From: a bacterium
GTDB lineage: Bacteria; UBA8248; JACPRG01; G963555815
Direction of reading: 5' to 3'
NCBI GenBank assembly: GCA_965261595.1
Contig: CBDHDG010000007.1
Location: 768,001-832,000, forward strand
DNA length: 64,000 nucleotides
Position numbers and translations under genes: made by a program. This document shows positions 1 through 64,000 of this stretch, piece by piece; the stretch's first letter is position 1, and each line of letters opens with the position of its first letter. The notes below the pieces were generated by a model. That model did no database searches, had not been told where the DNA came from, and saw only the letters and a program-made list of their open reading frames with translations.

Positions 1-712
1 TGTAAACGCGGGCTCCCGTCTTTTGGGCGGCGGCGGCAAGGAACCGGACGGCCTTCCCCTCCGCGCCGTCGGGGGAGGCGCTCATCCAATCGGCGAGGTC
101 CGTGGAGTTTTCCGCCGCCTTCAGCCGCTTCATTCCTTCCACGCACATCTCGTGATCTTCCGCGTGGACACAGGCCAATCCGGGCCGGGGCAATCCGGCG
201 ATCACCTCGAATCCCTTTATGAGATTGTCGGGGTCCATGACGGGGATTTCCGGGATGCCGTGCAGGTAGAACTTGAACGCCGGATTCCCGTACCGTTCGG
301 CCAGCATGGGGATGTCCGGGATCTGCGCGGGCTCCAGGATCACCAGGTGAAAGAGGATGTCGGTGAAGATCCGGCTTTCCGCCCGTTTCGCGAAATCCTC
401 GACCTTGCCGACGTATGAGCCCTTCTCCCGAAGAAAGCAGCCGACCGTCGTGATTCCGCCCTTGAGGGCCGCCCGCGTTTCGGTCAGGCATTCCTCGTCG
501 TATCGGTCGCCGCGGACGCCCAGGTGGATGTGCGGGTCGATGATGCCCGGCAGAAGCGCCCTGCCCGCCACGTCGAGCGTCCGCCGGGCCTCGGGCGTTT
601 GCCCGTCCAGATGCACCCCCGCAATCTTCCCGTCCTTCACGCCGATGGCGCCGTCCCGCACGTCTTCGCGGGGAAAGACGAGCTTCGCGTTTCGCAGAAG
701 CAGATCAAGCAA
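1..712 (-). CDS. Cyclic amidohydrolase (dihydroorotase/dihydropyrimidinase/allantoinase family), partial, runs off window start
   Basis: Manual minus-strand translation MLDLLLRNAKLVFP...GIIDPHIHLG...AALKGGITT...FKFY...VHAED; TTG start after GGGAGG RBS; absent from ORF track because truncated. Confidence 0.85.
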   Translation of the reverse strand, partial: MLDLLLRNAKLVFPREDVRDGAIGVKDGKIAGVHLDGQTPEARRTLDVAGRALLPGIIDPHIHLGVRGDRYDEECLTETRAALKGGITTVGCFLREKGSYVGKVEDFAKRAESRIFTDILFHLVILEPAQIPDIPMLAERYGNPAFKFYLHGIPEIPVMDPDNLIKGFEVIAGLPRPGLACVHAEDHEMCVEGMKRLKAAENSTDLADWMSASPDGAEGKAVRFLAAAAQKTGARVY

Positions 713-960
713 GAGCGGACCCTCCCGTGAAAGAATTTTCCGGCGCGGCGATTAATGAAGAGGAGCAATCAGCGCATGAAAGCCTAACCCCCGTTTTCAG
801 GGTGGAAGCCGTCCACCTTCCGCTTTTCCTGATCAGCGGGGGCTGAAGCCTTCCGGCGAGAAGACCCGGCGCCCATAAGGGGATTGACGTGTTGATCGAG
901 GTTTTGTCCGTCCGGACCGCCTCACCTGGAGCGGTTCCCCGGTCGGGTTTGGCCCTCCGC

Positions 961-1632
961 CTATGACGCGCCCGCCACCGCGGCCTGCTCATCCGCCACC
1001 GTCTCCCAGGACGCCTGGACCTCCTTCGCCGTGGAGACCACGCCGAAGTACTCGTCGATGATCCGCTTCGTCCCTTCTTGAAGGGCCGGGTCGAACGTGC
1101 CGCAGCAGTCATCGACCAGGACGACATAGTAGCCCAGGAAGAAGCCGTGGCGCGAGGCGGACTCGACGCAGCACTCGGTCGTGCAGCCGGTCATGAGCAG
1201 GGTGTGGATGCCGTTGGACTTGAGGACCACGTCGAGATTCGTCCCTTCGAAGGCGTCATAGCGGTGCTTCGTGACGATGACCTCGCTCTCCTTTGGCTTC
1301 AAAATGTAGAATTCCTGTCCCCAGGTGTCCGAGAGGCACGGGGCGCGGTTGTGCGTCCGCCGCTGCGTCCTTTCCTTCTGGTTGTTCCCGATGAATACGT
1401 CATCGTAAGCGCAGCGGATCCAGACGACCTGGACGCCGTGCGCCCGGGCCACGTCGATGAACTTCTCCAGGCGAGGGACCATCTCCTGAATGTCCTCCAG
1501 CGGCTGGTCCCGGCCGCCCTTCCCCATCCAGCCGTCGGTGGCGCAGAAGTCGTTCTGGACGTCCACGACGATGATCGCCGAATGGTCGGGAAACACCTTC
1601 TCGTCGAAGGACGTGAAAAGGGGCGCTTGCAT
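961..1632 (-). CDS. Isochorismatase-family cysteine hydrolase
   Basis: IIVVDVQNDF, KHRYDAF, GCTTECCVES motifs; ATG 1632 preceded by GGGAG. Confidence 0.9.
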   Translation of the reverse strand: MQAPLFTSFDEKVFPDHSAIIVVDVQNDFCATDGWMGKGGRDQPLEDIQEMVPRLEKFIDVARAHGVQVVWIRCAYDDVFIGNNQKERTQRRTHNRAPCLSDTWGQEFYILKPKESEVIVTKHRYDAFEGTNLDVVLKSNGIHTLLMTGCTTECCVESASRHGFFLGYYVVLVDDCCGTFDPALQEGTKRIIDEYFGVVSTAKEVQASWETVADEQAAVAGAS

Positions 1633-1791
1633 GGCGGATCTCCCTGTCTTGAACCCTGTGAATGAAATGGCGAGCTCCATGCTGACATAAATTGGGTCCC
1701 GCGAACAAGATCCCGCCGGATGGCGTGAAGGGCGTGATACGGCTTGTCGGAGATTTTCCCCCTTGAAAAAAAGATATGGGGGGGTGAATCT

Positions 1792-2038
1792 CTAGTGTTC
1801 TGTCTGATAAATTCGTTGAATAATGCCGGCGATGATCCGTGCTCAGGAGCACCTGAGATGAGCAGGAGGGCTCAATGCGTCCGGTCGCCAAACGCCGAAG
1901 CCGGGCGGGCAAGATGCCCGCCCGGCTTCGGCGTTTGCAAATGGCCCCACTGCTCGGTAGGCCGGGCTTCCAGCCCGGCCTCAATTGGCAGACGAATTTC
2001 CTTGAGTTCATCAACGAATTTCTCAATCAGGGCACTAG
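1792..2038. mobile_element. MITE-like element with ~28-bp imperfect TIRs and CTAG at both ends
   Basis: CTAGTGttCTGtcTGAtAAATTCGTTGA vs reverse complement of 2011-2038 CTAGTGccCTGatTGAgAAATTCGTTGA; internal 23-bp perfect hairpin; no transposase. Confidence 0.7.
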
Positions 2039-2301
2039 CAGGCTGCGGAAAAACTCCCGAAATTGGGACCGGCGCAACGGATTTCCTAAACGTCCCACTT
2101 TCAGGATGTAGGGGAGCCCCTTGCGGGCTCCCTTGTAGGCTCGATGGGCCATCGAAGGAAGAGTCGAACAATCAATGGGTTATCCTCTCCTCGCAAAAAG
2201 CGGGAGGGCGCAAGGCCCTCCCCTACAACAATTATCATCACGATAGATGAGCATACGAATCGCTCCAACGGTCCTGAGCAAGATCGTTTTTCCGCAACCT
2301 G
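2039..2301. mobile_element. Second MITE-like element containing GTAG-type REP palindromes
   Basis: TIRs CAGGCTGCGGAAAAAC / GTTTTTCCGCAACCTG, flanked by CTAG and ATAG; internal TGTAGGGGAGCCC...CCCTCCCCTACA. Confidence 0.65.
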
Positions 2302-2492
2302 ATAGTGGCTGGAGATTCTATATTCAATGATCTCAGCGGAGGAGGGAAGGGATGAAGGACCGAGGGTTTTCTATCGGCGAGTCCGCAAACGTGGCTGGAC
2401 TAACGGTGAGGACTGCACCTGGGAGACCAGTGGCTGCGTGCGGCCGTCGGACGAGACCGTTGGGGAAAATTCCCGTCGGAAAGGGGGAAGTC

Positions 2493-2723
2493 ATGTGTGA
2501 GTATTGTGGATGCGAAGAGGGTTTTCAGAGTGTGAAGGTCATCCTTCTGTCCGGCTCCGTCGTCGTGAGCCGTCATCACCCCAAAACGGCCCTTGGCCTG
2601 GTGGCGGAAAGCGGCAAGAACCCGCCGGAGCGCGTAAAGATGATCAGCCTCTTCACCGATAACGACCAGACCGGCGAGCCGGTGGACGCCTATTACGGCG
2701 CGATACGCGCGGTCCGGGAGTGA
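2493..2723 (+). CDS. Small protein with N-terminal MCxxCGC metal-binding motif
   Basis: MCEYCGCEE after AGGGGG RBS; ends 4 bp before the permease start. Confidence 0.6.
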   Translation: MCEYCGCEEGFQSVKVILLSGSVVVSRHHPKTALGLVAESGKNPPERVKMISLFTDNDQTGEPVDAYYGAIRAVRE

Positions 2724-2727
2724 CGCC

Positions 2728-3900
2728 ATGCCCGCCTGGCTCAAGCGCAGCCTTCTCAATCTCCGGCGGAGGCCGTTCCGCACCGGTCTCGTTTCGATTT
2801 TTCTCGCCCTTGTGATCGGCCTGTTCACCGTCATGGCGGTCATCAATCGTTTCTCGGCGGAACGTTTCGCCGAGTTGGAAGGGGCCTTGGAATCATCCAT
2901 TGACGTTCGTCCGATTGGCTCTCTGGGGCTCGGCGGCAGGCGCTCCCGGCCGCTGGCTTTTGGTCTTGAGGGCGAAATCCGGAAGCTCTACGCGAATGTC
3001 CAAGTGGACCCGTATCTCATAAGCCGGGAGTTCAAGGGTGACCGAACGGTATTTTATGTCGGCGTTCGGCCGGGCTCGCCTCTTCGGCCGGTGGGCGATC
3101 CCGAGTCCATGAGTGAGCGCCTGGCCGCCGGGCGCGTCTTCCGAGCCGATGAGGCGGACAAGCTTGTGGCCGTCCTGGGTTTGGAGGCGGCGCGCCGCCA
3201 AGGGATCGATCCGTCTACCTTGAACCATCCGGTGATCGTCACAATCCGGGACAAAACGTGGCGGGTCATCGGTCTGTTCGACGGCGGCAACGGTTTTGTG
3301 AATGGCCAGGTCTTTCTTCCGTTTGAATCGATGCGGCGGCGATTCAACGCGGCGGGACTGTCCCGCATTGTCGTTCGGGCTTCCTCGGCGGCTGAGGCGG
3401 AGAAGACGGCCGATGCCTTGCGCATCAAGCTGGCCGGCCAGGCGGATGTTGTGACGAATCGGCCGGCGGTAAAGATTGCCCAGCGATTTCTCGCCGGCAT
3501 CTCCGGGGCGACGCGGACGGGCGCGCTGTTATTTCTGATCGCCGGCGCCCTGGTCGTCATCGGCGCCATGGTGTTGGCCTTCCGTGACCAGCAACGCGAA
3601 ATTGGCGTGGAAAAGGCGCTGGGGGCCTCGAATTCGGTGATCGCCGTACGGCTCCTGGCGGAGTCGGTGTTTCTCACGACGCTCGGCGGGATGGGCGGCC
3701 TGGCCGTCTCCTGGCTCGGGCTGGCGATCTACGCGCGAAGTTGGACGAGCATCAAGTTCGGATTGATCCGCACCCCTTTGCCTCCGCTGACCGTTGCGGT
3801 CATTCTTCTGACGTGCTTGTTGCTGGGCGCGGTGGGGAGTCTCTATCCCATCCTCCGCAGCCGCCGGCTCAATCCGGCTGTCATCCTGCGTGAAGAGTGA
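2728..3900 (+). CDS. MacB/FtsX-family ABC transporter permease
   Basis: N-terminal TM, periplasmic domain, REIGVEKALGAS motif, C-terminal LNPAVILREE. Confidence 0.9.
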   Translation: MPAWLKRSLLNLRRRPFRTGLVSIFLALVIGLFTVMAVINRFSAERFAELEGALESSIDVRPIGSLGLGGRRSRPLAFGLEGEIRKLYANVQVDPYLISREFKGDRTVFYVGVRPGSPLRPVGDPESMSERLAAGRVFRADEADKLVAVLGLEAARRQGIDPSTLNHPVIVTIRDKTWRVIGLFDGGNGFVNGQVFLPFESMRRRFNAAGLSRIVVRASSAAEAEKTADALRIKLAGQADVVTNRPAVKIAQRFLAGISGATRTGALLFLIAGALVVIGAMVLAFRDQQREIGVEKALGASNSVIAVRLLAESVFLTTLGGMGGLAVSWLGLAIYARSWTSIKFGLIRTPLPPLTVAVILLTCLLLGAVGSLYPILRSRRLNPAVILREE

Positions 3901-5200
3901 CCCGGTAATGTTCCGGAAATTCCTTTTGCACTACGCCTGGCGCAACCTCTGGCGCGCGAAAGGACGCACGATTTGGGTCCTCGCCCTCACCGCGCCAATG
4001 TTCCTGTCCGTCTTGATGATGCTCGCCATATCCAGCGCCTTGGACACGCAGGTCCGCCATCTGGGCAGGGGGACCGCCACGTTGATCCAGGTCCGGGCCC
4101 GTGCGGCCTTTGGACATGTCAACCAGGCGGGCGGTCTGAATCGGTTGCTGCCCGCCTCAGCCGAAAGCCGGATCGCACAGATGGATCATGTCGTAAAAGT
4201 TGAGCCGTACCTTGTGGCCATCGAGCCGATCGGGGGTTACTACATGACCCTTCACACCGGTGTGCGGCCGGGCGACGCGCGCCGTCTCGCCACCCATGGC
4301 GAAGTGGGACAGGTGGAAATCGTCGCCGGACGAGACCTGACTTCGGACGATGAGGGAAAGGACATCGCCCTTTTGGGCGTCGCCTATGCCCGGAAGATGG
4401 GGATCACGCCGAAAACATTCCGGCCCGGTGAAACGGTGTTCGTCAAGGCCCCTTTGCACGATGGCGAGCCCGGGGTGATTCAGACGGGGATGCGAACCAT
4501 AGGCGGCCGGCCCTTTCGTCTCGCGGGGCTTTTCACCAGCGGTTACGCCTTCGGCGACAACCAGATGTTTCTCCCCTATGAGACCTTCCAACGCCACTAT
4601 GGCGTCAAGGACAAAATCTCCAAGCTGTTCGTTCGAGTGGATCAGGTTGATCACGTGCCGACCGTGGCCAAAGCCATCCGGGCGAAGTTTCCCGAGCTCG
4701 ACGTAGGGACGCGCAAAGACGGCGCCCGGTTCATGTCGGCCGCCCTCGCGACGATGCGGCGCATCGGGCGAATTTGGGTCGCGGGCATGGTGATTCTCTC
4801 CGGGGCGATTGTTCTCTTTGCCATGCTCCTGGCCGCCGATGAACGCATCCGCGAGTTGGGCACGCTCAAAGCGATTGGCGCGTCCACAAAAGACATGGCT
4901 GTCATTGTCATCGCGGAATCATCGCTGATCGCCGGGATGGGCGCGGCCCTGGGCGGGATGCTGTATGTCTCGTTCGGTCCGGCCCTCGGCCGGGCCTTTT
5001 TCGGCGCGACCCTGGGGGTCTATCTGCCCGGCCAGTACGGGGAAAGCCTCTTGGACAACATGATCTTGCGCTACTCGGTATCCGCCGGATTGATCCTCGC
5101 CCTTGTGATCGCCGCCGCCGCGGTGGGTTTCCTCGGCAGCCTTTATGCCCTATATCGCGCTTACCGGCTGAGCCCGGTCGAGGCCCTGCGACATGGCTGA
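3890..5200 (+). CDS. MacB/FtsX-family ABC transporter permease (second)
   Basis: YAWRNLWR, RELGTLKAIGA, LSPVEALR; start may be ATG 3908. Confidence 0.9.
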   Translation: MKSDPVMFRKFLLHYAWRNLWRAKGRTIWVLALTAPMFLSVLMMLAISSALDTQVRHLGRGTATLIQVRARAAFGHVNQAGGLNRLLPASAESRIAQMDHVVKVEPYLVAIEPIGGYYMTLHTGVRPGDARRLATHGEVGQVEIVAGRDLTSDDEGKDIALLGVAYARKMGITPKTFRPGETVFVKAPLHDGEPGVIQTGMRTIGGRPFRLAGLFTSGYAFGDNQMFLPYETFQRHYGVKDKISKLFVRVDQVDHVPTVAKAIRAKFPELDVGTRKDGARFMSAALATMRRIGRIWVAGMVILSGAIVLFAMLLAADERIRELGTLKAIGASTKDMAVIVIAESSLIAGMGAALGGMLYVSFGPALGRAFFGATLGVYLPGQYGESLLDNMILRYSVSAGLILALVIAAAAVGFLGSLYALYRAYRLSPVEALRHG

Positions 5201-5905
5201 TTCCCCCCCCCCTCCCCGAGAGCCGGCCCCGTGGTCCGGCTGAGCCGCGTGTGGAAGCGCTACCGCCTGGGGACGACGGTTGTCGAGGCCCTCCGGGGGA
5301 TCGATCTCGTCATCCATCGGGGCGAGGTGATCGGCCTCATCGGTCCCAGCGGCAGCGGAAAATCGACCCTCCTGCATATCATCGGCGGGATGGACCAGGC
5401 CGGCGAGGGCGAGGTGAACGTCGCGGGGGAGGACCTTCATCGACTGACGCCCGCCCGCCTGACCGCTTTCCGGCGGGGGAACGTGGGCTTCGTCTTTCAG
5501 GGCTTCAACCTGATTCCGAACCTGACCGCCCTCGAAAACGTCCTTCTCCCGACGGAGTTCGCCGGCGCGCCGCGGAGCTTCTGGAGCGCGTGGGCCTGGC
5601 CGGCCGGATGCGCCACCGGCCGGGTCAGCTCAGCGGCGGCGAGCAGCAGCGCGTCAGCCATCGCCCGGGCGCTCGTCAACCGCCCGACGCTCGTGATGGC
5701 CGATGAGCCGACCGGGAACCTCGACACGAAGACCGGAGCGGCGATTGTCGAGCTGCTCACCTCGCTTGCCGGCGAGCAGACCGTCCTGGTCGCGACGCAC
5801 GATGAGCGAATCGCGCAAAAGGCCGATCGGGTCATCCACCTGTCCGATGGCGATATCGTGAAGGATGAGGGGGTCGCGGCGAAGGCAGGCCGGGCGGATC
5901 TTTGA
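5193..5905 (+). CDS. LolD/MacB-type ABC ATP-binding protein (apparent frameshifts)
   Basis: GPSGSGKST, ADEPTGNLD and THD in one frame; LSGGEQQRV signature in another frame (~5575-5655); poly-C run near the start. Confidence 0.8.
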
Positions 5906-6088
5906 CCGGAATCCGTCATGACCCGCATTTTTCAGGACCCGATTGTTTTGCTGTCGCTCACCCCCGCGATTCCGCCCCCCCCTCCCTCTCCCCCCCCGGG
6001 ACTTCTCGCCGGTCATCAGGGGCGAAGCCGGTTTTGCCTCGCCCTCACCGATGAAATCCGGAAAATACCCCGCCGCGCGAATTTCCCC

Positions 6089-6120
6089 TTGACCCCGTAT
6101 GTCGGTACGGGATTTATATT
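6089..6120 (+). promoter_or_regulatory. MerR-family-type promoter/operator
   Basis: TTGACC, 19-20 bp spacer containing dyad CCGTA-N6-TACGG, then TTATAT/TATATT; resembles the classic mer operator TTGACTCCGTAC...GTACGG. Confidence 0.7.
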
Positions 6121-6142
6121 CAATGTCCGGGGGGATGCGGTG

Positions 6143-8623
6143 ATGACGGAAGCCGAACGGAAGCCGATGGAAAAGCTCAACCTGAAAATCGGCGGGATGC
6201 AGTGCTCCTTCTGCGTCGATAGCATTCACAAGGCCCTCGCCCGCATGAAAGGCGTGGGCGAGGTCGCCGTGAGCCTGTCGCACGAAGAGGCCCTGGTCCG
6301 GTACGACCCGGAGGAGGCGGCGCCCGCCGAGATCGAAGACACCCTGACGAGCATGGGGTACACCGTCCGGGACCCCCGAAAGGTTTTTTCCTTCGAAGAA
6401 GGAGAGGCCGAAGTCCGCCGGCACAGAAACCTGCTTGCGGTGACGGCGGTGTTCATGGCGGCCTCCCTGGGTCTGATGACGCCGATGTGGCTGGGCGTCC
6501 GGCACCCATGGTTCAAGTGGGCGATGCTCGCCCTCGCCCTGGGAATGGTCTTCGGCGTGGGCCGTTCCATCCTGAAGATGGCCTGGGCCGCGCTGCGCCG
6601 GGGCATCCTGAACCAGCACATCCTCATGGAGTTCGGCGCCTTCGGCGGCCTGGCGGGGGGCGCGGTCGGGTTCTTCAAGGCGCCCTGGCCCACGGGAGAC
6701 TTCCTGGGGGCCGCGGTCTTCATCACCGCCTATCACGTCCTCTCGATGTACGTCTCCACGGTGGTCCGGACGAAGAGCTCCCGGGCCATCCGGAAGCTGA
6801 TGGACCTCCGGCCCGCGACGGCCCGCGTCGTGCGCGACGGCAAGGAGGAGGAGACGCCCGTCGAGGAGGTTCGCCCGGGCGACCTCGTGCGCATCCGTCC
6901 CGGCGAAGGCGTCCCCGTGGACGGCGTGGTCGTGGAGGGCCTTTCCGGGGTGGACAACAGTCTCGTGACGGGGGAGTCCATCCCGGTGGAGCGGACCGCC
7001 GGCGATGAGGTCATCGCCGGCTCTGTGAACCAGACCGGAACGCTCCTGGTGAGGGTCACGAAAGTTGGCGAAGAGAGTTTCCTCCAGCGGGTGGCGCGCT
7101 CCATCCAGGAGGCCCGGGCGCTTAAGCCGGGGGTCCTGCAACTGGTCGAGCGCGTCCTGAAATGGTTCGTCCCGGGGGTCCTCATCGCTGCGGGGACGGC
7201 GTTCGCGCTTTGGACCTTCGGGTCCTGGCTGGTGATTGGAGAGCCCAACTTCGGCCGGGCTGTCTTCGCCGCGCTGGCGACGCTGGTGATGGGCTATCCC
7301 TGCGCCCTGGGGATGGCCACGCCCCTGGCGATGATCCGGGGCGGGGGGATAGCGGCCGAGAAGGGTGTCTTGATGCGCTCCGGCGAGGCCTTCCAGGTCT
7401 TCAAGGACGTGCGGAAGGTCGTTCTGGATAAGACCGGCACCCTCACCCGGGGGAGGCCCCGGGTGGTGGATATCGCGGCCGCGGAGGGTTTCCCGGAAGA
7501 ACGCGTCCTGGCCCTGGCGGCGGCGGCCGAGCGCCCTTCGGAGCATCCCCTGGCCCGGGCCATTGTGGAGCGGGCGGCGGCGGCGGGTTATCCGGAGGCC
7601 CGGGATTTCCAGGCCCTGCCCGGACAGGGGATCAAGGCGACGGTGGAGGGCAGACAAGTCCGGGTGGGCAGCCCCCGCTTTCTGGCGGAGGAAGGCGTGG
7701 ACCTGGGCGCGCTCCGGACGCGCGTGGAAGAGATGGAGGGCCGGGGCCAAACCGTCGTCGGGGTGGCCGAGGACGGGCGGGCGGCGGGGATCCTCGCCAT
7801 CGCCGACACCTTGAAAGATGACGCGGCGGAGACGGTCGCCCGAATGAAGGCGGCCGGTCTGGCGCCGGTCATGATCACCGGCGACAACCGGCGGACGGCG
7901 AATGCGGTGGCCGCTCAGGTCGGCATATCGGAGGTCCTGGCCGAAGTGCTCCCCGATCAGAAAGCCGAGCGGGTGCGGGAGCTTCAGCGTCAAGGCCATC
8001 GCGTGGCCATGGTCGGAGACGGCATCAATGACGCGCCCGCCCTCATGCAGTCGGACGTGGGGATCGCCATCGGCGCGGTGACGGACATCGCCATCGAATC
8101 CGCCGATGTCGTCCTCATGGGCGACCGGCTGGGCGGCGCGATGGACGCATACGCCATCGGCAAGAGCAGCTTCCGCAAGACCGTCCAGAACGTCGTCCTG
8201 GCCTTCGCCTTCAACGGCGTCGGCGTCCCGGCGGCGATGACGGGGATCGTCCACCCGGTCATGGCCATGATCGCCATGGCGGCCAGCGTCAGCGCCGTGC
8301 TGTTGAACTCATTCGGCGGGAGGCTTATCCCCCGTGGAGCGGGAAGGAGAGTCGATTCCGGGGCGTTGGCCCTCAGGCCCGCTCCGGCGTCGGCCGGGTC
8401 TTTCGTCTCCGGCGACGCCCGCCTGCTTGCCGTCACCGTGAAAGGCATGCACTGAGGCGGATGCCTCGCGGCCATCGAGCGGGCGCTCGAACCGATCCCC
8501 GGAGTCCACAAGGTGGAGGGAGACGTGAAGACGAAGCGGGTCGAAGTCCTCATCCAAGGGGAGGAGGACGTGGAGGAGGTTTTCCGGGCGTTGGAGCGGA
8601 GCGGGTTTCCGGCGGAGGTCTGA
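6143..8623 (+). CDS. Heavy-metal P1B-type ATPase (CopA-like) with N- and C-terminal HMA domains; probable selenocysteine at TGA 8453-8455
   Basis: GMQCSFC, TGES, YPC, DKTGT, SEHP, GDGIND; frame continues past TGA as GMH*GGCLAAIERAL...GFPAEV to stop 8621-8623, 4 bp before the next ATG. Confidence 0.9.
8475..8490 (+). promoter_or_regulatory. Candidate bacterial SECIS hairpin
   Basis: TCGAGC-GGGC-GCTCGA; G-initiated loop with 25 nt between the UGA and the loop. Confidence 0.65.
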
Positions 8624-8627
8624 AAAG

Positions 8628-9281
8628 ATGTGGGAGGCCGTTCAGTTCGTGGGCGTCCCCCTGGGGTTCGGCCTGATTGGTTTTGTCGAGCCTTGCTCGA
8701 TGGGGGCGAACTTCGTATTTCTCGCTTATCTTCTGGACCGGCCCGCCGCGGAGCGGGTCCGCCACGCCCTCACCTTCGTTCTGATCCGTTCGCTCTTCCT
8801 CGGGCTTCTGGGCGGCGGCGTCGCCTGGGCGGGGGAATCCATCGCGAAGGGCTCTTACCTCTACAGCGCGGGGCTCGGGGGGATCTACATCCTTCTCGGA
8901 CTGGCCGCGCTGGGGGTTCACTTCGGCCTGTTGCGGCTTCCCGCCGGGGACCCGCGGGGCTGGATCGAAAAAAAATCCGGTCTCGCGCTGCCGATGGGGA
9001 TCCTCTTCGGCCTGAGCGCGCCGATTTGCGCGGCCCCCTTGTTTCTGGCCCTTCTGGGGCAGGCGGGCGTGGCGGGCATGGGGAAGGGGTTTCTCTCCCT
9101 CGGCCTTTTCGGGCTCGCCCTGTCGGCGCCGTTCCTGGTCCTCGCGGCCTCGAAGCGGGCCTCGGATCTGCTCTCGCGGGTGGGAAGGCATGCGCCGCGC
9201 ATGACCCTCGTGGCCGGGGTCGTCCTCATCCTGTTGGGCCTTTGGAGCGTCGTCATCGGCTGGAAGGGCCTGCCGGTGTGA
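8628..9281 (+). CDS. DsbD/CcdA-family (cytochrome c biogenesis-type) membrane protein
   Basis: About 6 TM segments with EPC and PIC conserved Cys pair. Confidence 0.75.
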   Translation: MWEAVQFVGVPLGFGLIGFVEPCSMGANFVFLAYLLDRPAAERVRHALTFVLIRSLFLGLLGGGVAWAGESIAKGSYLYSAGLGGIYILLGLAALGVHFGLLRLPAGDPRGWIEKKSGLALPMGILFGLSAPICAAPLFLALLGQAGVAGMGKGFLSLGLFGLALSAPFLVLAASKRASDLLSRVGRHAPRMTLVAGVVLILLGLWSVVIGWKGLPV

Positions 9282-9511
9282 GCTCGGGAGACGGCATCTT
9301 ATCGAGGCCCAATCTCAATACCACTTCTCGTATTGAATGCTTCCCCGCGCCGCCGACGATTTCGCCGGCGGGTCCGCCATCAAGTCATATCGCGTTTCGC
9401 GGATCTCGATCAGGCCCATGGGGAACACAATGCCGGGATTTGGCCGGCGCCCGTCCGTTGGGCCGATGATTGCAAGCCGACCGGTTCAATCGACCTGCCC
9501 CGTTCCGGCGT

Positions 9512-10810
9512 TTAGGTTGGTGAGAAACCCGGGTGGGCCGCTGATTCGCGGACGGGCGTGATGCGGATGTCGAGCCGCCCGTGGGCCTCGCGCAGCGCGG
9601 CCTCGACCTCGGCGGGGGCGTCCGCCCGGGCGAAGAGGAAGCCCAGGTACTTCGACCCTTCCGGAAGGGGGCGGACCGTCTGTCCGGTGGGGATCATGAT
9701 CACCGCGTCCTCGATGCCGGGGACCGCGCGGGCCTCCTCCATGCCGAGGACTTCATCGAGCCTCCCGGCCCGGGGGATGGGGATCATCATGACCCCGGCC
9801 GCCCGGCCTTCCCGCTCCAGGGACTCGGTTTCCGTTCCCCCCTCCCCCCCCCCTTCCCCCCCCAGGGCGTTGCGGAGGATCAGCTCCTCGAGGGAAATCC
9901 CGGTCCCGAAACGCAACGTCCGGGAGCATAACCCGCCGATGGACCGGGCCGCGATCTCGATGGGCCAAACGCCCCGGCCGTTGATCCGGACCTCCGCGTG
10001 GACGGGCCCCTCCCGGAGCCCGATGGCCTCCGCCGCGCGCGCGGCGCAATCGGAGATCGCCTCCCGGACATCCGCCGGCAGGCGGGAGGGCGTCACGTAA
10101 ATCGTCTCCTCGAAAAAGGGGCCTTCCAGCGGGTCGGGCTTGTCGAACAGCGCCAGGACGCGAAGCCGGCCCCCCGTGAGCATCCCCTCGAGGGCCGCCT
10201 CCCGGCCGGGGAGATAATCCTCGACCAGGATCTTCGTCGCGGCCTCGCGTCCCCGGGAAGCGATTTCGGGATCTTCCAGGAGGGCCTTGACCCGAAGGAA
10301 CGCCTCGACGAACGCCTCCGGGCCGTCCGCCCGGATGACCCCCCGGCTGGCCGAGAGGAAGACCGGCTTGATGACGCAGGGATAGGCGATGTCGGCGGCC
10401 GCTTCCAACGGATCGTCCCGGACCGAGAACAGCTCGAACCCGGGAGAGGGGATTCCGGCCTCGGCCAGCCTTTGGCGGAACCGGTGCTTGTCCCGCGCCG
10501 CCATGACGGCTTCCACCGGATTGTGCGGAAACCCCAGCGCCCGGGAAACCCTCGCCCCGACCAGGGCGGTGTCGTCGTCGACGGGGATCACCGCGTCCAG
10601 GGGATACGTCCGGGAGAACAGCGAGACCTCCCGGGCCGCGCCTTCCGAATCCCCGAAATCGAGGGTGAGGGTGCGGCCGGGCGTGTGTGCGGCGAGGACT
10701 TGGGGAAGATCGGACCCCACCACCACCTCGACCCCCAGCTTGCGGGCCGCCTCCATGAAATCGGTGGTCCGGTAGGATGTGGTGGGGAGCAGAAGGAGAA
10801 CCCGAGGCAT
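9512..10810 (-). CDS. ATP-grasp domain protein
   Basis: RDKHRFR, PCVIKP, SASRGV, EDYLPG, HAEVR, IEIAAR. Confidence 0.85.
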   Translation of the reverse strand: MPRVLLLLPTTSYRTTDFMEAARKLGVEVVVGSDLPQVLAAHTPGRTLTLDFGDSEGAAREVSLFSRTYPLDAVIPVDDDTALVGARVSRALGFPHNPVEAVMAARDKHRFRQRLAEAGIPSPGFELFSVRDDPLEAAADIAYPCVIKPVFLSASRGVIRADGPEAFVEAFLRVKALLEDPEIASRGREAATKILVEDYLPGREAALEGMLTGGRLRVLALFDKPDPLEGPFFEETIYVTPSRLPADVREAISDCAARAAEAIGLREGPVHAEVRINGRGVWPIEIAARSIGGLCSRTLRFGTGISLEELILRNALGGEGGGEGGTETESLEREGRAAGVMMIPIPRAGRLDEVLGMEEARAVPGIEDAVIMIPTGQTVRPLPEGSKYLGFLFARADAPAEVEAALREAHGRLDIRITPVRESAAHPGFSPT

Positions 10811-11004
10811 CGAGATCCTCGTCCTTCGCGGAGATCAAGCGGCGCGGAAGGGAGCCTCGGAGATGGGTCGGCAATGAAAACGGAGCCCGCGGAAGAGGGT
10901 CGGCCCCGGGGTTTGGACGCGGGAGACAGATCGGCAAGCCGAGTCCCGGCGCGGCGTCGCCCGCACCCCCCTCCCCCCCCCGGCCGTCCCCGGCCCGGGC
11001 CGGT

Positions 11005-11547
11005 TCACATCAGGGGTGATTCCCCCTTGCCGGGCTGGTAGTAGGGGTTGGCGCCGCCGCGGTGGTCGGTGGTGTCCACCAACTCTTTGATCTCGGGCAT
11101 CATCTCGTTCATTCTGGTCTCGATTCCCTGCTTCAGCGTCACGTTGACCATTCCGCACCCCTGACAGCCGCCGCCCATCTGGACGAACGCGACGTGATCC
11201 TGGATGTCGATGAGCGTCACGATTCCGCCGTGGGCCGCCACGGCCGGGTTGATCTCGTCGTCCAGGAAGGACTGGAACTTCACCTTCAGATTTTCGTCTT
11301 CTTCCGAGGGCCCCTTCCCGTTGGCGCTCTCCGCGGGCGCGGGCTTCAGCGCTTTCACCTCTTCCCGAAGGGCGGCCAACTGTGTTGAGGTTTCGGCGGC
11401 GATGCCGGCGAGTCGGTCCTCCAAAGGCTCGATGGCGTCCTGAAGACGCTTCGTTTGCAGGTGCGACCGGTAGAACAACAACGCGATGACGAGACCTACG
11501 ACGATCCAGGCGGCGATGACCATGGTCTTTTCTCTCTCGCTCTCCAA
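11005..11547 (-). CDS. NifU/NfuA-domain Fe-S carrier protein with N-terminal TM
   Basis: INPAVAAHGG, MGGGCQGC, DTTDH..GANPYY; start may be ATG 11523. Confidence 0.85.
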   Translation of the reverse strand: MESEREKTMVIAAWIVVGLVIALLFYRSHLQTKRLQDAIEPLEDRLAGIAAETSTQLAALREEVKALKPAPAESANGKGPSEEDENLKVKFQSFLDDEINPAVAAHGGIVTLIDIQDHVAFVQMGGGCQGCGMVNVTLKQGIETRMNEMMPEIKELVDTTDHRGGANPYYQPGKGESPLM

Positions 11548-11891
11548 AGGCGCGCCAGCGGCCCCGCCCCTTGCGCGGCCTTCGGATGAATCTGTGGTTT
11601 GAGGTCCCCCGCGGTACGCACACCATCCGTCCGCTCTGGACCCATACAGGCTATTTTATCCCATGACGGCGGAAGGTCAACCGGCTGCGGCGTCTCCGAC
11701 GGCCGAAACTGTGCGTGCGCTTGAGCGGGCAACCGATGTTTCCCGGCGATCTTTCCTTTTATCCCGATCCCGACGCCCGCTTGACGCTGCCTGGCCGATT
11801 GGCCAGCATGTTGTGGCCGACGTCGGAGGAAGGCGTCCGCCCCCGTTGAAATCGACTCCCTCGGATGACTTTTCAAGATTCAAGGAGCCTC

Positions 11892-13238
11892 ATGACTGAC
11901 CTGCTGATTCAAAACGGAACGGTTCTCTGCATGGATGCCGGCGGCGAGGTCCTCCCCGGCGGGGCGGTGGCCGTCCGCGACGGGCGGATCGCCGCGGTGG
12001 GAAAACCCGCCGACCTCAAACGGATGGGGTTCGGTGAAGGCCGAACGCTGAACGCCCGGGGGCAGGTGGTGATGCCCGGACTCGTCAACGCCCACGCCCA
12101 CGTGGCGGGGGGCCTCCTCAAGGCCCTGCCGGAGGGGCCCGGCACGCGGGCGGCCATGCAAAGGGCGTCGAGGCTTCTCTTCACCGAAGCCGATCCGGCG
12201 GAGACGGAAGCCCTGGCCCGGGCCTCTTTCCTGGAGGCGTTGAAGAGCGGTGTGACCTGCGTGGGCGTTCTCGACCGGGCCGCGTCGGCCCTCGGGGATG
12301 TGGCGCGGGAATCGGGTCTGCGGGTGGTGCTGGCCGACGCCTTGGCGGAGGCGGACCCGGTTTCCGCCGCTTCGGGGGCCGCGCCCAAGCTGGACGCGTC
12401 GGCCGGGGCGGCGGCGTTGGAGGCGGCGCTCACGCGGATCGAGGGGCTGGACCCGGATGGCGACGGCCGGGTGACGGCCCGCCTGGGCGTCCATTCACCG
12501 GCGGTGTGCTCGGACGAGACCCTGGAATCCGTGGCCCGGGAGGCCGAGGCCCGAAAGCTCGGGCTGCATTTTCACCTCGCGACCTTCGCCGCGGAGACCG
12601 AGACGCTCCGCGCGCGGGCGGGGGGGGACCTGTTCGGATTCCTCCGCAGGCTGGACCTCCTGCGGTCCAACACCCTGGCCGCGGGCGGATGCGCGTTGAA
12701 GGAGGAAGAGATCGGCGGCCTGCGCGAGTCGGCGGCGCAGCTGGCCGTGGCTTCGCGGGCCGACGCCGCCCGGGGCGTTCGCACGCCGGTGGCCGCGTGT
12801 CTTCGCAACAAGGTTCCCCTGGTGTTGGGAACGAACGGCATCGGCCATGACCTCTTCGCCGTCATGCGGGCGTTCATTCTCTCGGCCCGGCTGGATGGGG
12901 AGAGCGGCGGTCTCGTGGGGCCGGCCGAGGCGCTGCGCATGGGCGCCCGGGACGGGGCGAGGGCGCTCGGGCTTCTCGGAAGCGTCGGGTCCATCGAGAT
13001 CGGAAAGAAGGCCGACCTGATTCTGGTCACGCTCGACCCGGCGAAGGCCCCCCTCGTGGAGTCGGACGATCCGGCCGCGGCCGTGTCCGAGGTGTGCGGC
13101 CCCGGCGACGTGACCGACGTGGTGGTGGACGGCGAGGTGCTGATGGAGGGTGGAAAGGTCAAGTCCGTGGATGAGAAGGCGGTCTTGAATGAGGCCCGGA
13201 AGGCCGCCGCGGCGGTCTGGCGGCGGGCGGCCAACTAA
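11892..13238 (+). CDS. Amidohydrolase (MtaD/AtzA-like), degenerate metal site
   Basis: [26 protein letters not shown]. Confidence 0.85.
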
Positions 13239-13287
13239 GCCGCGCACGGATATCGAGGCGGGGGGGGGATGGAGAGGAGCAAAAGCG

Positions 13288-13617
13288 ATGCTGGTCCTGA
13301 CAACGCCGAACATCGAGGGGAAGCGGATCGCCCGATACATCGGCCTGGTGACCGGCGAAGCGATCCTGGGGGCGAACGTGTTCAAAGACTTTTTCGCGAG
13401 CATCCGGGACATCGTCGGGGGCCGGTCCGCCGCGTACGAGGAGGAGCTGCGCCGGGCGAAAGACTTGGCCGTCGATGAGATGATAGAGCAAGCCCGCACG
13501 CGCGGCGCCAACGCGGTCATCGGGGTGGACCTGGATTACGAAACCATAAGCACGAGCTCGGGCGGGAACATGCTCATGGTCAGCGTCAGCGGGACGGGCG
13601 TGGTGGTTGAGGACTGA
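13288..13617 (+). CDS. UPF0145 / YbjQ-family protein
   Basis: [25 protein letters not shown]...[13 protein letters not shown]. Confidence 0.9.
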
Positions 13618-13698
13618 AACCGGGGGGGCGCTTCCGCGCTTCCGAGGCGCGGGGCGCCCCGAGGCGCTGCTGACGCAATCAAAGGCGAGGGACGAGAC

Positions 13699-14115
13699 AT
13701 GCTTTCACGGATAGACCACATCGGAATCGTCACGGCCGACACGGAAAAGGTTGTCCGGCTCTTTGAAGAGGCCCTGGGCGTCAAGGTGGCGAAGAAAGAA
13801 CACTCCGACACCGGTTTCGCGAAGTGCACCTTCCTTCACCTGGACAACATCCAGATCGAGATCACCGAGCCCTACGACCCGGATCACTTTTACACGGAAA
13901 TGGTCGAACAGCGGGGGACCTGTCTTTCGCATCTGGCCTTCTCGGCGGGGGACGTCGAGGGGGCGTGCGGCGAGATCGAGGGCCGCGGCATCGGCTTCCG
14001 GGAGGGGTTCGGCCCGGGCAGGAAATCGCCCCGGGGATACAGCATCGCCTTCCTGGACCCGGATCAGACCGAAGGCGTCCAGATTCAGCTCATCGCCGAA
14101 CACCCCACCGGGTGA
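13699..14115 (+). CDS. VOC family protein (methylmalonyl-CoA epimerase-like)
   Basis: IDHIGIV, IEITEP, HLAF, GVQIQL. Confidence 0.85.
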   Translation: MLSRIDHIGIVTADTEKVVRLFEEALGVKVAKKEHSDTGFAKCTFLHLDNIQIEITEPYDPDHFYTEMVEQRGTCLSHLAFSAGDVEGACGEIEGRGIGFREGFGPGRKSPRGYSIAFLDPDQTEGVQIQLIAEHPTG

Positions 14116-14194
14116 GCACCCAACCGGGTGACGCCCCACGCGGCGGACGCCTGGGGCCTCCGGGGGCGGACGGGGCCGGGGTGGAGGAAGACCG

Positions 14195-14779
14195 ATGAGG
14201 ATGACAAACGCTCAAGCCCGAAGGGTTATCCTGATCCTCCTCATCGTCGGGTGGCTTCCGGGCCGGTCGGCGCGGGCCGAGAAGACGGAGACGGCCGATC
14301 CCGACGTCAAAGCGCTCTATCATTGGCGGAGGGGATACGTCTACCACCACCTGGGACAATTCCCGATGGCCATCGCCGAATACCGGAAATCCATCGCGGC
14401 CAAGCCCACCGCGGAAGGCCATACGTTCCTGGGCTGGTCCCTCAGCATGCTGGAACGCTATCGGGAAGCCATCGCGGAGTGCAAGAGAGCCATTCCCCTC
14501 GACCCGGATTTCGGAAATCCCTACAACGACATCGGCGTGTATCTTGTGGCGCTGGGCCGGGTGGACGAGGCGATCCCCTATCTGAAAAAGGCCATGCGGG
14601 CCACGCGGTACTGCTGCTATCAGTTCGCACACCACAACATGGGACGGGCGCTCGTCCTGAAGGGGAAATACGAGGAGGCGACGCGGTCATTCAAGAAGGC
14701 CTTGGAATATGACCCCGATTACGAGCCTTCCAGGCAGGCCCTTCGGGTTCTTCGGGAGCGCGTGGGGCGGGAACTCTGA
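14195..14779 (+). CDS. Exported tetratricopeptide repeat protein
   Basis: Signal peptide; TPR motifs EAIAECKRAI.LDPDFGNPYNDIG. Confidence 0.85.
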   Translation: MRMTNAQARRVILILLIVGWLPGRSARAEKTETADPDVKALYHWRRGYVYHHLGQFPMAIAEYRKSIAAKPTAEGHTFLGWSLSMLERYREAIAECKRAIPLDPDFGNPYNDIGVYLVALGRVDEAIPYLKKAMRATRYCCYQFAHHNMGRALVLKGKYEEATRSFKKALEYDPDYEPSRQALRVLRERVGREL

Positions 14780-14836
14780 GGGCTTCGCGGGCGTTTCCCC
14801 CTCAACCCATCGGGCCCGCGCCCGGCCGCCCTTCTT

Positions 14837-15217
14837 TCACCGGTGGGCGATCAGCTCGATCTGGACGCGCGCGCCGTGGACGTGCCCTTGGACGGCGTGG
14901 GTCGTCCGCACGGGCGGCTCGGCCGGGAAATATTCGTTGAAGACCTCGTTCATCTCCATGAGCTCGGAGACGTCGGCCATGAAGATGGTCGCTTTGAGGG
15001 AATTGTCCAGGGAGGCGTCGGCGGCGTCGAGGATGCGCTTGAGGTTCTCGCAGCACTGCCGCGTCTCGGGGCCGATCCCCCCCGCGACCAGCTTGCCGGT
15101 CTCGGGGTCGAGGCCGAACTGCCCCGAGCAGAAGATCAAGTCCCCGAACACCATCCCCAGGGAATGCGGGACGATCCCCCGGGCCACGCCCGGCGGATGA
15201 ATCACTTCTTTTTTCAT
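14837..15217 (-). CDS. RidA/YjgF family protein
   Basis: IFCSGQ, MNEVFNEYF, PVRT. Confidence 0.9.
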   Translation of the reverse strand: MKKEVIHPPGVARGIVPHSLGMVFGDLIFCSGQFGLDPETGKLVAGGIGPETRQCCENLKRILDAADASLDNSLKATIFMADVSELMEMNEVFNEYFPAEPPVRTTHAVQGHVHGARVQIELIAHR

Positions 15218-15330
15218 GATTCTTTCCTTTTGTGATCCGCGCCCCCCTCGCTCCCGAAAAAATTCTCGCCGGAGGCGTCGAAGTTCTCAGCGGTCCGCGG
15301 GAAAGCCGGTTTTCGGGATCTCGACTCCCC

Positions 15331-16500
15331 TCAACCGCAACGGAAGAGATCCAGCGACAGGTCGTCGTCCAGCACTTCGCACCCCGCCTCCCTGACCAGG
15401 ACGTTGTTCTCGACGTTGAGTCCGTACTGCCCCGCCACATAGTAGGGGGCCTCGATGGCCAGCGTCATCCCGGTCTCCAGCGGCGTGTCGTTGTCGGGCG
15501 TGATAAAGGGCTCTTCATAGTGGCCCAGGCCCAGGCCGTGGCCCATGTTCCCGCGCGCATAGTGTCCGTATCCCGCGGCCTTGACCTTCTCCACGCCGAT
15601 CCGGAACAGTTCGGAGGCGGGGACGCCGGGCCGGCCGGCCGCCATCATCGCCTGCTGGGCTTCGAAGAGCGCGTCGTAAAGCCGCCGGACCTCCGCCGGG
15701 GGATCGCCCACGGCCGCGCATCGGGACAGGTCCGAGAAATAAAATTCGTGAACGGCGGTGACATCGAAGCGCACGGCGTCGCCCGGGCTCAAGACATAAT
15801 CCCCGGCGATGTTGTAGGACTCCCCGCTCTGAGGGCCCGCGCCCAAAGCGGCCGACTCCCAGTCGCAGCCCATCTCCCTGACCTTCGACTTGAACGCTTC
15901 CAGGACGTCCTGTTCGATCGCGCCGCCGCGAATCACGTCCAGCGCCGCGCGGATGGCCGCCGTGTTCACGCGGTTCGCATGGCGCATCCGGCCGATCTCC
16001 GCCCGGGTCTTGACCTGCCGCAGCTTGAAGAACGTAGGCCGCGCGTCGGCGAAGGAGAGGTCCGGAAGCTTTGCTTGCAGGTGTCCGAGGGTGACCGCCG
16101 AGATGGGCGCCGTCTCGATGCCCAGGCGGCCCCGGTCCAGCCCCAGCTCCTTCAGCGTGGCCGAGAGGTTCTCGGCCGGCGTCGGCGCGTTGACCTTGCG
16201 CTCGGTCCCTTCGGGCCAATCGATATGCATCCCGGTTCCGGAATGGCGCGTCTCCATGCCGGGGCTGTGGACATCCGCCAGGCCGGCCAGGCCGACGGTG
16301 CACAGGAGGATCGGCGCCCTCCCCTTGGGCAAGAGGACGGCGACGGCCTCGGAGGTCCGAAGGAGAAGGGAAAGCCCGCGATTGCCCGCCGTCAGCGGAA
16401 CCGGAAACCGGCTGGTGTAGTAGACGTTCTCCGGCGAGGAGGCCAGAAGGGCGTCCAGACCCTCGGCGTCCATCAAGGCGTCAAGTTTCGCTCGGTCCAT
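15331..16500 (-). CDS. M24 family (Xaa-Pro) peptidase
   Basis: VKTRAEI, GHGLGL..YE.P, AIEAP, VENNVLV. Confidence 0.9.
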   Translation of the reverse strand: MDRAKLDALMDAEGLDALLASSPENVYYTSRFPVPLTAGNRGLSLLLRTSEAVAVLLPKGRAPILLCTVGLAGLADVHSPGMETRHSGTGMHIDWPEGTERKVNAPTPAENLSATLKELGLDRGRLGIETAPISAVTLGHLQAKLPDLSFADARPTFFKLRQVKTRAEIGRMRHANRVNTAAIRAALDVIRGGAIEQDVLEAFKSKVREMGCDWESAALGAGPQSGESYNIAGDYVLSPGDAVRFDVTAVHEFYFSDLSRCAAVGDPPAEVRRLYDALFEAQQAMMAAGRPGVPASELFRIGVEKVKAAGYGHYARGNMGHGLGLGHYEEPFITPDNDTPLETGMTLAIEAPYYVAGQYGLNVENNVLVREAGCEVLDDDLSLDLFRCG

Positions 16501-16530
16501 GAAAAACCTCTTACAGACGAAGGATGAAGA

Positions 16531-16788
16531 CCAGGGGGACTTTTTTGTAAAACCGTCCCCCTGGACCCCCTGAAAAACTTTCTGCGGCCAAGCCGGAGGC
16601 TTGGCCTTACCCGCGCTTGGAGGTTTGATCGTATCAGGAAACCTTTCAGGCGCGGTCCCATATTCCGGTCAATGAAACTCTTTCCTGCGATATGGCGCGG
16701 CCCGCAAGGGCCGCGCCATATCGCGAAATGAAAGTTTTCGAGGGGGGTCTTGGGGGGACAGTTTTCAAAATGTCCCCCCAAGAATCTT
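16531..16788. repeat. Structured intergenic repeat, copy 1
   Basis: Shares four hairpin modules with 32111-32411. Confidence 0.8.
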
Positions 16789-16791
16789 GCC

Positions 16792-17268
16792 TCATTCATC
16801 GAACCGATGCATCTCGCAGAAGAACTCGATGCGGTTCTTGTCCGGGTCCAGGAAATAGAAAGAGCGGTTCTCTCCCCAGGAGCCGTCGCCGTCGGGGTGC
16901 GTCGCGCTGTGTTTGAGGGGGCCCATGACGATCTCCACGTCCTTCGCCTTCATCTCATCGAGCATGGCGTCGAAGTCCTCCCGGGTCTCGACCTCGAAGG
17001 CGAAGTGGTGGACCCCGATGTCGAGGTTGTCTTCGCCGCCGGTGTCGCCGCGGCTTTCTCGGCCCGCCCATTCGGGTGAGTGGATGAGGTTCACATGATG
17101 GTGGTCCCGTTCGCAGCGCATCAGACACAGACCGGGGTACCCGGGGGCTTCGCCCGGTTTGTGCCGCTCGGAGACCTTCAGGCCCAGGACGTCCCGGTAC
17201 CAGGCCATCGAGCGCTCGATATCGGACACCTTGATGCCGATGTGTTGAAGCCGCTTCAAACGCCCCAT
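16792..17268 (-). CDS. VOC/glyoxalase family protein
   Basis: LQHIGIKVSD, HHFAF, YFLDPDKNRIE. Confidence 0.9.
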   Translation of the reverse strand: MGRLKRLQHIGIKVSDIERSMAWYRDVLGLKVSERHKPGEAPGYPGLCLMRCERDHHHVNLIHSPEWAGRESRGDTGGEDNLDIGVHHFAFEVETREDFDAMLDEMKAKDVEIVMGPLKHSATHPDGDGSWGENRSFYFLDPDKNRIEFFCEMHRFDE

Positions 17269-17473
17269 ATCGTTTCTCCTTCTTTCGCCCGACCGCGAGG
17301 TTCATCCGGATTCAGAGGATAAGGGAGAGGATATCAAACTCCGGGCCGGGGGTGGGAGGGGATTTCCGTTTCATGCCGCGAGGCGGGGCGATGGATCTGA
17401 AAATTATTTGAGGGGATGATTCCATCACCCTATACTGGATAGAAGGGCGGACAGACGTTTCACTCGTACCTTT

Positions 17474-18136
17474 GTGGTGATGGTCCCTGATGAACCCCGG
17501 GAGGGGAATCGATTGGAAGAGCGTCCGCCTCCGCGCCGAATTCCCGTATTCCCGCTGCCCAACGTCATTTTCTTCCCCAACACCTCTTTGCCCCTGCACA
17601 TCTTCGAGGCGCGATACCGCAAGATGGTCTCCGATTGTCTCGAAGGGGACCGCTACCTGGGGATGATGCTGATGAAGCCGGGTTGGGAGAAGGGGAAGAT
17701 CGAGTGTTACGACGTCGGGGGGCTTGGGCGGATTTCGAAAGTCGTCAAACATCCCGGCGGAAACATGGACATCGTCCTGCGGGGACTCAGCCGTTACCGG
17801 GTCCGGGACTACGTGCAACGGGAGCCGTATCTCATCGCCGAAGTGGACGTCCTGGAAGAGACCGGCTGGGAGGATTCCGAGAAGCTTCGCGCGGCCGGAG
17901 AAGAGATGGTGCGGCTCTTCGAGCGGACCCTCTACAGGCAGGACAGCGAGGTGCGCACAGGCATCCTGGCCCGGCTCCGTCTCCTGGAGAGCGCTCTGGA
18001 CATCACCAACTATCTGGGGTCCATCCTGGGCATCCAGCTCGGGTTGAAGCAGCGGATCCTCGAGGCCGACGATCCCGGGGAAAATGTGAAGCTGTTGACG
18101 ACCGTGCTCCGGGGCGAGCTCGCCTCCCTTAACTGA
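17474..18136 (+). CDS. LON peptidase N-terminal substrate-binding domain protein
   Basis: IPVFPLPNVIFFP..LPLHIFEARY. Confidence 0.9.
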   Translation: MVMVPDEPREGNRLEERPPPRRIPVFPLPNVIFFPNTSLPLHIFEARYRKMVSDCLEGDRYLGMMLMKPGWEKGKIECYDVGGLGRISKVVKHPGGNMDIVLRGLSRYRVRDYVQREPYLIAEVDVLEETGWEDSEKLRAAGEEMVRLFERTLYRQDSEVRTGILARLRLLESALDITNYLGSILGIQLGLKQRILEADDPGENVKLLTTVLRGELASLN

Positions 18137-18184
18137 TTCCCGGCCGGCGGCGCGGCCGACGGACCCCTGCACCGAAAGAGGCGA

Positions 18185-18631
18185 ATGCGCGCGGTCTTGC
18201 AAAGGGTCCGTGAAGCTTCGGTGACCGTGGACGGAGAAGTCGAGGCGTCCATCGGCCCGGGTTTTCTGATCCTGTTGGGCGTCGGAGAGGAAGACACGGA
18301 GGAAGCCGTCCTCCGACTGGCCGAAAAGACCGTCCATCTCCGGATTTTCGAGGACGAGACGGGAAAATTCAACCGCTCCCTCCTGGACATCGCGGGCTCG
18401 GCCCTGGTGGTCTCCCAATTCACCCTGTTCGCGGATTGCCGGAAGGGAAGGAGGCCGTCCTTCACCTCGGCCGCGAAGCCCGGCCGGGCCGAACCGCTCT
18501 ATGAGGAATTCATCCGGACCCTGCGGGCCAAGGGGGTCCCGGTCAAGACGGGGGTGTTCGGCGCGATGATGGACGTCCGCCTCCTCAATCAGGGACCCGT
18601 CACCATTTGCCTGGATTCGAAAGCTCTTTGA
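18185..18631 (+). CDS. dtd: D-aminoacyl-tRNA deacylase
   Basis: [25 protein letters not shown]. Confidence 0.97.
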
Positions 18632-19497
18632 TGGGATCCCCTCTCAAAAGACAACTGGAGGACCTCTACCGGACCTTCGACATCCGCCGCCTCTCTCCGG
18701 ACCCGCTGGAGGTTGTCCACCAATACCGGACGCCGCGGGACCGGGAGGTCGTTGGATTCATCGCCGCCGCCCTGGCCTACGGGCAGGTGGACCAGATCGT
18801 GCGGAGCGTCAAGCGGCTCCTGGCCCTGATGGAGGCGGACGGGAAGTCCCCTTCCGGATTCGTCCGCGCGTTCGACCCGGCCCGCGACGCGGAGCGGCTG
18901 ATTCCATTCCGCCACAGGTTCAACACCGGAGAGGATCTCGCCTGTCTTTTCTACTGGATGCGCCAGGCGATGGAGGAAGCCGGATCGCTGGGGGATTTCT
19001 TCCTGCGCGGATACCGGCCGGAGGAGCCCGATGTCGGTCCCGCCCTCTCGAGGTTCGTCGGGGGGCTGATGTCGCTGGATCGCGGAAGGTTTTATCCGGG
19101 CGGCCTCCCCGGCGCCGGTCAAGGGGTGCGCTACTTTCTGCCCTCCCCCCGGGACGGCAGCGCCTGCAAGCGTCTCAACCTCTTCCTGCGGTGGATGGTC
19201 CGGCGGGGGGACAGCCTGGATTTTGGTCTCTGGCGCGAAGTCTCGACGGCGAAACTGGTGATTCCGCTCGATGCGCACGTCTCCCGGATCGCCCGCTACA
19301 TCGGCTTGACGGACCGCCCGACCCCCTCCTGGCGGACCGCCCTGGAGGTCACGGCGCGGCTCCGCCTGTTCGATGCCGAGGACCCGGTGAAATACGATTT
19401 CTCTCTATGCCGTTTGGGCATCTTGAAGCTCTGCCCGAAAAAAAGAAACTTGACGAAATGCCGAACTTGTTCTTTAGTGGAGGTCTGCCTGCTTTGA
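18631..19497 (+). CDS. TIGR02757/DUF2400 family protein
   Basis: SACKRLNLFLRWMVR, IPLDAH, DPVKYDF. Confidence 0.9.
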   Translation: MGSPLKRQLEDLYRTFDIRRLSPDPLEVVHQYRTPRDREVVGFIAAALAYGQVDQIVRSVKRLLALMEADGKSPSGFVRAFDPARDAERLIPFRHRFNTGEDLACLFYWMRQAMEEAGSLGDFFLRGYRPEEPDVGPALSRFVGGLMSLDRGRFYPGGLPGAGQGVRYFLPSPRDGSACKRLNLFLRWMVRRGDSLDFGLWREVSTAKLVIPLDAHVSRIARYIGLTDRPTPSWRTALEVTARLRLFDAEDPVKYDFSLCRLGILKLCPKKRNLTKCRTCSLVEVCLL

Positions 19498-19600
19498 AAT
19501 GATCGTCGGAAACGCCTCCTGAAACGAGAAGGGTCTTGGCTCGGTTGAAAGAGGGCGCGGGCTCGATGTGGAACGGGCGGGGACGGGGAGAAGTCGCCGG

Positions 19601-20041
19601 ATGAATGGGAAGACCACGAGAATTCTTCACCGGAGGGTGCGTCCCGGCGCGACGCTCGGACGGCTTGCCCCGGCCTTGTTCGCCCTGGCGGTGTTGGCCG
19701 GCTGCGCCGCCTCCAAGACCTCCCTCTTTCCTCCTGAGCCGTCGGACCTCACGTACCTGGCGAAACACGCGGCCGGACGCGCGTACGAGATCATCGGCGT
19801 GATTCAGGTGGATGGACACAGTTTCTCGACCGAAAACTCACTGAAGGCCCGGCTCCGGAAGAAGGCCCGGGAGCTGGGCGCGGACAATGTGATGAATGTC
19901 CGGGTGATGTCTCTGTCGAGGGGAAGCGGCTTCGTCAAGTATCACATGCTCACGGCGGAAGGGATCGCCGTCCGCTGGATTTCACCGCCCACGATTCGAA
20001 AGTCCAAGCCCCCCGATAAAACCGCCGAAGTTCTTCCCTGA
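19601..20041 (+). CDS. Hypothetical lipoprotein
   Basis: LAGC lipobox; KARELGADNV motif; start uncertain. Confidence 0.6.
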   Translation: MNGKTTRILHRRVRPGATLGRLAPALFALAVLAGCAASKTSLFPPEPSDLTYLAKHAAGRAYEIIGVIQVDGHSFSTENSLKARLRKKARELGADNVMNVRVMSLSRGSGFVKYHMLTAEGIAVRWISPPTIRKSKPPDKTAEVLP

Positions 20042-20074
20042 GCCCAATGCGCCCGAACTTGAAGGACGGACGCT

Positions 20075-20854
20075 TCAACCCAGGCCCTCGGCGAGGGTGT
20101 CCAGCATTTCCCGCTGAATGTGCGCGTTGGCGGCGACGACTTCCCCGCTATAGATGAAATCCCCGCCGCCCGAGAAATCCGTGACGCGGCCGCCGGCTTC
20201 CTGAACCAGCAATACGCCCGCCGCGACGTCCCAAGGGCTGAGCTTCAGCTCCCAATAGCCGTCCAGACGGCCCGCGGCCACATAGGCCAGATCCAGCGCC
20301 GCCGAGCCCGCGCGTCTCACCCCCTGCGTCCGAAGGGCGAACCGCTGGAAGTGGTCCAGGTTGTTGACGGGGCTTTCCCGTTTGTCGTACGGAAACCCCG
20401 TCGCGATGAGGGACCGGCCGAGGTCGGACGTCCCGGAGACGGAAAGGGAACCCCCGTTCATTGCGGCGCCTTTCCCCGATTCCGCCGTGAAGAGCTCGTC
20501 CCGCAACGGATCGTAGATCGCGCCGAGACGGATGCGGCCCCGTTGTTCAAACGCGATGCTGACGCAAAACATCGGGAACCCGTGGGCGTAGTTGGTGGTC
20601 GCATCCAGGGGGTCCAGGATCCAGAGGTTTTCCGACGCGCGCGCCGGTGGTTCCCGCTCCTCGGCCAGAATGTCGTCCTCGGGGAAGGCCGCTCTCAGGC
20701 GGGAGACGATGTGATCTTCCGAAGCCCGGTCCATGGCGGTGACCAGGTTGACCGCGCCCTTGAACTCGATCTCCTGGGGTTTGCTGAAATTCTCCGCCAA
20801 GAGATTTCCGGCTTCCCGGATGACCTCCTCCAGAATCCGCCGCCTGTGTTCCAA
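20075..20854 (-). CDS. suhB: Inositol monophosphatase
   Basis: WILDPLDATTNY, GSAALDL, WDVAAG. Confidence 0.9.
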   Translation of the reverse strand: MEHRRRILEEVIREAGNLLAENFSKPQEIEFKGAVNLVTAMDRASEDHIVSRLRAAFPEDDILAEEREPPARASENLWILDPLDATTNYAHGFPMFCVSIAFEQRGRIRLGAIYDPLRDELFTAESGKGAAMNGGSLSVSGTSDLGRSLIATGFPYDKRESPVNNLDHFQRFALRTQGVRRAGSAALDLAYVAAGRLDGYWELKLSPWDVAAGVLLVQEAGGRVTDFSGGGDFIYSGEVVAANAHIQREMLDTLAEGLG

Positions 20855-21020
20855 TCGGGCGCCCTTTCATCGTTCGGTTCGTCTGATCCGCGTTGACCCG
20901 CCCGCCATGAATGCCAAAGAGAGGGTACCCCACAGACCGGCGGATTGCACGGTGGTAGACTGAGGGGAGGCGGCTCTCCCGTGACGCCTTGCTTTCCGAT
21001 GGAATTTTTCGGGTCGGAGG

Positions 21021-22199
21021 ATGATGGCCGTGGGCGGCCGCTTGATCTCGCGCAACTTCGTGTTTCTGGTGGCGGGGAACCTCTTTCTGTTCCTCGCCTA
21101 TCTGAGCTATCAGCTTCTGCCCCTGCACATCAAGGCCTTGGGTGGCGGGGAAACCGACATCGGCTGGGTCATGGGAGCGCCCAACCTGATGTCCGTCGTC
21201 CTCACGCCGGTCTTCGGGATCTTTGTGGACCGATTCGGCCGTAAGCCCTTCCTCCTGATGGGTCAGTGCTGCGTTGCGGTGTCCTGTGGGGGGTTCCTGA
21301 TTGCGGGAGATTCGTTCTTGCTCTTCGCGGCGCTGCGGACGGTGCAGAACGTGGGGGTGGCCATGGCCTTTACGGCTGGCGGGGTGCTCGTCGCCGATAC
21401 GGCGCCCAAAGGCCAATTGGCCCAGGCCCTCGGCGTGTACGGCATGTTCGGCATGGTCGCGCACGCCCTCGCGCCGGCCATCGGCGAGTTTGTGATTTCC
21501 GCGGGAGGCTTCTATTCCCTGTTTGTCTTGACGGTGGCATACGGGGTCGTGGGCCTTTCTCTCGTTTCCAGGGTGAGGGAGGCTGCGCCGCCGGCCGCCG
21601 CCGGGGAATCGGACTCCATATGGCGGGTTTTCATCCGGGCCGGATTCACGCAGATCATGCTCCTGGGTTTCCTGAACGGGGCGGCTTTGGGTACGGTGAC
21701 GACCTACGTCCCCACGTACATCCGGAGCCGGGGCATCCAGTGGATCAGCCTCTTCTTTATCACTTACACCGTGACAGCCATTTTCATCCGGGTGGGTTTC
21801 GGCCGTTTGTCCGACCGGCTTGGACATCGGCGGATCATCGCTCCCGCCTTCTTCGTATTGATCGCGGGGGTTTGGTTTCTGAGCGAGGCCAAGGCCCAAT
21901 GGATGTTCGCGTTGGCGGGCGTTCTCAACGGGACCGCCCACGGGTTCCTCTTTCCAGCCATCAACGCCCTGGCCCTCAATCGTTCCAGCGATGGGAACTT
22001 CGGAAAGGCCCAGTCCCTTTTCGGCGCCGCTTTCAGCGCGGGAATGACATTGGGGGTGTTCTCCCATGGGGTGATCGCGGCCGCCTTCGGCTACAGCGCG
22101 ATGTTCCTTTCCCTGGCGTGCTGGATTCTCGTGGGTCTTCTGATTTTCCTGGTCTGGGATCAGAGAGACCGGCGAGCCTCGGATGGTTACACCGCATAA
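21021..22199 (+). CDS. MFS transporter
   Basis: About 12 TM; DRFGRK and SDRLGHR motifs. Confidence 0.9.
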   Translation: MMAVGGRLISRNFVFLVAGNLFLFLAYLSYQLLPLHIKALGGGETDIGWVMGAPNLMSVVLTPVFGIFVDRFGRKPFLLMGQCCVAVSCGGFLIAGDSFLLFAALRTVQNVGVAMAFTAGGVLVADTAPKGQLAQALGVYGMFGMVAHALAPAIGEFVISAGGFYSLFVLTVAYGVVGLSLVSRVREAAPPAAAGESDSIWRVFIRAGFTQIMLLGFLNGAALGTVTTYVPTYIRSRGIQWISLFFITYTVTAIFIRVGFGRLSDRLGHRRIIAPAFFVLIAGVWFLSEAKAQWMFALAGVLNGTAHGFLFPAINALALNRSSDGNFGKAQSLFGAAFSAGMTLGVFSHGVIAAAFGYSAMFLSLACWILVGLLIFLVWDQRDRRASDGYTA

Positions 22200-22330
22200 A
22201 AGAGGTTTCTCATCACCAGGCCGGCGTCCGGCGCCGAGACAAATGTAAAACCTGAGCCACCAGGAATTTGATTTGATCAACAACATCTTGTGTATTTTTG
22301 AAGGTGGGTTCCAAGATATTGTATTTTGTC

Positions 22331-22360
22331 TTGACAACGTATTCCATAGTAAGTTAAGCT
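22331..22360 (+). promoter_or_regulatory. Sigma70-like promoter
   Basis: TTGACA-18 bp-TAAGCT in an AT-rich context. Confidence 0.55.
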
Positions 22361-22368
22361 TCTCCTTA

Positions 22369-22660
22369 GAGCCTGGGCGCCATCGGGACTCGTGAAGTTT
22401 CATCGGTCTGGTGATTTAGTTGGCAGGGGAGGCCTGAAAACGTTGCGGGTTTTGGATGTTGCAGGGCGTCGGAAAGGAGGTGGGGTCTAGGGGAATCTGG
22501 CGTCCCGGTCCGCACGAGGTTTGGTTGCCCGCTTGAACGGGAAACGTTGAGTCGGTTGAATGCGCAGGCCAAGAACCTAGATGAGGTGTTCGGAAATTCG
22601 TCTTCCGGATGAGCGGACAAACGGTGCGGTAGTCGGCGGCAGATAAAGGCGCCCAGGCTC
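22369..22660 (+). ncRNA. Candidate structured ncRNA (~290 nt), family not recognised
   Basis: Perfect 13-bp terminal pairing GAGCCTGGGCGCC/GGCGCCCAGGCTC starting 8 nt after the -10; G/T-rich plus strand; no credible ORF. Confidence 0.45.
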
Positions 22661-22870
22661 GATTCATTTGGTTCGTTTCCCGCCGAAAAAAACGTTGTTT
22701 TCAACCCATTTCTTACCTCTTGGATTCGTGATTATACCCTTGACGCAACCGACCACTACATGTAGTAAAACGGACCAAAAAGGCCGAACCACAAGATGTA
22801 GATATGGAAGACCGAGTTGAGTAGGAGTACTGGAATTGTTGCATGGATTTTTTTATGGAATAGATATTAC

Positions 22871-24538
22871 CCCGCATTTCCCATATGGATCATAAGTTTT
22901 GTCGGACCGAATGCCATTTTCTCGTGTAAGATCAAGGTGTTGGCCTCTCCCTGCCATCATCTTGCGAGGGGACCCAATGGGTGAAGCGAAGAAGGGGGCT
23001 TTGAAGATCCGTTTTGACCGTCGGCTGAGGCTTGAGTTTCACGGAACCAGAATCACTTCGGATGCAGGATTGCTGGCCTGCCGGGAGCTGGATGATGCGC
23101 TGGGTTTGACGGTGAGAGCGCCAGTGCAATTGCAAGAGATCCGTCATGGCCGGAACATCCAGCATGAGTTGGCGCCGCTATTGCGCCAGTCGGTCTATAG
23201 CCGCTTGGCAGGGTATGAAGACACCAACGATGCCGAGCGGTTGGCCCAGGACCCCGCGATGCAAGCCGTGGTCGGCCGCCGAGCGCTTGAGAAGCAGGCG
23301 GCGGGCGCCAACACCCTGAGCCGGTTCGAGACCGAGGTTCTCACCAGGGAGGAGAATCTCAAGGGGCCGGAGCGAGCTGAACCGGGAGTGGGTGGACCGG
23401 GCCATGGCACACTCACCCCATCAGCGAATCATCCTGGACATGGACAGCTCGGAAAGCCCCGTCCATGGGGAGCAGGAAGGTACGGCCTACAACGGCCACT
23501 TTCGTTGCACCTGTTATCACCCTCTTTTTTGCTTTAACCAGTTCGGGGACTGCGAAGGGGCGATGTTGCGCCCCGGCAACGTGCACAGCGCCGATGGCTG
23601 GCGCGAGTTGCTTTCGCCCATCGCGGCCCGGTATGAGCGGGCGGGTGTTCGCCGTTACTGCCGAGCCGATGCCGCCTTTGCGCGCCCGGAGGTCTATGAG
23701 TGCCTGGAAGCGCACAGCTTCCTTTACGCCATCCGCCTTCCCGCCAACGACGTGGTGCAGCGAGAGATCGACTTCCTCCTCACCCGCCCGGTCGGTCGCC
23801 CGCCCAAGAGACCCATCATCTTCTATTACGACTTCCGGTATCAGGCTGGAAGCTGGGACCGTTCCCGGCGGGTCGTGGCGAAGGTGGAATGGCACTCAGG
23901 CGAACTCTTCCCTCGCGTCGGATTCATTGTCACGAACCTGACGGCTCGACCCGAGGGGGTCGTGCACTTCTACAACCAGCGAGGCACAGCCGAGCAATGG
24001 ATCAAGGAAGGCAAGTACGCCCTGAACTGGACACGCCTTTCCTGTCACCGGTTCGTGTGCAACCAGGTGCGGCTCCTTCTCTTCGTCCTGGCGTACAACC
24101 TGGGCAATTTCCTGCGCAGGCTAGCCTTGCCCAGGGGGCTCAAGCACTGGTCGCTGCGAAGCCTCCAGGTCAAGCTCATCAAAATGGGCGGGAGGATTGT
24201 GCGGCACGCCCGGCAGATCATCTTTCAATTGGCCGAAGTAGCGGTATCCAGGGAAGAGTTCGCCATCATCCTGGACCGAATCAACCGATTACGGCCGGTG
24301 CCGGTCTAACCTTGTGCAGAGGGTTCCCGGCAGCATGAGGTGATTGGTTAACGGGTTGAACCGCGAACAAAGGGGACCGAAGGGCGAGGGTCCGCCTTTT
24401 GGGGCAGTCGATGGCCGTCAGCACCTTGTTGCGGAGGGTTGGAAGGCTCTTGACAAACCCATCGGAAGGGGATCAACTGGTTTTCATCGGGAAAGGGGAC
24501 CGGAAACCACCCAAGCAAGTTGATATGGGAAATTCCGG
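22871..24538 (+). mobile_element. IS1380-family element
   Basis: IRs CCCGCATTTCCCATAT / ATATGGGAAATTCCGG; ~1.67 kb; transposase inside. Confidence 0.85.
22977..24309 (+). CDS. IS1380 transposase (frameshift near 23365)
   Basis: ITSDAGLL, GYEDTND, LDMDS, RADAAF, YNQRGTAEQWIKEGK. Confidence 0.9.
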
Positions 24539-24599
24539 TTAAAACAAGCATGAAGGGTATGCCTTTTCTCTAAATGGACTGAAAGACATCAAGGAACGG

Positions 24600-24921
24600 A
24601 GATGTTTGGACCTGGACCGCTATTTGTGCGGATACCAAACTCGTTCCCTCGTGGATGGCCGGTTATCGGACCCTGAAACACGCAAAAATCTTCTTTGGCG
24701 ATTTGGTGGCTCGGTTAGCGAACCGTGTTCAACTGACAACCGATGGTCACCGCTCCCATCTTCAGGCTGTTGAAGAAACCTTTGGGGCTGATATCGACTA
24801 CGCTCAGTGGGTCAAGATCTACGGCCCTGAGCCTGAGGGTGAGTCGCGGTACAGCCCTGGGAAGTGCAACGGAGCGGAGAGACACAAGATTCAGGATTAC
24901 AGCTGCCCCCCCATTGGGTGA
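24600..24921 (+). pseudogene. IS1-family transposase fragment
   Basis: DVWTWTAICADTKLVPSW...VQLTTDGH...DYAQ.VKIYG. Confidence 0.75.
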
Positions 24922-25308
24922 GGGGGACATGATGTGAGGTAGGAATTATCTTGAAGAGGCTCAACGCCCTTCAATATATTCCTTCTCGCAAAATTTACAA
25001 GGCCCAATTTTGGATTGGTGTGTCTTGGTGTCGAGAGGGAACGGTTATGCTTTGGGAGCCAGACTGCATGGATTCTGATCAAAGATACGATCAGACTGAA
25101 CCGACAGAAAAATCCACAGGCCCGGCTGTGGTTACGGTCAACGGAAGCACGATCGCCTACATCCGCTCCCTTTCAGAAGCGATTGGGGAAGCGGCTGTCC
25201 CTCCCTCCACTCGTTCCCTCATTCGTTCCCTTAAGAAATTGGAAGCCGCTTTTGCCACATGTCGCCTGACCCCCTACATCTAGTGGTCAGCCGAGACGCG
25301 GCCGCGAT

Positions 25309-26007
25309 CTACATGTTGTGGTCGTCTGCGTCAAGTATATAAGAGCGCTTGGATTTCGTGTAATGCTTGCGGATTGCCTCCTTTTCGCTTGAAAAATCCT
25401 CCCGGTGTTTACTTCTCAGCATCCATTCGTAGTAGCGTCCGCCCGGCAGGTGGTAGACTCTCGTCTTTCTGTTTCCGATGACAGGGGGTCCGAGGGGGGG
25501 GAGGGGGAGGGGGGGAGGGCCTGACCGCCCCCGCTTGGCCGGAAGGCGCGACCAAATGCCCTTTCGAGCGGCCCGGGCCTTTCTTTCCAGCTCGCGAAAC
25601 AGGTCCGCGAATTTCAAGTTGGGCGGATAGGGCGACGCCCTTGCGTATCCCTCCGCCACCAGAAGGGCATTCACAAAAACGCCGTTGGGGAGGTAGACGT
25701 AGGAAAGCAGCCGTCCGTACCTGTCCACGGGGTCGCGGCCGAGCTCAAGCCGGACCGTTTTTCCTTGAATGAGCTTGCGTAGGAACGCGGCGGCCTCTTT
25801 CCCGAAAAACCCGACCGATTTCCTCGGGTGACGGGTTTCAGGGGTGTCGACGCCGATGATGCGCACACTGACGTGGAAGGTGTCGCCATCGACCACGCGC
25901 CTGACTTTTACCGTCTGGGAAAAGGCGGATTCAGCCGCAAGCAAACCAAGAGCGGAAACATGGAAGAGGAAAAATAGGAGAAGCTTGTTTTGGGTCAATA
26001 TGCTCAC
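25309..26007 (-). CDS. Exported thermonuclease (SNase) family protein
   Basis: VVDGDT, RIIGVDTPE, DRYGRLL, EGYA; C-terminal YHLPGGRYY domain. Confidence 0.9.
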   Translation of the reverse strand: MSILTQNKLLLFFLFHVSALGLLAAESAFSQTVKVRRVVDGDTFHVSVRIIGVDTPETRHPRKSVGFFGKEAAAFLRKLIQGKTVRLELGRDPVDRYGRLLSYVYLPNGVFVNALLVAEGYARASPYPPNLKFADLFRELERKARAARKGIWSRLPAKRGRSGPPPLPLPPLGPPVIGNRKTRVYHLPGGRYYEWMLRSKHREDFSSEKEAIRKHYTKSKRSYILDADDHNM

Positions 26008-26317
26008 GTTCGGACATGGCTAAGATTTTGTTATTCTTTCGTCAGACGTTAAATATAAGGTATATGACCATATTTTCAATAGTAAACTCATTTCTTCTCC
26101 ATACCTGTGTGGATTCGCGGGGCCCGTGGCATCAAATCTCGCGTTTTCCCGGTGGATTCTCCTGATCGCGGAAAAATCCCGTTGATGAGGACCGCGCGGG
26201 AAAATATGTATACCGGGCATACCGGTTGGATGCTTTGTTCAATCTATCCCGGCCCGGTGAATCGAGATTCGCTGAAACGCTCCGCCCGGCGATCGGCCGG
26301 CCATCCTGGGAATCGTC

Positions 26318-28081
26318 ATGGCGAAGACCAAAGGAAACAAGGGCCCCTACTCGATGTGGGAGCTTGCCGGTTATCTGAAAAGTTTTCGGGGCCGTCTTGC
26401 CGGGGGGTTCATCCTGTTGATGGCGGCCAACGCCCTGGCGATCACGATCCCCTGGATCCTCAAAGACGCCATCGAGGGTCTTCGGAAAGGGTCTTCCCCG
26501 GACCTCCTCCTATGGCCCGCTTTGGCCATCGCCGCGGCGGCTGTCTTTCAAGCCGTCGTCCGGATCGCTTCCCGGCACATGTTCCTGGGGGTGAGCCGCG
26601 GCGTCGAGTACGACATTCGCACGGAGCTCTTCCGGCGCCTTCAGTCGCTGTCGCCCTCTTTTTTTCAGAAGACCACGACCGGCGACATCATGTCCCGCGC
26701 CACGAACGACCTGAACGCCGTCCGCATGGTCCTGGGGCCCGGCGTCACGCACGGCTTGAATTCCATCATCATCTACCTCTTCGTGGTTTCGGCCATGGCG
26801 GCCATCAGTCTCCAGCTCACGTTCTTCGCGGTCATCCTGTTCCCGCTCTGGCTTCTGGGGATGAGGCGCTTTTTCCGCAGCCTCAACGAAATCTCTAGGC
26901 GGTCCCAGGAGACCCTGGGCGATATCAGCACTAAAATTCACGAGAATCTCTCCGGGATGATGGTGGTCAAGCTCTTTGTTCAGGAGGACCACGAGCGCCG
27001 CGCGTTCGGAAAGCTGAATGACGCCTACCTCGATCTGACGGCCCGGCACGCAAAACTGCGCGCGTTCATCTTCGCCCTCATGACGGCCCTGGGCGGCGTG
27101 GGGGCGTTGGTCATCCTGTATCTCGGGGGCCGGTGGGTGATCGCCGGCGATATCACGCTCGGGGCCTTTGTGGCCTTCAACAGCTACCTGGCCATGCTGC
27201 TCTGGCCGACCCTCGCCCTGGGCTGGATCCTCGGGCTTTTCCAGCAGGGAAAGGCGTCCTGGGAGCGGTTGAGCTGGATCTTGAAGCAAAAGCCCGACGT
27301 CCGGACGGTGGGGGTCGAGCCGTCCCGGCCGGTTCGCGGAGAGATCGAGGTCCGGGGCCTGCGGTTCGCCTATGACGGCGGGCCAGATGTACTCAAGGGG
27401 CTGAGCTTCCGTCTCTCTCCGGGCGAGAAGGTCGCCATGGTGGGCGGGATCGGGTCCGGGAAATCAACCCTCGTGAGTTTGCTCACCGGGCTTCTGCCGG
27501 CCCCGGTGGAGACGGTCTTCCTCGACGGGATGGACGTGAACCGGTATTCGCATGAAGCCCTCCGCAAGGCCGTCGCCCTGGTTCCCCAGGACCCCTTTCT
27601 TTTCTCCCGGACGGTTCACGACAATGTGGCCTTCGGGGGGGACGCGCCGCCTTTCGAGGCCGTCCGCGCCGCGACGGACGCCGCGCGCTTCACGGTCGAG
27701 ATTGAGCGGTTTCCCGACGGCTTTCAGGCCATGATCGGCGAGCGCGGACTCACCCTGTCCACCGGCCAGCGGCAGCGGACGACCATCGCCCGCGGGATCG
27801 TCGAGAACCACCGGATCCTCATCCTGGATGATGTCCTTTCGAGCCTCGACGCCGAGACGGCCCGGGAGATCCTCGAGGAGATCCGCCGGTGGGGGAAAGA
27901 TCTCACCCTGCTCTTTGTTTCCCACAACCTCTCGGCGGCCCGGCAGGCGGACCGCATCCTGGTCATGGATGACGGCCGCGTCGCCGAGGAGGGGACGCAT
28001 GAAGCGCTGATGGAGCGCGGGGGGATCTACGCGCGGATGCACGAGCGCCAGCGCCTCATGGCTGAATTGGAGACCCTCTGA
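26318..28081 (+). CDS. ABC exporter permease/ATPase (MdlA-like)
   Basis: TGDIMSRATND, GGIGSGKST, LSTGQRQR, ILDD (degenerate NBD). Confidence 0.9.
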   Translation: MAKTKGNKGPYSMWELAGYLKSFRGRLAGGFILLMAANALAITIPWILKDAIEGLRKGSSPDLLLWPALAIAAAAVFQAVVRIASRHMFLGVSRGVEYDIRTELFRRLQSLSPSFFQKTTTGDIMSRATNDLNAVRMVLGPGVTHGLNSIIIYLFVVSAMAAISLQLTFFAVILFPLWLLGMRRFFRSLNEISRRSQETLGDISTKIHENLSGMMVVKLFVQEDHERRAFGKLNDAYLDLTARHAKLRAFIFALMTALGGVGALVILYLGGRWVIAGDITLGAFVAFNSYLAMLLWPTLALGWILGLFQQGKASWERLSWILKQKPDVRTVGVEPSRPVRGEIEVRGLRFAYDGGPDVLKGLSFRLSPGEKVAMVGGIGSGKSTLVSLLTGLLPAPVETVFLDGMDVNRYSHEALRKAVALVPQDPFLFSRTVHDNVAFGGDAPPFEAVRAATDAARFTVEIERFPDGFQAMIGERGLTLSTGQRQRTTIARGIVENHRILILDDVLSSLDAETAREILEEIRRWGKDLTLLFVSHNLSAARQADRILVMDDGRVAEEGTHEALMERGGIYARMHERQRLMAELETL

Positions 28082-30017
28082 TGCCTCATGTTTCCGGCGC
28101 GGTCTACTCGGAGGAATCCCCGGGTAAGTTTTATGACGGAAGGCTCCTGAGACGGCTGGTCAGGGGATATGCCGGTCACCATCGGCGTCTGCTTTTCGCC
28201 GCTCTGTTTTGCCTGCCCCTGGCGGCCCTCTTGGAGCTCGTCCAGCCCTATCTGCTGAAGGTGGCGGTGGACGACCATTTGACCAACGGACGGCTGAGCG
28301 GCCTTCTCTCGATTGCCGGGTGGTTCCTGCTGGCGGTGATCCTGCTTGCCTTGGTCCGCTTCGCGCAGACGTACACGGTCCAGCTCCTCGGCCAGCGGGT
28401 GACGCACCGGTTGCGGGAGGAGTTGTTCGCCCGCGTTCAGCGCCTACCCCAGACCTATTTCGACCGGACGCCCGTGGGCAGGCTCCTGACCCGGATGACG
28501 TCGGATGTCGAGGTGATCCAGGAAATGTTCGCCTCCGGGGTGGTTTCGGTGGTCGGGGACGTTTTCCTCCTGGTCGGGATCATGGGGGCCATGTTGTGGC
28601 TCAACGCGGGCCTCGCCCTGTTGACCTTTGCGGCCATCCCCGTCCTGTTGATTTTTACGTTTTGGGTTCGGCCCCGCATCCGGGACGCGTTCCGGCAGGT
28701 CCGGGCCAAGCTGTCCGAGATTAACACCTTCCTCGCCGAACACCTGAGCGGGATGGCCATCGTCCAGCTTTTCCGCAAGGAGAAGGAAACGGGCGTGCTT
28801 TTCGAGGCGCTCTCGGGCGAGTACCGAAAAAAGGCGCACCAGGCGATTCTCTATGATGTGTGCCTGTATGCCCTGGTCGAGGCCACCGGGGCGATCGTGG
28901 TGGCGGGGATGATCTGGTACGGCGGCGGCCGCATCCTGGAAGGGACGCTGACGTTCGGTGTGCTGGTCGCCTTTCTCGGCTACATCCACAAGTTCTTCTC
29001 GCCGCTCATGGACCTGTCCTCGAAATACACGATCATGCAATCCGCCATGGCCGCCCTCGAGCGGATCTTCAGCCTTCTGGACGAAGAGACCGACCACGCG
29101 CTGGCGGGGGCTTCCGGGCGGGAACCGGCCTCGGGCGTCGCCGCCGTTCCATTTTCAGGCGACGGGAGCGATGGCCTCCATGGCGGCAAAGGCCCGGCCA
29201 TCGCATTCGAGGAGGTGGATTTCTCCTACGACGGCCAACAAGAAGTGCTGCGCGGCGTCAGTTTCCGCGCCGAGGCGGGAGAGACCATCGCCCTGGTGGG
29301 GGCGACCGGGGCGGGGAAAAGCTCCTGCCTGAAACTCCTTTGCCGGCTCTACGACCCCCAAGGCGGCCGCATCACGATGGACGGCGTGGACATCCGCGAA
29401 ACTCCCGCCCGGGACCTCCGCCGCCGGATCGGGATGGTGATGCAGGACGTCTTCTGTTCTCGGGGGACATCTACCGGAATATCCGCCTGGGGGACGAGTT
29501 GATCGACGAGGAGACTGTCCGCGCGGCGGCCGAAGAGGTCGGGGTGTGGGGGATGATTCGCAAGTTCCCCAACGGATTTGAGTCCAGTGTCCTGGAGCGG
29601 GGAAGCAACCTGTCGGCGGGCGAGCGCCAATTGCTCTCCCTCGCGAGAGCGGTTGTCCGCCGCCCGGACGTCCTCCTCGTGGACGAGGCCACTTCGAACC
29701 TCGATCCCTCGACGGAGTACGAGATCCAGCGGGTCCTGGGCGCCATCTACGGGAAGACGACCACCCTCGTCATCGCCCACCGCCTCTCGACGGTCAAAAG
29801 GGCCGACCGTATCGTGGTCCTCCACAAAGAGAAAGTCCGCGAGGTGGGCACGCACGCGGAGCTGCTGGCGCGGGGCGGGATTTACGCGCGCCTATACGCC
29901 CTTCAGTACCGTCAGCAGGAGTCGGAGACGGGGATCGGGCTCGAAATCGGTAAATCCGCCAACGGCCGCAACCCCGGAAGTCGCCCGGACGAGGACAAGC
30001 TATTTTCCGGGGAATAG
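28081..30017 (+). CDS. ABC exporter permease/ATPase (MdlB-like), frameshift near 29455
   Basis: PVGRLLTR, GATGAGKS; LSAGERQL and VDEATS in the next frame. Confidence 0.85.
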
Positions 30018-30258
30018 CGCCGGAGTCTGAGGTGACTGGCATAGGGATTGCTCGGCTATGTGGGCGCCATCGGTGGTAGGTGCGACACCATGTCGTACTT
30101 TCCATTGACAATCGCACCCAAGATGTCAATACTTCATTGTGTTATTCACGATTGAACCCCTTTGCTTGGGAAAGGTGAATAATCCGCCAAGGCGGCAACG
30201 GAGGTTCGAAAATCCTTGCACGCGAAGGGTGGTGTTTGCCAATAAGGGGAGAGATATC

Positions 30259-30720
30259 ATGAGCCGCTGCCCGCTTCTGTTCACATTCAAAGACATAGTT
30301 TCCGGAAACGGTTTTCTTACGGATATTGAGGCGCACGGCCGCATCCTCGGGGTGCAGGAGGGCGGCGGGGTGTGGATGTACGGTGTCCGGCCGGGCGGCC
30401 TCGCGGCTGGCGGAAAGGACGAAGGGGAAGCCTATTTAGAGTTTCGCCAAGCGTATCGGTCGGTTCTATACGACATCGCTGAGGAGGCTTCCGATTTTCC
30501 TGACTTCAAGGGGCGGGTTGAAAGGTTCTTCCGAGAAACCTGCGAAGAGACCGAAAACGAATGGCGAGAGGCCCTGACCGACGTGAGGGAAGGACGTTTG
30601 AAAGTCGAGGGGCTGCTGATTAAATCGGCGGATTCCAAGCCCTACATCAAGGTCAAACGGATGCAGCGATTCACGGCGAAGGACAACGCTCTGGAACCCC
30701 AAAGATCTCTCGCCGCCTGA
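30259..30720 (+). CDS. Hypothetical protein, possibly HicB-like antitoxin
   Basis: GLAAGGKDEGEAYLEF resembles the HicB N-domain; GGGGAG RBS; adjacent to a HicA-like gene. Confidence 0.5.
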   Translation: MSRCPLLFTFKDIVSGNGFLTDIEAHGRILGVQEGGGVWMYGVRPGGLAAGGKDEGEAYLEFRQAYRSVLYDIAEEASDFPDFKGRVERFFRETCEETENEWREALTDVREGRLKVEGLLIKSADSKPYIKVKRMQRFTAKDNALEPQRSLAA

Positions 30721-30724
30721 ACCC

Positions 30725-30970
30725 GTGGCTTCTTTTGGACAAATACGTCTGAAGAAGGTCTGGAATATGTTGGATGACCGCGCACCCGGACACACCTTCA
30801 AAGAGACAACGCACAATTTTTGCGTAATGTATAACGGTAGAACCTACCCGTCTTTACCGAAAGGTGGACACGGCAAGAAAAGCCCCGAAATCGAGATAGG
30901 ACACGTCAGACAGATGGTCAGGCACCTTCAAATTGACCGGGATTGTGCAAGGCGATACGTGCAACTTTGA
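30725..30970 (+). CDS. Small basic protein, possibly HicA-like toxin
   Basis: 81 aa; TTH...P..GHG...EI.IGHVRQM pattern. Confidence 0.5.
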   Translation: MASFGQIRLKKVWNMLDDRAPGHTFKETTHNFCVMYNGRTYPSLPKGGHGKKSPEIEIGHVRQMVRHLQIDRDCARRYVQL

Positions 30971-31298
30971 ACCCCCTCCACCCCCCAATCCTCCAGCATT
31001 TTTAGCCCGAAGGCTTCTTCCGGCCCGGTCCCCGGCTCCCGGTACGCTGGACATGGGGTCAAATCTGATACTCTAACATTCTGGTCCATACTGTCAGGCT
31101 GGCTTGAAGTTCCAGTTGTACACCCTCCCCTGGCTTCGCGGCTATAATTTCAAAGGGAATGAAGGAAGATTTTGCGCCCACTGGACGATAGCGGTTACGT
31201 GTGCGTGGGCCGCAAGATCATGATGTCCCGTCCCGCGGGTCAATCCGGCAGTACAGCGGATCAAGAATGGCACGTTGAAGCATCCGATGTTTTTGAGT

Positions 31299-31330
31299 TT
31301 ATCCACATGTTGTGGCAAACTTGTGGATAA
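31299..31330. promoter_or_regulatory. DnaA-box cluster
   Basis: TTATCCACA 31299-31307, TGTGGCAAA 31311-31319 (imperfect), TGTGGATAA 31322-31330. Confidence 0.65.
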
Positions 31331-31371
31331 TTCCCTAGATGTTGACGCAGTTTCCCGTTTTTGTGTTCATT

Positions 31372-32100
31372 ATGCCTGATTCACCCCAAGCGACTGCTCA
31401 TCCATCGAACAGGACCCGCCAGTCCGGATTGAAGCGGACATTGACTGCGATTTCAAATATTTATGGGAATCCAGCGTGGTTCCCGGATGAATCGGCGGAT
31501 GGCCGGGATGTCCTGAGCGCCCTCATCCTGACGATCCTCTCCCAAGCCACGACGGACGGGAATCGGGACGTTGCCTATGCGCTCCTCCGGCGGCGCTTCC
31601 CCACGTGGGAGAAGGTCCTCGAGGCCGACGTAAACAAGGTCGAGGAGGCGATTCGGCCGGGCGGCCTCAGCCGGCAGAAGAGCGCCCGAATTCAGGCGCT
31701 CCTCGCTTGGCTCAAAAAGACCCGGAATGAGCTTTCCGCCGAGTTCCTCCGCGACCTCGATCTCCCCGAGGCCATGGACCGGATGGGACACCTGCGGGGG
31801 ATCGGCGTCAAGACGCTCGGCGTGGTCCTCATGTTCACCTGCGGCCGGGATGTGTTCCCGGTGGACACGCACGTCCATCGCGTCTGCCGCCGGCTCGGCC
31901 TGATCGATGAGAAGTGCTCCGCCGAGAAGGCCCACGCGGAGATGGCAAATCTCCTGAGACCCGGCGAGAGCTACGCGGCGCACGTGAATTTCTGGAAGTT
32001 CGGCAAGTTCATCTGCCGGGCCCGACGCCCCAATTGCGACGCGTGCCCGCTTGTGAAAGACTGTGTTTATCCGGAAAAGAATTTCTCTGAGGCGAGGTAA
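31372..32100 (+). CDS. nth: Endonuclease III-family HhH-GPD glycosylase
   Basis: ILSQAT, GIGVKT, PVDTHVHR, CxxxxxxCxxCxxxxxC. Confidence 0.85.
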   Translation: MPDSPQATAHPSNRTRQSGLKRTLTAISNIYGNPAWFPDESADGRDVLSALILTILSQATTDGNRDVAYALLRRRFPTWEKVLEADVNKVEEAIRPGGLSRQKSARIQALLAWLKKTRNELSAEFLRDLDLPEAMDRMGHLRGIGVKTLGVVLMFTCGRDVFPVDTHVHRVCRRLGLIDEKCSAEKAHAEMANLLRPGESYAAHVNFWKFGKFICRARRPNCDACPLVKDCVYPEKNFSEAR

Positions 32101-32110
32101 AGGCAAAGTC

Positions 32111-32411
32111 CCAGGGGGGCGCTTTTTGAAAACCGCCCCCCCTGGAACCCCCCCGGAAAACTTCTTGCGGCCAAGCCTTGGGCTTGGCCTTACTGGGCTG
32201 GGTGTTGGATTGGCTGAACAGTCTGTCTGTGACCTATCGTGGCTTCTCGCTTTGTCCGGATGCCCGTCTGCCTGCGCCAGCCGCAGCATCCGGCCAATAG
32301 GCCAGTTTTTTGCGATAGCGTGCCGCCCGAAGGGCGGCACGCTATCGCAAAACGAAAGTTTTCGAGGGGGGAATTGGGGGGACAGTTTTCAAAATGTCCC
32401 CCCAAGATCTT
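32111..32411. repeat. Structured intergenic repeat, copy 2
   Basis: Homologous to 16531-16788. Confidence 0.8.
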
Positions 32412-32425
32412 AATGGTTTTGATCT

Positions 32426-33622
32426 GTGAATAATACAGAGAAGCCTCGGAAAGGTCAGATCGCCCTGGTGAGCGCGGGTCATTTGATCAACGACACGTAC
32501 ATGGGTTTCATCGCCGTCCTCTTGCCGTTCTTCGTCACCCGGTGGGAGATTTCCCTGACCGAAGCGGGCGTCCTGGTGACCGCGTTTCTTTCAGCCTCGT
32601 ATTTCGGCCAGCCGGTGTTCGGATGGTTTTCCGACCGGTTGGGCGGAAGGCTCCTCCTGGCCGGCGGGCCGCTTATGTGCGCCTGCTTCATCGGAACGCT
32701 GGGGGTGCTTCCGTCGTACGGGTGGGCGGTTCCGTGGGTGATCATCGCGGGCGTTGGCGCGGCGGCCTTCCACCCCCCCGCGGCCGGTGTCGCTCACTGG
32801 GCCGGCGGCAATCGGCGCGCCTTGGGAATGTCGATCTTCCTCATGCCGGGGTTCCTCGGCGTCGCCTTGGGTCCGATTGAGATTCTGGCTGTCGTCACGC
32901 GCTTTGGATTGAAATTCTCCGGCCTCACCGTGATCCCCGGGGTTGTCGCTTCCTTCCTGCTGTTCAAGTACGCCGATCTCGGGGCGGCGCTGAAAACGAT
33001 GGAGAACCGCCCATCTCAATTTTCCGATCTCGCCGGCGCCCGGGGAACGTTGTCGGGGCTATGGGCGATTGTCGTTTTGAGAAACTTCACCTACGCGGCT
33101 TTCTCAAGCTTTCTCCCATTGATGTTGCAACAGCGCGGCCTGTCGGTGTGGGCGGGCGGGACGGTCCTTTCGGCCTTTCTGGCCACGGGCGCGGTGGGGG
33201 GCGTCCTGGGGGGCTATCTCTCCGACCGCTTCGACCGGAGGGCCATCATTGCCCTGACCATGGTCGCGGCCACGGTCCTGCTGGGTCTCTTCCTTGGAGC
33301 GCGCGGCCCGTCGGGGATGGTTTTTCTGATTTTCGGCGGTTTCTTTTTGATGATGTCGGGTCCCATCAACGTGGTGATATCCCAGGAGATGTTCCCGGAA
33401 CATGCCGGTTTGATGGCCAGCTTGATGATGGGTTTCGCGTATGGGGTGGGAAGCGTTGGGATCGTTGTCGTCGGGGCGGTGGCGGACAGGCTCGGCATTC
33501 CGGCGACGCTGTCCGGGGCGGTTGCGGTCCCCCTCATCGCCGCGTGGCTGGGAAGCCGATTGCCGAGAGGCGCCGCCCGGCCGAAAAGATCCATGTCGGC
33601 GGCCCACCCTTTGAGTCCGTGA
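32426..33622 (+). CDS. MFS transporter (Fsr-like)
   Basis: GHLINDTY, AAAFHP, SDRFDR. Confidence 0.9.
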   Translation: MNNTEKPRKGQIALVSAGHLINDTYMGFIAVLLPFFVTRWEISLTEAGVLVTAFLSASYFGQPVFGWFSDRLGGRLLLAGGPLMCACFIGTLGVLPSYGWAVPWVIIAGVGAAAFHPPAAGVAHWAGGNRRALGMSIFLMPGFLGVALGPIEILAVVTRFGLKFSGLTVIPGVVASFLLFKYADLGAALKTMENRPSQFSDLAGARGTLSGLWAIVVLRNFTYAAFSSFLPLMLQQRGLSVWAGGTVLSAFLATGAVGGVLGGYLSDRFDRRAIIALTMVAATVLLGLFLGARGPSGMVFLIFGGFFLMMSGPINVVISQEMFPEHAGLMASLMMGFAYGVGSVGIVVVGAVADRLGIPATLSGAVAVPLIAAWLGSRLPRGAARPKRSMSAAHPLSP

Positions 33623-33740
33623 GGCGGCGGCCGTTTCGGATGGCGCGGTATGGCGTAGGAGACGGGACCCCGGGCGCCGGGGTCCGGAGGGTGTGTCGCG
33701 TCAAGATTCGCCGATTCTCAACGTTGATGGAGACGCTGTA

Positions 33741-34967
33741 TTGAACGATGCCGGGAGGACGGATTCGGCGAAAGTCAAAAAAGGACAGGCGGCCGTTCTG
33801 GCGGCGGGCCACCTGATCAATGACACCTACGGGGGTTTCATCGCTCCCCTTCTCCCGTATTTCGTCGTGCGTTGGGGGCTCTCGCTGGCCGAGGCGGGCA
33901 TCTTGGTCACGGCGTTTTTCACGGTCGCGAATTTCGCCCAACTCTTTTTCGGCTGGTTGACGGACCGCCGCGGCGGCCGGTGGTTCCTGAGCGGCGGCGT
34001 CTTTGTGGCCGCGATATTCCTGGGCAGCCTGGGCGCGGCGCCCTCTTTCGGGTTGGCGATTCCCTGGGTCGTCATCGGCGCCGTCGGCGCGGCGGCCTTT
34101 CACCCTACGGCGGCGGGCTTGGCGAGACGCGCGGGGGGGAGTAGGGGGAGCCTTGTCACCTCGATCTTTCTCCAGTCCGGATTCCTGGGGATGGCTTTGG
34201 GGCCTTTGGAGATCCTGGCCGTCGTCGAGCGCTTCGGTCTGGAGTCCTCCTACCTGTCCGCCGCTCCCGGGGTCCTGATCGCCTGCCTTCTTTTCAAGTG
34301 CGCGGGCCGGCCGAAGGACGAGCCGAAGGCGCGGCGTGAAAGCCCGCCCACGCTCTCCGCGTTTGTCCGAACCTGGCCGTCGCTGTCCACCCTGTGGACG
34401 GTTGTGGTCCTGCGGTCGGTCACGAACAACGCCTTCGCGGGTTTTCTTCCCCTTCTGATGGTGGATCGGGGCGTTTCAAAGCTCATGGGCGTGACGGCCC
34501 TGACGGTCTATCTCGTCGCCGGCGCCGTCGGCGGGCTTGTCGGCGGTTATCTGGGCGACCGGGGAAATCGGCGGCGTCTCATTTGTATGAGCTTGTTCCT
34601 GGGCGTTGTCTTTTTGTGGGGATTCCTCCTCGCTCAGGGACTGCTTTCGCTGGCGTTGCTGGTGGTCGGCGGAGGGTTCCTCATGCTTTCCGGCCCCATC
34701 AACCTGGTAATGGCCCAGGAGCTGCACCCGGAGCGGACCGGTCTGGTGTCCAGCCTGATGATGGGCGGCGCCTACGGAACGGGCAGCCTGGTGCTGGTTG
34801 CGGTGGGGGCCGTCGCGGACCAGGTCGGCATGCACGCGACCCTGGCCGGTGTGACGGCGATCGGCCTCATCGCCTCGTCTTTGAGCCTCCGTCTGCCCAA
34901 GGAAAACGGTCCCCCCCGGCCGGTGTTTGCCGATGTGGAGAATCCGGGCCCCGGGCTGGAAAGCTGA
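33741..34967 (+). CDS. MFS transporter (Fsr-like), tandem paralog
   Basis: GHLINDTY, AAAFHP, SSLMMG; start uncertain. Confidence 0.9.
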   Translation: MNDAGRTDSAKVKKGQAAVLAAGHLINDTYGGFIAPLLPYFVVRWGLSLAEAGILVTAFFTVANFAQLFFGWLTDRRGGRWFLSGGVFVAAIFLGSLGAAPSFGLAIPWVVIGAVGAAAFHPTAAGLARRAGGSRGSLVTSIFLQSGFLGMALGPLEILAVVERFGLESSYLSAAPGVLIACLLFKCAGRPKDEPKARRESPPTLSAFVRTWPSLSTLWTVVVLRSVTNNAFAGFLPLLMVDRGVSKLMGVTALTVYLVAGAVGGLVGGYLGDRGNRRRLICMSLFLGVVFLWGFLLAQGLLSLALLVVGGGFLMLSGPINLVMAQELHPERTGLVSSLMMGGAYGTGSLVLVAVGAVADQVGMHATLAGVTAIGLIASSLSLRLPKENGPPRPVFADVENPGPGLES

Positions 34968-35240
34968 ATGATTCCTTGGCAGGGCGCTGAAAAACGCCCT
35001 CAATGGGTCATACGGGACGTTTTTTGGTCATTCGACGGCCTCTCTGTGTAGGGGGGAGCCCCTTTCCGCGGGCGCCCACGCGGGATGGCGCGATCCCCCA
35101 ATCATATTCAGCCGAAATCGCCCAAAACCCGCGATCCGCGATGTTGAAGCGGAGCGGTGGGGATTTGGTACTGGTTTTGCAACCGATACCCGTGGGGTTA
35201 GAAATGAGTTTTGTCCGATCCGTGATCGGAGAGAGACGAA

Positions 35241-36062
35241 ATGGAGCGAAGATTCATCGAGGGCCAAACGGTCGACCTCAGCATCCTCGGTAGCGAGGGC
35301 GCCTCGGCCCACACGACATCGGTGCTCGATGTCTCGGAAGAGGAGATTATCCTGCGGAGGCCGCCGACGCTGAATGGCGCCGACCAAGGAGGGGTTGTGG
35401 TGGAATTTCGCCCCGAAGGCGATCAGGCGCCGCCCGAGCGCGGTGAGATCGAATCCGTTTCCGACCCTCGGATTCTGAAGCTCCGACGTCTGGAACTGTC
35501 CGAAAGCGGCGCCCAAAGGAGAGAATTGCTGCGACAGGCGGATGAATTTCCGATTGAATTCCGATTCATCTCTTTCTCGGAGCACAGCAGCCGGAAGATT
35601 CACTTTGAATTGAATGCGCCGGCTTCCTCCGCCTCGAGGGTCGGCCCTTCCACACGATCCTCCGAAGAGATGAGCGAATCCGAATCCCTGATGCTCGGAT
35701 GTCTTCAGGAAATGAACCACAAGTTCGACCGGCTTGTCGAGCTCATGACCCGACGCGTGGAGAATGAGACCTTGATGGGCACGGGCATGATTTGCGACAT
35801 CAGCGGCTCCGGATTGCGGTTCCGGATGGACCGGCCCCCGGGGAAAGACTCCTATCTGGAAATTTGGATCGATTTCCCCGGACAGAGGGAAGGTCCGGTG
35901 GGGACGCTTGGAGAGATCAAGCGCGTTCAGAAAGACGCGAGCCCCGATGGAACTCCTTGTTGGATTCTGGCCGTTCACTTTACGGCGGTTGCGGAGTCCG
36001 ACCGGGACCGGATTGTGGCCTACGTCCTGAGACGGCAGCGGGCCGAGCTCAAAAGCCCGTAG
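35241..36062 (+). CDS. PilZ domain protein (YcgR-like)
   Basis: QRRELLR and DISGSG c-di-GMP-binding motifs. Confidence 0.85.
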   Translation: MERRFIEGQTVDLSILGSEGASAHTTSVLDVSEEEIILRRPPTLNGADQGGVVVEFRPEGDQAPPERGEIESVSDPRILKLRRLELSESGAQRRELLRQADEFPIEFRFISFSEHSSRKIHFELNAPASSASRVGPSTRSSEEMSESESLMLGCLQEMNHKFDRLVELMTRRVENETLMGTGMICDISGSGLRFRMDRPPGKDSYLEIWIDFPGQREGPVGTLGEIKRVQKDASPDGTPCWILAVHFTAVAESDRDRIVAYVLRRQRAELKSP

Positions 36063-36355
36063 CCGATTGCGGTTGCTTCACCCGCCCGGCGTCCGCCGGA
36101 CGGACCCTCCACTCAATTCCGGGCAACGCTTCGAAATCCTTCGAGATCCCCCCCCTTCTCTCCCAAAAAATCGGCCAGTACGCGAATCCTTCTTCTTTCT
36201 GCTCCGTCTAAACCATGCAAGAGCGGAGTCTCCGGATTCCCGGGCGGCCGTGCAAGGGTCCGCTGATCTATTTTCGACTAATCTACTAGACCGTACTGCC
36301 GATAAGAAAGGATAGAAGAACCGAGGAAGCTGTTTTCTTTAGGGAGGTCCAGGCC

Positions 36356-37207
36356 ATGACTCGATTAGCCCTTTTGACAGCCATCACTTGGTTTCTGGTC
36401 GGATGCGCCGGTCTTCCGACCCCTCAGCCGCTCGCTCCCGCGGCATCCATCGCCGACATGCGCGACGGCCACTATGACAACAACACCTTCCTGGTCAGGC
36501 CGAGGAAAATGAGCCTGAACCGGGTGATTGAATCCCTCTACCGGGTTCGCACGTAGGTGGAGTTTCGGCTGAATGCAGATGGCCGGAGATTGAAAAAAAG
36601 CATGGAAGGCACGGCCGTCGCTTTGTTCGGGAAATACCTGTTGACGGTCGAGCACGTTGTTTCGATCGAACAACCCACCGCCTCCACACCGGTTGGCAGG
36701 GTCACCCTCGCCGCGACGAAGATCGGTGAGCGGACGTTTCTTGAATACCAGGGCAGGCGCTACCCGTTGGAGCGTCTGGTGGCCGATAAGGCCGTCGATG
36801 TGGCCCTCTTTCGGGTTCCTGCGGGCCTGAATTTGAAGTCCTTTCCCTATCGCATCGGAAATAGCGATGACCTGGAGGTGGGGAATTACATTTACCTGAT
36901 CGGCAATCCGATGAATTTCGGGATCAACGTCCGAGAGGGTGTCGTCAGCTCGCTGAACGCGCCCCGGGTGATCACCAAAGTGGATTCCATCGCCGCGAAC
37001 GCCTTCATGGTCTCCAACGGCCTGAACCCGGGGGACAGCGGAACCCCCGTCATCGCCATCCGCGACGGAAAATATGAATTGGTGGGGTTGTCCCAGGGTT
37101 CTTTTGTCCGGTCTCAGCGGCTCGGGTGGGTGATCCGGATCAACACCGTTCTCCAGCGTATCCGGTCTTCTTTGGGGGTGCAATTCGCCTCCTTGGGCAG
37201 CCCGTAA
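36356..37207 (+). CDS. Trypsin-like (S1C) serine protease lipoprotein with in-frame TAG at 36554-36556
   Basis: LVGC lipobox; LTVEHVV, DVAL, NPGDSG; the two ORFs are in one frame separated only by TAG. Confidence 0.75.
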
Positions 37208-37246
37208 ACCGGCGCTTTCCCGGCCCGCCGCCCCAACGGGGGTCCC

Positions 37247-37975
37247 TCACCGCACGTCGGGATAAAGCCGCTTCAGCTTCGCCGGGGAGATCCCGCACCG
37301 GTAACCCAGGGCGATGGCCCACATCACGAAAATCGTTCTCCACGGCCCCAGGCGCTCCCACCGCCGGGCCGAGGTGACGATGGGCGATTTCAGGAGCTTC
37401 ACGCGCCCCGTCTTCCGCATCCGCGAAATCAAATCCGCGTCTTCCAGGATCTCCATTTCCCGAAATCCGCCCAACGTCTCAAAAACCTCCCGCCGCACGA
37501 AGAGCGCCTGGTCTCCGTAGATCACCCCGAGCCACCGGACCCGCAGGTTGGACATGAAAGAGATCAGCCGGTAGAGAAAACCCCCTCGATCGAGGCCGTG
37601 GCGAAACGCGCCCCCCGAACAACTCGGGTCCGCCAGCGACTCGCGGATGAGCGAAATCGCGTCGGGGGGCAGACGGGTGTCGGCGTGAACGAAGAGAAGG
37701 ATGTTCCCGCGTGCGGCCCGGGCGCCGGCGTTCATCTGGACGGCCCGGCCGCGCGGCGCGGAGAGGACGCGGGCAAAAGGGCGCGCCCGCTCAGCGGTCG
37801 CGTCCCGGCTTCCCCCGTCCGCCACGATCACTTCGAATCGGCCGGCGTCCGGATGCGAGGAGAGGGCTTGAAGCGCTTCTTCAATGGTCGATTCCTCGTT
37901 CAGCGTCGGGATGATCACTGAAATTTCCGGTGGCGGGATCTCAGAGGGTCGGGCCATCCTGTCTCCCTTGGACAT
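37247..37975 (-). CDS. GT2 glycosyltransferase (TIGR04283-like)
   Basis: SVIIPTLNEE, GRAVQMNAGA, HADT, YGDQALF, TSARRW. Confidence 0.9.
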   Translation of the reverse strand: MSKGDRMARPSEIPPPEISVIIPTLNEESTIEEALQALSSHPDAGRFEVIVADGGSRDATAERARPFARVLSAPRGRAVQMNAGARAARGNILLFVHADTRLPPDAISLIRESLADPSCSGGAFRHGLDRGGFLYRLISFMSNLRVRWLGVIYGDQALFVRREVFETLGGFREMEILEDADLISRMRKTGRVKLLKSPIVTSARRWERLGPWRTIFVMWAIALGYRCGISPAKLKRLYPDVR

Positions 37976-37981
37976 GTCGGG

Positions 37982-38872
37982 TCAGGACCGTTTTCTCAAG
38001 AACTCCTTGAAGCGTTTGCAGATGGGTGTGGTGTACCGGGCTTTATGGCCGACCGTATAGATGTCCCGACCGAGGTTGACGCCTTCCAGAAGGATTTCCT
38101 TGAGCAGGCCGGCCTCCAGGTCGCTCCGGACGGCGAGGCGCGAAAGGATGCTGACCCCCATTCCCGCCTTCACGGCCTCCCGGATTCCCTCGTTGCTCCC
38201 GAGCTCGGCGGCGGTGGTCAACATCCCGGGCCCCAACTCAGTTGGGGCGAGCCGCTCCTCCAATGTTCTCCGGGTCCCCGACCCTTCTTCGCGATGGAGA
38301 AAGGGTTGTCCTTTGAGCTCGTGGACCGGGACGGAGGGCCGTCCGGCCCAGGGATGGTCGGGAGGGACCACGAGAATCAGCTCGTCTTTCGCGATGACCT
38401 CGTAGACCAGACGGCTCTCATTCAGCTTCGCGCCGACGATCCCCAGCTCCACCACGCCGTCCAACACCATCTGGGATATGATTTCGGAGTCTTCGATTTT
38501 CAGGGCGATTTGCGTCTCCGGGTGCGACTTCTTGAACTCGCCCAGGATGCGGGGGAGCAGGTAATCGCCCGGAATCGAGCTTGCCCCGAGCCGGAGCGCT
38601 CCACGGTCCGCCCCGGCGAACTCCCGCATGGCGTCCAGGGCCTCCTGTCTGAGGGCGATGATGCGCAGGGCGAAATCGTACAGGATCTTTCCCGCCTCCG
38701 TCAGGAGCACTTCCCGGCCGAGGCGGTCGAACACCCGGACGCCGAGCTCCTCCTCCAGGTTCTTGATGTGCCCGCTGGCGGTGGGTTGGGTGAGCGACAG
38801 CGACTCCGCCGCGCGGGAGAAGCTCTTGCAATCGGCGATTCTGCAAAACAACTCCATCTGGTGGATGTCCAC
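37982..38872 (-). CDS. LysR-family regulator (CysL-like)
   Basis: SFSRAA..L..TQPTAS HTH; GASSIPG, REEGSGTR. Confidence 0.92.
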   Translation of the reverse strand: MDIHQMELFCRIADCKSFSRAAESLSLTQPTASGHIKNLEEELGVRVFDRLGREVLLTEAGKILYDFALRIIALRQEALDAMREFAGADRGALRLGASSIPGDYLLPRILGEFKKSHPETQIALKIEDSEIISQMVLDGVVELGIVGAKLNESRLVYEVIAKDELILVVPPDHPWAGRPSVPVHELKGQPFLHREEGSGTRRTLEERLAPTELGPGMLTTAAELGSNEGIREAVKAGMGVSILSRLAVRSDLEAGLLKEILLEGVNLGRDIYTVGHKARYTTPICKRFKEFLRKRS

Positions 38873-38900
38873 TCCGGCTCACTCCGCATGCGGCATCTGT

Positions 38901-38915
38901 ATAGGAAATTCCAAT
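38901..38915. promoter_or_regulatory. Possible LysR T-N11-A box in the divergent promoter
   Basis: ATAGGAAATTCCAAT just upstream of the LysR start. Confidence 0.35.
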
Positions 38916-39043
38916 GGAAATTATAACACCCGCTGAATTTTCGGATGCGGATTCTGGCATGTCTTCCCGGCCCTATGGTAACTTTTCGGGGTCCGGCGCC
39001 CGATCGTAAAGGCGCCCCCATCACGGGGATTGGAGAACTCCTC

Positions 39044-39664
39044 ATGTCCTTGATCGATTTGACTCACCCCCTCAACAACGACCTGCCCGTTTATTGGCCC
39101 TGGCATCCGAAGACGGATCTTTCCCCGCATTCTTCGTACGAGGAAAATAAGTGTCTTGTCCAGAAGCTGACGGTGGGCACGCACTCGGGCACGCACATCG
39201 ACGCCCCTTCCCATTTCTTCCCCGGCGCGCGAAACATCGACGAGATGCCGCTGGATCTCTGGGTGTCGGAAGCCCAGGTGGTGGATTTCACCGGCAAGGG
39301 GGAGGGTGAGGAAATCACCCGGCCGGAGATGGAATCCCGAAGCGTGGAAAAGGGGATGGGGGTCATCGTTCGCACGGGATGGGCCTCCCGCCACGGACGC
39401 GAGGACTTCTACCGGACGTATCCGCCCGTTTCGGAAGGGGCGGGGAGATACCTCATCGAGCGCGAGATCCCCTACCTGGCGGCGGATACGCCTTTCAACT
39501 GGGCGGTCCACGAGATGTTTCTCTCGGCGGGCAAGCCCCTCGTCACGAACCTGAACAACCTGGACCGCGTCACCCGGACCCGGGTCCGCCTGTATGCCTT
39601 CCCCCTCCTGCTCGAGGGCGCCGACGGATCGCCGGCGCGGGTCCTCGCCGAGCAGGCCGACTGA
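39044..39664 (+). CDS. Cyclase/kynurenine formamidase family hydrolase
   Basis: HSGTHIDAPSH, GADGSPAR. Confidence 0.9.
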   Translation: MSLIDLTHPLNNDLPVYWPWHPKTDLSPHSSYEENKCLVQKLTVGTHSGTHIDAPSHFFPGARNIDEMPLDLWVSEAQVVDFTGKGEGEEITRPEMESRSVEKGMGVIVRTGWASRHGREDFYRTYPPVSEGAGRYLIEREIPYLAADTPFNWAVHEMFLSAGKPLVTNLNNLDRVTRTRVRLYAFPLLLEGADGSPARVLAEQAD

Positions 39665-39749
39665 GGGCCCCTCGGCCGCTTCCTTCGTTTGATCCTGCCC
39701 CGGGCGAATCCGCGGGCGGGGAGACGCCCCGCCGATTTCTCGTAGGCCG

Positions 39750-41477
39750 CTATTTCAGCCAGAAAATCATCCCCGCGTACGGGCTGGTGATGTACCGGTC
39801 GAGGCGGGCGAATTCTTTGTCGAACCGGCGGACGGCCTCCGCGTGCCGGAGGTCGCGCACCGGCCCCGGCTCTTTGGAATAAATCCGGGCGAGGCGGCTC
39901 TCCCCGTCATAGATGCTCCCCGCCAGGTGGTAGTGGTCCACGAGCTTTTGCAGGGCCTCCGACACCGGCCCCTCCTCGAGCAGGACGATGTGATCGACGG
40001 GCGGATCGGGCCGGATATTCTTAAACGCGAACAGGCGCTTGCGCCGGGGGTCTCCGCAGGAGCACAAGACCTTCCCGAAATAGAACTCGCCCAGGCGGGG
40101 GTCTTTGTTGACGTACACCCGCCCGCCGGGTTTGCCGAACTTGCGGATCCAGTATCCGGCCGACTTCATCGCGCGTTCATCGCGCGAAGGCCGGTGGGCG
40201 CCGCCGACCGCCCCCTGGCCTTCCGCGGGGTTGTACCAGGAGCCGTTCGGCGTCTTCAGGCTCAGGTTGACCGCGAGGGCGCCCGAAAACGCCTCGATGA
40301 GGACGAGGGCCGTCAGGGCCGCCGCGCCCCCCCGCAGCCATGCCTTCCGGGAAGACATCCCGCGGACCATCCAGTCGGCGGAGAGGAGAAACACGGGGAT
40401 TCCGCACGTCGCGATGAGGTGGACCTCCTGGACGAGAAAGATCCCGAGAAAGGGGAGTCCCAACAAGATGATCCACCAGACCATCAGTCCCCGGACCTCG
40501 AAGCGGAACAGGCGGCGGAAATTTTGGACGAACGCCGCGAGCGCGGCCAGGATGAGGACGTACCCGAACGCGCTGCCGAAGACGGTCAGATCGATCTCGG
40601 AGAAGTTCATCGGGCGCTTGTGGCCGAACGACCACGCCAGAAGCCCCACCAGCTCCCCTCGGCGGAGCGCCACGGCGAACAGGCCGAACTGAAGGAGAAT
40701 GACGATGAGCGGAAGCGCGCCCCACCAGATCAATGTCGTCTCGCGCTTGAACGCCAGAGCCCGCTTGAAGGTCCGGCCAACGGCCTCCCCCCGCTCGCGA
40801 AAACGCATCCAGCCACGGTAGGCGAGAAGGAGCATCGTGAAGGGGAAACCGTTGTTAGAGAGGACCTCCAGACAGAGCATCAGACTAAACAGGACCGCCC
40901 AGACCTTTCGGCGGGTGTCGAACAGTTTCTCCAACACCAGGAACATGAAAACCTGGTTGACGAAGATCCCCGCCATCGGGTGATTAATCCGGGATATCAC
41001 CCCGTGATAAGGGGCCACGGCCGCGAATGCCGCCGCCACAAGCGCCGTGGGCGCGTCGAACCAGCGCCTTCCGAGGAAGTAAAGCCCCACGATGGAAAGC
41101 GTCCCAGCCACCGCGTAGGGAAGGAAGAGGTAGAACTCCCGGAGGGGAATCCCGAGAAGGTTCAGGACCTCGAGATTGACGAACTGGATGAGCGGCGAGC
41201 TTGCCCCGTTGTAGTAAAGAAAGAGTTGGGCGAAGAAGTTCTCGATCCACGGTCCGCCGGGAAGAAAGTTTGATTGGGTCAGGCGGAACCCGGCCAGCAG
41301 GGGGTTCACCTCGTCGTGGTTGGAGTCCACGATCCGGCCCAGGCCGTAGAGCCGTATCCACACAGCGGCCCCCAGGACGGCGATCAGGAGCCACCCCGCG
41401 CGGCGGGTCAGGAACCGGATGCCGGCGCCCGCGTCCTCTTCTCCCCCTTCGGTCCCAAAGGCCCTTTCAGGCGGCAT
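39750..41477 (-). CDS. GT-C (PMT/ArnT-like) membrane glycosyltransferase
   Basis: RLYGLG...HDE motif after TM1; multi-TM. Confidence 0.7.
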   Translation of the reverse strand: MPPERAFGTEGGEEDAGAGIRFLTRRAGWLLIAVLGAAVWIRLYGLGRIVDSNHDEVNPLLAGFRLTQSNFLPGGPWIENFFAQLFLYYNGASSPLIQFVNLEVLNLLGIPLREFYLFLPYAVAGTLSIVGLYFLGRRWFDAPTALVAAAFAAVAPYHGVISRINHPMAGIFVNQVFMFLVLEKLFDTRRKVWAVLFSLMLCLEVLSNNGFPFTMLLLAYRGWMRFRERGEAVGRTFKRALAFKRETTLIWWGALPLIVILLQFGLFAVALRRGELVGLLAWSFGHKRPMNFSEIDLTVFGSAFGYVLILAALAAFVQNFRRLFRFEVRGLMVWWIILLGLPFLGIFLVQEVHLIATCGIPVFLLSADWMVRGMSSRKAWLRGGAAALTALVLIEAFSGALAVNLSLKTPNGSWYNPAEGQGAVGGAHRPSRDERAMKSAGYWIRKFGKPGGRVYVNKDPRLGEFYFGKVLCSCGDPRRKRLFAFKNIRPDPPVDHIVLLEEGPVSEALQKLVDHYHLAGSIYDGESRLARIYSKEPGPVRDLRHAEAVRRFDKEFARLDRYITSPYAGMIFWLK

Positions 41478-42768
41478 GCGCTTGCTCCCTTTTGACGGTT
41501 CGGGCGTGCACCCCGACAAGGACGAGAAGCAGGAGCAGCCCCCCCAATCCCGGTCCGCCCAGGATTTTCCACGAATCCAGCGTTGTGGAAAGCGAGGCGT
41601 CCGCCAGCCAGTCGAAGACCCGCATCGGGACGGGCGGGCTCATCATCAAGTAGGCCGCGGCGAGGGCCGCCGCCCAAATCCGGCGCGAGACTTTCCGGCC
41701 GGCGGACGCGTCCTCCCGGAAGAGCTGAACCGCCGCCGCCGAAATCCCCGGCAGGGCGAGGGCCAGATAATACGTCTGGTTGCGGTTGATGAGCATCACC
41801 ATCATCAGCAGGAGGAGACCGCATTCCTGGGCGAGGGGACCCGGCCTCGACGAAGGGATGCGGAGGATTCCGTACGCCGCCAGCATGGCCAGCACGGCCA
41901 GGTTGACCCATCCCGCCCACTTGCGGACTTGCTCGGAATTCCGGACGCGAAGCCAAAGCCCTTCAGGCCGTCCCTCGATGAAAACCCGCTGGATCAGATT
42001 CACCAGGGACTGGTTGTTCGCGTGGGTCATGTCGTGTCCCGCGCCGAATGTCGTGGCCCGATATTCTTTCACCGAGTTGGATAGACGCCAGGGGAGCATC
42101 GGCGACAAGGCGGCCAGGATGATCGCCGCCGCGAGCACGGCGGCGCCCACCCCCTTCCATCGCCGTTTCCAGGCCAGGTAGGAAATGAACATCACGGGCA
42201 GGAACTTCAGCGTGGCGGCGATGACGATCCCGATCCCGCCGCGCGCCTGACGGTCCCAATACGCAAACGCCCAGAGGATGAGGAGCATCTCGGGCAGCTC
42301 GATGGCGCGCTGCCCGATGGAGGCGTGCAGGGGCGTGAAATTCAACCAGATGAGCGCGAGAAAAGACCACTCCACCCATCCGGTGAGATTGAGCAGCCTG
42401 CGGCCCACCAGCCAGAAGGCCGCCCCGATCGAGCACCACAGCGCGAGAAGGACCAGCCAGTCGATCAGGCTGTAGGAGCTGAAGAGGGTCAAGGGAAGGG
42501 TGATCACGTGAAACCCGGGACCGTAATTCCAGTATCCCTGAAGGCTGACGTGACTGTCGGCAAAAATGTTGTCCTTCAGGAGAACCGGATTGTAGGCCTC
42601 GGTGAAGGGCGCGGGGAAGGCTGAATAGAAATCCCCGGTGATGGAGCGGGCGGGCGTGAACACGCCCCCGTACAGGAATCGCAGAATCCCGTAGGCCAAG
42701 AACGCGACGCAGGCTGTTCTTACCCATTTCCGGTGGCGCACCCCTTGCCTTCTCCCTCCCGGCTTCAA
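41467..42768 (-). CDS. GT87/DUF2029-like membrane glycosyltransferase
   Basis: GDFY, NYGP, GQ, LKFLP, NQSL motifs. Confidence 0.7.
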   Translation of the reverse strand: MKPGGRRQGVRHRKWVRTACVAFLAYGILRFLYGGVFTPARSITGDFYSAFPAPFTEAYNPVLLKDNIFADSHVSLQGYWNYGPGFHVITLPLTLFSSYSLIDWLVLLALWCSIGAAFWLVGRRLLNLTGWVEWSFLALIWLNFTPLHASIGQRAIELPEMLLILWAFAYWDRQARGGIGIVIAATLKFLPVMFISYLAWKRRWKGVGAAVLAAAIILAALSPMLPWRLSNSVKEYRATTFGAGHDMTHANNQSLVNLIQRVFIEGRPEGLWLRVRNSEQVRKWAGWVNLAVLAMLAAYGILRIPSSRPGPLAQECGLLLLMMVMLINRNQTYYLALALPGISAAAVQLFREDASAGRKVSRRIWAAALAAAYLMMSPPVPMRVFDWLADASLSTTLDSWKILGGPGLGGLLLLLVLVGVHARTVKREQAHAA

Positions 42769-42838
42769 CGCCCGGACCGCCCCCTTCCCCCCCTCGGGAA
42801 TCGATCAGGGGCGGGCCAGATGATAGCACCGAGGGGCG

Positions 42839-42912
42839 CTTGCACGCCAGCCAAGGGCACTTGCGTGCCAGCCAAGCTGCGCCTGAGGCACTTGCGTGCC
42901 GGCCAAGCTGCG
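42839..42912. repeat. Short imperfect tandem repeat (3 x CTTGCrYGCCrGCCAAG)
   Basis: Three copies read directly in the sequence. Confidence 0.7.
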
Positions 42913-43221
42913 GTTGGAGGGCCTTGCGCTGACCACCACGTCCTTGGCGCACGGTGGGGCTTTTAGCCTGGGTTTCTCGCCAACTTTAACGCCCGAACGG
43001 GGTAGTTCGATTGAACCGGTTGGCTCCTCGTCCCGGCCCGCATTGTGTCTCTATCCTTTTCCTTTTCCAATCTGTGTAATCTGTGGATCGCCTTGAGGCG
43101 GAGCGAACGAGGGGGTCCACTGCGGAAGAAACACGGCGAGATCCTCACACGGGGATTTTCAATCCCCACTCAGGATGACAACCTCTGAATCAAGCTAGAT
43201 CGGAAAAAAGTATGGCGGCGG

Positions 43222-43312
43222 AAAAAGGGGTCAGATCTATTTTTCGCAGCCCGGCGAGTCGACGGCAACTCTCGCTCAACGCATGAGATGAAAAATAGAT
43301 CTGTCCCCTTTT
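43222..43312. repeat. Inverted pair of GGGGwCAGATCTATTTT repeats
   Basis: AAAAAGGGGTCAGATCTATTTT ... AAAATAGATCTGTCCCCTTTT; related copies near 45001, 48348, 49173, 31054. Confidence 0.7.
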
Positions 43313-43601
43313 TGTCTCCTTGAACGTAAACCATTAGAAACTGCTATTCAACAAACGACGAAAGTAAAACTCTCTGCGCTTAAAAAGACACATGTTACAT
43401 TCATCTCACCTAAGAAAGGTGAACTACCACAAGCCCGTCTAGGGTGAATTCAATATAGCAAGCCATTTAATAAGATAAAACGAGTTAAAAAAAGCTGAAA
43501 ATATCTACACTGAAGGATGTAAGGGAACAAACCTTTCCCCCGCTCTAGGGTTTTGTTGGACACTCGATTGATCCATGATTCATGGAGAAAGGGGTGTCGC
43601 G

Positions 43602-43988
43602 ATGAACGAACAAAAGCAAGAGGGGGCTTTGGCGGAGGGCGCCCGCAGGGCGAACGGAGCCAAGGCCCCAGGGCATCGCAGTGAGCGGGGTCGGTTCTCC
43701 TGCCAGCGCAAGCGGGAGGCGGTCCTGCGTCTTTTGCGGGGCGAGAGCCTGGAGACGCTCTGCCGCGAGTTGGGCACGACAGCGGCTCGGCTTTCCGCCT
43801 GGCGCGAGGCGTTCCTTCGCGCGGGCGAGGCGGCGCTCAAAGCCCGCCCGGCGGATGAGCGGGACGAGGAGAACGCCCGGCTCAAGGCCAAGGTGGGCGA
43901 ACTCACGATGGAGGGCGAGGTCCTGCGGGAGAAGATCGACCGCCTGGAGGCCGGCCGCCCTTTAGCCGGCAGGAGGTGGAGGCGATGA
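43602..43988 (+). CDS. IS3 transposase OrfA
   Basis: HTH (RKREAVLRLLRGE...LSAWR) plus coiled coil. Confidence 0.85.
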   Translation: MNEQKQEGALAEGARRANGAKAPGHRSERGRFSCQRKREAVLRLLRGESLETLCRELGTTAARLSAWREAFLRAGEAALKARPADERDEENARLKAKVGELTMEGEVLREKIDRLEAGRPLAGRRWRR

Positions 43989-44893
43989 GTCAGGCCCGCT
44001 TCACCTCCACGGGCAGAGCCTACGGCCTGAAGCGGGTGTGCGCCCTTTGAGGCTTGGCGCGCTCCACGGTCTACGCGCAACGGCGGCGAGAGGCGGTCCC
44101 CGTTCATGAACGCCCCACGCCCAATAAGCGCGGCCCTGTGGGCCCGTGCACCGATGCGGAACTCCTCGGCCACATCCGGCAGGTCCTGGAGGACTCTCCC
44201 TTCCATGGCGAGGGCTACCGCAAGGTGTGGGCGAGGCTGCGCTTCGCGGGCATCCGCACCAGCAAGGAGCGGGTGCGTCGCCTGATGCGGGAGGCGGGGC
44301 TTCAGGCCCCCCACCGGGTGGGCAAACCCCGAGGTCCCAAGGCCCACAACGGGACCATCCGCACCGAGCGGCCCGACCGAATGTGGGGCACGCACATGAC
44401 GACGACGGTGACCACCGAGGAGGGGATGGCCTCGGTGTTCGTGGCGGTGGATCACTGCTCGGTGGACTGCGTGGGGATCCATGCGGCCAAGAGCGGCAAC
44501 CGCTTCGAGGCCCTGGAGCCGATCCGGCAGGGGGTCGCCGAGCGCTTCGCCGGCTTGGAGGCGGACGTCGCCGAGGGGCTTAAAGTTCGTCACGACCACG
44601 GCCCCGCCTATCTGTCCGATGACTTTCAGCGGGAGATCGCCTACCTGGGCATGACCAGTTCGCCCAGCTTCGTGCGGGCGCCCGAGGGAAATGGCTACTG
44701 TGAGTGGTTTATCCGCATCTTGAAGGAGAATCTCCTGTGGGTGCGCTCTTTCGCCACCGTAGAGGAACTGCGGTGGGCGCTGCTTGAGTTCAAGAACCTG
44801 TACAACCATCATTGGATTCTCGAGGGCTACGGCTACCGAACGCCGGCCCAGGCAAGGCAGGAAAAACTCGCTCAAGTTGCGGAGGCCGCATGA
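43985..44893 (+). pseudogene. IS3 transposase OrfB (rve), premature TGA at 44048
   Basis: TGG in copy B is TGA here; [12 protein letters not shown]. Confidence 0.85.
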
Positions 44894-45282
44894 GGTCGAA
44901 TACCCTCACCAGAGTGTCCAATAACCCAGGGGCGGTCCACCTTTGATTACTTCTTTGAAGCGGAGTGTGAGGAATAATGGCGTCGAGTTATGGAGGGGGA
45001 AAAGGGGTCAGATCTATTTTTTGCGAAATATGGGGTCTGACCCCATTACCCCGCGATTGTCTCCTGTCAAGATTTGACGCCGTCTCATCCTCGAATTCCT
45101 GTTTGACAGGTTCGGTAGAGAGCGGTCTAATCGGGCTAAACAGCAAGGAGTGGTGGGTACGGGCCTGTCCTGATTTGAAATGAGAAAATCCGGTCTCTAC
45201 GCCGATGATTTGACACATCCAATTGCGACCCGATGTTCCTTCTTCCCCGCACCGCACCCCTGTCAACCAGGAGGGCAAGCCG

Positions 45283-46775
45283 ATGGCTGGCGATCTCTTT
45301 TTCACCAACGGCTTCATCATCACCCTCAACCCGAATGGGGATATCTTTGAGAATGGCGATCTCCTGGTCCGCGAGGGTGTCATCGAGGCTGTCGGAACAA
45401 ACTTGGAGGCCCCGCCTGATTTCGATGGCTCCCTCATGGATCTCCAGGGAAAGCTCGTCCTCCCCGGTATGGTCAACTGCCACTGCCACTTCGAAGAGAC
45501 GGCCATCCGCACTCTCAACTACGGGTTGCCCCTGGAAACCTGGCTCTCATACAAGATTTCCGCTCTCAAATTTCTCGATCTATCAAAGGAAGAGCTCACG
45601 GCTATCCTGACCCTCACCTGCGTCGACATGCTGGAACATGGCGTGACCTCAGGGCTCAACCACATGAGGGCCGGCAGGGCCGTCGAGGAGGACAGTCTGG
45701 ACGCGGCCATCGCCGCGTTTGTCGCCTCGGGGCTGAGGGCCGTGCTCTGCCCCCAGATCTCCGATCGCCCGTTACGAGACCAAATCCCCATCGACCTGGA
45801 GGGCCTGCCGGATTCGGTCCGGGCGTGGTTCGCGGCGGAGCAACCCCCCCCACGGAATTGATCCTCGAGCGCGCGGAGGCCGTGCTTGACAAGGCCGAGG
45901 GCGCCCGGTCTTCCCGCGTCTCGGGAGGCATTGGCCCCTCATCGCCCCGGGGGTGCACGGACGCGCTTCTCCGGGGTTGTGCGGACTTGTCGGAAAAGCG
46001 CGGCGTTCCGCTTCACACCCATCTTCTGGAAAGCCGAACGCAGGTTCATCAAGGACGGAAGATGTACGGTTCCACCATCCCGGAGCACCTCCGCGACCTG
46101 GGTTATCTCTCCCCCCGGACATCCTTCGCCCATGCGATCTGGGTCAGTGAAGGGGACATCCGGCTTTTGGCCGAGACCGGTTGCAGGGTGGCGCACAACC
46201 CCGCGTCCAACCTTAAATTGGGGAGCGGAATCGCGCCCGTGCGGAAATACCTGGATGCCGGCGTGCCCGTAGGGCTTGGAATCGACGGAGCGAACAGTAG
46301 CGATTAGGGGAGCGTCTTTCACCAGGCGCATCTCGCGGCGCTGGTTCACAACATTCGGGAAGGGGATCCAGAGCGTGGGGTGGCCCCTGTCGAAGCCCTC
46401 CGTATGGCCACCACGGGCGGTGCGGCGGTGATGCTGATGGAGGATCGGGTGGGAACCATTGAGCCGGGCAAGCACGCAGACCTGGTCGTGCTGAACCGGA
46501 CGCTGAATTTCGAGCCCTGGATCGACCCTTTGAACAGCCTCGTTTTTGCGGAGGATGGGGAATCGGTCGATCAGGTTTTCGTGGAAGGCGAAGAGGTGGT
46601 TCGAGACGGGCGGGCCGTCTGCGCGAATCGGGAGGAGATGCTGAAAACCGTCGAAGGGGCGGCGAAGCGGCTCCGGGAAAATCGTCCCGCCGCCCTGGCC
46701 GAAGCGGATGAGTTACACCCTCACCTCATGGCCTTATCCAGAACGTACTCCGCCCTTCCGCTGGATCACGCCTGA
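45283..46775 (+). pseudogene. Amidohydrolase (AtzA/MtaD-like), frameshift near 45850 plus in-frame TAG 46305-46307
   Basis: NCHCH, HTHLLE, AHAIW, HNPASNLKLGSG, GIDG, GKHADLV spread over three ORFs. Confidence 0.8.
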
Positions 46776-47056
46776 GAGGTTTCCGGTCTCAGGATGAGGG
46801 TCGGCGGCGGGCTGTCCGATGATGGGAAAGATAGGGGTCGAATCTTTCGTCAACGGGATAATCCCGCGAACCTCCCCCACCTGACAATCCCCGCCTGCCG
46901 TGGATCGTGAAAAACCAGGAAGCCAATCGGCCCCGGCTCGCTTGCGCCCGCAAATCCCCCCTCCACCGAATCATAGAGCTTCTCCCAGAAGGCTTGCGAT
47001 AGAACCGACCGCGCGACTTTCAAGGTCCGGCGCAAAGACAGGGGGTTGTTTGAGAC

Positions 47057-48316
47057 TTACGACGTCTTCACCGGCGGTGATTTAATGGCCGCGCAACAAG
47101 CCGACGCACCGGCCAGAAGTCCGGCGGTCAGGAAGAAGATCAACCGATAGCTTCCGGTGGCGTCGAAGGTCGCCCCCGCCGCATAAGGCCCCATCAGGGC
47201 GCCCAGGGAATGCCCAATCAACATGTATCCGTGAAGGGTCCCCAGCGGGTTTCGTCCAAACAGGTGGGCCGACATCCCGGGAGTCAGGGGGGTTGTGGCC
47301 TGATGGAAAAGTCCGTAGAGGACGACTACGCCGAACAGCATGACTACGCTGTCCGTTAGGCCAAGGAGCAGAATCCCCACGCACCGAATGGCGTAGATCA
47401 TCACGAGCGGAGCGCGATATCCAATCCGATCGGCCCATGCGCCCATCCAGAGGACGCCGATGATGGACAAGCCGCCGATCAGGCCGAACGCGTTAGCGGC
47501 CGTCTGTTCTCTGACGCCGATTCCGGTGGCGAAGATGGGGAAATGAACGTAAATGACGAAATCCGTAAATCCGCACGCGACATAGCTGGCGAAAAGGAGC
47601 CAGAAGGATCGGGTCCGCAAGGCTTCCCGGACTTCTCCCCGGGGAATCCACGCGATTCTCCTGTCAATGGGCTTCGCGGGACCGGATTCTGATGTGGCCG
47701 CGCCGTCCGGTGAAAGGCCCATCTTTTCCGGGGATTCCCGAAGAAACAGATACACTGCCGGTGCGAGAAGCCCCCAAAGCATCCCGGCCCAAATGATAAA
47801 TGTCCAGCGCCAACCATAGGCCCCGATGAGGAATTGCGAGAACGGGACGAGCAGGAGCTGCCCGGCGTTATAGCCGGCGATGGATATGGCCAGCGCCTTT
47901 CCGCGGGACCGGACGAACCACCGGGAGATCAGAACGGCGTTGGTCGTCATCGTCGCGAGGCCGGTTCCCGTCGCGACCAGCAGGCTGTAAGTCGCAAACA
48001 GGGCCCAGGCGGATGTCGCGAAGGAAGAAAGAAGACACCCCAACCCCATCAGGCCGACACCGAAGAGGTTCAACCGCCTGGCGCCGAACCGATTCACGAG
48101 GGTTCCGGCCAGAAATGCGCCCGCCGCCCAGAAAATCATCCCGACGGTGATGATCAGCGAGAGCCTCCCCCGGGCGACGCCGAATTCCGCCAGCAGCGGC
48201 TTGAAGAACACGCCGAAACCCGACCAGATCCCCCCCGCGAACGCCAAGCTGGAAAATCCGAGAAGGACAATGACCCACCCGTAGAAAAATCCCCCCTGTA
48301 CGGATTTGGGGTGCAT
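47057..48316 (-). CDS. MFS transporter (OFA/MCT-like)
   Basis: FFYGWVIV, WFVRSRGKA, YGWR. Confidence 0.9.
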   Translation of the reverse strand: MHPKSVQGGFFYGWVIVLLGFSSLAFAGGIWSGFGVFFKPLLAEFGVARGRLSLIITVGMIFWAAGAFLAGTLVNRFGARRLNLFGVGLMGLGCLLSSFATSAWALFATYSLLVATGTGLATMTTNAVLISRWFVRSRGKALAISIAGYNAGQLLLVPFSQFLIGAYGWRWTFIIWAGMLWGLLAPAVYLFLRESPEKMGLSPDGAATSESGPAKPIDRRIAWIPRGEVREALRTRSFWLLFASYVACGFTDFVIYVHFPIFATGIGVREQTAANAFGLIGGLSIIGVLWMGAWADRIGYRAPLVMIYAIRCVGILLLGLTDSVVMLFGVVVLYGLFHQATTPLTPGMSAHLFGRNPLGTLHGYMLIGHSLGALMGPYAAGATFDATGSYRLIFFLTAGLLAGASACCAAIKSPPVKTS

Positions 48317-48355
48317 GTCATGCTCTCCAAAATATCTCTTGGGGGGAAATTGGGG

Positions 48356-48934
48356 TCAGGTCCAACATTTCCCAAGTTTCTCACGAAGGTCGGGAAAGAG
48401 GAAAGTGGCCAGCTTCAGGGCCAGGCGCATCAGTTCCGGATTGGCGTCGTTGTTGGCATTGGCCAGATGCTCCAGAAACCGGCTCCCGGTCTTACCGATC
48501 TTCGGCGCCACCTCCGTCAGCCAGATAGTGCACCTCAACCGCTTCCACCTGGCAAAAAAATGGCCGTATCTCGTTGAACTTGTGATGCCGCCAATGCTGG
48601 AGCAGGCGCGCCGTTTCCGGCGTGACCTGCCAATCGTTGGGATTCGGCAGGCTGCGCCACCGGTCTACATGGCGGCGCAGCTCATTGATGACCGGCGTGG
48701 GGTCGTACCGTTGCTCCTCGGTCGAAAGCCCTTTGCCTTCGTCAAAGACGATGGTTTTTTGCTCGGTAGCGCCCTTGCGCTTTCGGGGCTTTGGCACAGG
48801 CGTGATGAACTCTGCGTGGCGACGTCTTTCGATGATCTGGTGGGTCGGCTGGCCCTCCTCATCCAACTCCCAGTGGCGAGCTGGGTGCTCGTAAGGGGAA
48901 TTGAGGATCGGGTGCTCAAAAAAGGCTCAGTCAT
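48356..48934 (-). pseudogene. Type III restriction (Res) subunit N-terminal fragment
   Basis: PILNSPY.HP.RHWEL, INELR..VDRWR, T..LLQHW, RPFFCQ.EAVE, RLALKLAT; frameshifted and truncated. Confidence 0.75.
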
Positions 48935-49511
48935 TCAGAAGGCTCCAGACAGGCCAATTATTCGATTGCTAGGAAATGACCATGTCAGGCGACATAATCC
49001 CCCAAGGATCCCATTTTTAGAAGAACCTTAGCACAATACTCTCTTTTCGGGCCAAGCATCTCCTCATGGCGGGGTCGGAGGATGGAGCAGACCGCGAAGG
49101 AGGCCCAGGGCCAAGTCTTACATTCTAATGTTTTCCGACTTTCGTCCTACTTTTTGAAAAGAAAAGTGGTGGAATTGGGGTCGGACTCTAATTTCTTGCT
49201 CCGACGACTCCAGTCAAAACCGGGTCAACTCCAGGGGTGGATTGGGGCGGGGGATTTTTCGGGCCTCCCCCGGAAGGGCCGTGAAATTCGGGTTCGGCGA
49301 CCTCACAAGACCAAACACCCAACGGGGCGGGTCCGGGGAAGCCGGTTCAAACCAGCAACACCGTCCCGCTTCATTGACAGATGAGAGATGTTAAAGATAA
49401 AAGGAAAACTTAATGAAACATCGTTTTGAGATGGGGGTGACGGCGTGAAATCCGGCCATGACGGGCGAGAACGCGGCCATTTCCTTCGTTCAACAAAGGG
49501 GGGGATTCGAG

Positions 49512-50510
49512 ATGGTTTTTGCGAGACGGACGTGCAAATGGGCTTTCGGAACGGCTGCCGTTCTCGGGCTGGTTCTCAGCCTGGGGGTCGCCGCTTATCC
49601 GGCCGAGAAGATCCAGTTCCAGAACTGGTGGGTCTGGCAGCCGAACACCAGCCCCTTCTGGCTGGCCATCGACAGTGGCTTCTATAAGGCGGAGGGCCTG
49701 GACGTCAATTACGTCGAGGGCAAAGGGTCGTCGTACGCCATTCAGGCCGTCGGGGCCAATAAGGCGGACATCGGCGTGTCCGACCTGGGCACGGCCGCTT
49801 TCGGCATATCCAAAAAGACCCCCCATCAAGGCCATCTTCTCCTTCCTGCAAAGCGGGCCCCAGGCGGTCATCTCGCACAGGGAGACCGGGATCAAAAACC
49901 CGAAAGACTTGGATGGAAAGCGGCTGGCGTTCGGCCCGGCGGACAGCGGCTGGATCCTCTTCCCCGCCTTCGCCAGCGCCAACGGCATCGACATGTCGAA
50001 GATCATCCAGGTGAGCGCGGGGCCGGCCTCGATGCGCCAGCTTCTTCTCGCCAAAAAGGTAAACACGATTCTCAACTACTTCACCTCCATTCCCGAGATG
50101 GCGTCCCGGGGCGCGGACCTGACCTATCTTCGCTACGCCGACTATAAGGTGAGCCTCCTGGGCGGCGGGCTGATTGCCCATACCGAGACCCTCAAGAACC
50201 GGGGCGCGATGCTCCGAAAGTTCGTCAAGGCCACAACGAAGGGGTTTGCGGAGGCCATGAAGGATCCGGAAAAATCAATCACCGGCCTGATGAAGCGGGC
50301 CCCCATGACGGTCTCGAAGAAGAATATCGCGATCCAAAACCTGAAGATGTCGCTGAGCCTGCTGCACACGAAACGCTCCAAAGGCAAGGCCATCGGCTGG
50401 ATGGACAGGAAGGACTGGGAGAGCACCATCCATCTGTTGGCAAAGTATCGGAAAATGAAGCCGCTCGCTGTGGATCGGTACTTCACCAACGCATTTTCCC
50501 GAAGAACTGA
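49512..50510 (+). CDS. NMT1/THI5-like ABC substrate-binding protein, copy 1 (frameshifts near 49820 and 50495)
   Basis: Close paralog of 50968-51966. Confidence 0.85.
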
Positions 50511-50559
50511 GCCGCTTAACCCGGACCGCTCGGCGGCATTTACGCAGGTGCCCCCTCTT

Positions 50560-50735
50560 GTCATTCCCGCGCAGGCGGGAATCCAGAAGTGTTTCAGATC
50601 GGTCCCAATCAATCTGACCTCCACCTGCACCGAAGGCCTTTCTCCCTCTCGTATACTTCTCTATTCAATGATCACTTGGGCAGGAGGATGGACCCGCGGC
50701 TCAGAACGCTGGATTCCCGCCTGCGCGGGAATGAC
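50560..50735. repeat. REP doublet (GTCATTCCCGCGCAGGCGGGAATCCAG, inverted)
   Basis: 27-bp perfect inverted pair, each unit itself palindromic. Confidence 0.85.
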
Positions 50736-50967
50736 GGCTTGGGGTGGATGTTTGACAGCGCCTGTTATCGAGATCGCTGGCACCGCGCGGCCGATTAAAA
50801 ACCGGGGATCTCTGACTGTCCCGCTTCATTGACAGATGGGAGAAGTTGAAGGTATAAGGTAAACTTACAGGGATGTCGTTTCTGGATGACGGTCGCTGCG
50901 TGAAATTCGGCCGCGATGGATGAAGAATGCGGCCATCTTCTTCGTTCAACAAAAAGGATGATTCGAG

Positions 50968-51966
50968 ATGGTTTTTGCGAGACAGATGTTCAAATGGACT
51001 TTCAGTATGGCTGCTGTTCTCGGGCTGGTTCTTAGTCTCGGGGCTAGCGTTTACGCGGGTGAGAAGATCCAATTCCAGAACTGGTGGGTCTGGAACCCAA
51101 ACATCAGCCCCTTCCACCTGGCCATCGACAACGGCTACTACAAAGCGGAGGGCTTGAATGTTAACTACGTCGAAGGCAAAGGGTCATCGATGGCCATTCA
51201 GGCGGTCGGGGCCGAGAAGGCGGACATCGGCGTGTCCGACCTTGGAACAGCAGCCTTCGCCATATCCAAAAATACCCCAATTAAGGCCATTTTCTCCTTC
51301 TTGCAAAGCGGGCCCCAGTCGGCCGTCTCACACAGGGAGACTGGGATCAAAAAGCCGAAAGACTTAGAAGGAAAGCGGATTGCATTCGGCCCAGCAGATA
51401 GTGGCTGGATTCTCTTTCCCGCCTTTGCGGCCGCAAATGGCATCGACATGTCGAAGATCATTCAGGTGGCTGCGGGACCTTCCTCCATCCAGCAGCTTCT
51501 CCTCGCTAAAAAGGTGGATGTCGCCCTCACCTATTTCACCTCCGTTCCCGAGATGGCGTCCCAAGGCGCGGATCTCACTTATCTTCGTTACGCCGACTAT
51601 AAGGTTAGTCTTATTGGTGGTGGGTTAGTTGTCCATACCAATACAATCAAAAATCGGGGAGCGATGCTTCGAAAGTTTGTCAGAGCTTCGTCGAAGGGAT
51701 TTGCAGCAGCTCGAAAAGATCCGGAGAAGTCAGTCGCAGGTCTTATGAAACGGGCTCCCATGACTATTTCAAAGAAGAAGATTGCTGTCCAAAACCTAAA
51801 GATGTCACTGAGTCTCTTGCACACGAAACGCTCCAAAGGCAAGCCCATCGGCTGGATGGCTCCGGAGGATTGGGAGGACACGATTCGCCTGTTGGCGAAG
51901 TACCGAAAGATGAAGGCGCGGCCCGTGGATCAGTACTACACCAACGCGTTTTTCTCGAAGAACTGA
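50968..51966 (+). CDS. NMT1/THI5-like ABC substrate-binding protein, copy 2
   Basis: Signal peptide; GYYKAEGL, EGKGS, PKDLEGK, YYTNAF. Confidence 0.9.
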   Translation: MVFARQMFKWTFSMAAVLGLVLSLGASVYAGEKIQFQNWWVWNPNISPFHLAIDNGYYKAEGLNVNYVEGKGSSMAIQAVGAEKADIGVSDLGTAAFAISKNTPIKAIFSFLQSGPQSAVSHRETGIKKPKDLEGKRIAFGPADSGWILFPAFAAANGIDMSKIIQVAAGPSSIQQLLLAKKVDVALTYFTSVPEMASQGADLTYLRYADYKVSLIGGGLVVHTNTIKNRGAMLRKFVRASSKGFAAARKDPEKSVAGLMKRAPMTISKKKIAVQNLKMSLSLLHTKRSKGKPIGWMAPEDWEDTIRLLAKYRKMKARPVDQYYTNAFFSKN

Positions 51967-52200
51967 GACGGAGCGGGACCTGGGCCAGTCCGCCCGGGTC
52001 CCGCCCGTGAGGCCTCTCTGAAGTGTTCCGATGGTCCCCGGTTCCACCCGCGGCCGAGGTCGGGGCGATAGGCGCGAGCATTACCGGGAAAGGGGACACC
52101 TGACGCGGGGTCCCCGGCGGGCCGGACAACGCCGGAAGCATCCGGAATCTGGAATCCCCCCCCCTCCCCCCCCCTGAGGCCGACGTAGGAGAAAAAAAGC

Positions 52201-53406
52201 ATGGAGTCGAAATTCCGGGTCGACCGACAATTCCCCGTCCAGGTCATGGACGCCGTGACGGACACGAGAGAGATCCTGGCGCACGCCAAGCAACAGGCGG
52301 AGGAGCGGAACCTTCAGGATTACGTCGTTTTCGACGTGGACTCCCACATCATCGAGTCCCTGCACTGGAAAGACGTCGCCCGGTACATCGAAGACCCCGT
52401 CATCCGCTCCCAGGCCATGAATTTCGAAAAGGGCGCCTATGGCTTAAACGCGGCCAGCGGATTGCTTTACCAGGACGTGGGCGGGCGCATTCCTCACGAG
52501 CTGGGATTGGGCGAGCCGGTCGACGACCCCGATGTCCATCGAGATGTCGTCCTGATCCGGCGCGCCATGGACAGCCTGAGCGTGGACTATATGGTGGTGT
52601 TCCCCACGTCGATGCTCCAACTGGGCATGAGCCCGCAGCTCCCCATGCAGGTCCTGCTGACCCAGGCGTTCAACCGCTTTATGGTGGAGGACATCCTCAA
52701 GGCCGATGACCGGATCAAGACGCTGATCTGTCTGCCTTTCAACGACCCGGCGGCGTCCCTGCGCACGGTCGAGGAATTCGCGGACGAGCCCGGCGTGATC
52801 GGATTCATGATCACCAGTGTCCGGAACAAGCCGGTTCAAGACAACCAATACATGAAGATTTACGCGACCCTCGAAGAACGGGGGCTGCCGCTGACCTTCC
52901 ACGCCGGGTATTACTGGCACGAGCCCGTGATGGAGCAATTCCACCGGTTCCTCGGCGTACACTCGGTGGGCTTCGTTCTGTGGAACCTGGTGCATATGGT
53001 CAACTGGGTGATTCACGGCCTGCCGGAGCGGTTTCCGAATCTCAAAGTCATTTGGGTCGAGAGCGGGTTGGCCTGGCTGCCCTTCATCATGCAACGGCTG
53101 GACAACGAGTATATGCTCCGAAGCTCCGAGGCGCCGGGGCTCAAGCGGCTGCCGAGCGAGTACATCCGCGAGATGTTCTTTTCGGGCCAACCCCTGGAGC
53201 GGAGCAACATGAAAGCGCTGGAATTGTCCTTTGAAATGGTCAACGCCGAGACCCAGTTGCTCTATGCCTCGGATTGGCCCCACCAGGACTTCGATTTGCC
53301 CAGCTCGATCTTCGACCTGCCGTTCCTGTCCGAGCAGGGGAAACGGAACATTCTGGGCGAAACCGCGCTGAAACTTTTCAACCTGGAAAGACCGAACGGG
53401 AAGTAA
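52201..53406 (+). CDS. Amidohydrolase_2 family protein
   Basis: DVDSH, FHAG, ERFPNLK..VESG..W, YASDWPH. Confidence 0.9.
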   Translation: MESKFRVDRQFPVQVMDAVTDTREILAHAKQQAEERNLQDYVVFDVDSHIIESLHWKDVARYIEDPVIRSQAMNFEKGAYGLNAASGLLYQDVGGRIPHELGLGEPVDDPDVHRDVVLIRRAMDSLSVDYMVVFPTSMLQLGMSPQLPMQVLLTQAFNRFMVEDILKADDRIKTLICLPFNDPAASLRTVEEFADEPGVIGFMITSVRNKPVQDNQYMKIYATLEERGLPLTFHAGYYWHEPVMEQFHRFLGVHSVGFVLWNLVHMVNWVIHGLPERFPNLKVIWVESGLAWLPFIMQRLDNEYMLRSSEAPGLKRLPSEYIREMFFSGQPLERSNMKALELSFEMVNAETQLLYASDWPHQDFDLPSSIFDLPFLSEQGKRNILGETALKLFNLERPNGK

Positions 53407-53524
53407 CTCCCGAATTCGCCCACGCCGGACGCTCATCGGGCCGCTCTCGCAGGAAACCCGGCGCGCCTCCGGGGGAGGAGAGGGCAGGGGGAGACCGGCC
53501 GCCGCACACCACGGAGAATTTTAC

Positions 53525-54895
53525 ATGCCTTTCGATGACCCTCGGGATTTCTGCGCGCACCTGGAAGAGCGGGGAGAGCTCATCCGGATCCGCGACGAGG
53601 TGGACCCCGCATACGAAGTCGGCGCGTACATCCGCAAGACCTCCGACCAGCAGGGGCCCGCTCTCCTGTTCGAGAATGTCAAGGGACACGACATGTGTAT
53701 GGTCGGAGGGATTTTCGCCAGCCGTCGGCGGGTCCTCCTGGCCCTGGCCTACGACCGGGAGGACATCTACGAACGGTTCGGCCACGGGATCGCCAACCCC
53801 GTCCCCAACCGTCTCGTGGACACCGGCCCCTGTAAAGATGTTATCCTGAAAGGGGACGAGGTGGACCTCGGCCGGCTGCCCATCCCCATCTATTCCGAGC
53901 AGGACAAGGGCCCCTTTGTCACGCACGGCATCCAGATCAGCAAAGACCCGGAAGACGGGACGAAGAACGCCTCGATCTACCGGATGCACCTCGCCGGGAA
54001 ACGCGAATTCAGCATTCACGCCGAAAAGCATCACCACCTGACGTACCAACATGTCAAGGCCTCGGCCAAGGGCGAGCCGCTCGAGATCGCCGTGGCCATG
54101 GGATGCGACCCCGTCGTGATGCTGGCCACCCAGGTGGGGGCCTCCTATGGGGTGGATGAGCTGGAGATCGCCGGCGGCCTGAAGGGCAAGCCCGTCGACA
54201 TCGTCAAATGCGAGACAGTGGACCTGGAAGTGCCCGCCGCGACGGAGATCGTCTTCGAGGGCCTGCTCCACCCCGAGCGGCGGGAGCACCACGGGCCCTT
54301 CGGAGAATACAGCGGGTATTACGGCGAGATCACGCACTCTCCCATCATGGAGGTGACGGCCATCACCCACCGGCGGGACCCGGTCTATCACGCCGGCCTG
54401 ACGGGGATGCCCATGACGGAGAACCACTTCCTCAAGCAGATCCCGCACGAGGTCACCCTGCACCAGGAGTTGAAATCGAAGTTCCCCGGCCTCCGGGACA
54501 TCCACTCCACGGCGGCCGGGTGCTGTGATTTCATGGTCTTCATCAATCTGAAGCCGAACATTCCGGGGGAAGCGCGCAACGTCATTCTGGCCGCCATGGC
54601 GAGCGCCAAGCGCCCCAAGTTCGTCGTCGTGTGCGACGAGGACATCGACATCTTCGATCACACCCAGGTGCTCTGGGCGATCTCTACGCGCGTGCGCCCG
54701 GCGAAGGACGTGATCATCATCCCCGATTACAACACGCCCGCCCTGGACCCGTCGGTGGGGCAAAACCAGTTGGGTTCGGCGATGGGGCTCGACGCCACAC
54801 GGCCCTTCGGGGAGCCGTTCGCCGAAGTGCCCGCCTTCCGCGGGATGGACCGCGTTCCCGACCTGCTGGCGCTGATGCGGGCCGGACAATCGTGA
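53525..54895 (+). CDS. UbiD-family (prFMN-dependent) decarboxylase/carboxylase
   Basis: PALLFENVKG, IYRM, EIVFEG, HGPFGE, DEDID..D...VLWA. Confidence 0.92.
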   Translation: MPFDDPRDFCAHLEERGELIRIRDEVDPAYEVGAYIRKTSDQQGPALLFENVKGHDMCMVGGIFASRRRVLLALAYDREDIYERFGHGIANPVPNRLVDTGPCKDVILKGDEVDLGRLPIPIYSEQDKGPFVTHGIQISKDPEDGTKNASIYRMHLAGKREFSIHAEKHHHLTYQHVKASAKGEPLEIAVAMGCDPVVMLATQVGASYGVDELEIAGGLKGKPVDIVKCETVDLEVPAATEIVFEGLLHPERREHHGPFGEYSGYYGEITHSPIMEVTAITHRRDPVYHAGLTGMPMTENHFLKQIPHEVTLHQELKSKFPGLRDIHSTAAGCCDFMVFINLKPNIPGEARNVILAAMASAKRPKFVVVCDEDIDIFDHTQVLWAISTRVRPAKDVIIIPDYNTPALDPSVGQNQLGSAMGLDATRPFGEPFAEVPAFRGMDRVPDLLALMRAGQS

Positions 54896-54953
54896 TTGAA
54901 TCGTTCGGGGTTGCCTGAGAACGGAAGAGCATCCGGCCGCCCCCCCGGCGGCG

Positions 54954-56387
54954 ATGGAACCCGACACAAGAGAAGGAGCCCGCGACGTGCCCAAAGATCT
55001 AAGAACCTTCCTCGAGCTGGCGGAGATGAAATTGCCGGGCGGCGTTCGCCGGGTCCGACGCGAAGTCGACCCCGAGTACGAGCTCTGCGCCATTCTTCGC
55101 AAGCTTCAGCTCCGGGGGGAAGTCCCCATCGTCATCTTCGAGAAGGTGAAGGGCTCGGACATGCCGCTGGTGGTGAACGCCATCGCCGACGAGCCGAAAC
55201 TCGCCCTCACCCTCGAGGTGACCGAGCGGGAGCTTCTCAAAACGTTCGTCAAGCGCGAGGCGAATCCCATCCCGCCCAAGGAGGTCAAGGACGGGCCGGT
55301 GATGGAACAGGTGTTCACCGGGAAGGATGTGGACCTCTACCGCCTTCCCATGACCACCCAATGCGAGAAGGACAGCGGGGCCTTCCTCACCGTCGGGGTG
55401 ACCATCTGCCGGGACCCCGACACCGGCACCTACAACTCCGGGATCTACCGGCAGATGCGCCACGAGCGCAACGTGCTCGGGATGAGCTTCGAGCCGCAAT
55501 CTCACCTGGGCTACTGCTACCGGAAGATGGAAAAACAGGGCAAAGGCCTGCCCATCGTCACCTACCTGGGCCACCATCCGGCCACGCTGCTGGGGAGCCA
55601 GTCGCGGCTTCCCCTCGGGGGAAACGAGATGAGCGTCATGGGCGGGCTGATGGAAGAGCCGCTCGAGCTGACGCCCTGCCAGAGCCAGGATCTCATGGTT
55701 CCGGCCCGCGCCGAGATCGCCATCGAGGGGTTCATCCGGCCGAACGAGCGGCGGTGGGAGGGCCCGTTCGGCGAATACACCTGGTACTACGGCTACGCGC
55801 GAAACAGCCCCGTCTTCGAGGTCACGGCCATCACTCACCGTAAAAACCCGTACTACCAGGACCTGTTCAGCGTCTTCCCCGAGCACCTGCTGGCCGGCCG
55901 GGTCGGGCGCGAGGCCGTCCTGTTCGAGAAGGTGCGGGCCAGTTGTCCATCGGTCCGTGACGTCTCCATGCCCATGTCGGGCACGTGCCGGCAGACGGCC
56001 TACGTCCAGATCGACAAGCAGTTCGACGGCGAGGCGAAGATGGCGGCCCTGGCGGCCATGGCCTCGGACGCCTTCATCAAATGGGTGGTCGTGGTGGACA
56101 AGGACGTCGACGTCCACAACGAGAGCCAGGTCCTGTGGGCCATCTCCACCCGGACGCAGCCGGACCAGGACACGTTCTTCGTTCCGAACTCCGTCGGCTC
56201 CCGTCTCGACCCCTCCGGTTACTCGGTGTGGAGCCGCCACGAGCGAAACGGGATGAACACCAAGTGGGCCATCGACGCGACCATGCCCATCGAGGCCCCC
56301 TTCGAGGAGGTGGCCGACGTGCCCCAGGACGTCCTGGACCGGATCGACCTGGGGGATTACTTCGAGGATTTAAAGGAGACGCACTGA
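54954..56387 (+). CDS. UbiD-family decarboxylase/carboxylase (second)
   Basis: IYRQ, EIAIEG, EGPFGE, VDKDVD, LDPS, IDAT. Confidence 0.92.
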   Translation: MEPDTREGARDVPKDLRTFLELAEMKLPGGVRRVRREVDPEYELCAILRKLQLRGEVPIVIFEKVKGSDMPLVVNAIADEPKLALTLEVTERELLKTFVKREANPIPPKEVKDGPVMEQVFTGKDVDLYRLPMTTQCEKDSGAFLTVGVTICRDPDTGTYNSGIYRQMRHERNVLGMSFEPQSHLGYCYRKMEKQGKGLPIVTYLGHHPATLLGSQSRLPLGGNEMSVMGGLMEEPLELTPCQSQDLMVPARAEIAIEGFIRPNERRWEGPFGEYTWYYGYARNSPVFEVTAITHRKNPYYQDLFSVFPEHLLAGRVGREAVLFEKVRASCPSVRDVSMPMSGTCRQTAYVQIDKQFDGEAKMAALAAMASDAFIKWVVVVDKDVDVHNESQVLWAISTRTQPDQDTFFVPNSVGSRLDPSGYSVWSRHERNGMNTKWAIDATMPIEAPFEEVADVPQDVLDRIDLGDYFEDLKETH

Positions 56388-56388
56388 C

Positions 56389-56745
56389 ATGGCGGAAACC
56401 AGCACGGCAACGGAGATCGGCGAGCTTCGTCAGGCGTTGTCCGTCCTTCACCTGGACCTTCTCATCCACAAAGGCTTCTCGGCCAGCGCCCGCTGGAAGG
56501 CGGAGCGGGGCGTGGACGCCGCGCTCCCCGAGTTCGACGCGGCCGGCCGGGTCCTGGAAGGATCCCCCTGGTCGGATGACGCCCGCGCGGCGGTGAAAAA
56601 TCTCGAGGGGGCGCTCGCTGGATACCGGGAGGCCATCGCCTCCTTCGATCCAACACGGGAGACCTATTTCCGCACCCTGCTGATCGACGCCCTCTGGGGC
56701 CTCAAAGAGGCCGTGTTCGGCTGGCCGCCGGAGCATGGCGTCTAG
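56389..56745 (+). CDS. Small hypothetical protein coupled to UbiD
   Basis: ATG 1 bp after the UbiD stop, AAGGAG RBS. Confidence 0.7.
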   Translation: MAETSTATEIGELRQALSVLHLDLLIHKGFSASARWKAERGVDAALPEFDAAGRVLEGSPWSDDARAAVKNLEGALAGYREAIASFDPTRETYFRTLLIDALWGLKEAVFGWPPEHGV

Positions 56746-56869
56746 GCGGCGTCTACACAGGGGGGCTCCGAACCATCAGGGTCACCCGCCGTCATCGGGC
56801 GGAAGCGCAGGAAAGCAAGGCAAAGAGGGTTCATCCCGCATCCTGAATTGGGCTCCCGGTTAAGGGAGC

Positions 56870-57914
56870 GTGACACGGAAAGGAGAGGGGAGAATAAAGA
56901 CTCGCATAGCCGTTCTCGCCGCGTTTCTGTTCTTATCGGGAGGGCTGAGGGGGCAAACCGCCGCGGCCGGGGAGCCGTTCCTGCTCGACTGGATCATCTA
57001 CGGGAAGCACGCGCCCTTCTTCGTGGTCCAGGACAAAGGATTTTTCAAAAAGGCGGGGCTGGACGTCTCGTACAAGCGCGGATTCGGCTCCGGCGACACG
57101 ATCAAGAAGGTCGGGGCGAAGGCCGCCCGTCTCGGGTTCGCCGACGCCAGCTCGCTGGTCGAGCGCCAGGGCCAACGCCAACGTCCCGGTGAAAGAGGTC
57201 GCGATGATCCACGCCAAGTCTCTGGAGATCGTGGGCTTCCTCAAAGAGAAGGGCTACAAGACGCCCAAGGACCTGATCGGCCAAAGGTACGGCAATCCGC
57301 CGTACAACCGCTGTTGCTTCCCGGCCCTGGCGGGCGCCAACGGATTCGACGCCAAATCCATCAAGGAGATCGGGATGGAGGTCGGCTCACTCATCCCCTC
57401 GCTCCTGACCAACCGGGTCGATTTCATCGCCCTGTTCGCCACCGAGCTGCCGACCCTGCGCGCCAAAGCCGCCGACGTCGGCAAAAAGGTCGGCGCCTTC
57501 TATTTCTCCGACTGGGGCGTGGACGCCTATAACAACGGCATCGTCGTCCACGAGGACAACATCCGATCCGACCCGAAGTTCGTACGCGGCGCCGTCAAGG
57601 CCGTCATGGAAGGCTGGGCGTGGGCCCTCCTTAATGTGGATGAGACGGTGAAGAACTTTTTGAAATACGCGCCGGGCATGAGTGAGAAGCTGATCCGGGG
57701 GCATCTCAACGTCGCCATCGAGCACCTGTTCGATGATGGCGTCCGGCAGCACGGCCTGGGGTACATCGACCACGACAAAATGGGCGCGACCGCCGGGATC
57801 ATCACAAAATACTTGAAGCTGAAGAAGCGCATCCCGGCCGAAGACCTCTACACGAACCGGTTCCTTCCCCAGTGGGCCTCGATCAAGGCGGCCCTGGGCG
57901 ATCGGGCCAGGTAG
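56870..57914 (+). CDS. NMT1/THI5-like ABC substrate-binding protein (frameshift near 57165)
   Basis: LDW..YGKHAPF, GFGSGD, LYTNRF. Confidence 0.85.
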
Positions 57915-58064
57915 GCCCTCTTGCCCGCCAGGGCGAACATCTGAACGGGGTGGGTAAGTGTGACGGGCGGGGATGCGTCCGCTGTCGCGCGGCGCGGCAC
58001 AGGCGCCGGCGGAGGTCCATTCGGCAAGCAACCCGCGAGACCGCCGGTTTGTGAGAAACGCGGG

Positions 58065-58928
58065 TCATCCCCCGGCGGACATCGAGATCACGACGACGCC
58101 GATGAAGACCGTCAGCGCGCCCGCGGCCAGCCGCCAGGTGACCTGTTCGAGCTTCTGGATCAGAACCCTCGCTATCAGGATGGAAACAAGCGGGGAGGTG
58201 TAGATGAGGGGGGTCACGAAGCTGACGGTCCCGAGGCTCACGGCCTTGTAGAGGGTGATGAAGGCGGAAGCGTACCCGAGACCCCCCATGAGGAAGAACC
58301 CAATCCCCCGGAGGTCCCCGCCCCACCGGCTTTCGCGCGGAACCAGGGACACGCCCGCCAACAGGGCGATGAGCGCTCCCCCCGAGGAGATGGCGGTCCC
58401 GAGCAGGGGGTCCGGCAGAGACCGGATGCCCATTCGCATGAAGACGGGAATCAGGGCGAAGAAGACCGTTGGAATTAGACCGAAAACCGCCGCGGACGGG
58501 GATATCCGCGTCGCGGACCGATCGACCAGGATGCTGACGACCCCCCCGACGATGAAGACGGCGCCCACCGGGATGTGCCATGTGGGCCGCTCCCCCATGA
58601 AAACCACGCCGATGAGGATCACCAGAAAGGGCGTGACGGAGTTGAGCACCGCCGCCCGCGAGACGCCCAGCCTGCGGATGCTGAAGTAGTATAGGAGCCG
58701 CCCAGGCGCCAGGCCCGCCACTCCCACAAGGAAAAACCACCCGGCCGCGGGCCAAAGCGCGCCCGGCCCGCTCCCCCGAATCCCGATGACGATCCCCAGG
58801 GCCGTGGCCATGGAGATGGAATTGAAGATGGCCCCGGTGTAGGGCGTGGCGGTTCGAACGCCCATCCGGGTGAAGATGTCGGCCGCGCCGAAGCAGAACC
58901 CGCTCAAAAGCGCCCAGAAGACCGTCAT
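58065..58928 (-). CDS. EamA/DMT family transporter
   Basis: About 10 TM, two EamA repeats. Confidence 0.85.
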   Translation of the reverse strand: MTVFWALLSGFCFGAADIFTRMGVRTATPYTGAIFNSISMATALGIVIGIRGSGPGALWPAAGWFFLVGVAGLAPGRLLYYFSIRRLGVSRAAVLNSVTPFLVILIGVVFMGERPTWHIPVGAVFIVGGVVSILVDRSATRISPSAAVFGLIPTVFFALIPVFMRMGIRSLPDPLLGTAISSGGALIALLAGVSLVPRESRWGGDLRGIGFFLMGGLGYASAFITLYKAVSLGTVSFVTPLIYTSPLVSILIARVLIQKLEQVTWRLAAGALTVFIGVVVISMSAGG

Positions 58929-59380
58929 GTGGCGATCAAACCGTGCGCGTCCTTTTCAAAAAAATTCTCCCCGATCCCGCCCGCCCGCCGGTTCGCCGTT
59001 CCGGGGCTACCCTAGCATTTCTCGCCAACGCGTCGCCTGAATCCTGATTTGCCGAGGAATCACCCCTGGTGGTTCGTTTCCGCTGATGCTGACAGATGAT
59101 TCTTCAAGCGCTCGGTTTCCGGGCAGGGGCGGACCCTCCGCCCGTGGACAGGTCGCCGAAGCGAATGGTTCTGAACGGATTTAGTTATGGCCCAAAAAAA
59201 TACCGGGCGAGGACGTTCGGCCTAAGCCTACCAGCCCCCGCCCGGCGGGTTTTGTATTCGGTCCCGGCCTGATTCGGACGAGACCCAGGAGCGAGTCTAG
59301 GCTTCAGGACGCACACTCCCCGCTCCCGTAAGAGACGGGAATTCCGGCGGCGGCGGCTCTATCTCCACCGTTTCCGAAGC

Positions 59381-59503
59381 CTTGGCGCAACGAAACGAAA
59401 TCCTGTTATTCCGGTTGTCTGGTTGCCTATTGTTGCGATTCGCTGCGCGGAAGTTCGTCGTATTGTCGTTGTTCCAGGAACCGCCGCGCAAAACGCGCCC
59501 GTT
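59381..59503 (-). other. DGR template repeat (TR), CLec/FGE-sulfatase type
   Basis: Reads RVLRGGSWNNDNTTNFRAANRNNRQPDNRNNRISFRCAK with 10 AAC/AAT codons, a few nt after the RT stop; boundaries approximate. Confidence 0.9.
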
Positions 59504-59509
59504 TTTGAC

Positions 59510-60807
59510 TCACCCCTTTCCTGCAAAAACAGCGTCTCTCAAAACCCTCCCCCTGACCCGATACGCATCCGCGTGGGAGGCATGGGCGATCCAACTCATG
59601 ACCGACTGTCGGACGTCATCAAGCGTAATGGTTCCCTCCCGATAACCCGCTTGCAGCTTTCTCAGCCTTCGCCTCGCGTGGCGGACATTGGATTTTCGCA
59701 ACAGCCGGTGGGTCGGAAAAACGCGGTAGCCCAGGAAATCAATCCCGTCGCTCACGCGGTAGACGCGGCTTTTTCGGGGGTGCAGCCTGAGGCGAATCGC
59801 CCCCAGACGCTCCCGGCAGGCCGCCAGGGCGTCCCAAAGGGCGGGCTTGTCGTCCCCGAAGATGACAAAATCGTCCACGTACCGGACGTAGAACCTCCGC
59901 TCAAGGGTCTCCTTCACCCAGTGGTCGAACCCGGTCAGGTGAACGTTGGCGAAGAACTGGCTGGTCAGGTTGCCGATGGGGATGCCGTGGGGTCTCTCAA
60001 ACGGCGTGAACAGGTCGTCCCCGGAGAAGTAGAGACCGTCCTCGGAGCGCATCGATCCCAGGACCTTTCGGATCAGCCCGAGGGTTCTCTCGCACGCGAT
60101 CCGTTTCGCGACGGCCGCCATGAGGATCTCGTGGTCCATGCTCGGGAAATACCGCACGATGTCGCCCTTGAGGACGTACCGGTTCTTCCGGCAGAACGCC
60201 TGATACCGGTCCACGGCGGCGTGGGTCCCCTTTCCCCTCCGGCAGGCGTACGAGTCGCCTGGACGGCTACCGGGACCTGTGGATGACACCCTCTGAACAT
60301 CCCCGGAGAAGTAGAGACCGTCCTCGGAGCGCATCGATCCCAGGTCGGATCAGCCCGAGGGTTCTCTCGCACGCGATCCGTTTCGCGACGGCCGCCATGA
60401 TCTCGTGGTCCATGCTCGGGAAATACCGCACGATGTCGCCCTTGAGGACGTACCGGTTCTTCCGGCAGAACGCCTGATACCGGTCCACGGCGGCGTGGGT
60501 CCCCTTTCCCCTCCGGCAGGCGTACGAGTCATGGATGAAGGTCTTGTCGAAGATCGGCTTGATGACGTTGCACAAGGCATGGTGGACCACCCGGTCGCGG
60601 AATGACCCGGGGCTTGGTGTCCCGGACGGTGAACCGCGTGTAGCCGCCGGGTTGATAAGTTTGGTCAAGCAATTCCCTCTGAAGCCGGGGGATCTCGCGC
60701 TCCAATTCGAAAAGGAACCGCGCGGTGGAGGGTTTCGAGCGCTTGCCTTTGGCTGCCTTACGAGCCGCCAGAAGGAGGTTATCGAAAGAGCACACTTGAG
60801 AATAAAG
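59510..60807 (-). pseudogene. DGR reverse transcriptase, 5'-truncated, frameshifted, with internal duplication
   Basis: [74 protein letters not shown]. Confidence 0.9.
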
Positions 60808-60853
60808 TGGACCGCCCCTGGGTTATTGGACACTCGGGTGAGGGTATTCGACC

Positions 60854-61762
60854 TCATGCGGCCTCCGCAACTTGAGCGAGTTTTTCCTGCCTTGCCTGGG
60901 CCGGCGTTCGGTAGCCGTAGCCCTCGAGAATCCAATGATGGTTGTACAGGTTCTTGAACTCAAGCAGCGCCCACCGCAGTTCCTCTACGGTGGCGAAAGA
61001 GCGCACCCACAGGAGATTCTCCTTCAAGATGCGGATGAACCACTCACAGTAGCCATTTCCCTCGGGCGCCCGCACGAAGCTGGGCGAACTGGTCATGCCC
61101 AGGTAGGCGATCTCCCGCTGAAAGTCATCGGACAGATAGGCGGGGCCGTGGTCGTGACGAACTTTAAGCCCCTCGGCGACGTCCGCCTCCAAGCCGGCGA
61201 AGCGCTCGGCGACCCCCTGCCGGATCGGCTCCAGGGCCTCGAAGCGGTTGCCGCTCTTGGCCGCATGGATCCCCACGCAGTCCACCGAGCAGTGATCCAC
61301 CGCCACGAACACCGAGGCCATCCCCTCCTCGGTGGTCACCGTCGTCGTCATGTGCGTGCCCCACATTCGGTCGGGCCGCTCGGTGCGGATGGTCCCGTTG
61401 TGGGCCTTGGGACCTCGGGGTTTGCCCACCCGGTGAGGGGCCTGAAGCCCCGCCTCCCGCATCAGGCGACGCACCCGCTCCTTGCTGGTGCGGATGCCCG
61501 CGAAGCGCAGCCTCGCCCACACCTTGCGGTAGCCCTCGCCATGGAAGGGAGAGTCCTCCAGGACCTGCCGGATGTGGCCGAGGAGTTCCGCATCGGTGCA
61601 CGGGCCCACAGGGCCGCGCTTATTGGGCGTGGGGCGTTCATGAACGGGGACCGCCTCTCGCCGCCGTTGCGCGTAGACCGTGGAGCGCGCCAAGCCCCAA
61701 AGGGCGCACACCCGCTTCAGGCCGTAGGCTCTGCCCGTGGAGGTGAAGCGGGCCTGACTCAT
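60854..61762 (-). CDS. IS3 transposase OrfB
   Basis: rve domain; ATGA overlap with OrfA. Confidence 0.88.
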
Positions 61763-62145
61763 CGCCTCCACCTCCTGCCGGCTAAAGGGCGGCCGGCCTC
61801 CAGGCGGTCGATCTTCTCCCGCAGGACCTCGCCCTCCATCGTGAGTTCGCCCACCTTGGCCTTGAGCCGGGCGTTCTCCTCGGCCCGCTCATCCGCCGGG
61901 CGGGCTTTGAGCGCCGCCTCGCCCCCGCGAAGGAACGCCTCGCGCCAGGCGGAAAGCCGAGCCGCTGTCGTGCCCAACTCGCGGCAGAGCGTCTCCAGGC
62001 TCTCGCCCCGCAAAAGACGCAGGACCGCCTCCCGCTTGCGCTGGCAGGAGAACCGACCCCGCTCACTGCGATGCCCTGGGGCCTTGGCTCCGTTCGCCCT
62101 GCGGGCGCCCTCCGCCAAAGCCCCCTCTTGCTTTTGTTCGTTCAT
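61759..62145 (-). CDS. IS3 transposase OrfA
   Basis: Same as copy A. Confidence 0.85.
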   Translation of the reverse strand: MNEQKQEGALAEGARRANGAKAPGHRSERGRFSCQRKREAVLRLLRGESLETLCRELGTTAARLSAWREAFLRGGEAALKARPADERAEENARLKAKVGELTMEGEVLREKIDRLEAGRPLAGRRWRR

Positions 62146-62450
62146 CGCGACACCCCTTTCTCCATGAATCATGGATCAATCGAGTGTCCAACAAAACCCT
62201 AGAGCGGGGGACAGCCGCTCAACTCACCGACTATACTGAAGATGCCCAGCCTGTAATCCAGGCAGAGATTCGCAAGCGGGGCATACAAAGGTATGAGGTT
62301 GAGCGAAAAAGAATTTCGAACACAATCCCTTCGCCAACACTGGCTGGCACCGGGACCCAAAATATCCAACGAAAACTTCCTATTTGGACCACTGGAGTTG
62401 ACCCGGTTTGGTGGACACCTGATGATTTGGGGGTAAAGGAGGTGTTCACG

Positions 62451-62765
62451 ATGCCACAGACTCACCCACGCTATCCAATGGAGTTCCGCTGCCAGATGGT
62501 AGAGTTGGTCCGGGCGGGACGCACGCCCGAGGCGCTGGCGCACGAGTTCGAGCCCTCGGCGCAGACGATCCGCACCTGGGCCCATCAAGCCGACGTTGAC
62601 GAGGGGCGTCGCAAAGACGGGCTCACGAGCGATGAGCGGGAGGAGTTGCGCCGACTTCGCCGCGAGAACCGACAGCTCCGCCAGGAGCGGGAGATCTTAG
62701 CAAAAGCCGCGGCCTGGTTTGCTCGGGATACCGATTCGATCCCGTCCGGATCTACGGGTTCGTGA
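62451..62765 (+). CDS. IS3 transposase OrfA
   Basis: RYPMEFR..MVELV, ELRRLRREN..L..EREILAKAAAWFA. Confidence 0.9.
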   Translation: MPQTHPRYPMEFRCQMVELVRAGRTPEALAHEFEPSAQTIRTWAHQADVDEGRRKDGLTSDEREELRRLRRENRQLRQEREILAKAAAWFARDTDSIPSGSTGS

Positions 62766-63610
62766 GGGCGAACCAGGCCATGTATCGGACCGCCACCATG
62801 TGCCGGGTGCTGGGCGTCTCCTCCAGCGGCTACTACGCGTGGCGCAGGCGCGCGCCGTGTGCCCGCTCGTGTGCCGATCGGGCGCTCACCAAACGCATTC
62901 AGGCGATCCACGAGCGTTCTCGGGGGACTTACGGCGTGCCGCGCGTCCATGCCGAGTTGGAGGCTGAGGGAGTGCGTGTGGGCCGCAAGCGCGTCGCCAG
63001 GCTGATGCGTGGGGCGGGACTTGCGGGCGTCAGTCGGCGCAAGGGAGCGCGCACGACGCAGCGCCGGCAGGAGGCGCGGCCGGCCCCTGATCTGGTGGAC
63101 CGCAACTTCACGGCCGAGGCCCCCGACCGGCTGTGGGTGGCCGACATCACCTACGTTCCGACATGGGCGGGGTTTTTGTATCTGGCCGTGGCGCTCGATG
63201 CGTTCAGCCGGCGCATCGTGGGGTGGTCGATGGCCACACACCTGCGGGCCGAGTTGGTGCTCGACGCGCTCGACATGGCGCTGTATAAGCGCCGTCCCCG
63301 GGCCGTCATCCACCACTCCGACCAGGGCACGCAGTACACCTCGGTCGCCTTTGGGCAGCGCTGCCGCCAGGCGGGCGGGCGTCCCTCCATGGGTTCGGTC
63401 GGGGACTGCTACGACAACGCGCTGTGTGAGAGTTTTTTCGCCACGCTGGAGTGCGAGCTCCTCGCTCGCCACAGTTTCCGCACCCGGGCCGAGGCGCGCA
63501 TGGAGGTGTTCGGGTTCATCGAGGGCTTCTACAACCCGCATCGTCGGCACTCCTCCATCGACAACCTGTCACCCGTTAACTACGAAAGGAGACAACAACG
63601 CACACCCTGA
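62762..63610 (+). CDS. IS3 transposase OrfB
   Basis: WVADITY, HHSDQG.QY, DNALCESFF (intact DDE). Confidence 0.92.
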   Translation: MRANQAMYRTATMCRVLGVSSSGYYAWRRRAPCARSCADRALTKRIQAIHERSRGTYGVPRVHAELEAEGVRVGRKRVARLMRGAGLAGVSRRKGARTTQRRQEARPAPDLVDRNFTAEAPDRLWVADITYVPTWAGFLYLAVALDAFSRRIVGWSMATHLRAELVLDALDMALYKRRPRAVIHHSDQGTQYTSVAFGQRCRQAGGRPSMGSVGDCYDNALCESFFATLECELLARHSFRTRAEARMEVFGFIEGFYNPHRRHSSIDNLSPVNYERRQQRTP

Positions 63611-64000
63611 AAACCCAAGTGCTTAACTCTCCACGAAACCGGGGTAAGTCCAGGTGCAATTGGGGTTGGATTGGCATATAAATCCCTTGTGTTGCAAAAG
63701 ACTCCGGACTTTTCACTCGGGCAGACAACATCATCCGAGCAAGAGGAGGAGCAATTACGCGGGGAAGCGAGGGATGAAGCGGAAGTTGCGAGATTGTTAA
63801 AGGAAAAGGAGAACCGGAACGCCAATCCATAACTTCCTCTATGGTGCTCAAGATTCCCACCACACACCCTGCTCATTTTTTCAGTGGTCTGCCCCCGTGG
63901 AACGCGACCCAAGCTGGAAGGTTGGAGAATTTGGAAACCGGGTTTGGGTTTCCTTTTGTCCTGAGGGTTGGTGGGAAATTTCCATCGCCAGGGAAAATCA

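Follow-up and report, generated by a model that had tools for sequence, protein, structure and literature searches.

The gene at 6143..8623 on the + strand of the window, the whole 64,000-nucleotide stretch of DNA that was analysed, in all likelihood encodes a heavy-metal ATPase of the P1B type with 826 residues (826 codons and a stop), in which selenocysteine (Sec), inserted by standard bacterial UGA recoding, would be the first ligand of a C-terminal HMA domain. As judged from sequence, it is very likely that the TGA at 8453-8455 (codon 771) genuinely codes for Sec. Observed here are a conserved in-frame UGA, a Sec/Cys pair, the Sec machinery, selection downstream of the UGA, an invariant hairpin, and truncation of the protein in the database.

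The conventional ORF of the pump runs on the + strand from 5918, the first ATG in the open frame, to 8455, where it is closed by the TGA; gene callers choose the ATG at 6143. The context of this TGA is ...VKGMH-TGA-GGC-GGA-TGC, which is read as GMH-U-GGC. When the TGA is taken as a residue, 55 more sense codons (8456-8620) follow up to a TGA stop at 8621..8623 (+), and 4 nt (AAAG) separate this stop from the ATG of the next gene at 8628. The homologous stop is TAG in one other Sec-form genome (G008) and a non-TGA codon at loci L159 and L160, indicating that the TGA at 8621-8623 is the terminator. A second read-through at this terminal TGA, beyond which the next gene lies in frame in three genomes (G003, G025 and G032), was rejected, as the next gene is out of frame in the window and G008, L159 and L160 use other stops.

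Pfam found E1-E2_ATPase, Hydrolase and two HMA stretches in the read-through protein, and the pump scored 559.8 bits with the heavy-metal P-type ATPase model TIGR01525 (cut-off 346.25). The N-terminal HMA domain (6179..6367, +; translation and Pfam) has an ordinary Cys motif, GMQCSFC, starting at 6194, and GM[QS]CSFC is common to the pump subfamily. A motif scan of the subfamily placed the transmembrane metal-site motif YPC at 7295..7303 (+). The C-terminal HMA domain with GMH-U-GGC lies at 8432..8608 (+; PF00403, residues 839-897 in the numbering of the read-through ORF), and the 80-residue read-through piece alone matched PF00403 with E 4.5e-14 and 53 bits (cut-off 24.8) over residues 18-76, about 51 residues of the match being encoded 3' of the TGA. 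Its relatives in the PDB are HMA domains of Cu-ATPases and chaperones. The earlier note had placed the TGA at the first Cys of a GMxCxxC motif, followed by 55 further open codons that complete an HMA domain and end 4 bp before the next gene, and had expected standard pipelines to truncate the protein. All of this was borne out, including the truncation: the database form (P0003) has 770 aa rather than 826, starting with MTEAERKP and ending with ...VKGMH, and still contains the entire pump, the N-terminal HMA and all core domains. Together with this pump, at least eight further database clusters are stored at least 56 residues too short, ending in ...[GS]MH, so that these pumps go unseen in surveys of selenoproteomes and metal-binding domains.

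Homologues showed Sec and Cys at the same column. Of 51 genomes from the phylum, 7 have TGA at the Sec codon, the own genome counted (the others being G003, G025, G043, G032, G008 and G012), although these Sec forms are kin from one phylum and thus represent fewer than seven independent events; the pump tails of the other Sec-form genomes are 55-71% identical to that of the window. Six metagenome loci additionally have the same-codon TGA. On the other hand, one relative, G005, has TIHCEGC with Cys at the Sec column, and a Cys-type C-terminal HMA ([IM]HCxxC) was present in 110 of the 120 database homologues listed. Another 80 loci, obtained in a profile search with the tail alignment that had picked up generic P-type ATPase patterns, are not orthologues and were unused, except that L049 and L074 were kept solely as entry points to another phylum. 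Among 401 genomes of the phylum of G051, no Sec-HMA pump was found in the eight TGA-flagged regions inspected, a result without bearing on C. hydrogenoformans; five of these had TGA as a natural stop or upstream, and three had no TGA in frame.

The own genome has the Sec machinery, each gene scoring above its curated cut-off: selA (550.5 bits, cut-off 267.9), selB (389.9 bits, cut-off 242.25) and selD (329.9 bits, cut-off 125), the last with one in-frame TGA of its own. ARAGORN detected a tRNA-SeC (tca) at C6:845075-845171. In all six other Sec-form genomes, selA was above the cut-off as well. Two further small HMA genes of the own genome have in-frame TGA in the metal motif, GMTUPKC (UxxC) and GMTUGAU (UxxU). 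The model of Sec-dependent formate dehydrogenase (TIGR01553) gave 17 matches in this genome, none with TGA and none over the cut-off. MerA had no match above the cut-off in the genome; DUF7482 had no match there, but as its control had no match anywhere, this negative is uninformative.

The candidate SECIS-type hairpin lies at 8475..8490 (+), with arms TCGAGC (8475-8480) and GCTCGA (8485-8490) and the loop GGGC (8481-8484), 25 nt (8456-8480) downstream of the UGA, just where the earlier note had put it. The legend of Fig. 2 in PMC13188914 gives the limits of the bSECIS model as a loop of 3-9 nt with G in the first two loop positions, a stem of 4-16 bp, a spacing of 16-37 nt from the UGA, and an MFE of at most -7.5 kcal/mol. 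The hairpin lies inside all of these limits, with a 4-nt loop that begins with GG, a stem of 6 bp (7 bp in relatives), a spacing of 25 nt, and a free energy of -8.9 kcal/mol (-10.0 to -10.2 kcal/mol in relatives). The hairpin codons ATC GAG CGG GCG CTC are identical in all seven Sec-form genomes, as compared with a single codon kept at only 38 of 127 invariant-residue columns. This invariance could come partly from the conserved AIERAL and the codon bias of a GC-rich genome. As the stem never varies, no compensatory covariation was found in it; the variant locus L160 has GAG -> GGG, which changes an A-U pair to G-U at the price of a residue change.

By itself, the hairpin is unremarkable against chance. 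Comparable hairpins (perfect stem of at least 6 bp, loop of 3-9 nt with G in its first two positions, loop 16-37 nt downstream) follow 3.1% of all positions in the window, and the 68-nt fold around the hairpin was not better in energy than shuffles (z = -0.82). An Rfam scan of 8200-8800 (E <= 10) returned two chance matches and no SECIS family. The SECIS regions of selD and the other HMA genes of the genome look unlike this hairpin, and such unlikeness is usual according to the available text of the literature. What goes beyond chance is the in-frame HMA domain 3' of the stop, together with the fact that other genomes conserve it.

Conservation of the downstream frame also bears on normal termination at the TGA, which would yield the 770-residue pump and leave the downstream HMA as the decaying remnant of a nonsense mutation. 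Under translation Table 11 the codon is a stop, the public gene call terminates at it for 9 of the 120 homologues listed, and no core domain is missing from the truncated protein. However, a remnant would not remain open and conserved, and the frame of 55-58 codons after the TGA is intact in all six readable genomes, across three families of the phylum. Furthermore, synonymous codon differences were seen at 14 of 21 invariant-residue columns (six genomes), and the TGA at the Sec column is never swapped for another stop in the Sec-form genomes. We consider termination very improbable. There is a slim chance of selenium-independent read-through, in which a near-cognate tRNA (Cys or Trp) or some other recoding signal would give a domain with Cys or Trp at this position. 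Leaky UGA read-through occurs in bacteria, and the hairpin could stimulate it by stalling. Nevertheless, the UGA falls exactly on a Cys that is a metal ligand, as is characteristic of Sec/Cys pairs, and this location is accompanied by selA in 7 of 7 carrier genomes, the full machinery in the own genome, a hairpin that fits the bSECIS constraints, and TGA in two more HMA metal motifs of the same genome.

The chance that the pump ends at the TGA and that the downstream stretch makes a separate small HMA protein is remote, even though free 70-residue HMA genes precede distant relatives of the next gene. Both the opening strand of the domain (LLAVTVKGMH) and its first ligand are encoded upstream of or at the TGA, no in-frame ATG, GTG or TTG is present among the first codons after it, and the sole nearby ORF in the list (8461..8676) uses a different frame. 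In addition, the Sec domains scored 55.7-61.6 bits on a profile of 110 ATPase C-terminal tails, versus 18.9-30.0 bits on a profile of 17 free HMAs. An assembly or sequencing error concealing TGC or TGT, for which a one-base difference would be enough, has a practically negligible probability and, to the extent that assemblies can tell, has been refuted. Three further DNA runs, which come from three studies and may be related samples, yielded an identical contig of 9788 nt that covers 7900-9300 with two differences, neither of them at the TGA, and TGA is also found in the six other genomes and six metagenome loci. A 218-nt contig from an RNA library (8397-8614) was identical to the window; DNA may be in this library, so the contig does not demonstrate transcription. 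Taken together, the Sec/Cys pair, the Sec machinery, the conserved frame and the hairpin support Sec read-through, as inferred in the earlier note.

In Sec read-through, SelD and SelA would make Sec-tRNA(Sec) and SelB would deliver it, presumably binding the hairpin at 8475-8490 while the ribosome is on the UGA. Translation would then go on for 55 codons to the stop at 8621, and the last ~70 residues of the pump would form a cytoplasmic HMA metal-binding domain with GMH-U-GGC. Failed Sec insertion would leave a 770-residue pump lacking only this domain, and a selenium-dependent isoform switch is a plausible, putative consequence of read-through. The U/C pair would be expected to bind a soft metal, with Cu(I), Ag(I) and Hg(II) as candidates, among which the choice is not narrowed because the pump has YPC instead of CPC. 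The C-terminal HMA is probably a regulatory or hand-off site, likely acting jointly with the CcdA-like membrane protein encoded next to the pump.

A new finding here is that the pump is a member of a subgroup with the YPC motif and an HMA domain at each end. YPC was found in 106 of the 121 subfamily proteins scanned, the other 15 being unmatched by the search pattern. Classical Cu/Zn pumps have CPC in place of YPC. CopA-type Cu(I) exporters (P1B-1) are characterized by CPC in the metal-site helix, YN and MxxSS, and CopA of Archaeoglobus fulgidus has metal-binding domains at the N- and C-termini together with CPC. In the window's pump the corresponding motifs are YPC, FN and MAASV; its score with the CopA equivalog NF007952 was 507.6 bits, below the cut-off of 1316, and that with the broader subfamily TIGR01511 was 465.8 bits, above the cut-off of 397. 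Cys-type members of the subfamily share the N-terminal HMA, the eight-helix pump and the C-terminal HMA, whereas they have Cys for Sec and a linker shorter by ~20-25 residues. According to the available text of PMC11082258, CopAL6 likewise has HMAs at the two ends and YPC, and in E. coli delta-copA it lowered Cu resistance and raised Cu accumulation; therefore, the YPC subgroup may do something other than simple Cu export.

A Sec-containing P1B-ATPase is not a new kind of protein, since "Cation-transporting ATPase E1-E2, UxxC" is a published family of predicted selenoproteins with ABB15669.1 as exemplar (PMC13188914, PMC9312934, PMC2398784 and PMC1976440, in their available text), and the accessible part of Wu et al. 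2005 (PMC1287953) describes two Sec-containing transporters, CHY0860 and CHY0565. As described there, the published family and the window's pump have in common the P1B type, an in-frame UGA in UxxC, a hairpin immediately after it, and homologues with Cys. The window's pump, which comes from another phylum, has its Sec in a C-terminal HMA, along with the YPC motif and a linked CcdA-like gene; the available text of these five papers does not say which HMA domain carries the Sec. Two NCBIfam models, NF041115 ('UxxU_metal_bind' metal-binding (seleno)protein) and NF045683 ('MerT/CopZ fusion-like heavy metal transport selenoprotein'), likewise describe HMA-fold proteins whose CxxC metal loop contains Sec. 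These proteins, however, are small and free or MerT-fused, whereas the domain in the window forms the C-terminal end of a pump, with a single Sec (UxxC) instead of two; the window's HMA domains scored 83.3 bits with NF041115, under the cut-off of 95. On sequence grounds, the pump would add a case of selenium as a metal ligand instead of in redox catalysis, in the YPC pump subgroup.

The next gene (8628..9281, +) encodes a 217-aa membrane protein resembling CcdA and the transmembrane domain of DsbD, with conserved VEPCS (C23) and PxCAxP (C134). It accompanies the Sec tail in all seven Sec-form genomes, which is a new observation. The window's protein itself had no Pfam match; 11 of 38 relatives matched PF02683 (DsbD_TM; best E 2.5e-6) and 7 of 38 matched PF13386 (best E 1.5e-6). 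A first AF2 model, from five sequences, had a pLDDT of 48.5 and was discarded. Foldseek with a later AF2 model of mediocre confidence (pLDDT 62) gave CcdA (PDB 5VKV) as the best hit (TM 0.59/0.58 over 217 columns, E 0.022), the runners-up having TM <= 0.31. CcdA, a membrane electron transporter of the DsbD_TM superfamily, also has six helices with a conserved Pro-flanked Cys in helices 1 and 4. The neighbours of the linked protein are HMA domains and metal pumps rather than cytochrome c maturation genes. The strict pairing with the Sec tail, along with the stand-alone 70-residue HMA genes that precede distant relatives of the CcdA-like gene, points to an undescribed HMA partner.

The Sec tail has a single origin and is found on two separate ATPase core lineages; this mosaic is new here and suggests that a Sec codon and its SECIS are able to travel between genes as a unit. 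Tentatively, and with the odds somewhat against it, the YPC pump, the HMA and the CcdA-like protein may constitute one conserved metal-handling system, in which recombination carried the Sec tail, its SECIS and the CcdA-like gene behind it onto a second, separate pump lineage. In such a system, the HMA could occur as a free protein, in fusion with a MerR-type regulator, or on the pump C-terminus, and there would be an exchange of metal, or of reducing equivalents, between its CxxC or UxxC and the two cysteines of the membrane protein, the first ligand having turned into selenocysteine in one lineage of the phylum. As the Sec codon is located 56 codons before the end, the proportion of pumps having or lacking the coupling domain would then be determined by selenium supply. 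A graft of a free HMA and CcdA-like gene pair onto a pump was also considered as the source of the Sec tail; it is not supported, given the tail-profile scores and the grouping of the Sec domains with pump tails (99.6).

The pump gene encodes a P1B-type heavy-metal ATPase with an HMA domain at both ends, and its ORF (5918..8455, forward strand) terminates at TGA 8453-8455. The codons around this TGA in the window are AAA GGC ATG CAC TGA GGC GGA TGC, so that the apparent stop falls on Cys1 of the C-terminal GMxCxxC (GMH-TGA-GGC), as the earlier note had read it. Beyond the TGA, the frame stays open for 55 sense codons up to the stop TGA 8621-8623, with the ATG of the next gene (8628) following 4 nt on, and translation with the TGA as a residue gives ...LLAVTVKGMH-U-GGCLAAIERALEPIPGVHKVEGDVKTKRVEVLIQGEEDVEEVFRALERSGFPAEV. 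Pfam HMA matched an 80-residue piece spanning the TGA (E 4.5e-14, 53 bits; cut-off 24.8), the larger share of the match lying downstream of it, in agreement with the view that the frame continues through an HMA domain. The whole protein was identified as a heavy-metal P-type ATPase (TIGR01525, 559.8 bits; cut-off 346.25), and Pfam also found E1-E2_ATPase, Hydrolase and another HMA at the N-terminus. Gene callers use ATG 6143 as the start and the database form is 770 aa long, beginning MTEAERKP; counted from this start, read-through would yield 826 aa, Sec being residue 771. The truncation by standard pipelines foreseen in the earlier note is visible in 9 of the 120 listed database homologues, which stop exactly at ...[GS]MH and include the window's own cluster. 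On the opposite strand, an 866-codon open frame (5654-8254, minus strand) spans the whole pump gene and most likely represents a shadow frame of GC-rich DNA. Immediately upstream of the pump are two FtsX/MacB-type permease genes and an ABC ATPase gene (2728-5905, forward strand), and no gene for a metal regulator turned up within 16 kb.

The UGA is conserved in relatives. In a search of 41 genomes (own plus 40 relatives), the five best foreign matches covering the tail each contained exactly one TGA at 58-77% identity, and the match in G005, a genome of the same phylum, had none (69%). Among all 51 available genomes of the phylum, a pump tail was found at E <= 1e-20 in eight; one TGA was present in seven of these tails (the own genome G000, and G003, G025, G043, G032, G008 and G012, all carriers being kin from one small phylum) and none in G005. 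ATG CAC TGA occupies the identical position in all seven, and G005 has TGC in the TGA column (TIHCEGC). Most listed database homologues (110/120) likewise have a Cys-type C-terminal HMA, 105 of them with HCxxC, and one has neither form, so that the expected pairing of Cys with TGA was recovered. In the six genomes whose tail is readable to the end (the G012 contig ends 30 nt past the TGA), synonymous codon differences were found downstream of the TGA in 14 of 21 invariant-residue columns, indicating that the frame behind the "stop" is under protein-level selection.

Fourteen sequencing runs from five studies contained 50% or more of the words sampled from 7900-9300, and contigs, not raw reads, were aligned from 4 of 24 listed runs. 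In three DNA runs from three studies (X4, X7 and X9), a 9788-nt contig spans 7900-9300; these contigs are mutually identical and differ from the window at two positions (8079 T>G and 8883 A>C), leaving the TGA unchanged. A 218-nt contig from X16, an RNA library that may contain DNA, covers 8397-8614 with zero differences. Thus, TGA rather than TGC is read in contigs of three other DNA runs.

The own genome (6.17 Mb, 7 contigs) encodes the Sec machinery: selB (389.9 bits; cut-off 242.25), an adjoining selA (550.5 bits; cut-off 267.9), selD (C5:89297-90265, minus strand; 329.9 bits; cut-off 125) and a tRNA-SeC with anticodon tca, detected by ARAGORN. SelD is itself Sec-containing, with one in-frame TGA in GGUGSK. 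Otherwise, TGA serves as a terminator, closing the pump gene and the next gene where relatives use TAG or another stop. selA scored above the cut-off in all six foreign genomes with a Sec form; since it did so in four of four other relatives tested, its presence is a necessary condition that does not discriminate. Outside the window, two more HMA genes of this genome have TGA in the metal motif (C6:973759-973944 and C6:976305-976478). One of them, lipoprotein-like, contains GMT-U-GA-U, and a MerT-like ORF bearing a CC pair comes next; the other, for a small GMT-U-PK-C protein, precedes a MerA-like oxidoreductase gene (197 + 87 bits over two segments, under the cut-off of 454). The two genes and their neighbours resemble a mer-like locus that makes use of selenoproteins.

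The hairpin described in the earlier note lies at TCGAGC 8475-8480, loop GGGC 8481-8484 and GCTCGA 8485-8490, with the loop 25 nt past the UGA. The bSECIS model constraints given in the legend to Fig. 2 of PMC13188914 accommodate its 4-nt loop starting with GG, its 6-7 bp stem, the 25-nt spacing and the energy of -8.9 to -10.2 kcal/mol. The run ATC GAG CGG GCG CTC, covering the loop and most of both arms, is identical in the seven genomes and six metagenome loci, and its flanking codons vary synonymously; a single codon is kept in only 38 of 127 invariant-residue columns of the tail alignment, and this run is the longest such. One metagenome variant (GAG to GGG) changes E to G and retains the pair as G-U. 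No compensatory covariation was found in the stem among the genomes and metagenome loci compared, the 68-nt fold was no better than shuffles (z -0.82), comparable hairpins occur by chance behind 3.1% of positions, and Rfam gave no SECIS family for the hairpin region.

The Sec machinery, the conserved TGA, the Sec/Cys pair, the downstream selection and the bSECIS-type hairpin together support the proposed Sec read-through, and SelB-dependent decoding of UGA 8453, the best-supported reading, is very probable. Because both termini of P1B pumps are cytoplasmic, the Sec/Cys site would face the cytoplasm, where, compared with a thiolate, a selenolate may show tighter binding and faster exchange of soft metals. 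Translation that stopped at the UGA would still yield an entire pump, N-terminal HMA included, which makes a selenium-dependent mixture of long and short forms, while hypothetical, plausible; note that such a mixture is generic to any late Sec codon.

A Sec-containing HMA ATPase is an already known kind. Text of Wu et al. (2005, PMC1287953) reports two Sec-containing transporters in C. hydrogenoformans, and NCBIfam has HMA-type selenoprotein models (NF041115 and NF045683). The literature passages on Sec ATPases and transporters do not specify which HMA domain bears the Sec, and no account of a pump with a C-terminal Sec-HMA was found in the passages searched. In a motif survey of the pump subgroup, the N-terminal HMA motif GM[QS]CSFC was fixed in the 120 homologues (P0003-P0122). 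YPC replaces the classical CPC in 106 of 121 scanned proteins (window 7295-7303; the rest unmatched by the pattern used), FN replaces YN in 115 of 121, and further subgroup motifs are MAASV-like and the C-terminal HMA. The pump scored far below the CopA equivalog cut-off (507.6 vs 1316). A metagenomic protein, CopAL6, has the same description, with YPC and HMAs at both ends, and according to excerpts of PMC11082258, it made E. coli delta-copA less resistant to Cu and caused the cells to accumulate more of it, behaviour unlike that of a Cu exporter; this paper was the sole mention of a YPC pump in the literature passages found. An exported protein ending in ...VVNMP(F/M)(L/V)(T/M/K)WPGG(K/R)R recurs beside the pump family and CcdA-like genes (downstream of the Cys-form pump at locus L017 of G005, and at metagenome loci L164:1147-1875, L174:2222-2848 and L198:17-427).

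We then compared trees of the pump core and tail. The core tree, with the tail removed, held 96 of 120 proteins (24 were dropped as shorter than 700 aa or without the end-of-helix-8 pattern), and its 8 Sec-truncated forms were split over two starred clades, each sister to Cys forms. Forcing these 8 together cost 221 log-likelihood units (AU p 4e-26), the 32 rows and the tested group having been picked after the first tree was seen. In the tail tree, by contrast, the six readable Sec domains formed one split against 24 Cys tails (SH-aLRT 99.8), which persisted without the motif and hairpin columns. Over the core, the window's pump shares 58-92% identity with its Cys sisters and 40-76% with the clade-B Sec form, whereas over the last ~90 columns the values are 32-39% with the Cys sisters and 63% and 44% (two tail windows) with the clade-B Sec form; Sec forms also share a linker ~20-25 residues longer. 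Because the trees conflict, the identity flips and the longer linker is shared, the Sec tail had a single origin and is now carried by two pump lineages, the breakpoint lying immediately past helix 8. A derivation from free HMA genes was rejected, as the Sec domains scored 55.7-61.6 bits on a profile of 110 pump tails and 18.9-30.0 on one of 17 free HMAs.

The linked gene (8628-9281, forward strand) encodes a 217-aa product for which Pfam gave no match. Among 38 aligned relatives of this protein, DsbD_TM was found in 11 and DsbD_2 in 7, and the family conserves VEPCS in helix 1 and PxCAxP in helix 4. When a moderately confident AF2 model (pLDDT 62, pTM 0.50) was searched with Foldseek, the only good match was CcdA (5VKV; E 0.022, TM 0.59), all others listed having TM <= 0.31. 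At E <= 1e-10, homologues occur in 8 of 51 phylum genomes, namely all seven with a Sec form and G042, which is 67% complete and shares a genus with three of them; none was found at this threshold in the Cys-form genome G005. The gene adjoins the pump in five genomes, lies 3.2 kb off on the same strand in G008, and in G012, whose pump lies at the end of its contig, occupies a different one. In loci L013, L014 and L015 (of G003, G025 and G032), the CcdA-like gene is in the pump's frame with only the terminal TGA and one codon between, an arrangement that probably stems from tightly coupled translation and not from a second read-through; the gene in the window is offset by one base, and the pump stop is not TGA in metagenome loci L159 and L160 or in G008.

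Relatives of the linked protein are encoded at 57 metagenome loci, 53 of them with at least 300 nt upstream, which we classified by crude HMA and pump patterns. Upstream were a directly adjoining Sec-HMA pump tail in 5 of the 53 (a sixth, L163, has just 274 nt upstream), a Cys-type HMA in 21, mostly a free 70-residue GMHCxGC protein, a small CxxC protein in 3, and nothing by the pattern used in 24. The adjacency of an HMA domain and a CcdA-like protein recurs, and the two may swap metal or electrons. The surroundings of distant relatives include MerR-family regulators, a true MerA at L201 (828.5 bits; cut-off 600) and, at 10 loci or more, a P1B pump directly downstream. A small CxxC-motif protein (KVEVFSAGCxxC), not an HMA, precedes distant relatives of the CcdA-like gene at L175:3063-3374, L195:2475-2741, L213 and L214, and would fit a thioredoxin-like cytoplasmic partner. 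L170:2764-3486 encodes a 240-aa fusion of a MerR-family metal regulator with an HMA domain at its C-terminus, and stands directly before a CcdA-like gene and a P1B pump.

Follow-up and report, generated by a model that had tools for sequence, protein, structure and literature searches.

The window analysed here is a 64-kb stretch of DNA with a GC content of 62.5%, and the minus-strand reverse transcriptase (RT) locus in it is, in all likelihood, a non-functional relic, namely the decayed 3′ half of a chromosomal DGR whose upstream genes were lost via an IS-associated rearrangement. Two branches had been offered in the original prediction, and the one in which the locus is an orphan that lost avd and target is supported here, with the additions that the RT is also broken and that IS3-family elements stand at the upstream position. 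Diversification of remote targets by this locus acting alone is unlikely because the RT, judged from its sequence, is a pseudogene and the position of avd and target is occupied by ISs.

Surviving and missing parts of the locus

Relatives were sought with the C-terminal 248 residues of the RT. This search scored the 8000 candidates that shared most words with the query, 7947 of them at E<=0.001, and the best 120 were listed. The top match, P0001, is an intact 351-aa homologue from public data, encoded on a 3.65-kb contig, and is 100% identical to the window RT over the last 248 residues. It is referred to below as the intact allele. An alignment of 20 of the best 120 was scanned against species-representative genomes, giving 595 stretches, 583 of them confirmed, from which the best 80 were taken further. 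At these best 80 of 583 loci the RT is 44-58% identical to that of the window.

A template repeat (TR) and variable repeat (VR) were called where self-comparison of a locus gave a repeat pair of at least 50 nt with at least 80% of the mismatches on the adenines of one copy. Among the 61 related loci with such a pair, the TR is 3′ of the RT in 53 (median gap 38 nt, range 9-1290) and 5′ in eight, and the VR ends upstream of the RT in 59 (median 516 nt). One VR was found in 39 loci, two in 18 and three in four. Six of the ORFs that separate VR and RT were tested, and all six pass the cut-off of PF22296 as bAvd-like. Of the VR-bearing genes, six were tested; all six end in an FGE-sulfatase domain, and three also have KAP or NACHT NTPase domains. 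Extrapolating from these relatives, at 44-58% identity, the ancestral order would have been target (with the VR at its 3′ end), avd, RT, TR and spacer-like RNA. The following parts of this arrangement were found in the window:

59510..60807, minus strand: DGR-type RT pseudogene, corresponding to P0001 codons 7-351 in three frames (tblastn)
59378..59506 (approximate ends), minus strand: TR, reading KNGRVLRGGSWNNDNTTNFRAANRNNRQPDNRNNRISFRCAKA in the target frame
59239..59387, minus strand: spacer-like DGR RNA element directly 3′ of the TR, with a long-range helix and a stem-loop

A segment with 10 AAY codons had been reported shortly past the RT stop and assigned as a TR for targets of the CLec-fold (FGE-sulfatase) type, and the present analysis agrees on both points. 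The asparagine-rich segment (RVL)RGGSWNNDNTTNFRAANRNNRQPDNRNNRISFRC, encoded at 59390-59488 (minus strand), comes 12-20 nt beyond the stop and has exactly 10 AAC/AAT codons. If RVLRGGSW (59497) is taken as its start, the TR begins 12 nt past the RT stop, a position after the stop that agrees with 53 of the 61 relatives. Of its 111 nt, 33 are A, and the encoded peptide is that of an FGE-sulfatase domain end, RVLRGGSW...GFRCA. The TR matches a profile built from the target C-termini of 51 relatives (E=1.7e-12, positions 227-271 of 276), as well as positions 217-255 of the 255 in the Pfam FGE-sulfatase model (E=4.5e-4, below the curated cut-off). Going by these sequence matches, the resemblance of the TR to target C-termini is more than chance. 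The only matches of the target C-terminus profile in the window fall within 59300-59509, and tblastn with 57 targets of relatives found a match at the TR only, this being the sole place where each of the 25 listed targets matched. When the 43-aa TR peptide was searched against longer proteins, four of the seven candidates were matches. These four are ORFs derived from the TRs of other DGRs, rich in Asn and 73-84% identical, two being fused to their RT. A VR-bearing target was not recovered among the seven candidates, which is weak evidence either way.

No VR copy had been seen in the 64 kb, and three approaches bear this out. An ungapped, A-masked scan of the 111-nt TR on both strands and a scan of 40-nt sub-windows allowing at most three non-A mismatches each returned only the TR itself, and blastn-short found only the TR, with the next best matches in the window at 13-21 nt (E>=0.14). 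A pattern of 51 letters of the TR, with every adenine replaced by N, had no match in 185,579 species-representative genomes; the TR itself was also unmatched there and the source genome is apparently outside this collection. A VR-flank motif, which in relatives follows 47 of 87 VRs at a distance of no more than 80 nt and none of 61 TRs, has one chance-level match in the window (0.66 expected), unrelated to any VR-like sequence.

Avd is present in most DGRs, not all. Neither it nor a CLec target gene had been noticed in the 64 kb, and Pfam, tblastn and profile searches give the same result. In the Pfam scan of 59 window ORFs, no bAvd, 23S_rRNA_IVP or FGE-sulfatase gene was found. For avd, tblastn of the window with 49 Avd candidates of relatives gave only scattered matches (best E=0.012), and a profile of 40 relatives searched against the six-frame translation of the window had a best match at E=4.3. 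The Avd of one relative (L001) was compared with the PDB by sequence and had no match.

The RNA element came to light when the 140 nt past the TR were aligned for those 53 relatives in which the TR is downstream. A long-range helix connects the first bases beyond the TR with a GAAGAGU-like stretch about 60 nt further on, and a 9-pair stem-loop lies between the two. Compensatory changes were seen at all 17 predicted pairs, in at least one sequence each and in up to 31 of the 53 at a single pair. The hairpin originally placed at about 59324-59340 was recovered in the minimum-free-energy fold, and sits inside the stem-loop of the conserved element, where the register is 7 pairs in the single-sequence fold and 9 pairs in the covariance model. 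This model, R1, was built from the 53 relatives with the window left out. It matches the window over its full length (1-121) with 46.7 bits (E=1.3e-11, from a rough calibration), a score typical of non-cyanobacterial members, and no non-standard pair was flagged in the alignment. R1 also matches 73 of the 80 related loci (23-115 bits), including 20 of the 27 outside its training set. A second R1 match in the window, at 49574-49663 (E=0.075), lies inside a repeat of a binding-protein gene with no helices aligned, and was taken as chance. Comparison of the RNA element with 4227 Rfam families gave no match at gathering thresholds.

In the part of Handa et al. (bioRxiv 10.1101/2023.10.23.563531) that deals with the spacer RNA, this RNA is placed just past the TR and has an Avd-binding stem-loop and a priming site. 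The stem-loop is predicted there in 207 of 278 DGRs, mostly as a 9-bp stem with a tetraloop, and the helix in the window model likewise has 9 pairs, the commonest DGR stem length in that account (Handa et al., bioRxiv 10.1101/2023.10.23.563531). By analogy with what is described there, the RNA element in the window probably corresponds to the spacer RNA of Handa et al., and the modelled long-range helix may represent the template-primer duplex. Neither the TR nor the RNA element that follows it is shortened or visibly damaged. We note that an undamaged TR and RNA element would be equally expected if they were still in use.

Upstream of the RT, the window position that matches avd and target in most relatives holds two IS3-family elements instead:

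60808..62211 (about), minus strand: IS3-family element, here IS-A, abutting RT codon 7 (orfA 61759-62172, orfB 60854-61771)
62212..62384, no strand: lower-GC fragment of 173 nt, continuing at 63659-64000 with IS-B inserted between
62385..63658 (about), plus strand: IS3-family element, here IS-B (orfB 62762-63610), with a 3-bp ATT on both sides; ends probable

Transposase matches to IS-A were obtained from both Pfam and NCBIfam, with orfB below the curated cut-off of the IS3 family model, and IS-B scores 350 bits with NCBIfam transpos_IS3 (cut-off 160). A second copy of IS-A at 43536-44948 (plus strand) is 99.4% identical to the first over 1413 nt. An element that has simply inserted is recognisable by a short direct repeat at its flanks, and the second copy has one of 4-5 bp (CCTT/ACCTT); the copy beside the RT has unrelated flanks and no target-site duplication. 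As these flanks are unrelated, the two sides of the RT-adjacent IS-A were probably not neighbours originally, and the sequence of the RT junction speaks for a deletion or recombination associated with the IS rather than for a clean insertion. The lower-GC segment does not resemble avd or target genes. A search of 58900-61000 for sigma-70-like promoters, which is a weak test, was negative.

We consider it unlikely that the TR and RNA element still serve in trans as an extra template for an intact RT-Avd encoded elsewhere in the genome that would write into one or more remote VRs. Such use would suit a TR and 3′ RNA element that are full length and fit the family model, and an intact RT allele that is 100% identical over 248 residues is available in public data. 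There are also precedents. The survey figures of Wu et al. 2018 (PMC5758913) that concern target location include 45 of 372 DGRs with non-adjacent or remote targets, ten of these more than 100 kb away, and sharing of components between loci of one genome is documented in the relevant part of Dore et al. 2024 (PMC10907252). However, the promoter side of the cassette has been replaced by the IS, with the promoter search, weak as that test is, negative over the interval given above; the 64 kb contain no VR, the species-representative genomes (apparently without the source genome) yielded none, and nothing places P0001 in the same genome. A particular form of trans use, in which the dead RT's TR and RNA element would be a spare template for a P0001-like sister RT-Avd directed at remote FGE-sulfatase targets, is quite unlikely. 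If true, one enzyme would have more than one template, and fragmentation by ISs would not merely destroy the element but distribute DGR templates over the chromosome.

Lesions in the reverse transcriptase gene

That 59381-60807 does not hold a single RT reading frame had gone unnoticed originally. Comparison with P0001 places the parts of the gene in three frames, with a tandem duplication of 274 nt inside it and its 5′ end cut off by the IS at codon 7. The pieces are:

60807-60601, frame -2: RT residues 7-75 (tblastn of P0001)
60614-60324, frame -3: RT residues 76-173 (tblastn of P0001)
60256-59513, frame -1: RT residues 104-351 (tblastn of P0001), 100% identical
60598..60605, minus strand: net 14-nt deletion, the I75 codon (60603-60601) overlapping the F80 codon (60602-60600)
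60300..60530, minus strand: upstream copy of the tandem duplication, RT residues 104-183
60257..60299, minus strand: filler of 43 nt at the duplication junction
60018..60256, minus strand: downstream copy of the tandem duplication, colinear with the intact protein
59510..60334, minus strand: longest surviving ORF (274 aa), with 26 junction residues followed by RT residues 104-351

RT codons 1-6 are absent, and homology begins at L7 (60807), flush with the end of the IS3-family element (~60808). Further in, the I75 and F80 codons overlap by two bases, hence the net loss of 14 nt. This deletion removes S76-A77-A78-P79 from the fingers region and shifts the frame; S76, A77 and A78 are invariant in 20/20 aligned relatives. 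The duplication accounts for an insertion of 274 nt, including the 43-nt filler, and for a second frameshift. Its two copies align over 239 nt at 96.7% identity with no mismatches and two gaps; compared with the downstream copy, the upstream one has lost 3 nt at one place and 5 nt at another, without any substitution. A source for the filler was sought in the window with blastn-short, which found only the filler itself (next best 17 nt, E=0.036). The remaining differences from P0001 are two substitutions, A42E and E94K.

The locus does not encode a full-length RT enzyme, with codons 1-6 missing, SAAP deleted and a frameshifting duplication in the gene. The longest ORF is without the N-terminal third (residues 1-103) and without the K71-R73-I75-S76-A77-A78 stretch, which is invariant in 20/20 aligned relatives. 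Taken at face value, the assembled sequence is that of an RT pseudogene with several independent lesions, and production of an active RT from this locus would be impossible because the longest ORF, at 274 aa, lacks the N-terminal third.

These breaks could in principle be assembly or sequencing artefacts, the RT of the organism being intact, and some sequencing error in the assembly is possible because one frameshift in the window is at a C8 run and there are 43 homopolymer runs of at least 7 nt. Several other window genes are frameshifted, that at the C8 run among them, and an otherwise identical intact allele exists. Nevertheless, we regard this explanation as very unlikely. In this single assembly no RT lesion is at a homopolymer, neither the loss of 14 nt nor the 274-nt duplication with its 43-nt filler nor the deletions of 3 and 5 nt. 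Another pseudogene in the window has an in-frame TAG, a lesion of a kind other than an indel error. Moreover, repair of the frame would still leave the RT starting at codon 7 against the end of the IS, with avd and target absent.

Class of the reverse transcriptase

The original prediction of an RT with GIPIGNLTSQ and YVDD is borne out. Both the ORF list and the sequence contain this minus-strand peptide, in the ORF at 59510-60334 (minus strand) that ends at a TGA stop codon (59510-59512, minus strand). The motif-4 signature (I/L/V-G-x-x-x-S-Q), here I197-Q203, is invariant in 20/20 aligned relatives. IGxxxSQ is the signature of DGR RTs, and the alignment of the 20 relatives is consistent with this.

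The RT was classified by its relatives because the generic libraries gave no DGR-named model. No DGR-named RT model was returned by NCBIfam or PADLOC, and the best named matches in the generic libraries were to the group II intron RT (TIGR04416, E=2.8e-32) and DRT/UG families, all far below the cut-offs. Pfam RVT_1 was matched on two of the RT pieces. Relatives carry the JGI name 'retron-type reverse transcriptase', which is a generic source label. The closest RT relatives are DGR RTs, with an A-biased TR/VR pair in 61 of the 80 related loci. Among solved structures in the PDB, the intact allele scores highest (211 bits) with a chain of 328 aa named 'Reverse transcriptase', in 8ub7 and eight other entries; we take this chain to be bRT, the Bordetella phage enzyme. 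The best group II intron RT in the PDB scores 73.5 bits against the intact allele. The assignment to the DGR class made originally is thus upheld by the TR/VR pairs at related loci and by the scores against solved structures.

It is hardly credible that the RT is instead part of one from a group II intron, a retron or a defence system, and that the Asn-rich segment is there by coincidence, since the named library matches that would favour it are far under their curated cut-offs (112 bits vs 300 for TIGR04416, 38 bits vs 235 for the retron model NF038233), no group II intron or retron RNA was found with Rfam in the whole window at gathering thresholds, the segment past the RT fits the profile of target C-termini as well as the RNA model of the DGRs, and the TR/VR pairs and PDB scores given above also stand against it.

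Probable decay of the locus and comparison with known systems

The remnant lies between a gene for an EamA-family transporter (58065-58928) and the two IS elements. Two UbiD-family decarboxylase genes are nearby, the relatives of which have the JGI label 2,5-furandicarboxylate decarboxylase, and the closest named relative of the UbiD-like neighbour is from a Nitrospinota MAG (73% identity). No phage-like domains were found in the Pfam scan of the 59 window ORFs, a result that does not contradict the original remark on the lack of phage genes nearby. Other broken genes in the window are those for an amidohydrolase (a frameshift and an in-frame TAG) and for two binding proteins (frameshifts). 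A genome rich in IS elements and pseudogenes fits, because these other window genes are also broken.

Transcription, priming at the spacer, copying with errors at adenines and replacement of the VR make up the established DGR mechanism. In the relatives, the target-avd-RT-TR-spacer cassette would be transcribed, the RT-Avd complex would bind the spacer and prime there, and a cDNA copy of the TR, erroneous at adenines, would take the place of the VR. We propose that, in the lineage of the window, an IS-associated deletion or recombination removed the promoter, the target gene, avd and the first RT codons, and that the RT either gained its internal lesions afterwards or carried them already. Having neither Avd nor a local VR, the locus would no longer diversify anything. 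The intact look of the TR and RNA element may be due to their shortness and to how recent the decay is, as suggested by the 248 residues, two thirds of the protein, that are 100% identical to the intact allele. This identity, together with the lack of substitutions between the duplicate copies, would indicate that the decay is recent, or that it is polymorphic in the population.

With the chromosomal target-avd-RT-TR DGRs, represented here by the 80 related loci from cyanobacteria, Desulfobacterota-like MAGs, Nitrospirota and others, the window has in common the RT family (44-58% identity), the invariant IGNLTSQ and YxDD, a TR directly 3′ of the RT, and the RNA element. Unlike them, it is without avd, target and VR, and its RT is broken and 5′-truncated. 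The Bordetella phage BPP-1 DGR (mtd-avd-TR-spacer-brt) belongs to the same mechanism family and has a structured stem-loop spacer after the TR. The window differs from it in that the RT precedes the TR, the context is chromosomal, not phage, and the target type is different.

DGRs of the chromosomal kind diversify STAND/KAP-NTPase 'antigen sensor' proteins, according to the part of Dore et al. 2024 (PMC10907252) that deals with targets. The same paper, in its account of 'degenerate' DGR loci, describes machinery that is missing or pseudogenized and a shaping of these loci by transposons, alongside population variants, seen in long reads, in which the RT is still intact (Dore et al. 2024, PMC10907252). 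The degenerate loci of Thiohalocapsa PB-PSB1, as presented there, resemble the window in their missing or pseudogenized machinery and in having IS elements inside and beside them, and the intact variants in that population have a counterpart in the intact allele P0001 in public data (PMC10907252). However, PB-PSB1 is a different organism with different IS elements, and its incomplete loci, as far as that account of them extends, mostly keep their targets, and some are diversified in trans (PMC10907252), whereas in the window the targets are the missing part.

Viewed most probably as a decayed relic, the locus would be one more IS-eroded DGR locus, a situation already described for another bacterium, and is biologically minor. 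It is also a caution for genome scans, in that a good TR behind an RT that bears the DGR signature does not amount to an active element unless the reading frame, avd and the VR have been checked. The RNA element, on the other hand, is conserved across phyla (73 of 80 loci) and could serve as an independent marker of this DGR class.

Insertion sequences and the lower-GC segment

IS-A, the IS3-family element that abuts codon 7 of the pseudogene for the DGR-type reverse transcriptase (RT), is present in a second copy, and the lower-GC DNA (about 50-53 %) that it bounds is split by a further IS3-family element, IS-B.

43536-44948 (+), second copy of IS-A, 99.4 % identical over 1413 nt to the RT-abutting copy
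62212-62384 and 63659-64000, lower-GC segment

The second copy is flanked by a target duplication of 4-5 bp (CCTT/ACCTT), which indicates that IS-A was recently active in the source genome. Within the lower-GC segment, IS-B has the 3 bp ATT at each side. The two parts of this segment do not resemble avd (the gene for the DGR accessory protein), the target genes or the RNA model for the conserved element 3' of the template repeat (TR), and gave no Rfam hits.

Interrupted genes and assembly accuracy

Several genes elsewhere in the window are broken or incomplete, and these are listed with their neighbours.

23392-24309 (+), DDE_Tnp_1_4 transposase gene lacking the first ~127 profile positions
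28081-29502 (+), ABC transporter gene stopping within the ATPase domain (profile 1-71 of 137)
45223-46775 (+), amidohydrolase gene split into three ORFs
48492-48866 (-), 124-aa fragment matching positions 20-120 of 970 of the BPTD_3080 restriction endonuclease model
49360-50511 and 50815-51967 (+), paralogs of 1.15 kb in tandem (80.5 % identity)
53525-56745 (+), UbiD-family decarboxylase gene pair and a 118-aa ORF

The amidohydrolase gene is interrupted by a frameshift in a C8 run (~45844) and by an in-frame TAG (~46310); its pieces share 27-31 % identity with an intact paralog at 11865-13238. Copy 1 of the tandem paralogs is frameshifted near 49804-49823, and copy 2 retains an intact frame of 334 codons (50962-51963). 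Both are distantly similar (27-37 %) to an NMT1/THI5-like binding-protein gene (56870-57914), itself in two frames with a break near 57145-57180, where there is no homopolymer. The adjacent UbiD-family genes, preceded by an Amidohydro_2 gene (52201-53406), encode products of 456 and 477 aa, and in one source their relatives are labelled 2,5-furandicarboxylate decarboxylase; the 118-aa ORF that follows had no family hit. The window contains 43 homopolymer runs of at least 7 nt, mostly of G or C and with a maximum length of 10 nt. In view of these runs and of the several genes with frameshifts, the assembly may contain some sequencing error.

RNA element and T-rich motif in related loci

Among the best 80 of the 583 confirmed RT-related loci, seven were not matched by the RNA model (L004, L008, L018, L021, L022, L033 and L078). 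In the first five of these, the TR precedes the RT, suggesting that the RNA of this sub-group is arranged differently; L041, L076 and L079 also have an upstream TR and were matched.

Allowing up to 2 mismatches, a conserved T-rich motif, CTTTTACCCTTTG, was found no more than 80 nt downstream of 47 of the 87 variable repeats (VRs), in 32/61 loci, and downstream of none of the 61 TRs. Examples are as follows.

L001, 5020-5100
L005, 7401-7480
L009, 7606-7690
L023, 6767-6850

Among the examples inspected, a GC-rich inverted repeat often follows. In this class of DGRs, the motif may serve as the recognition element on the VR side.
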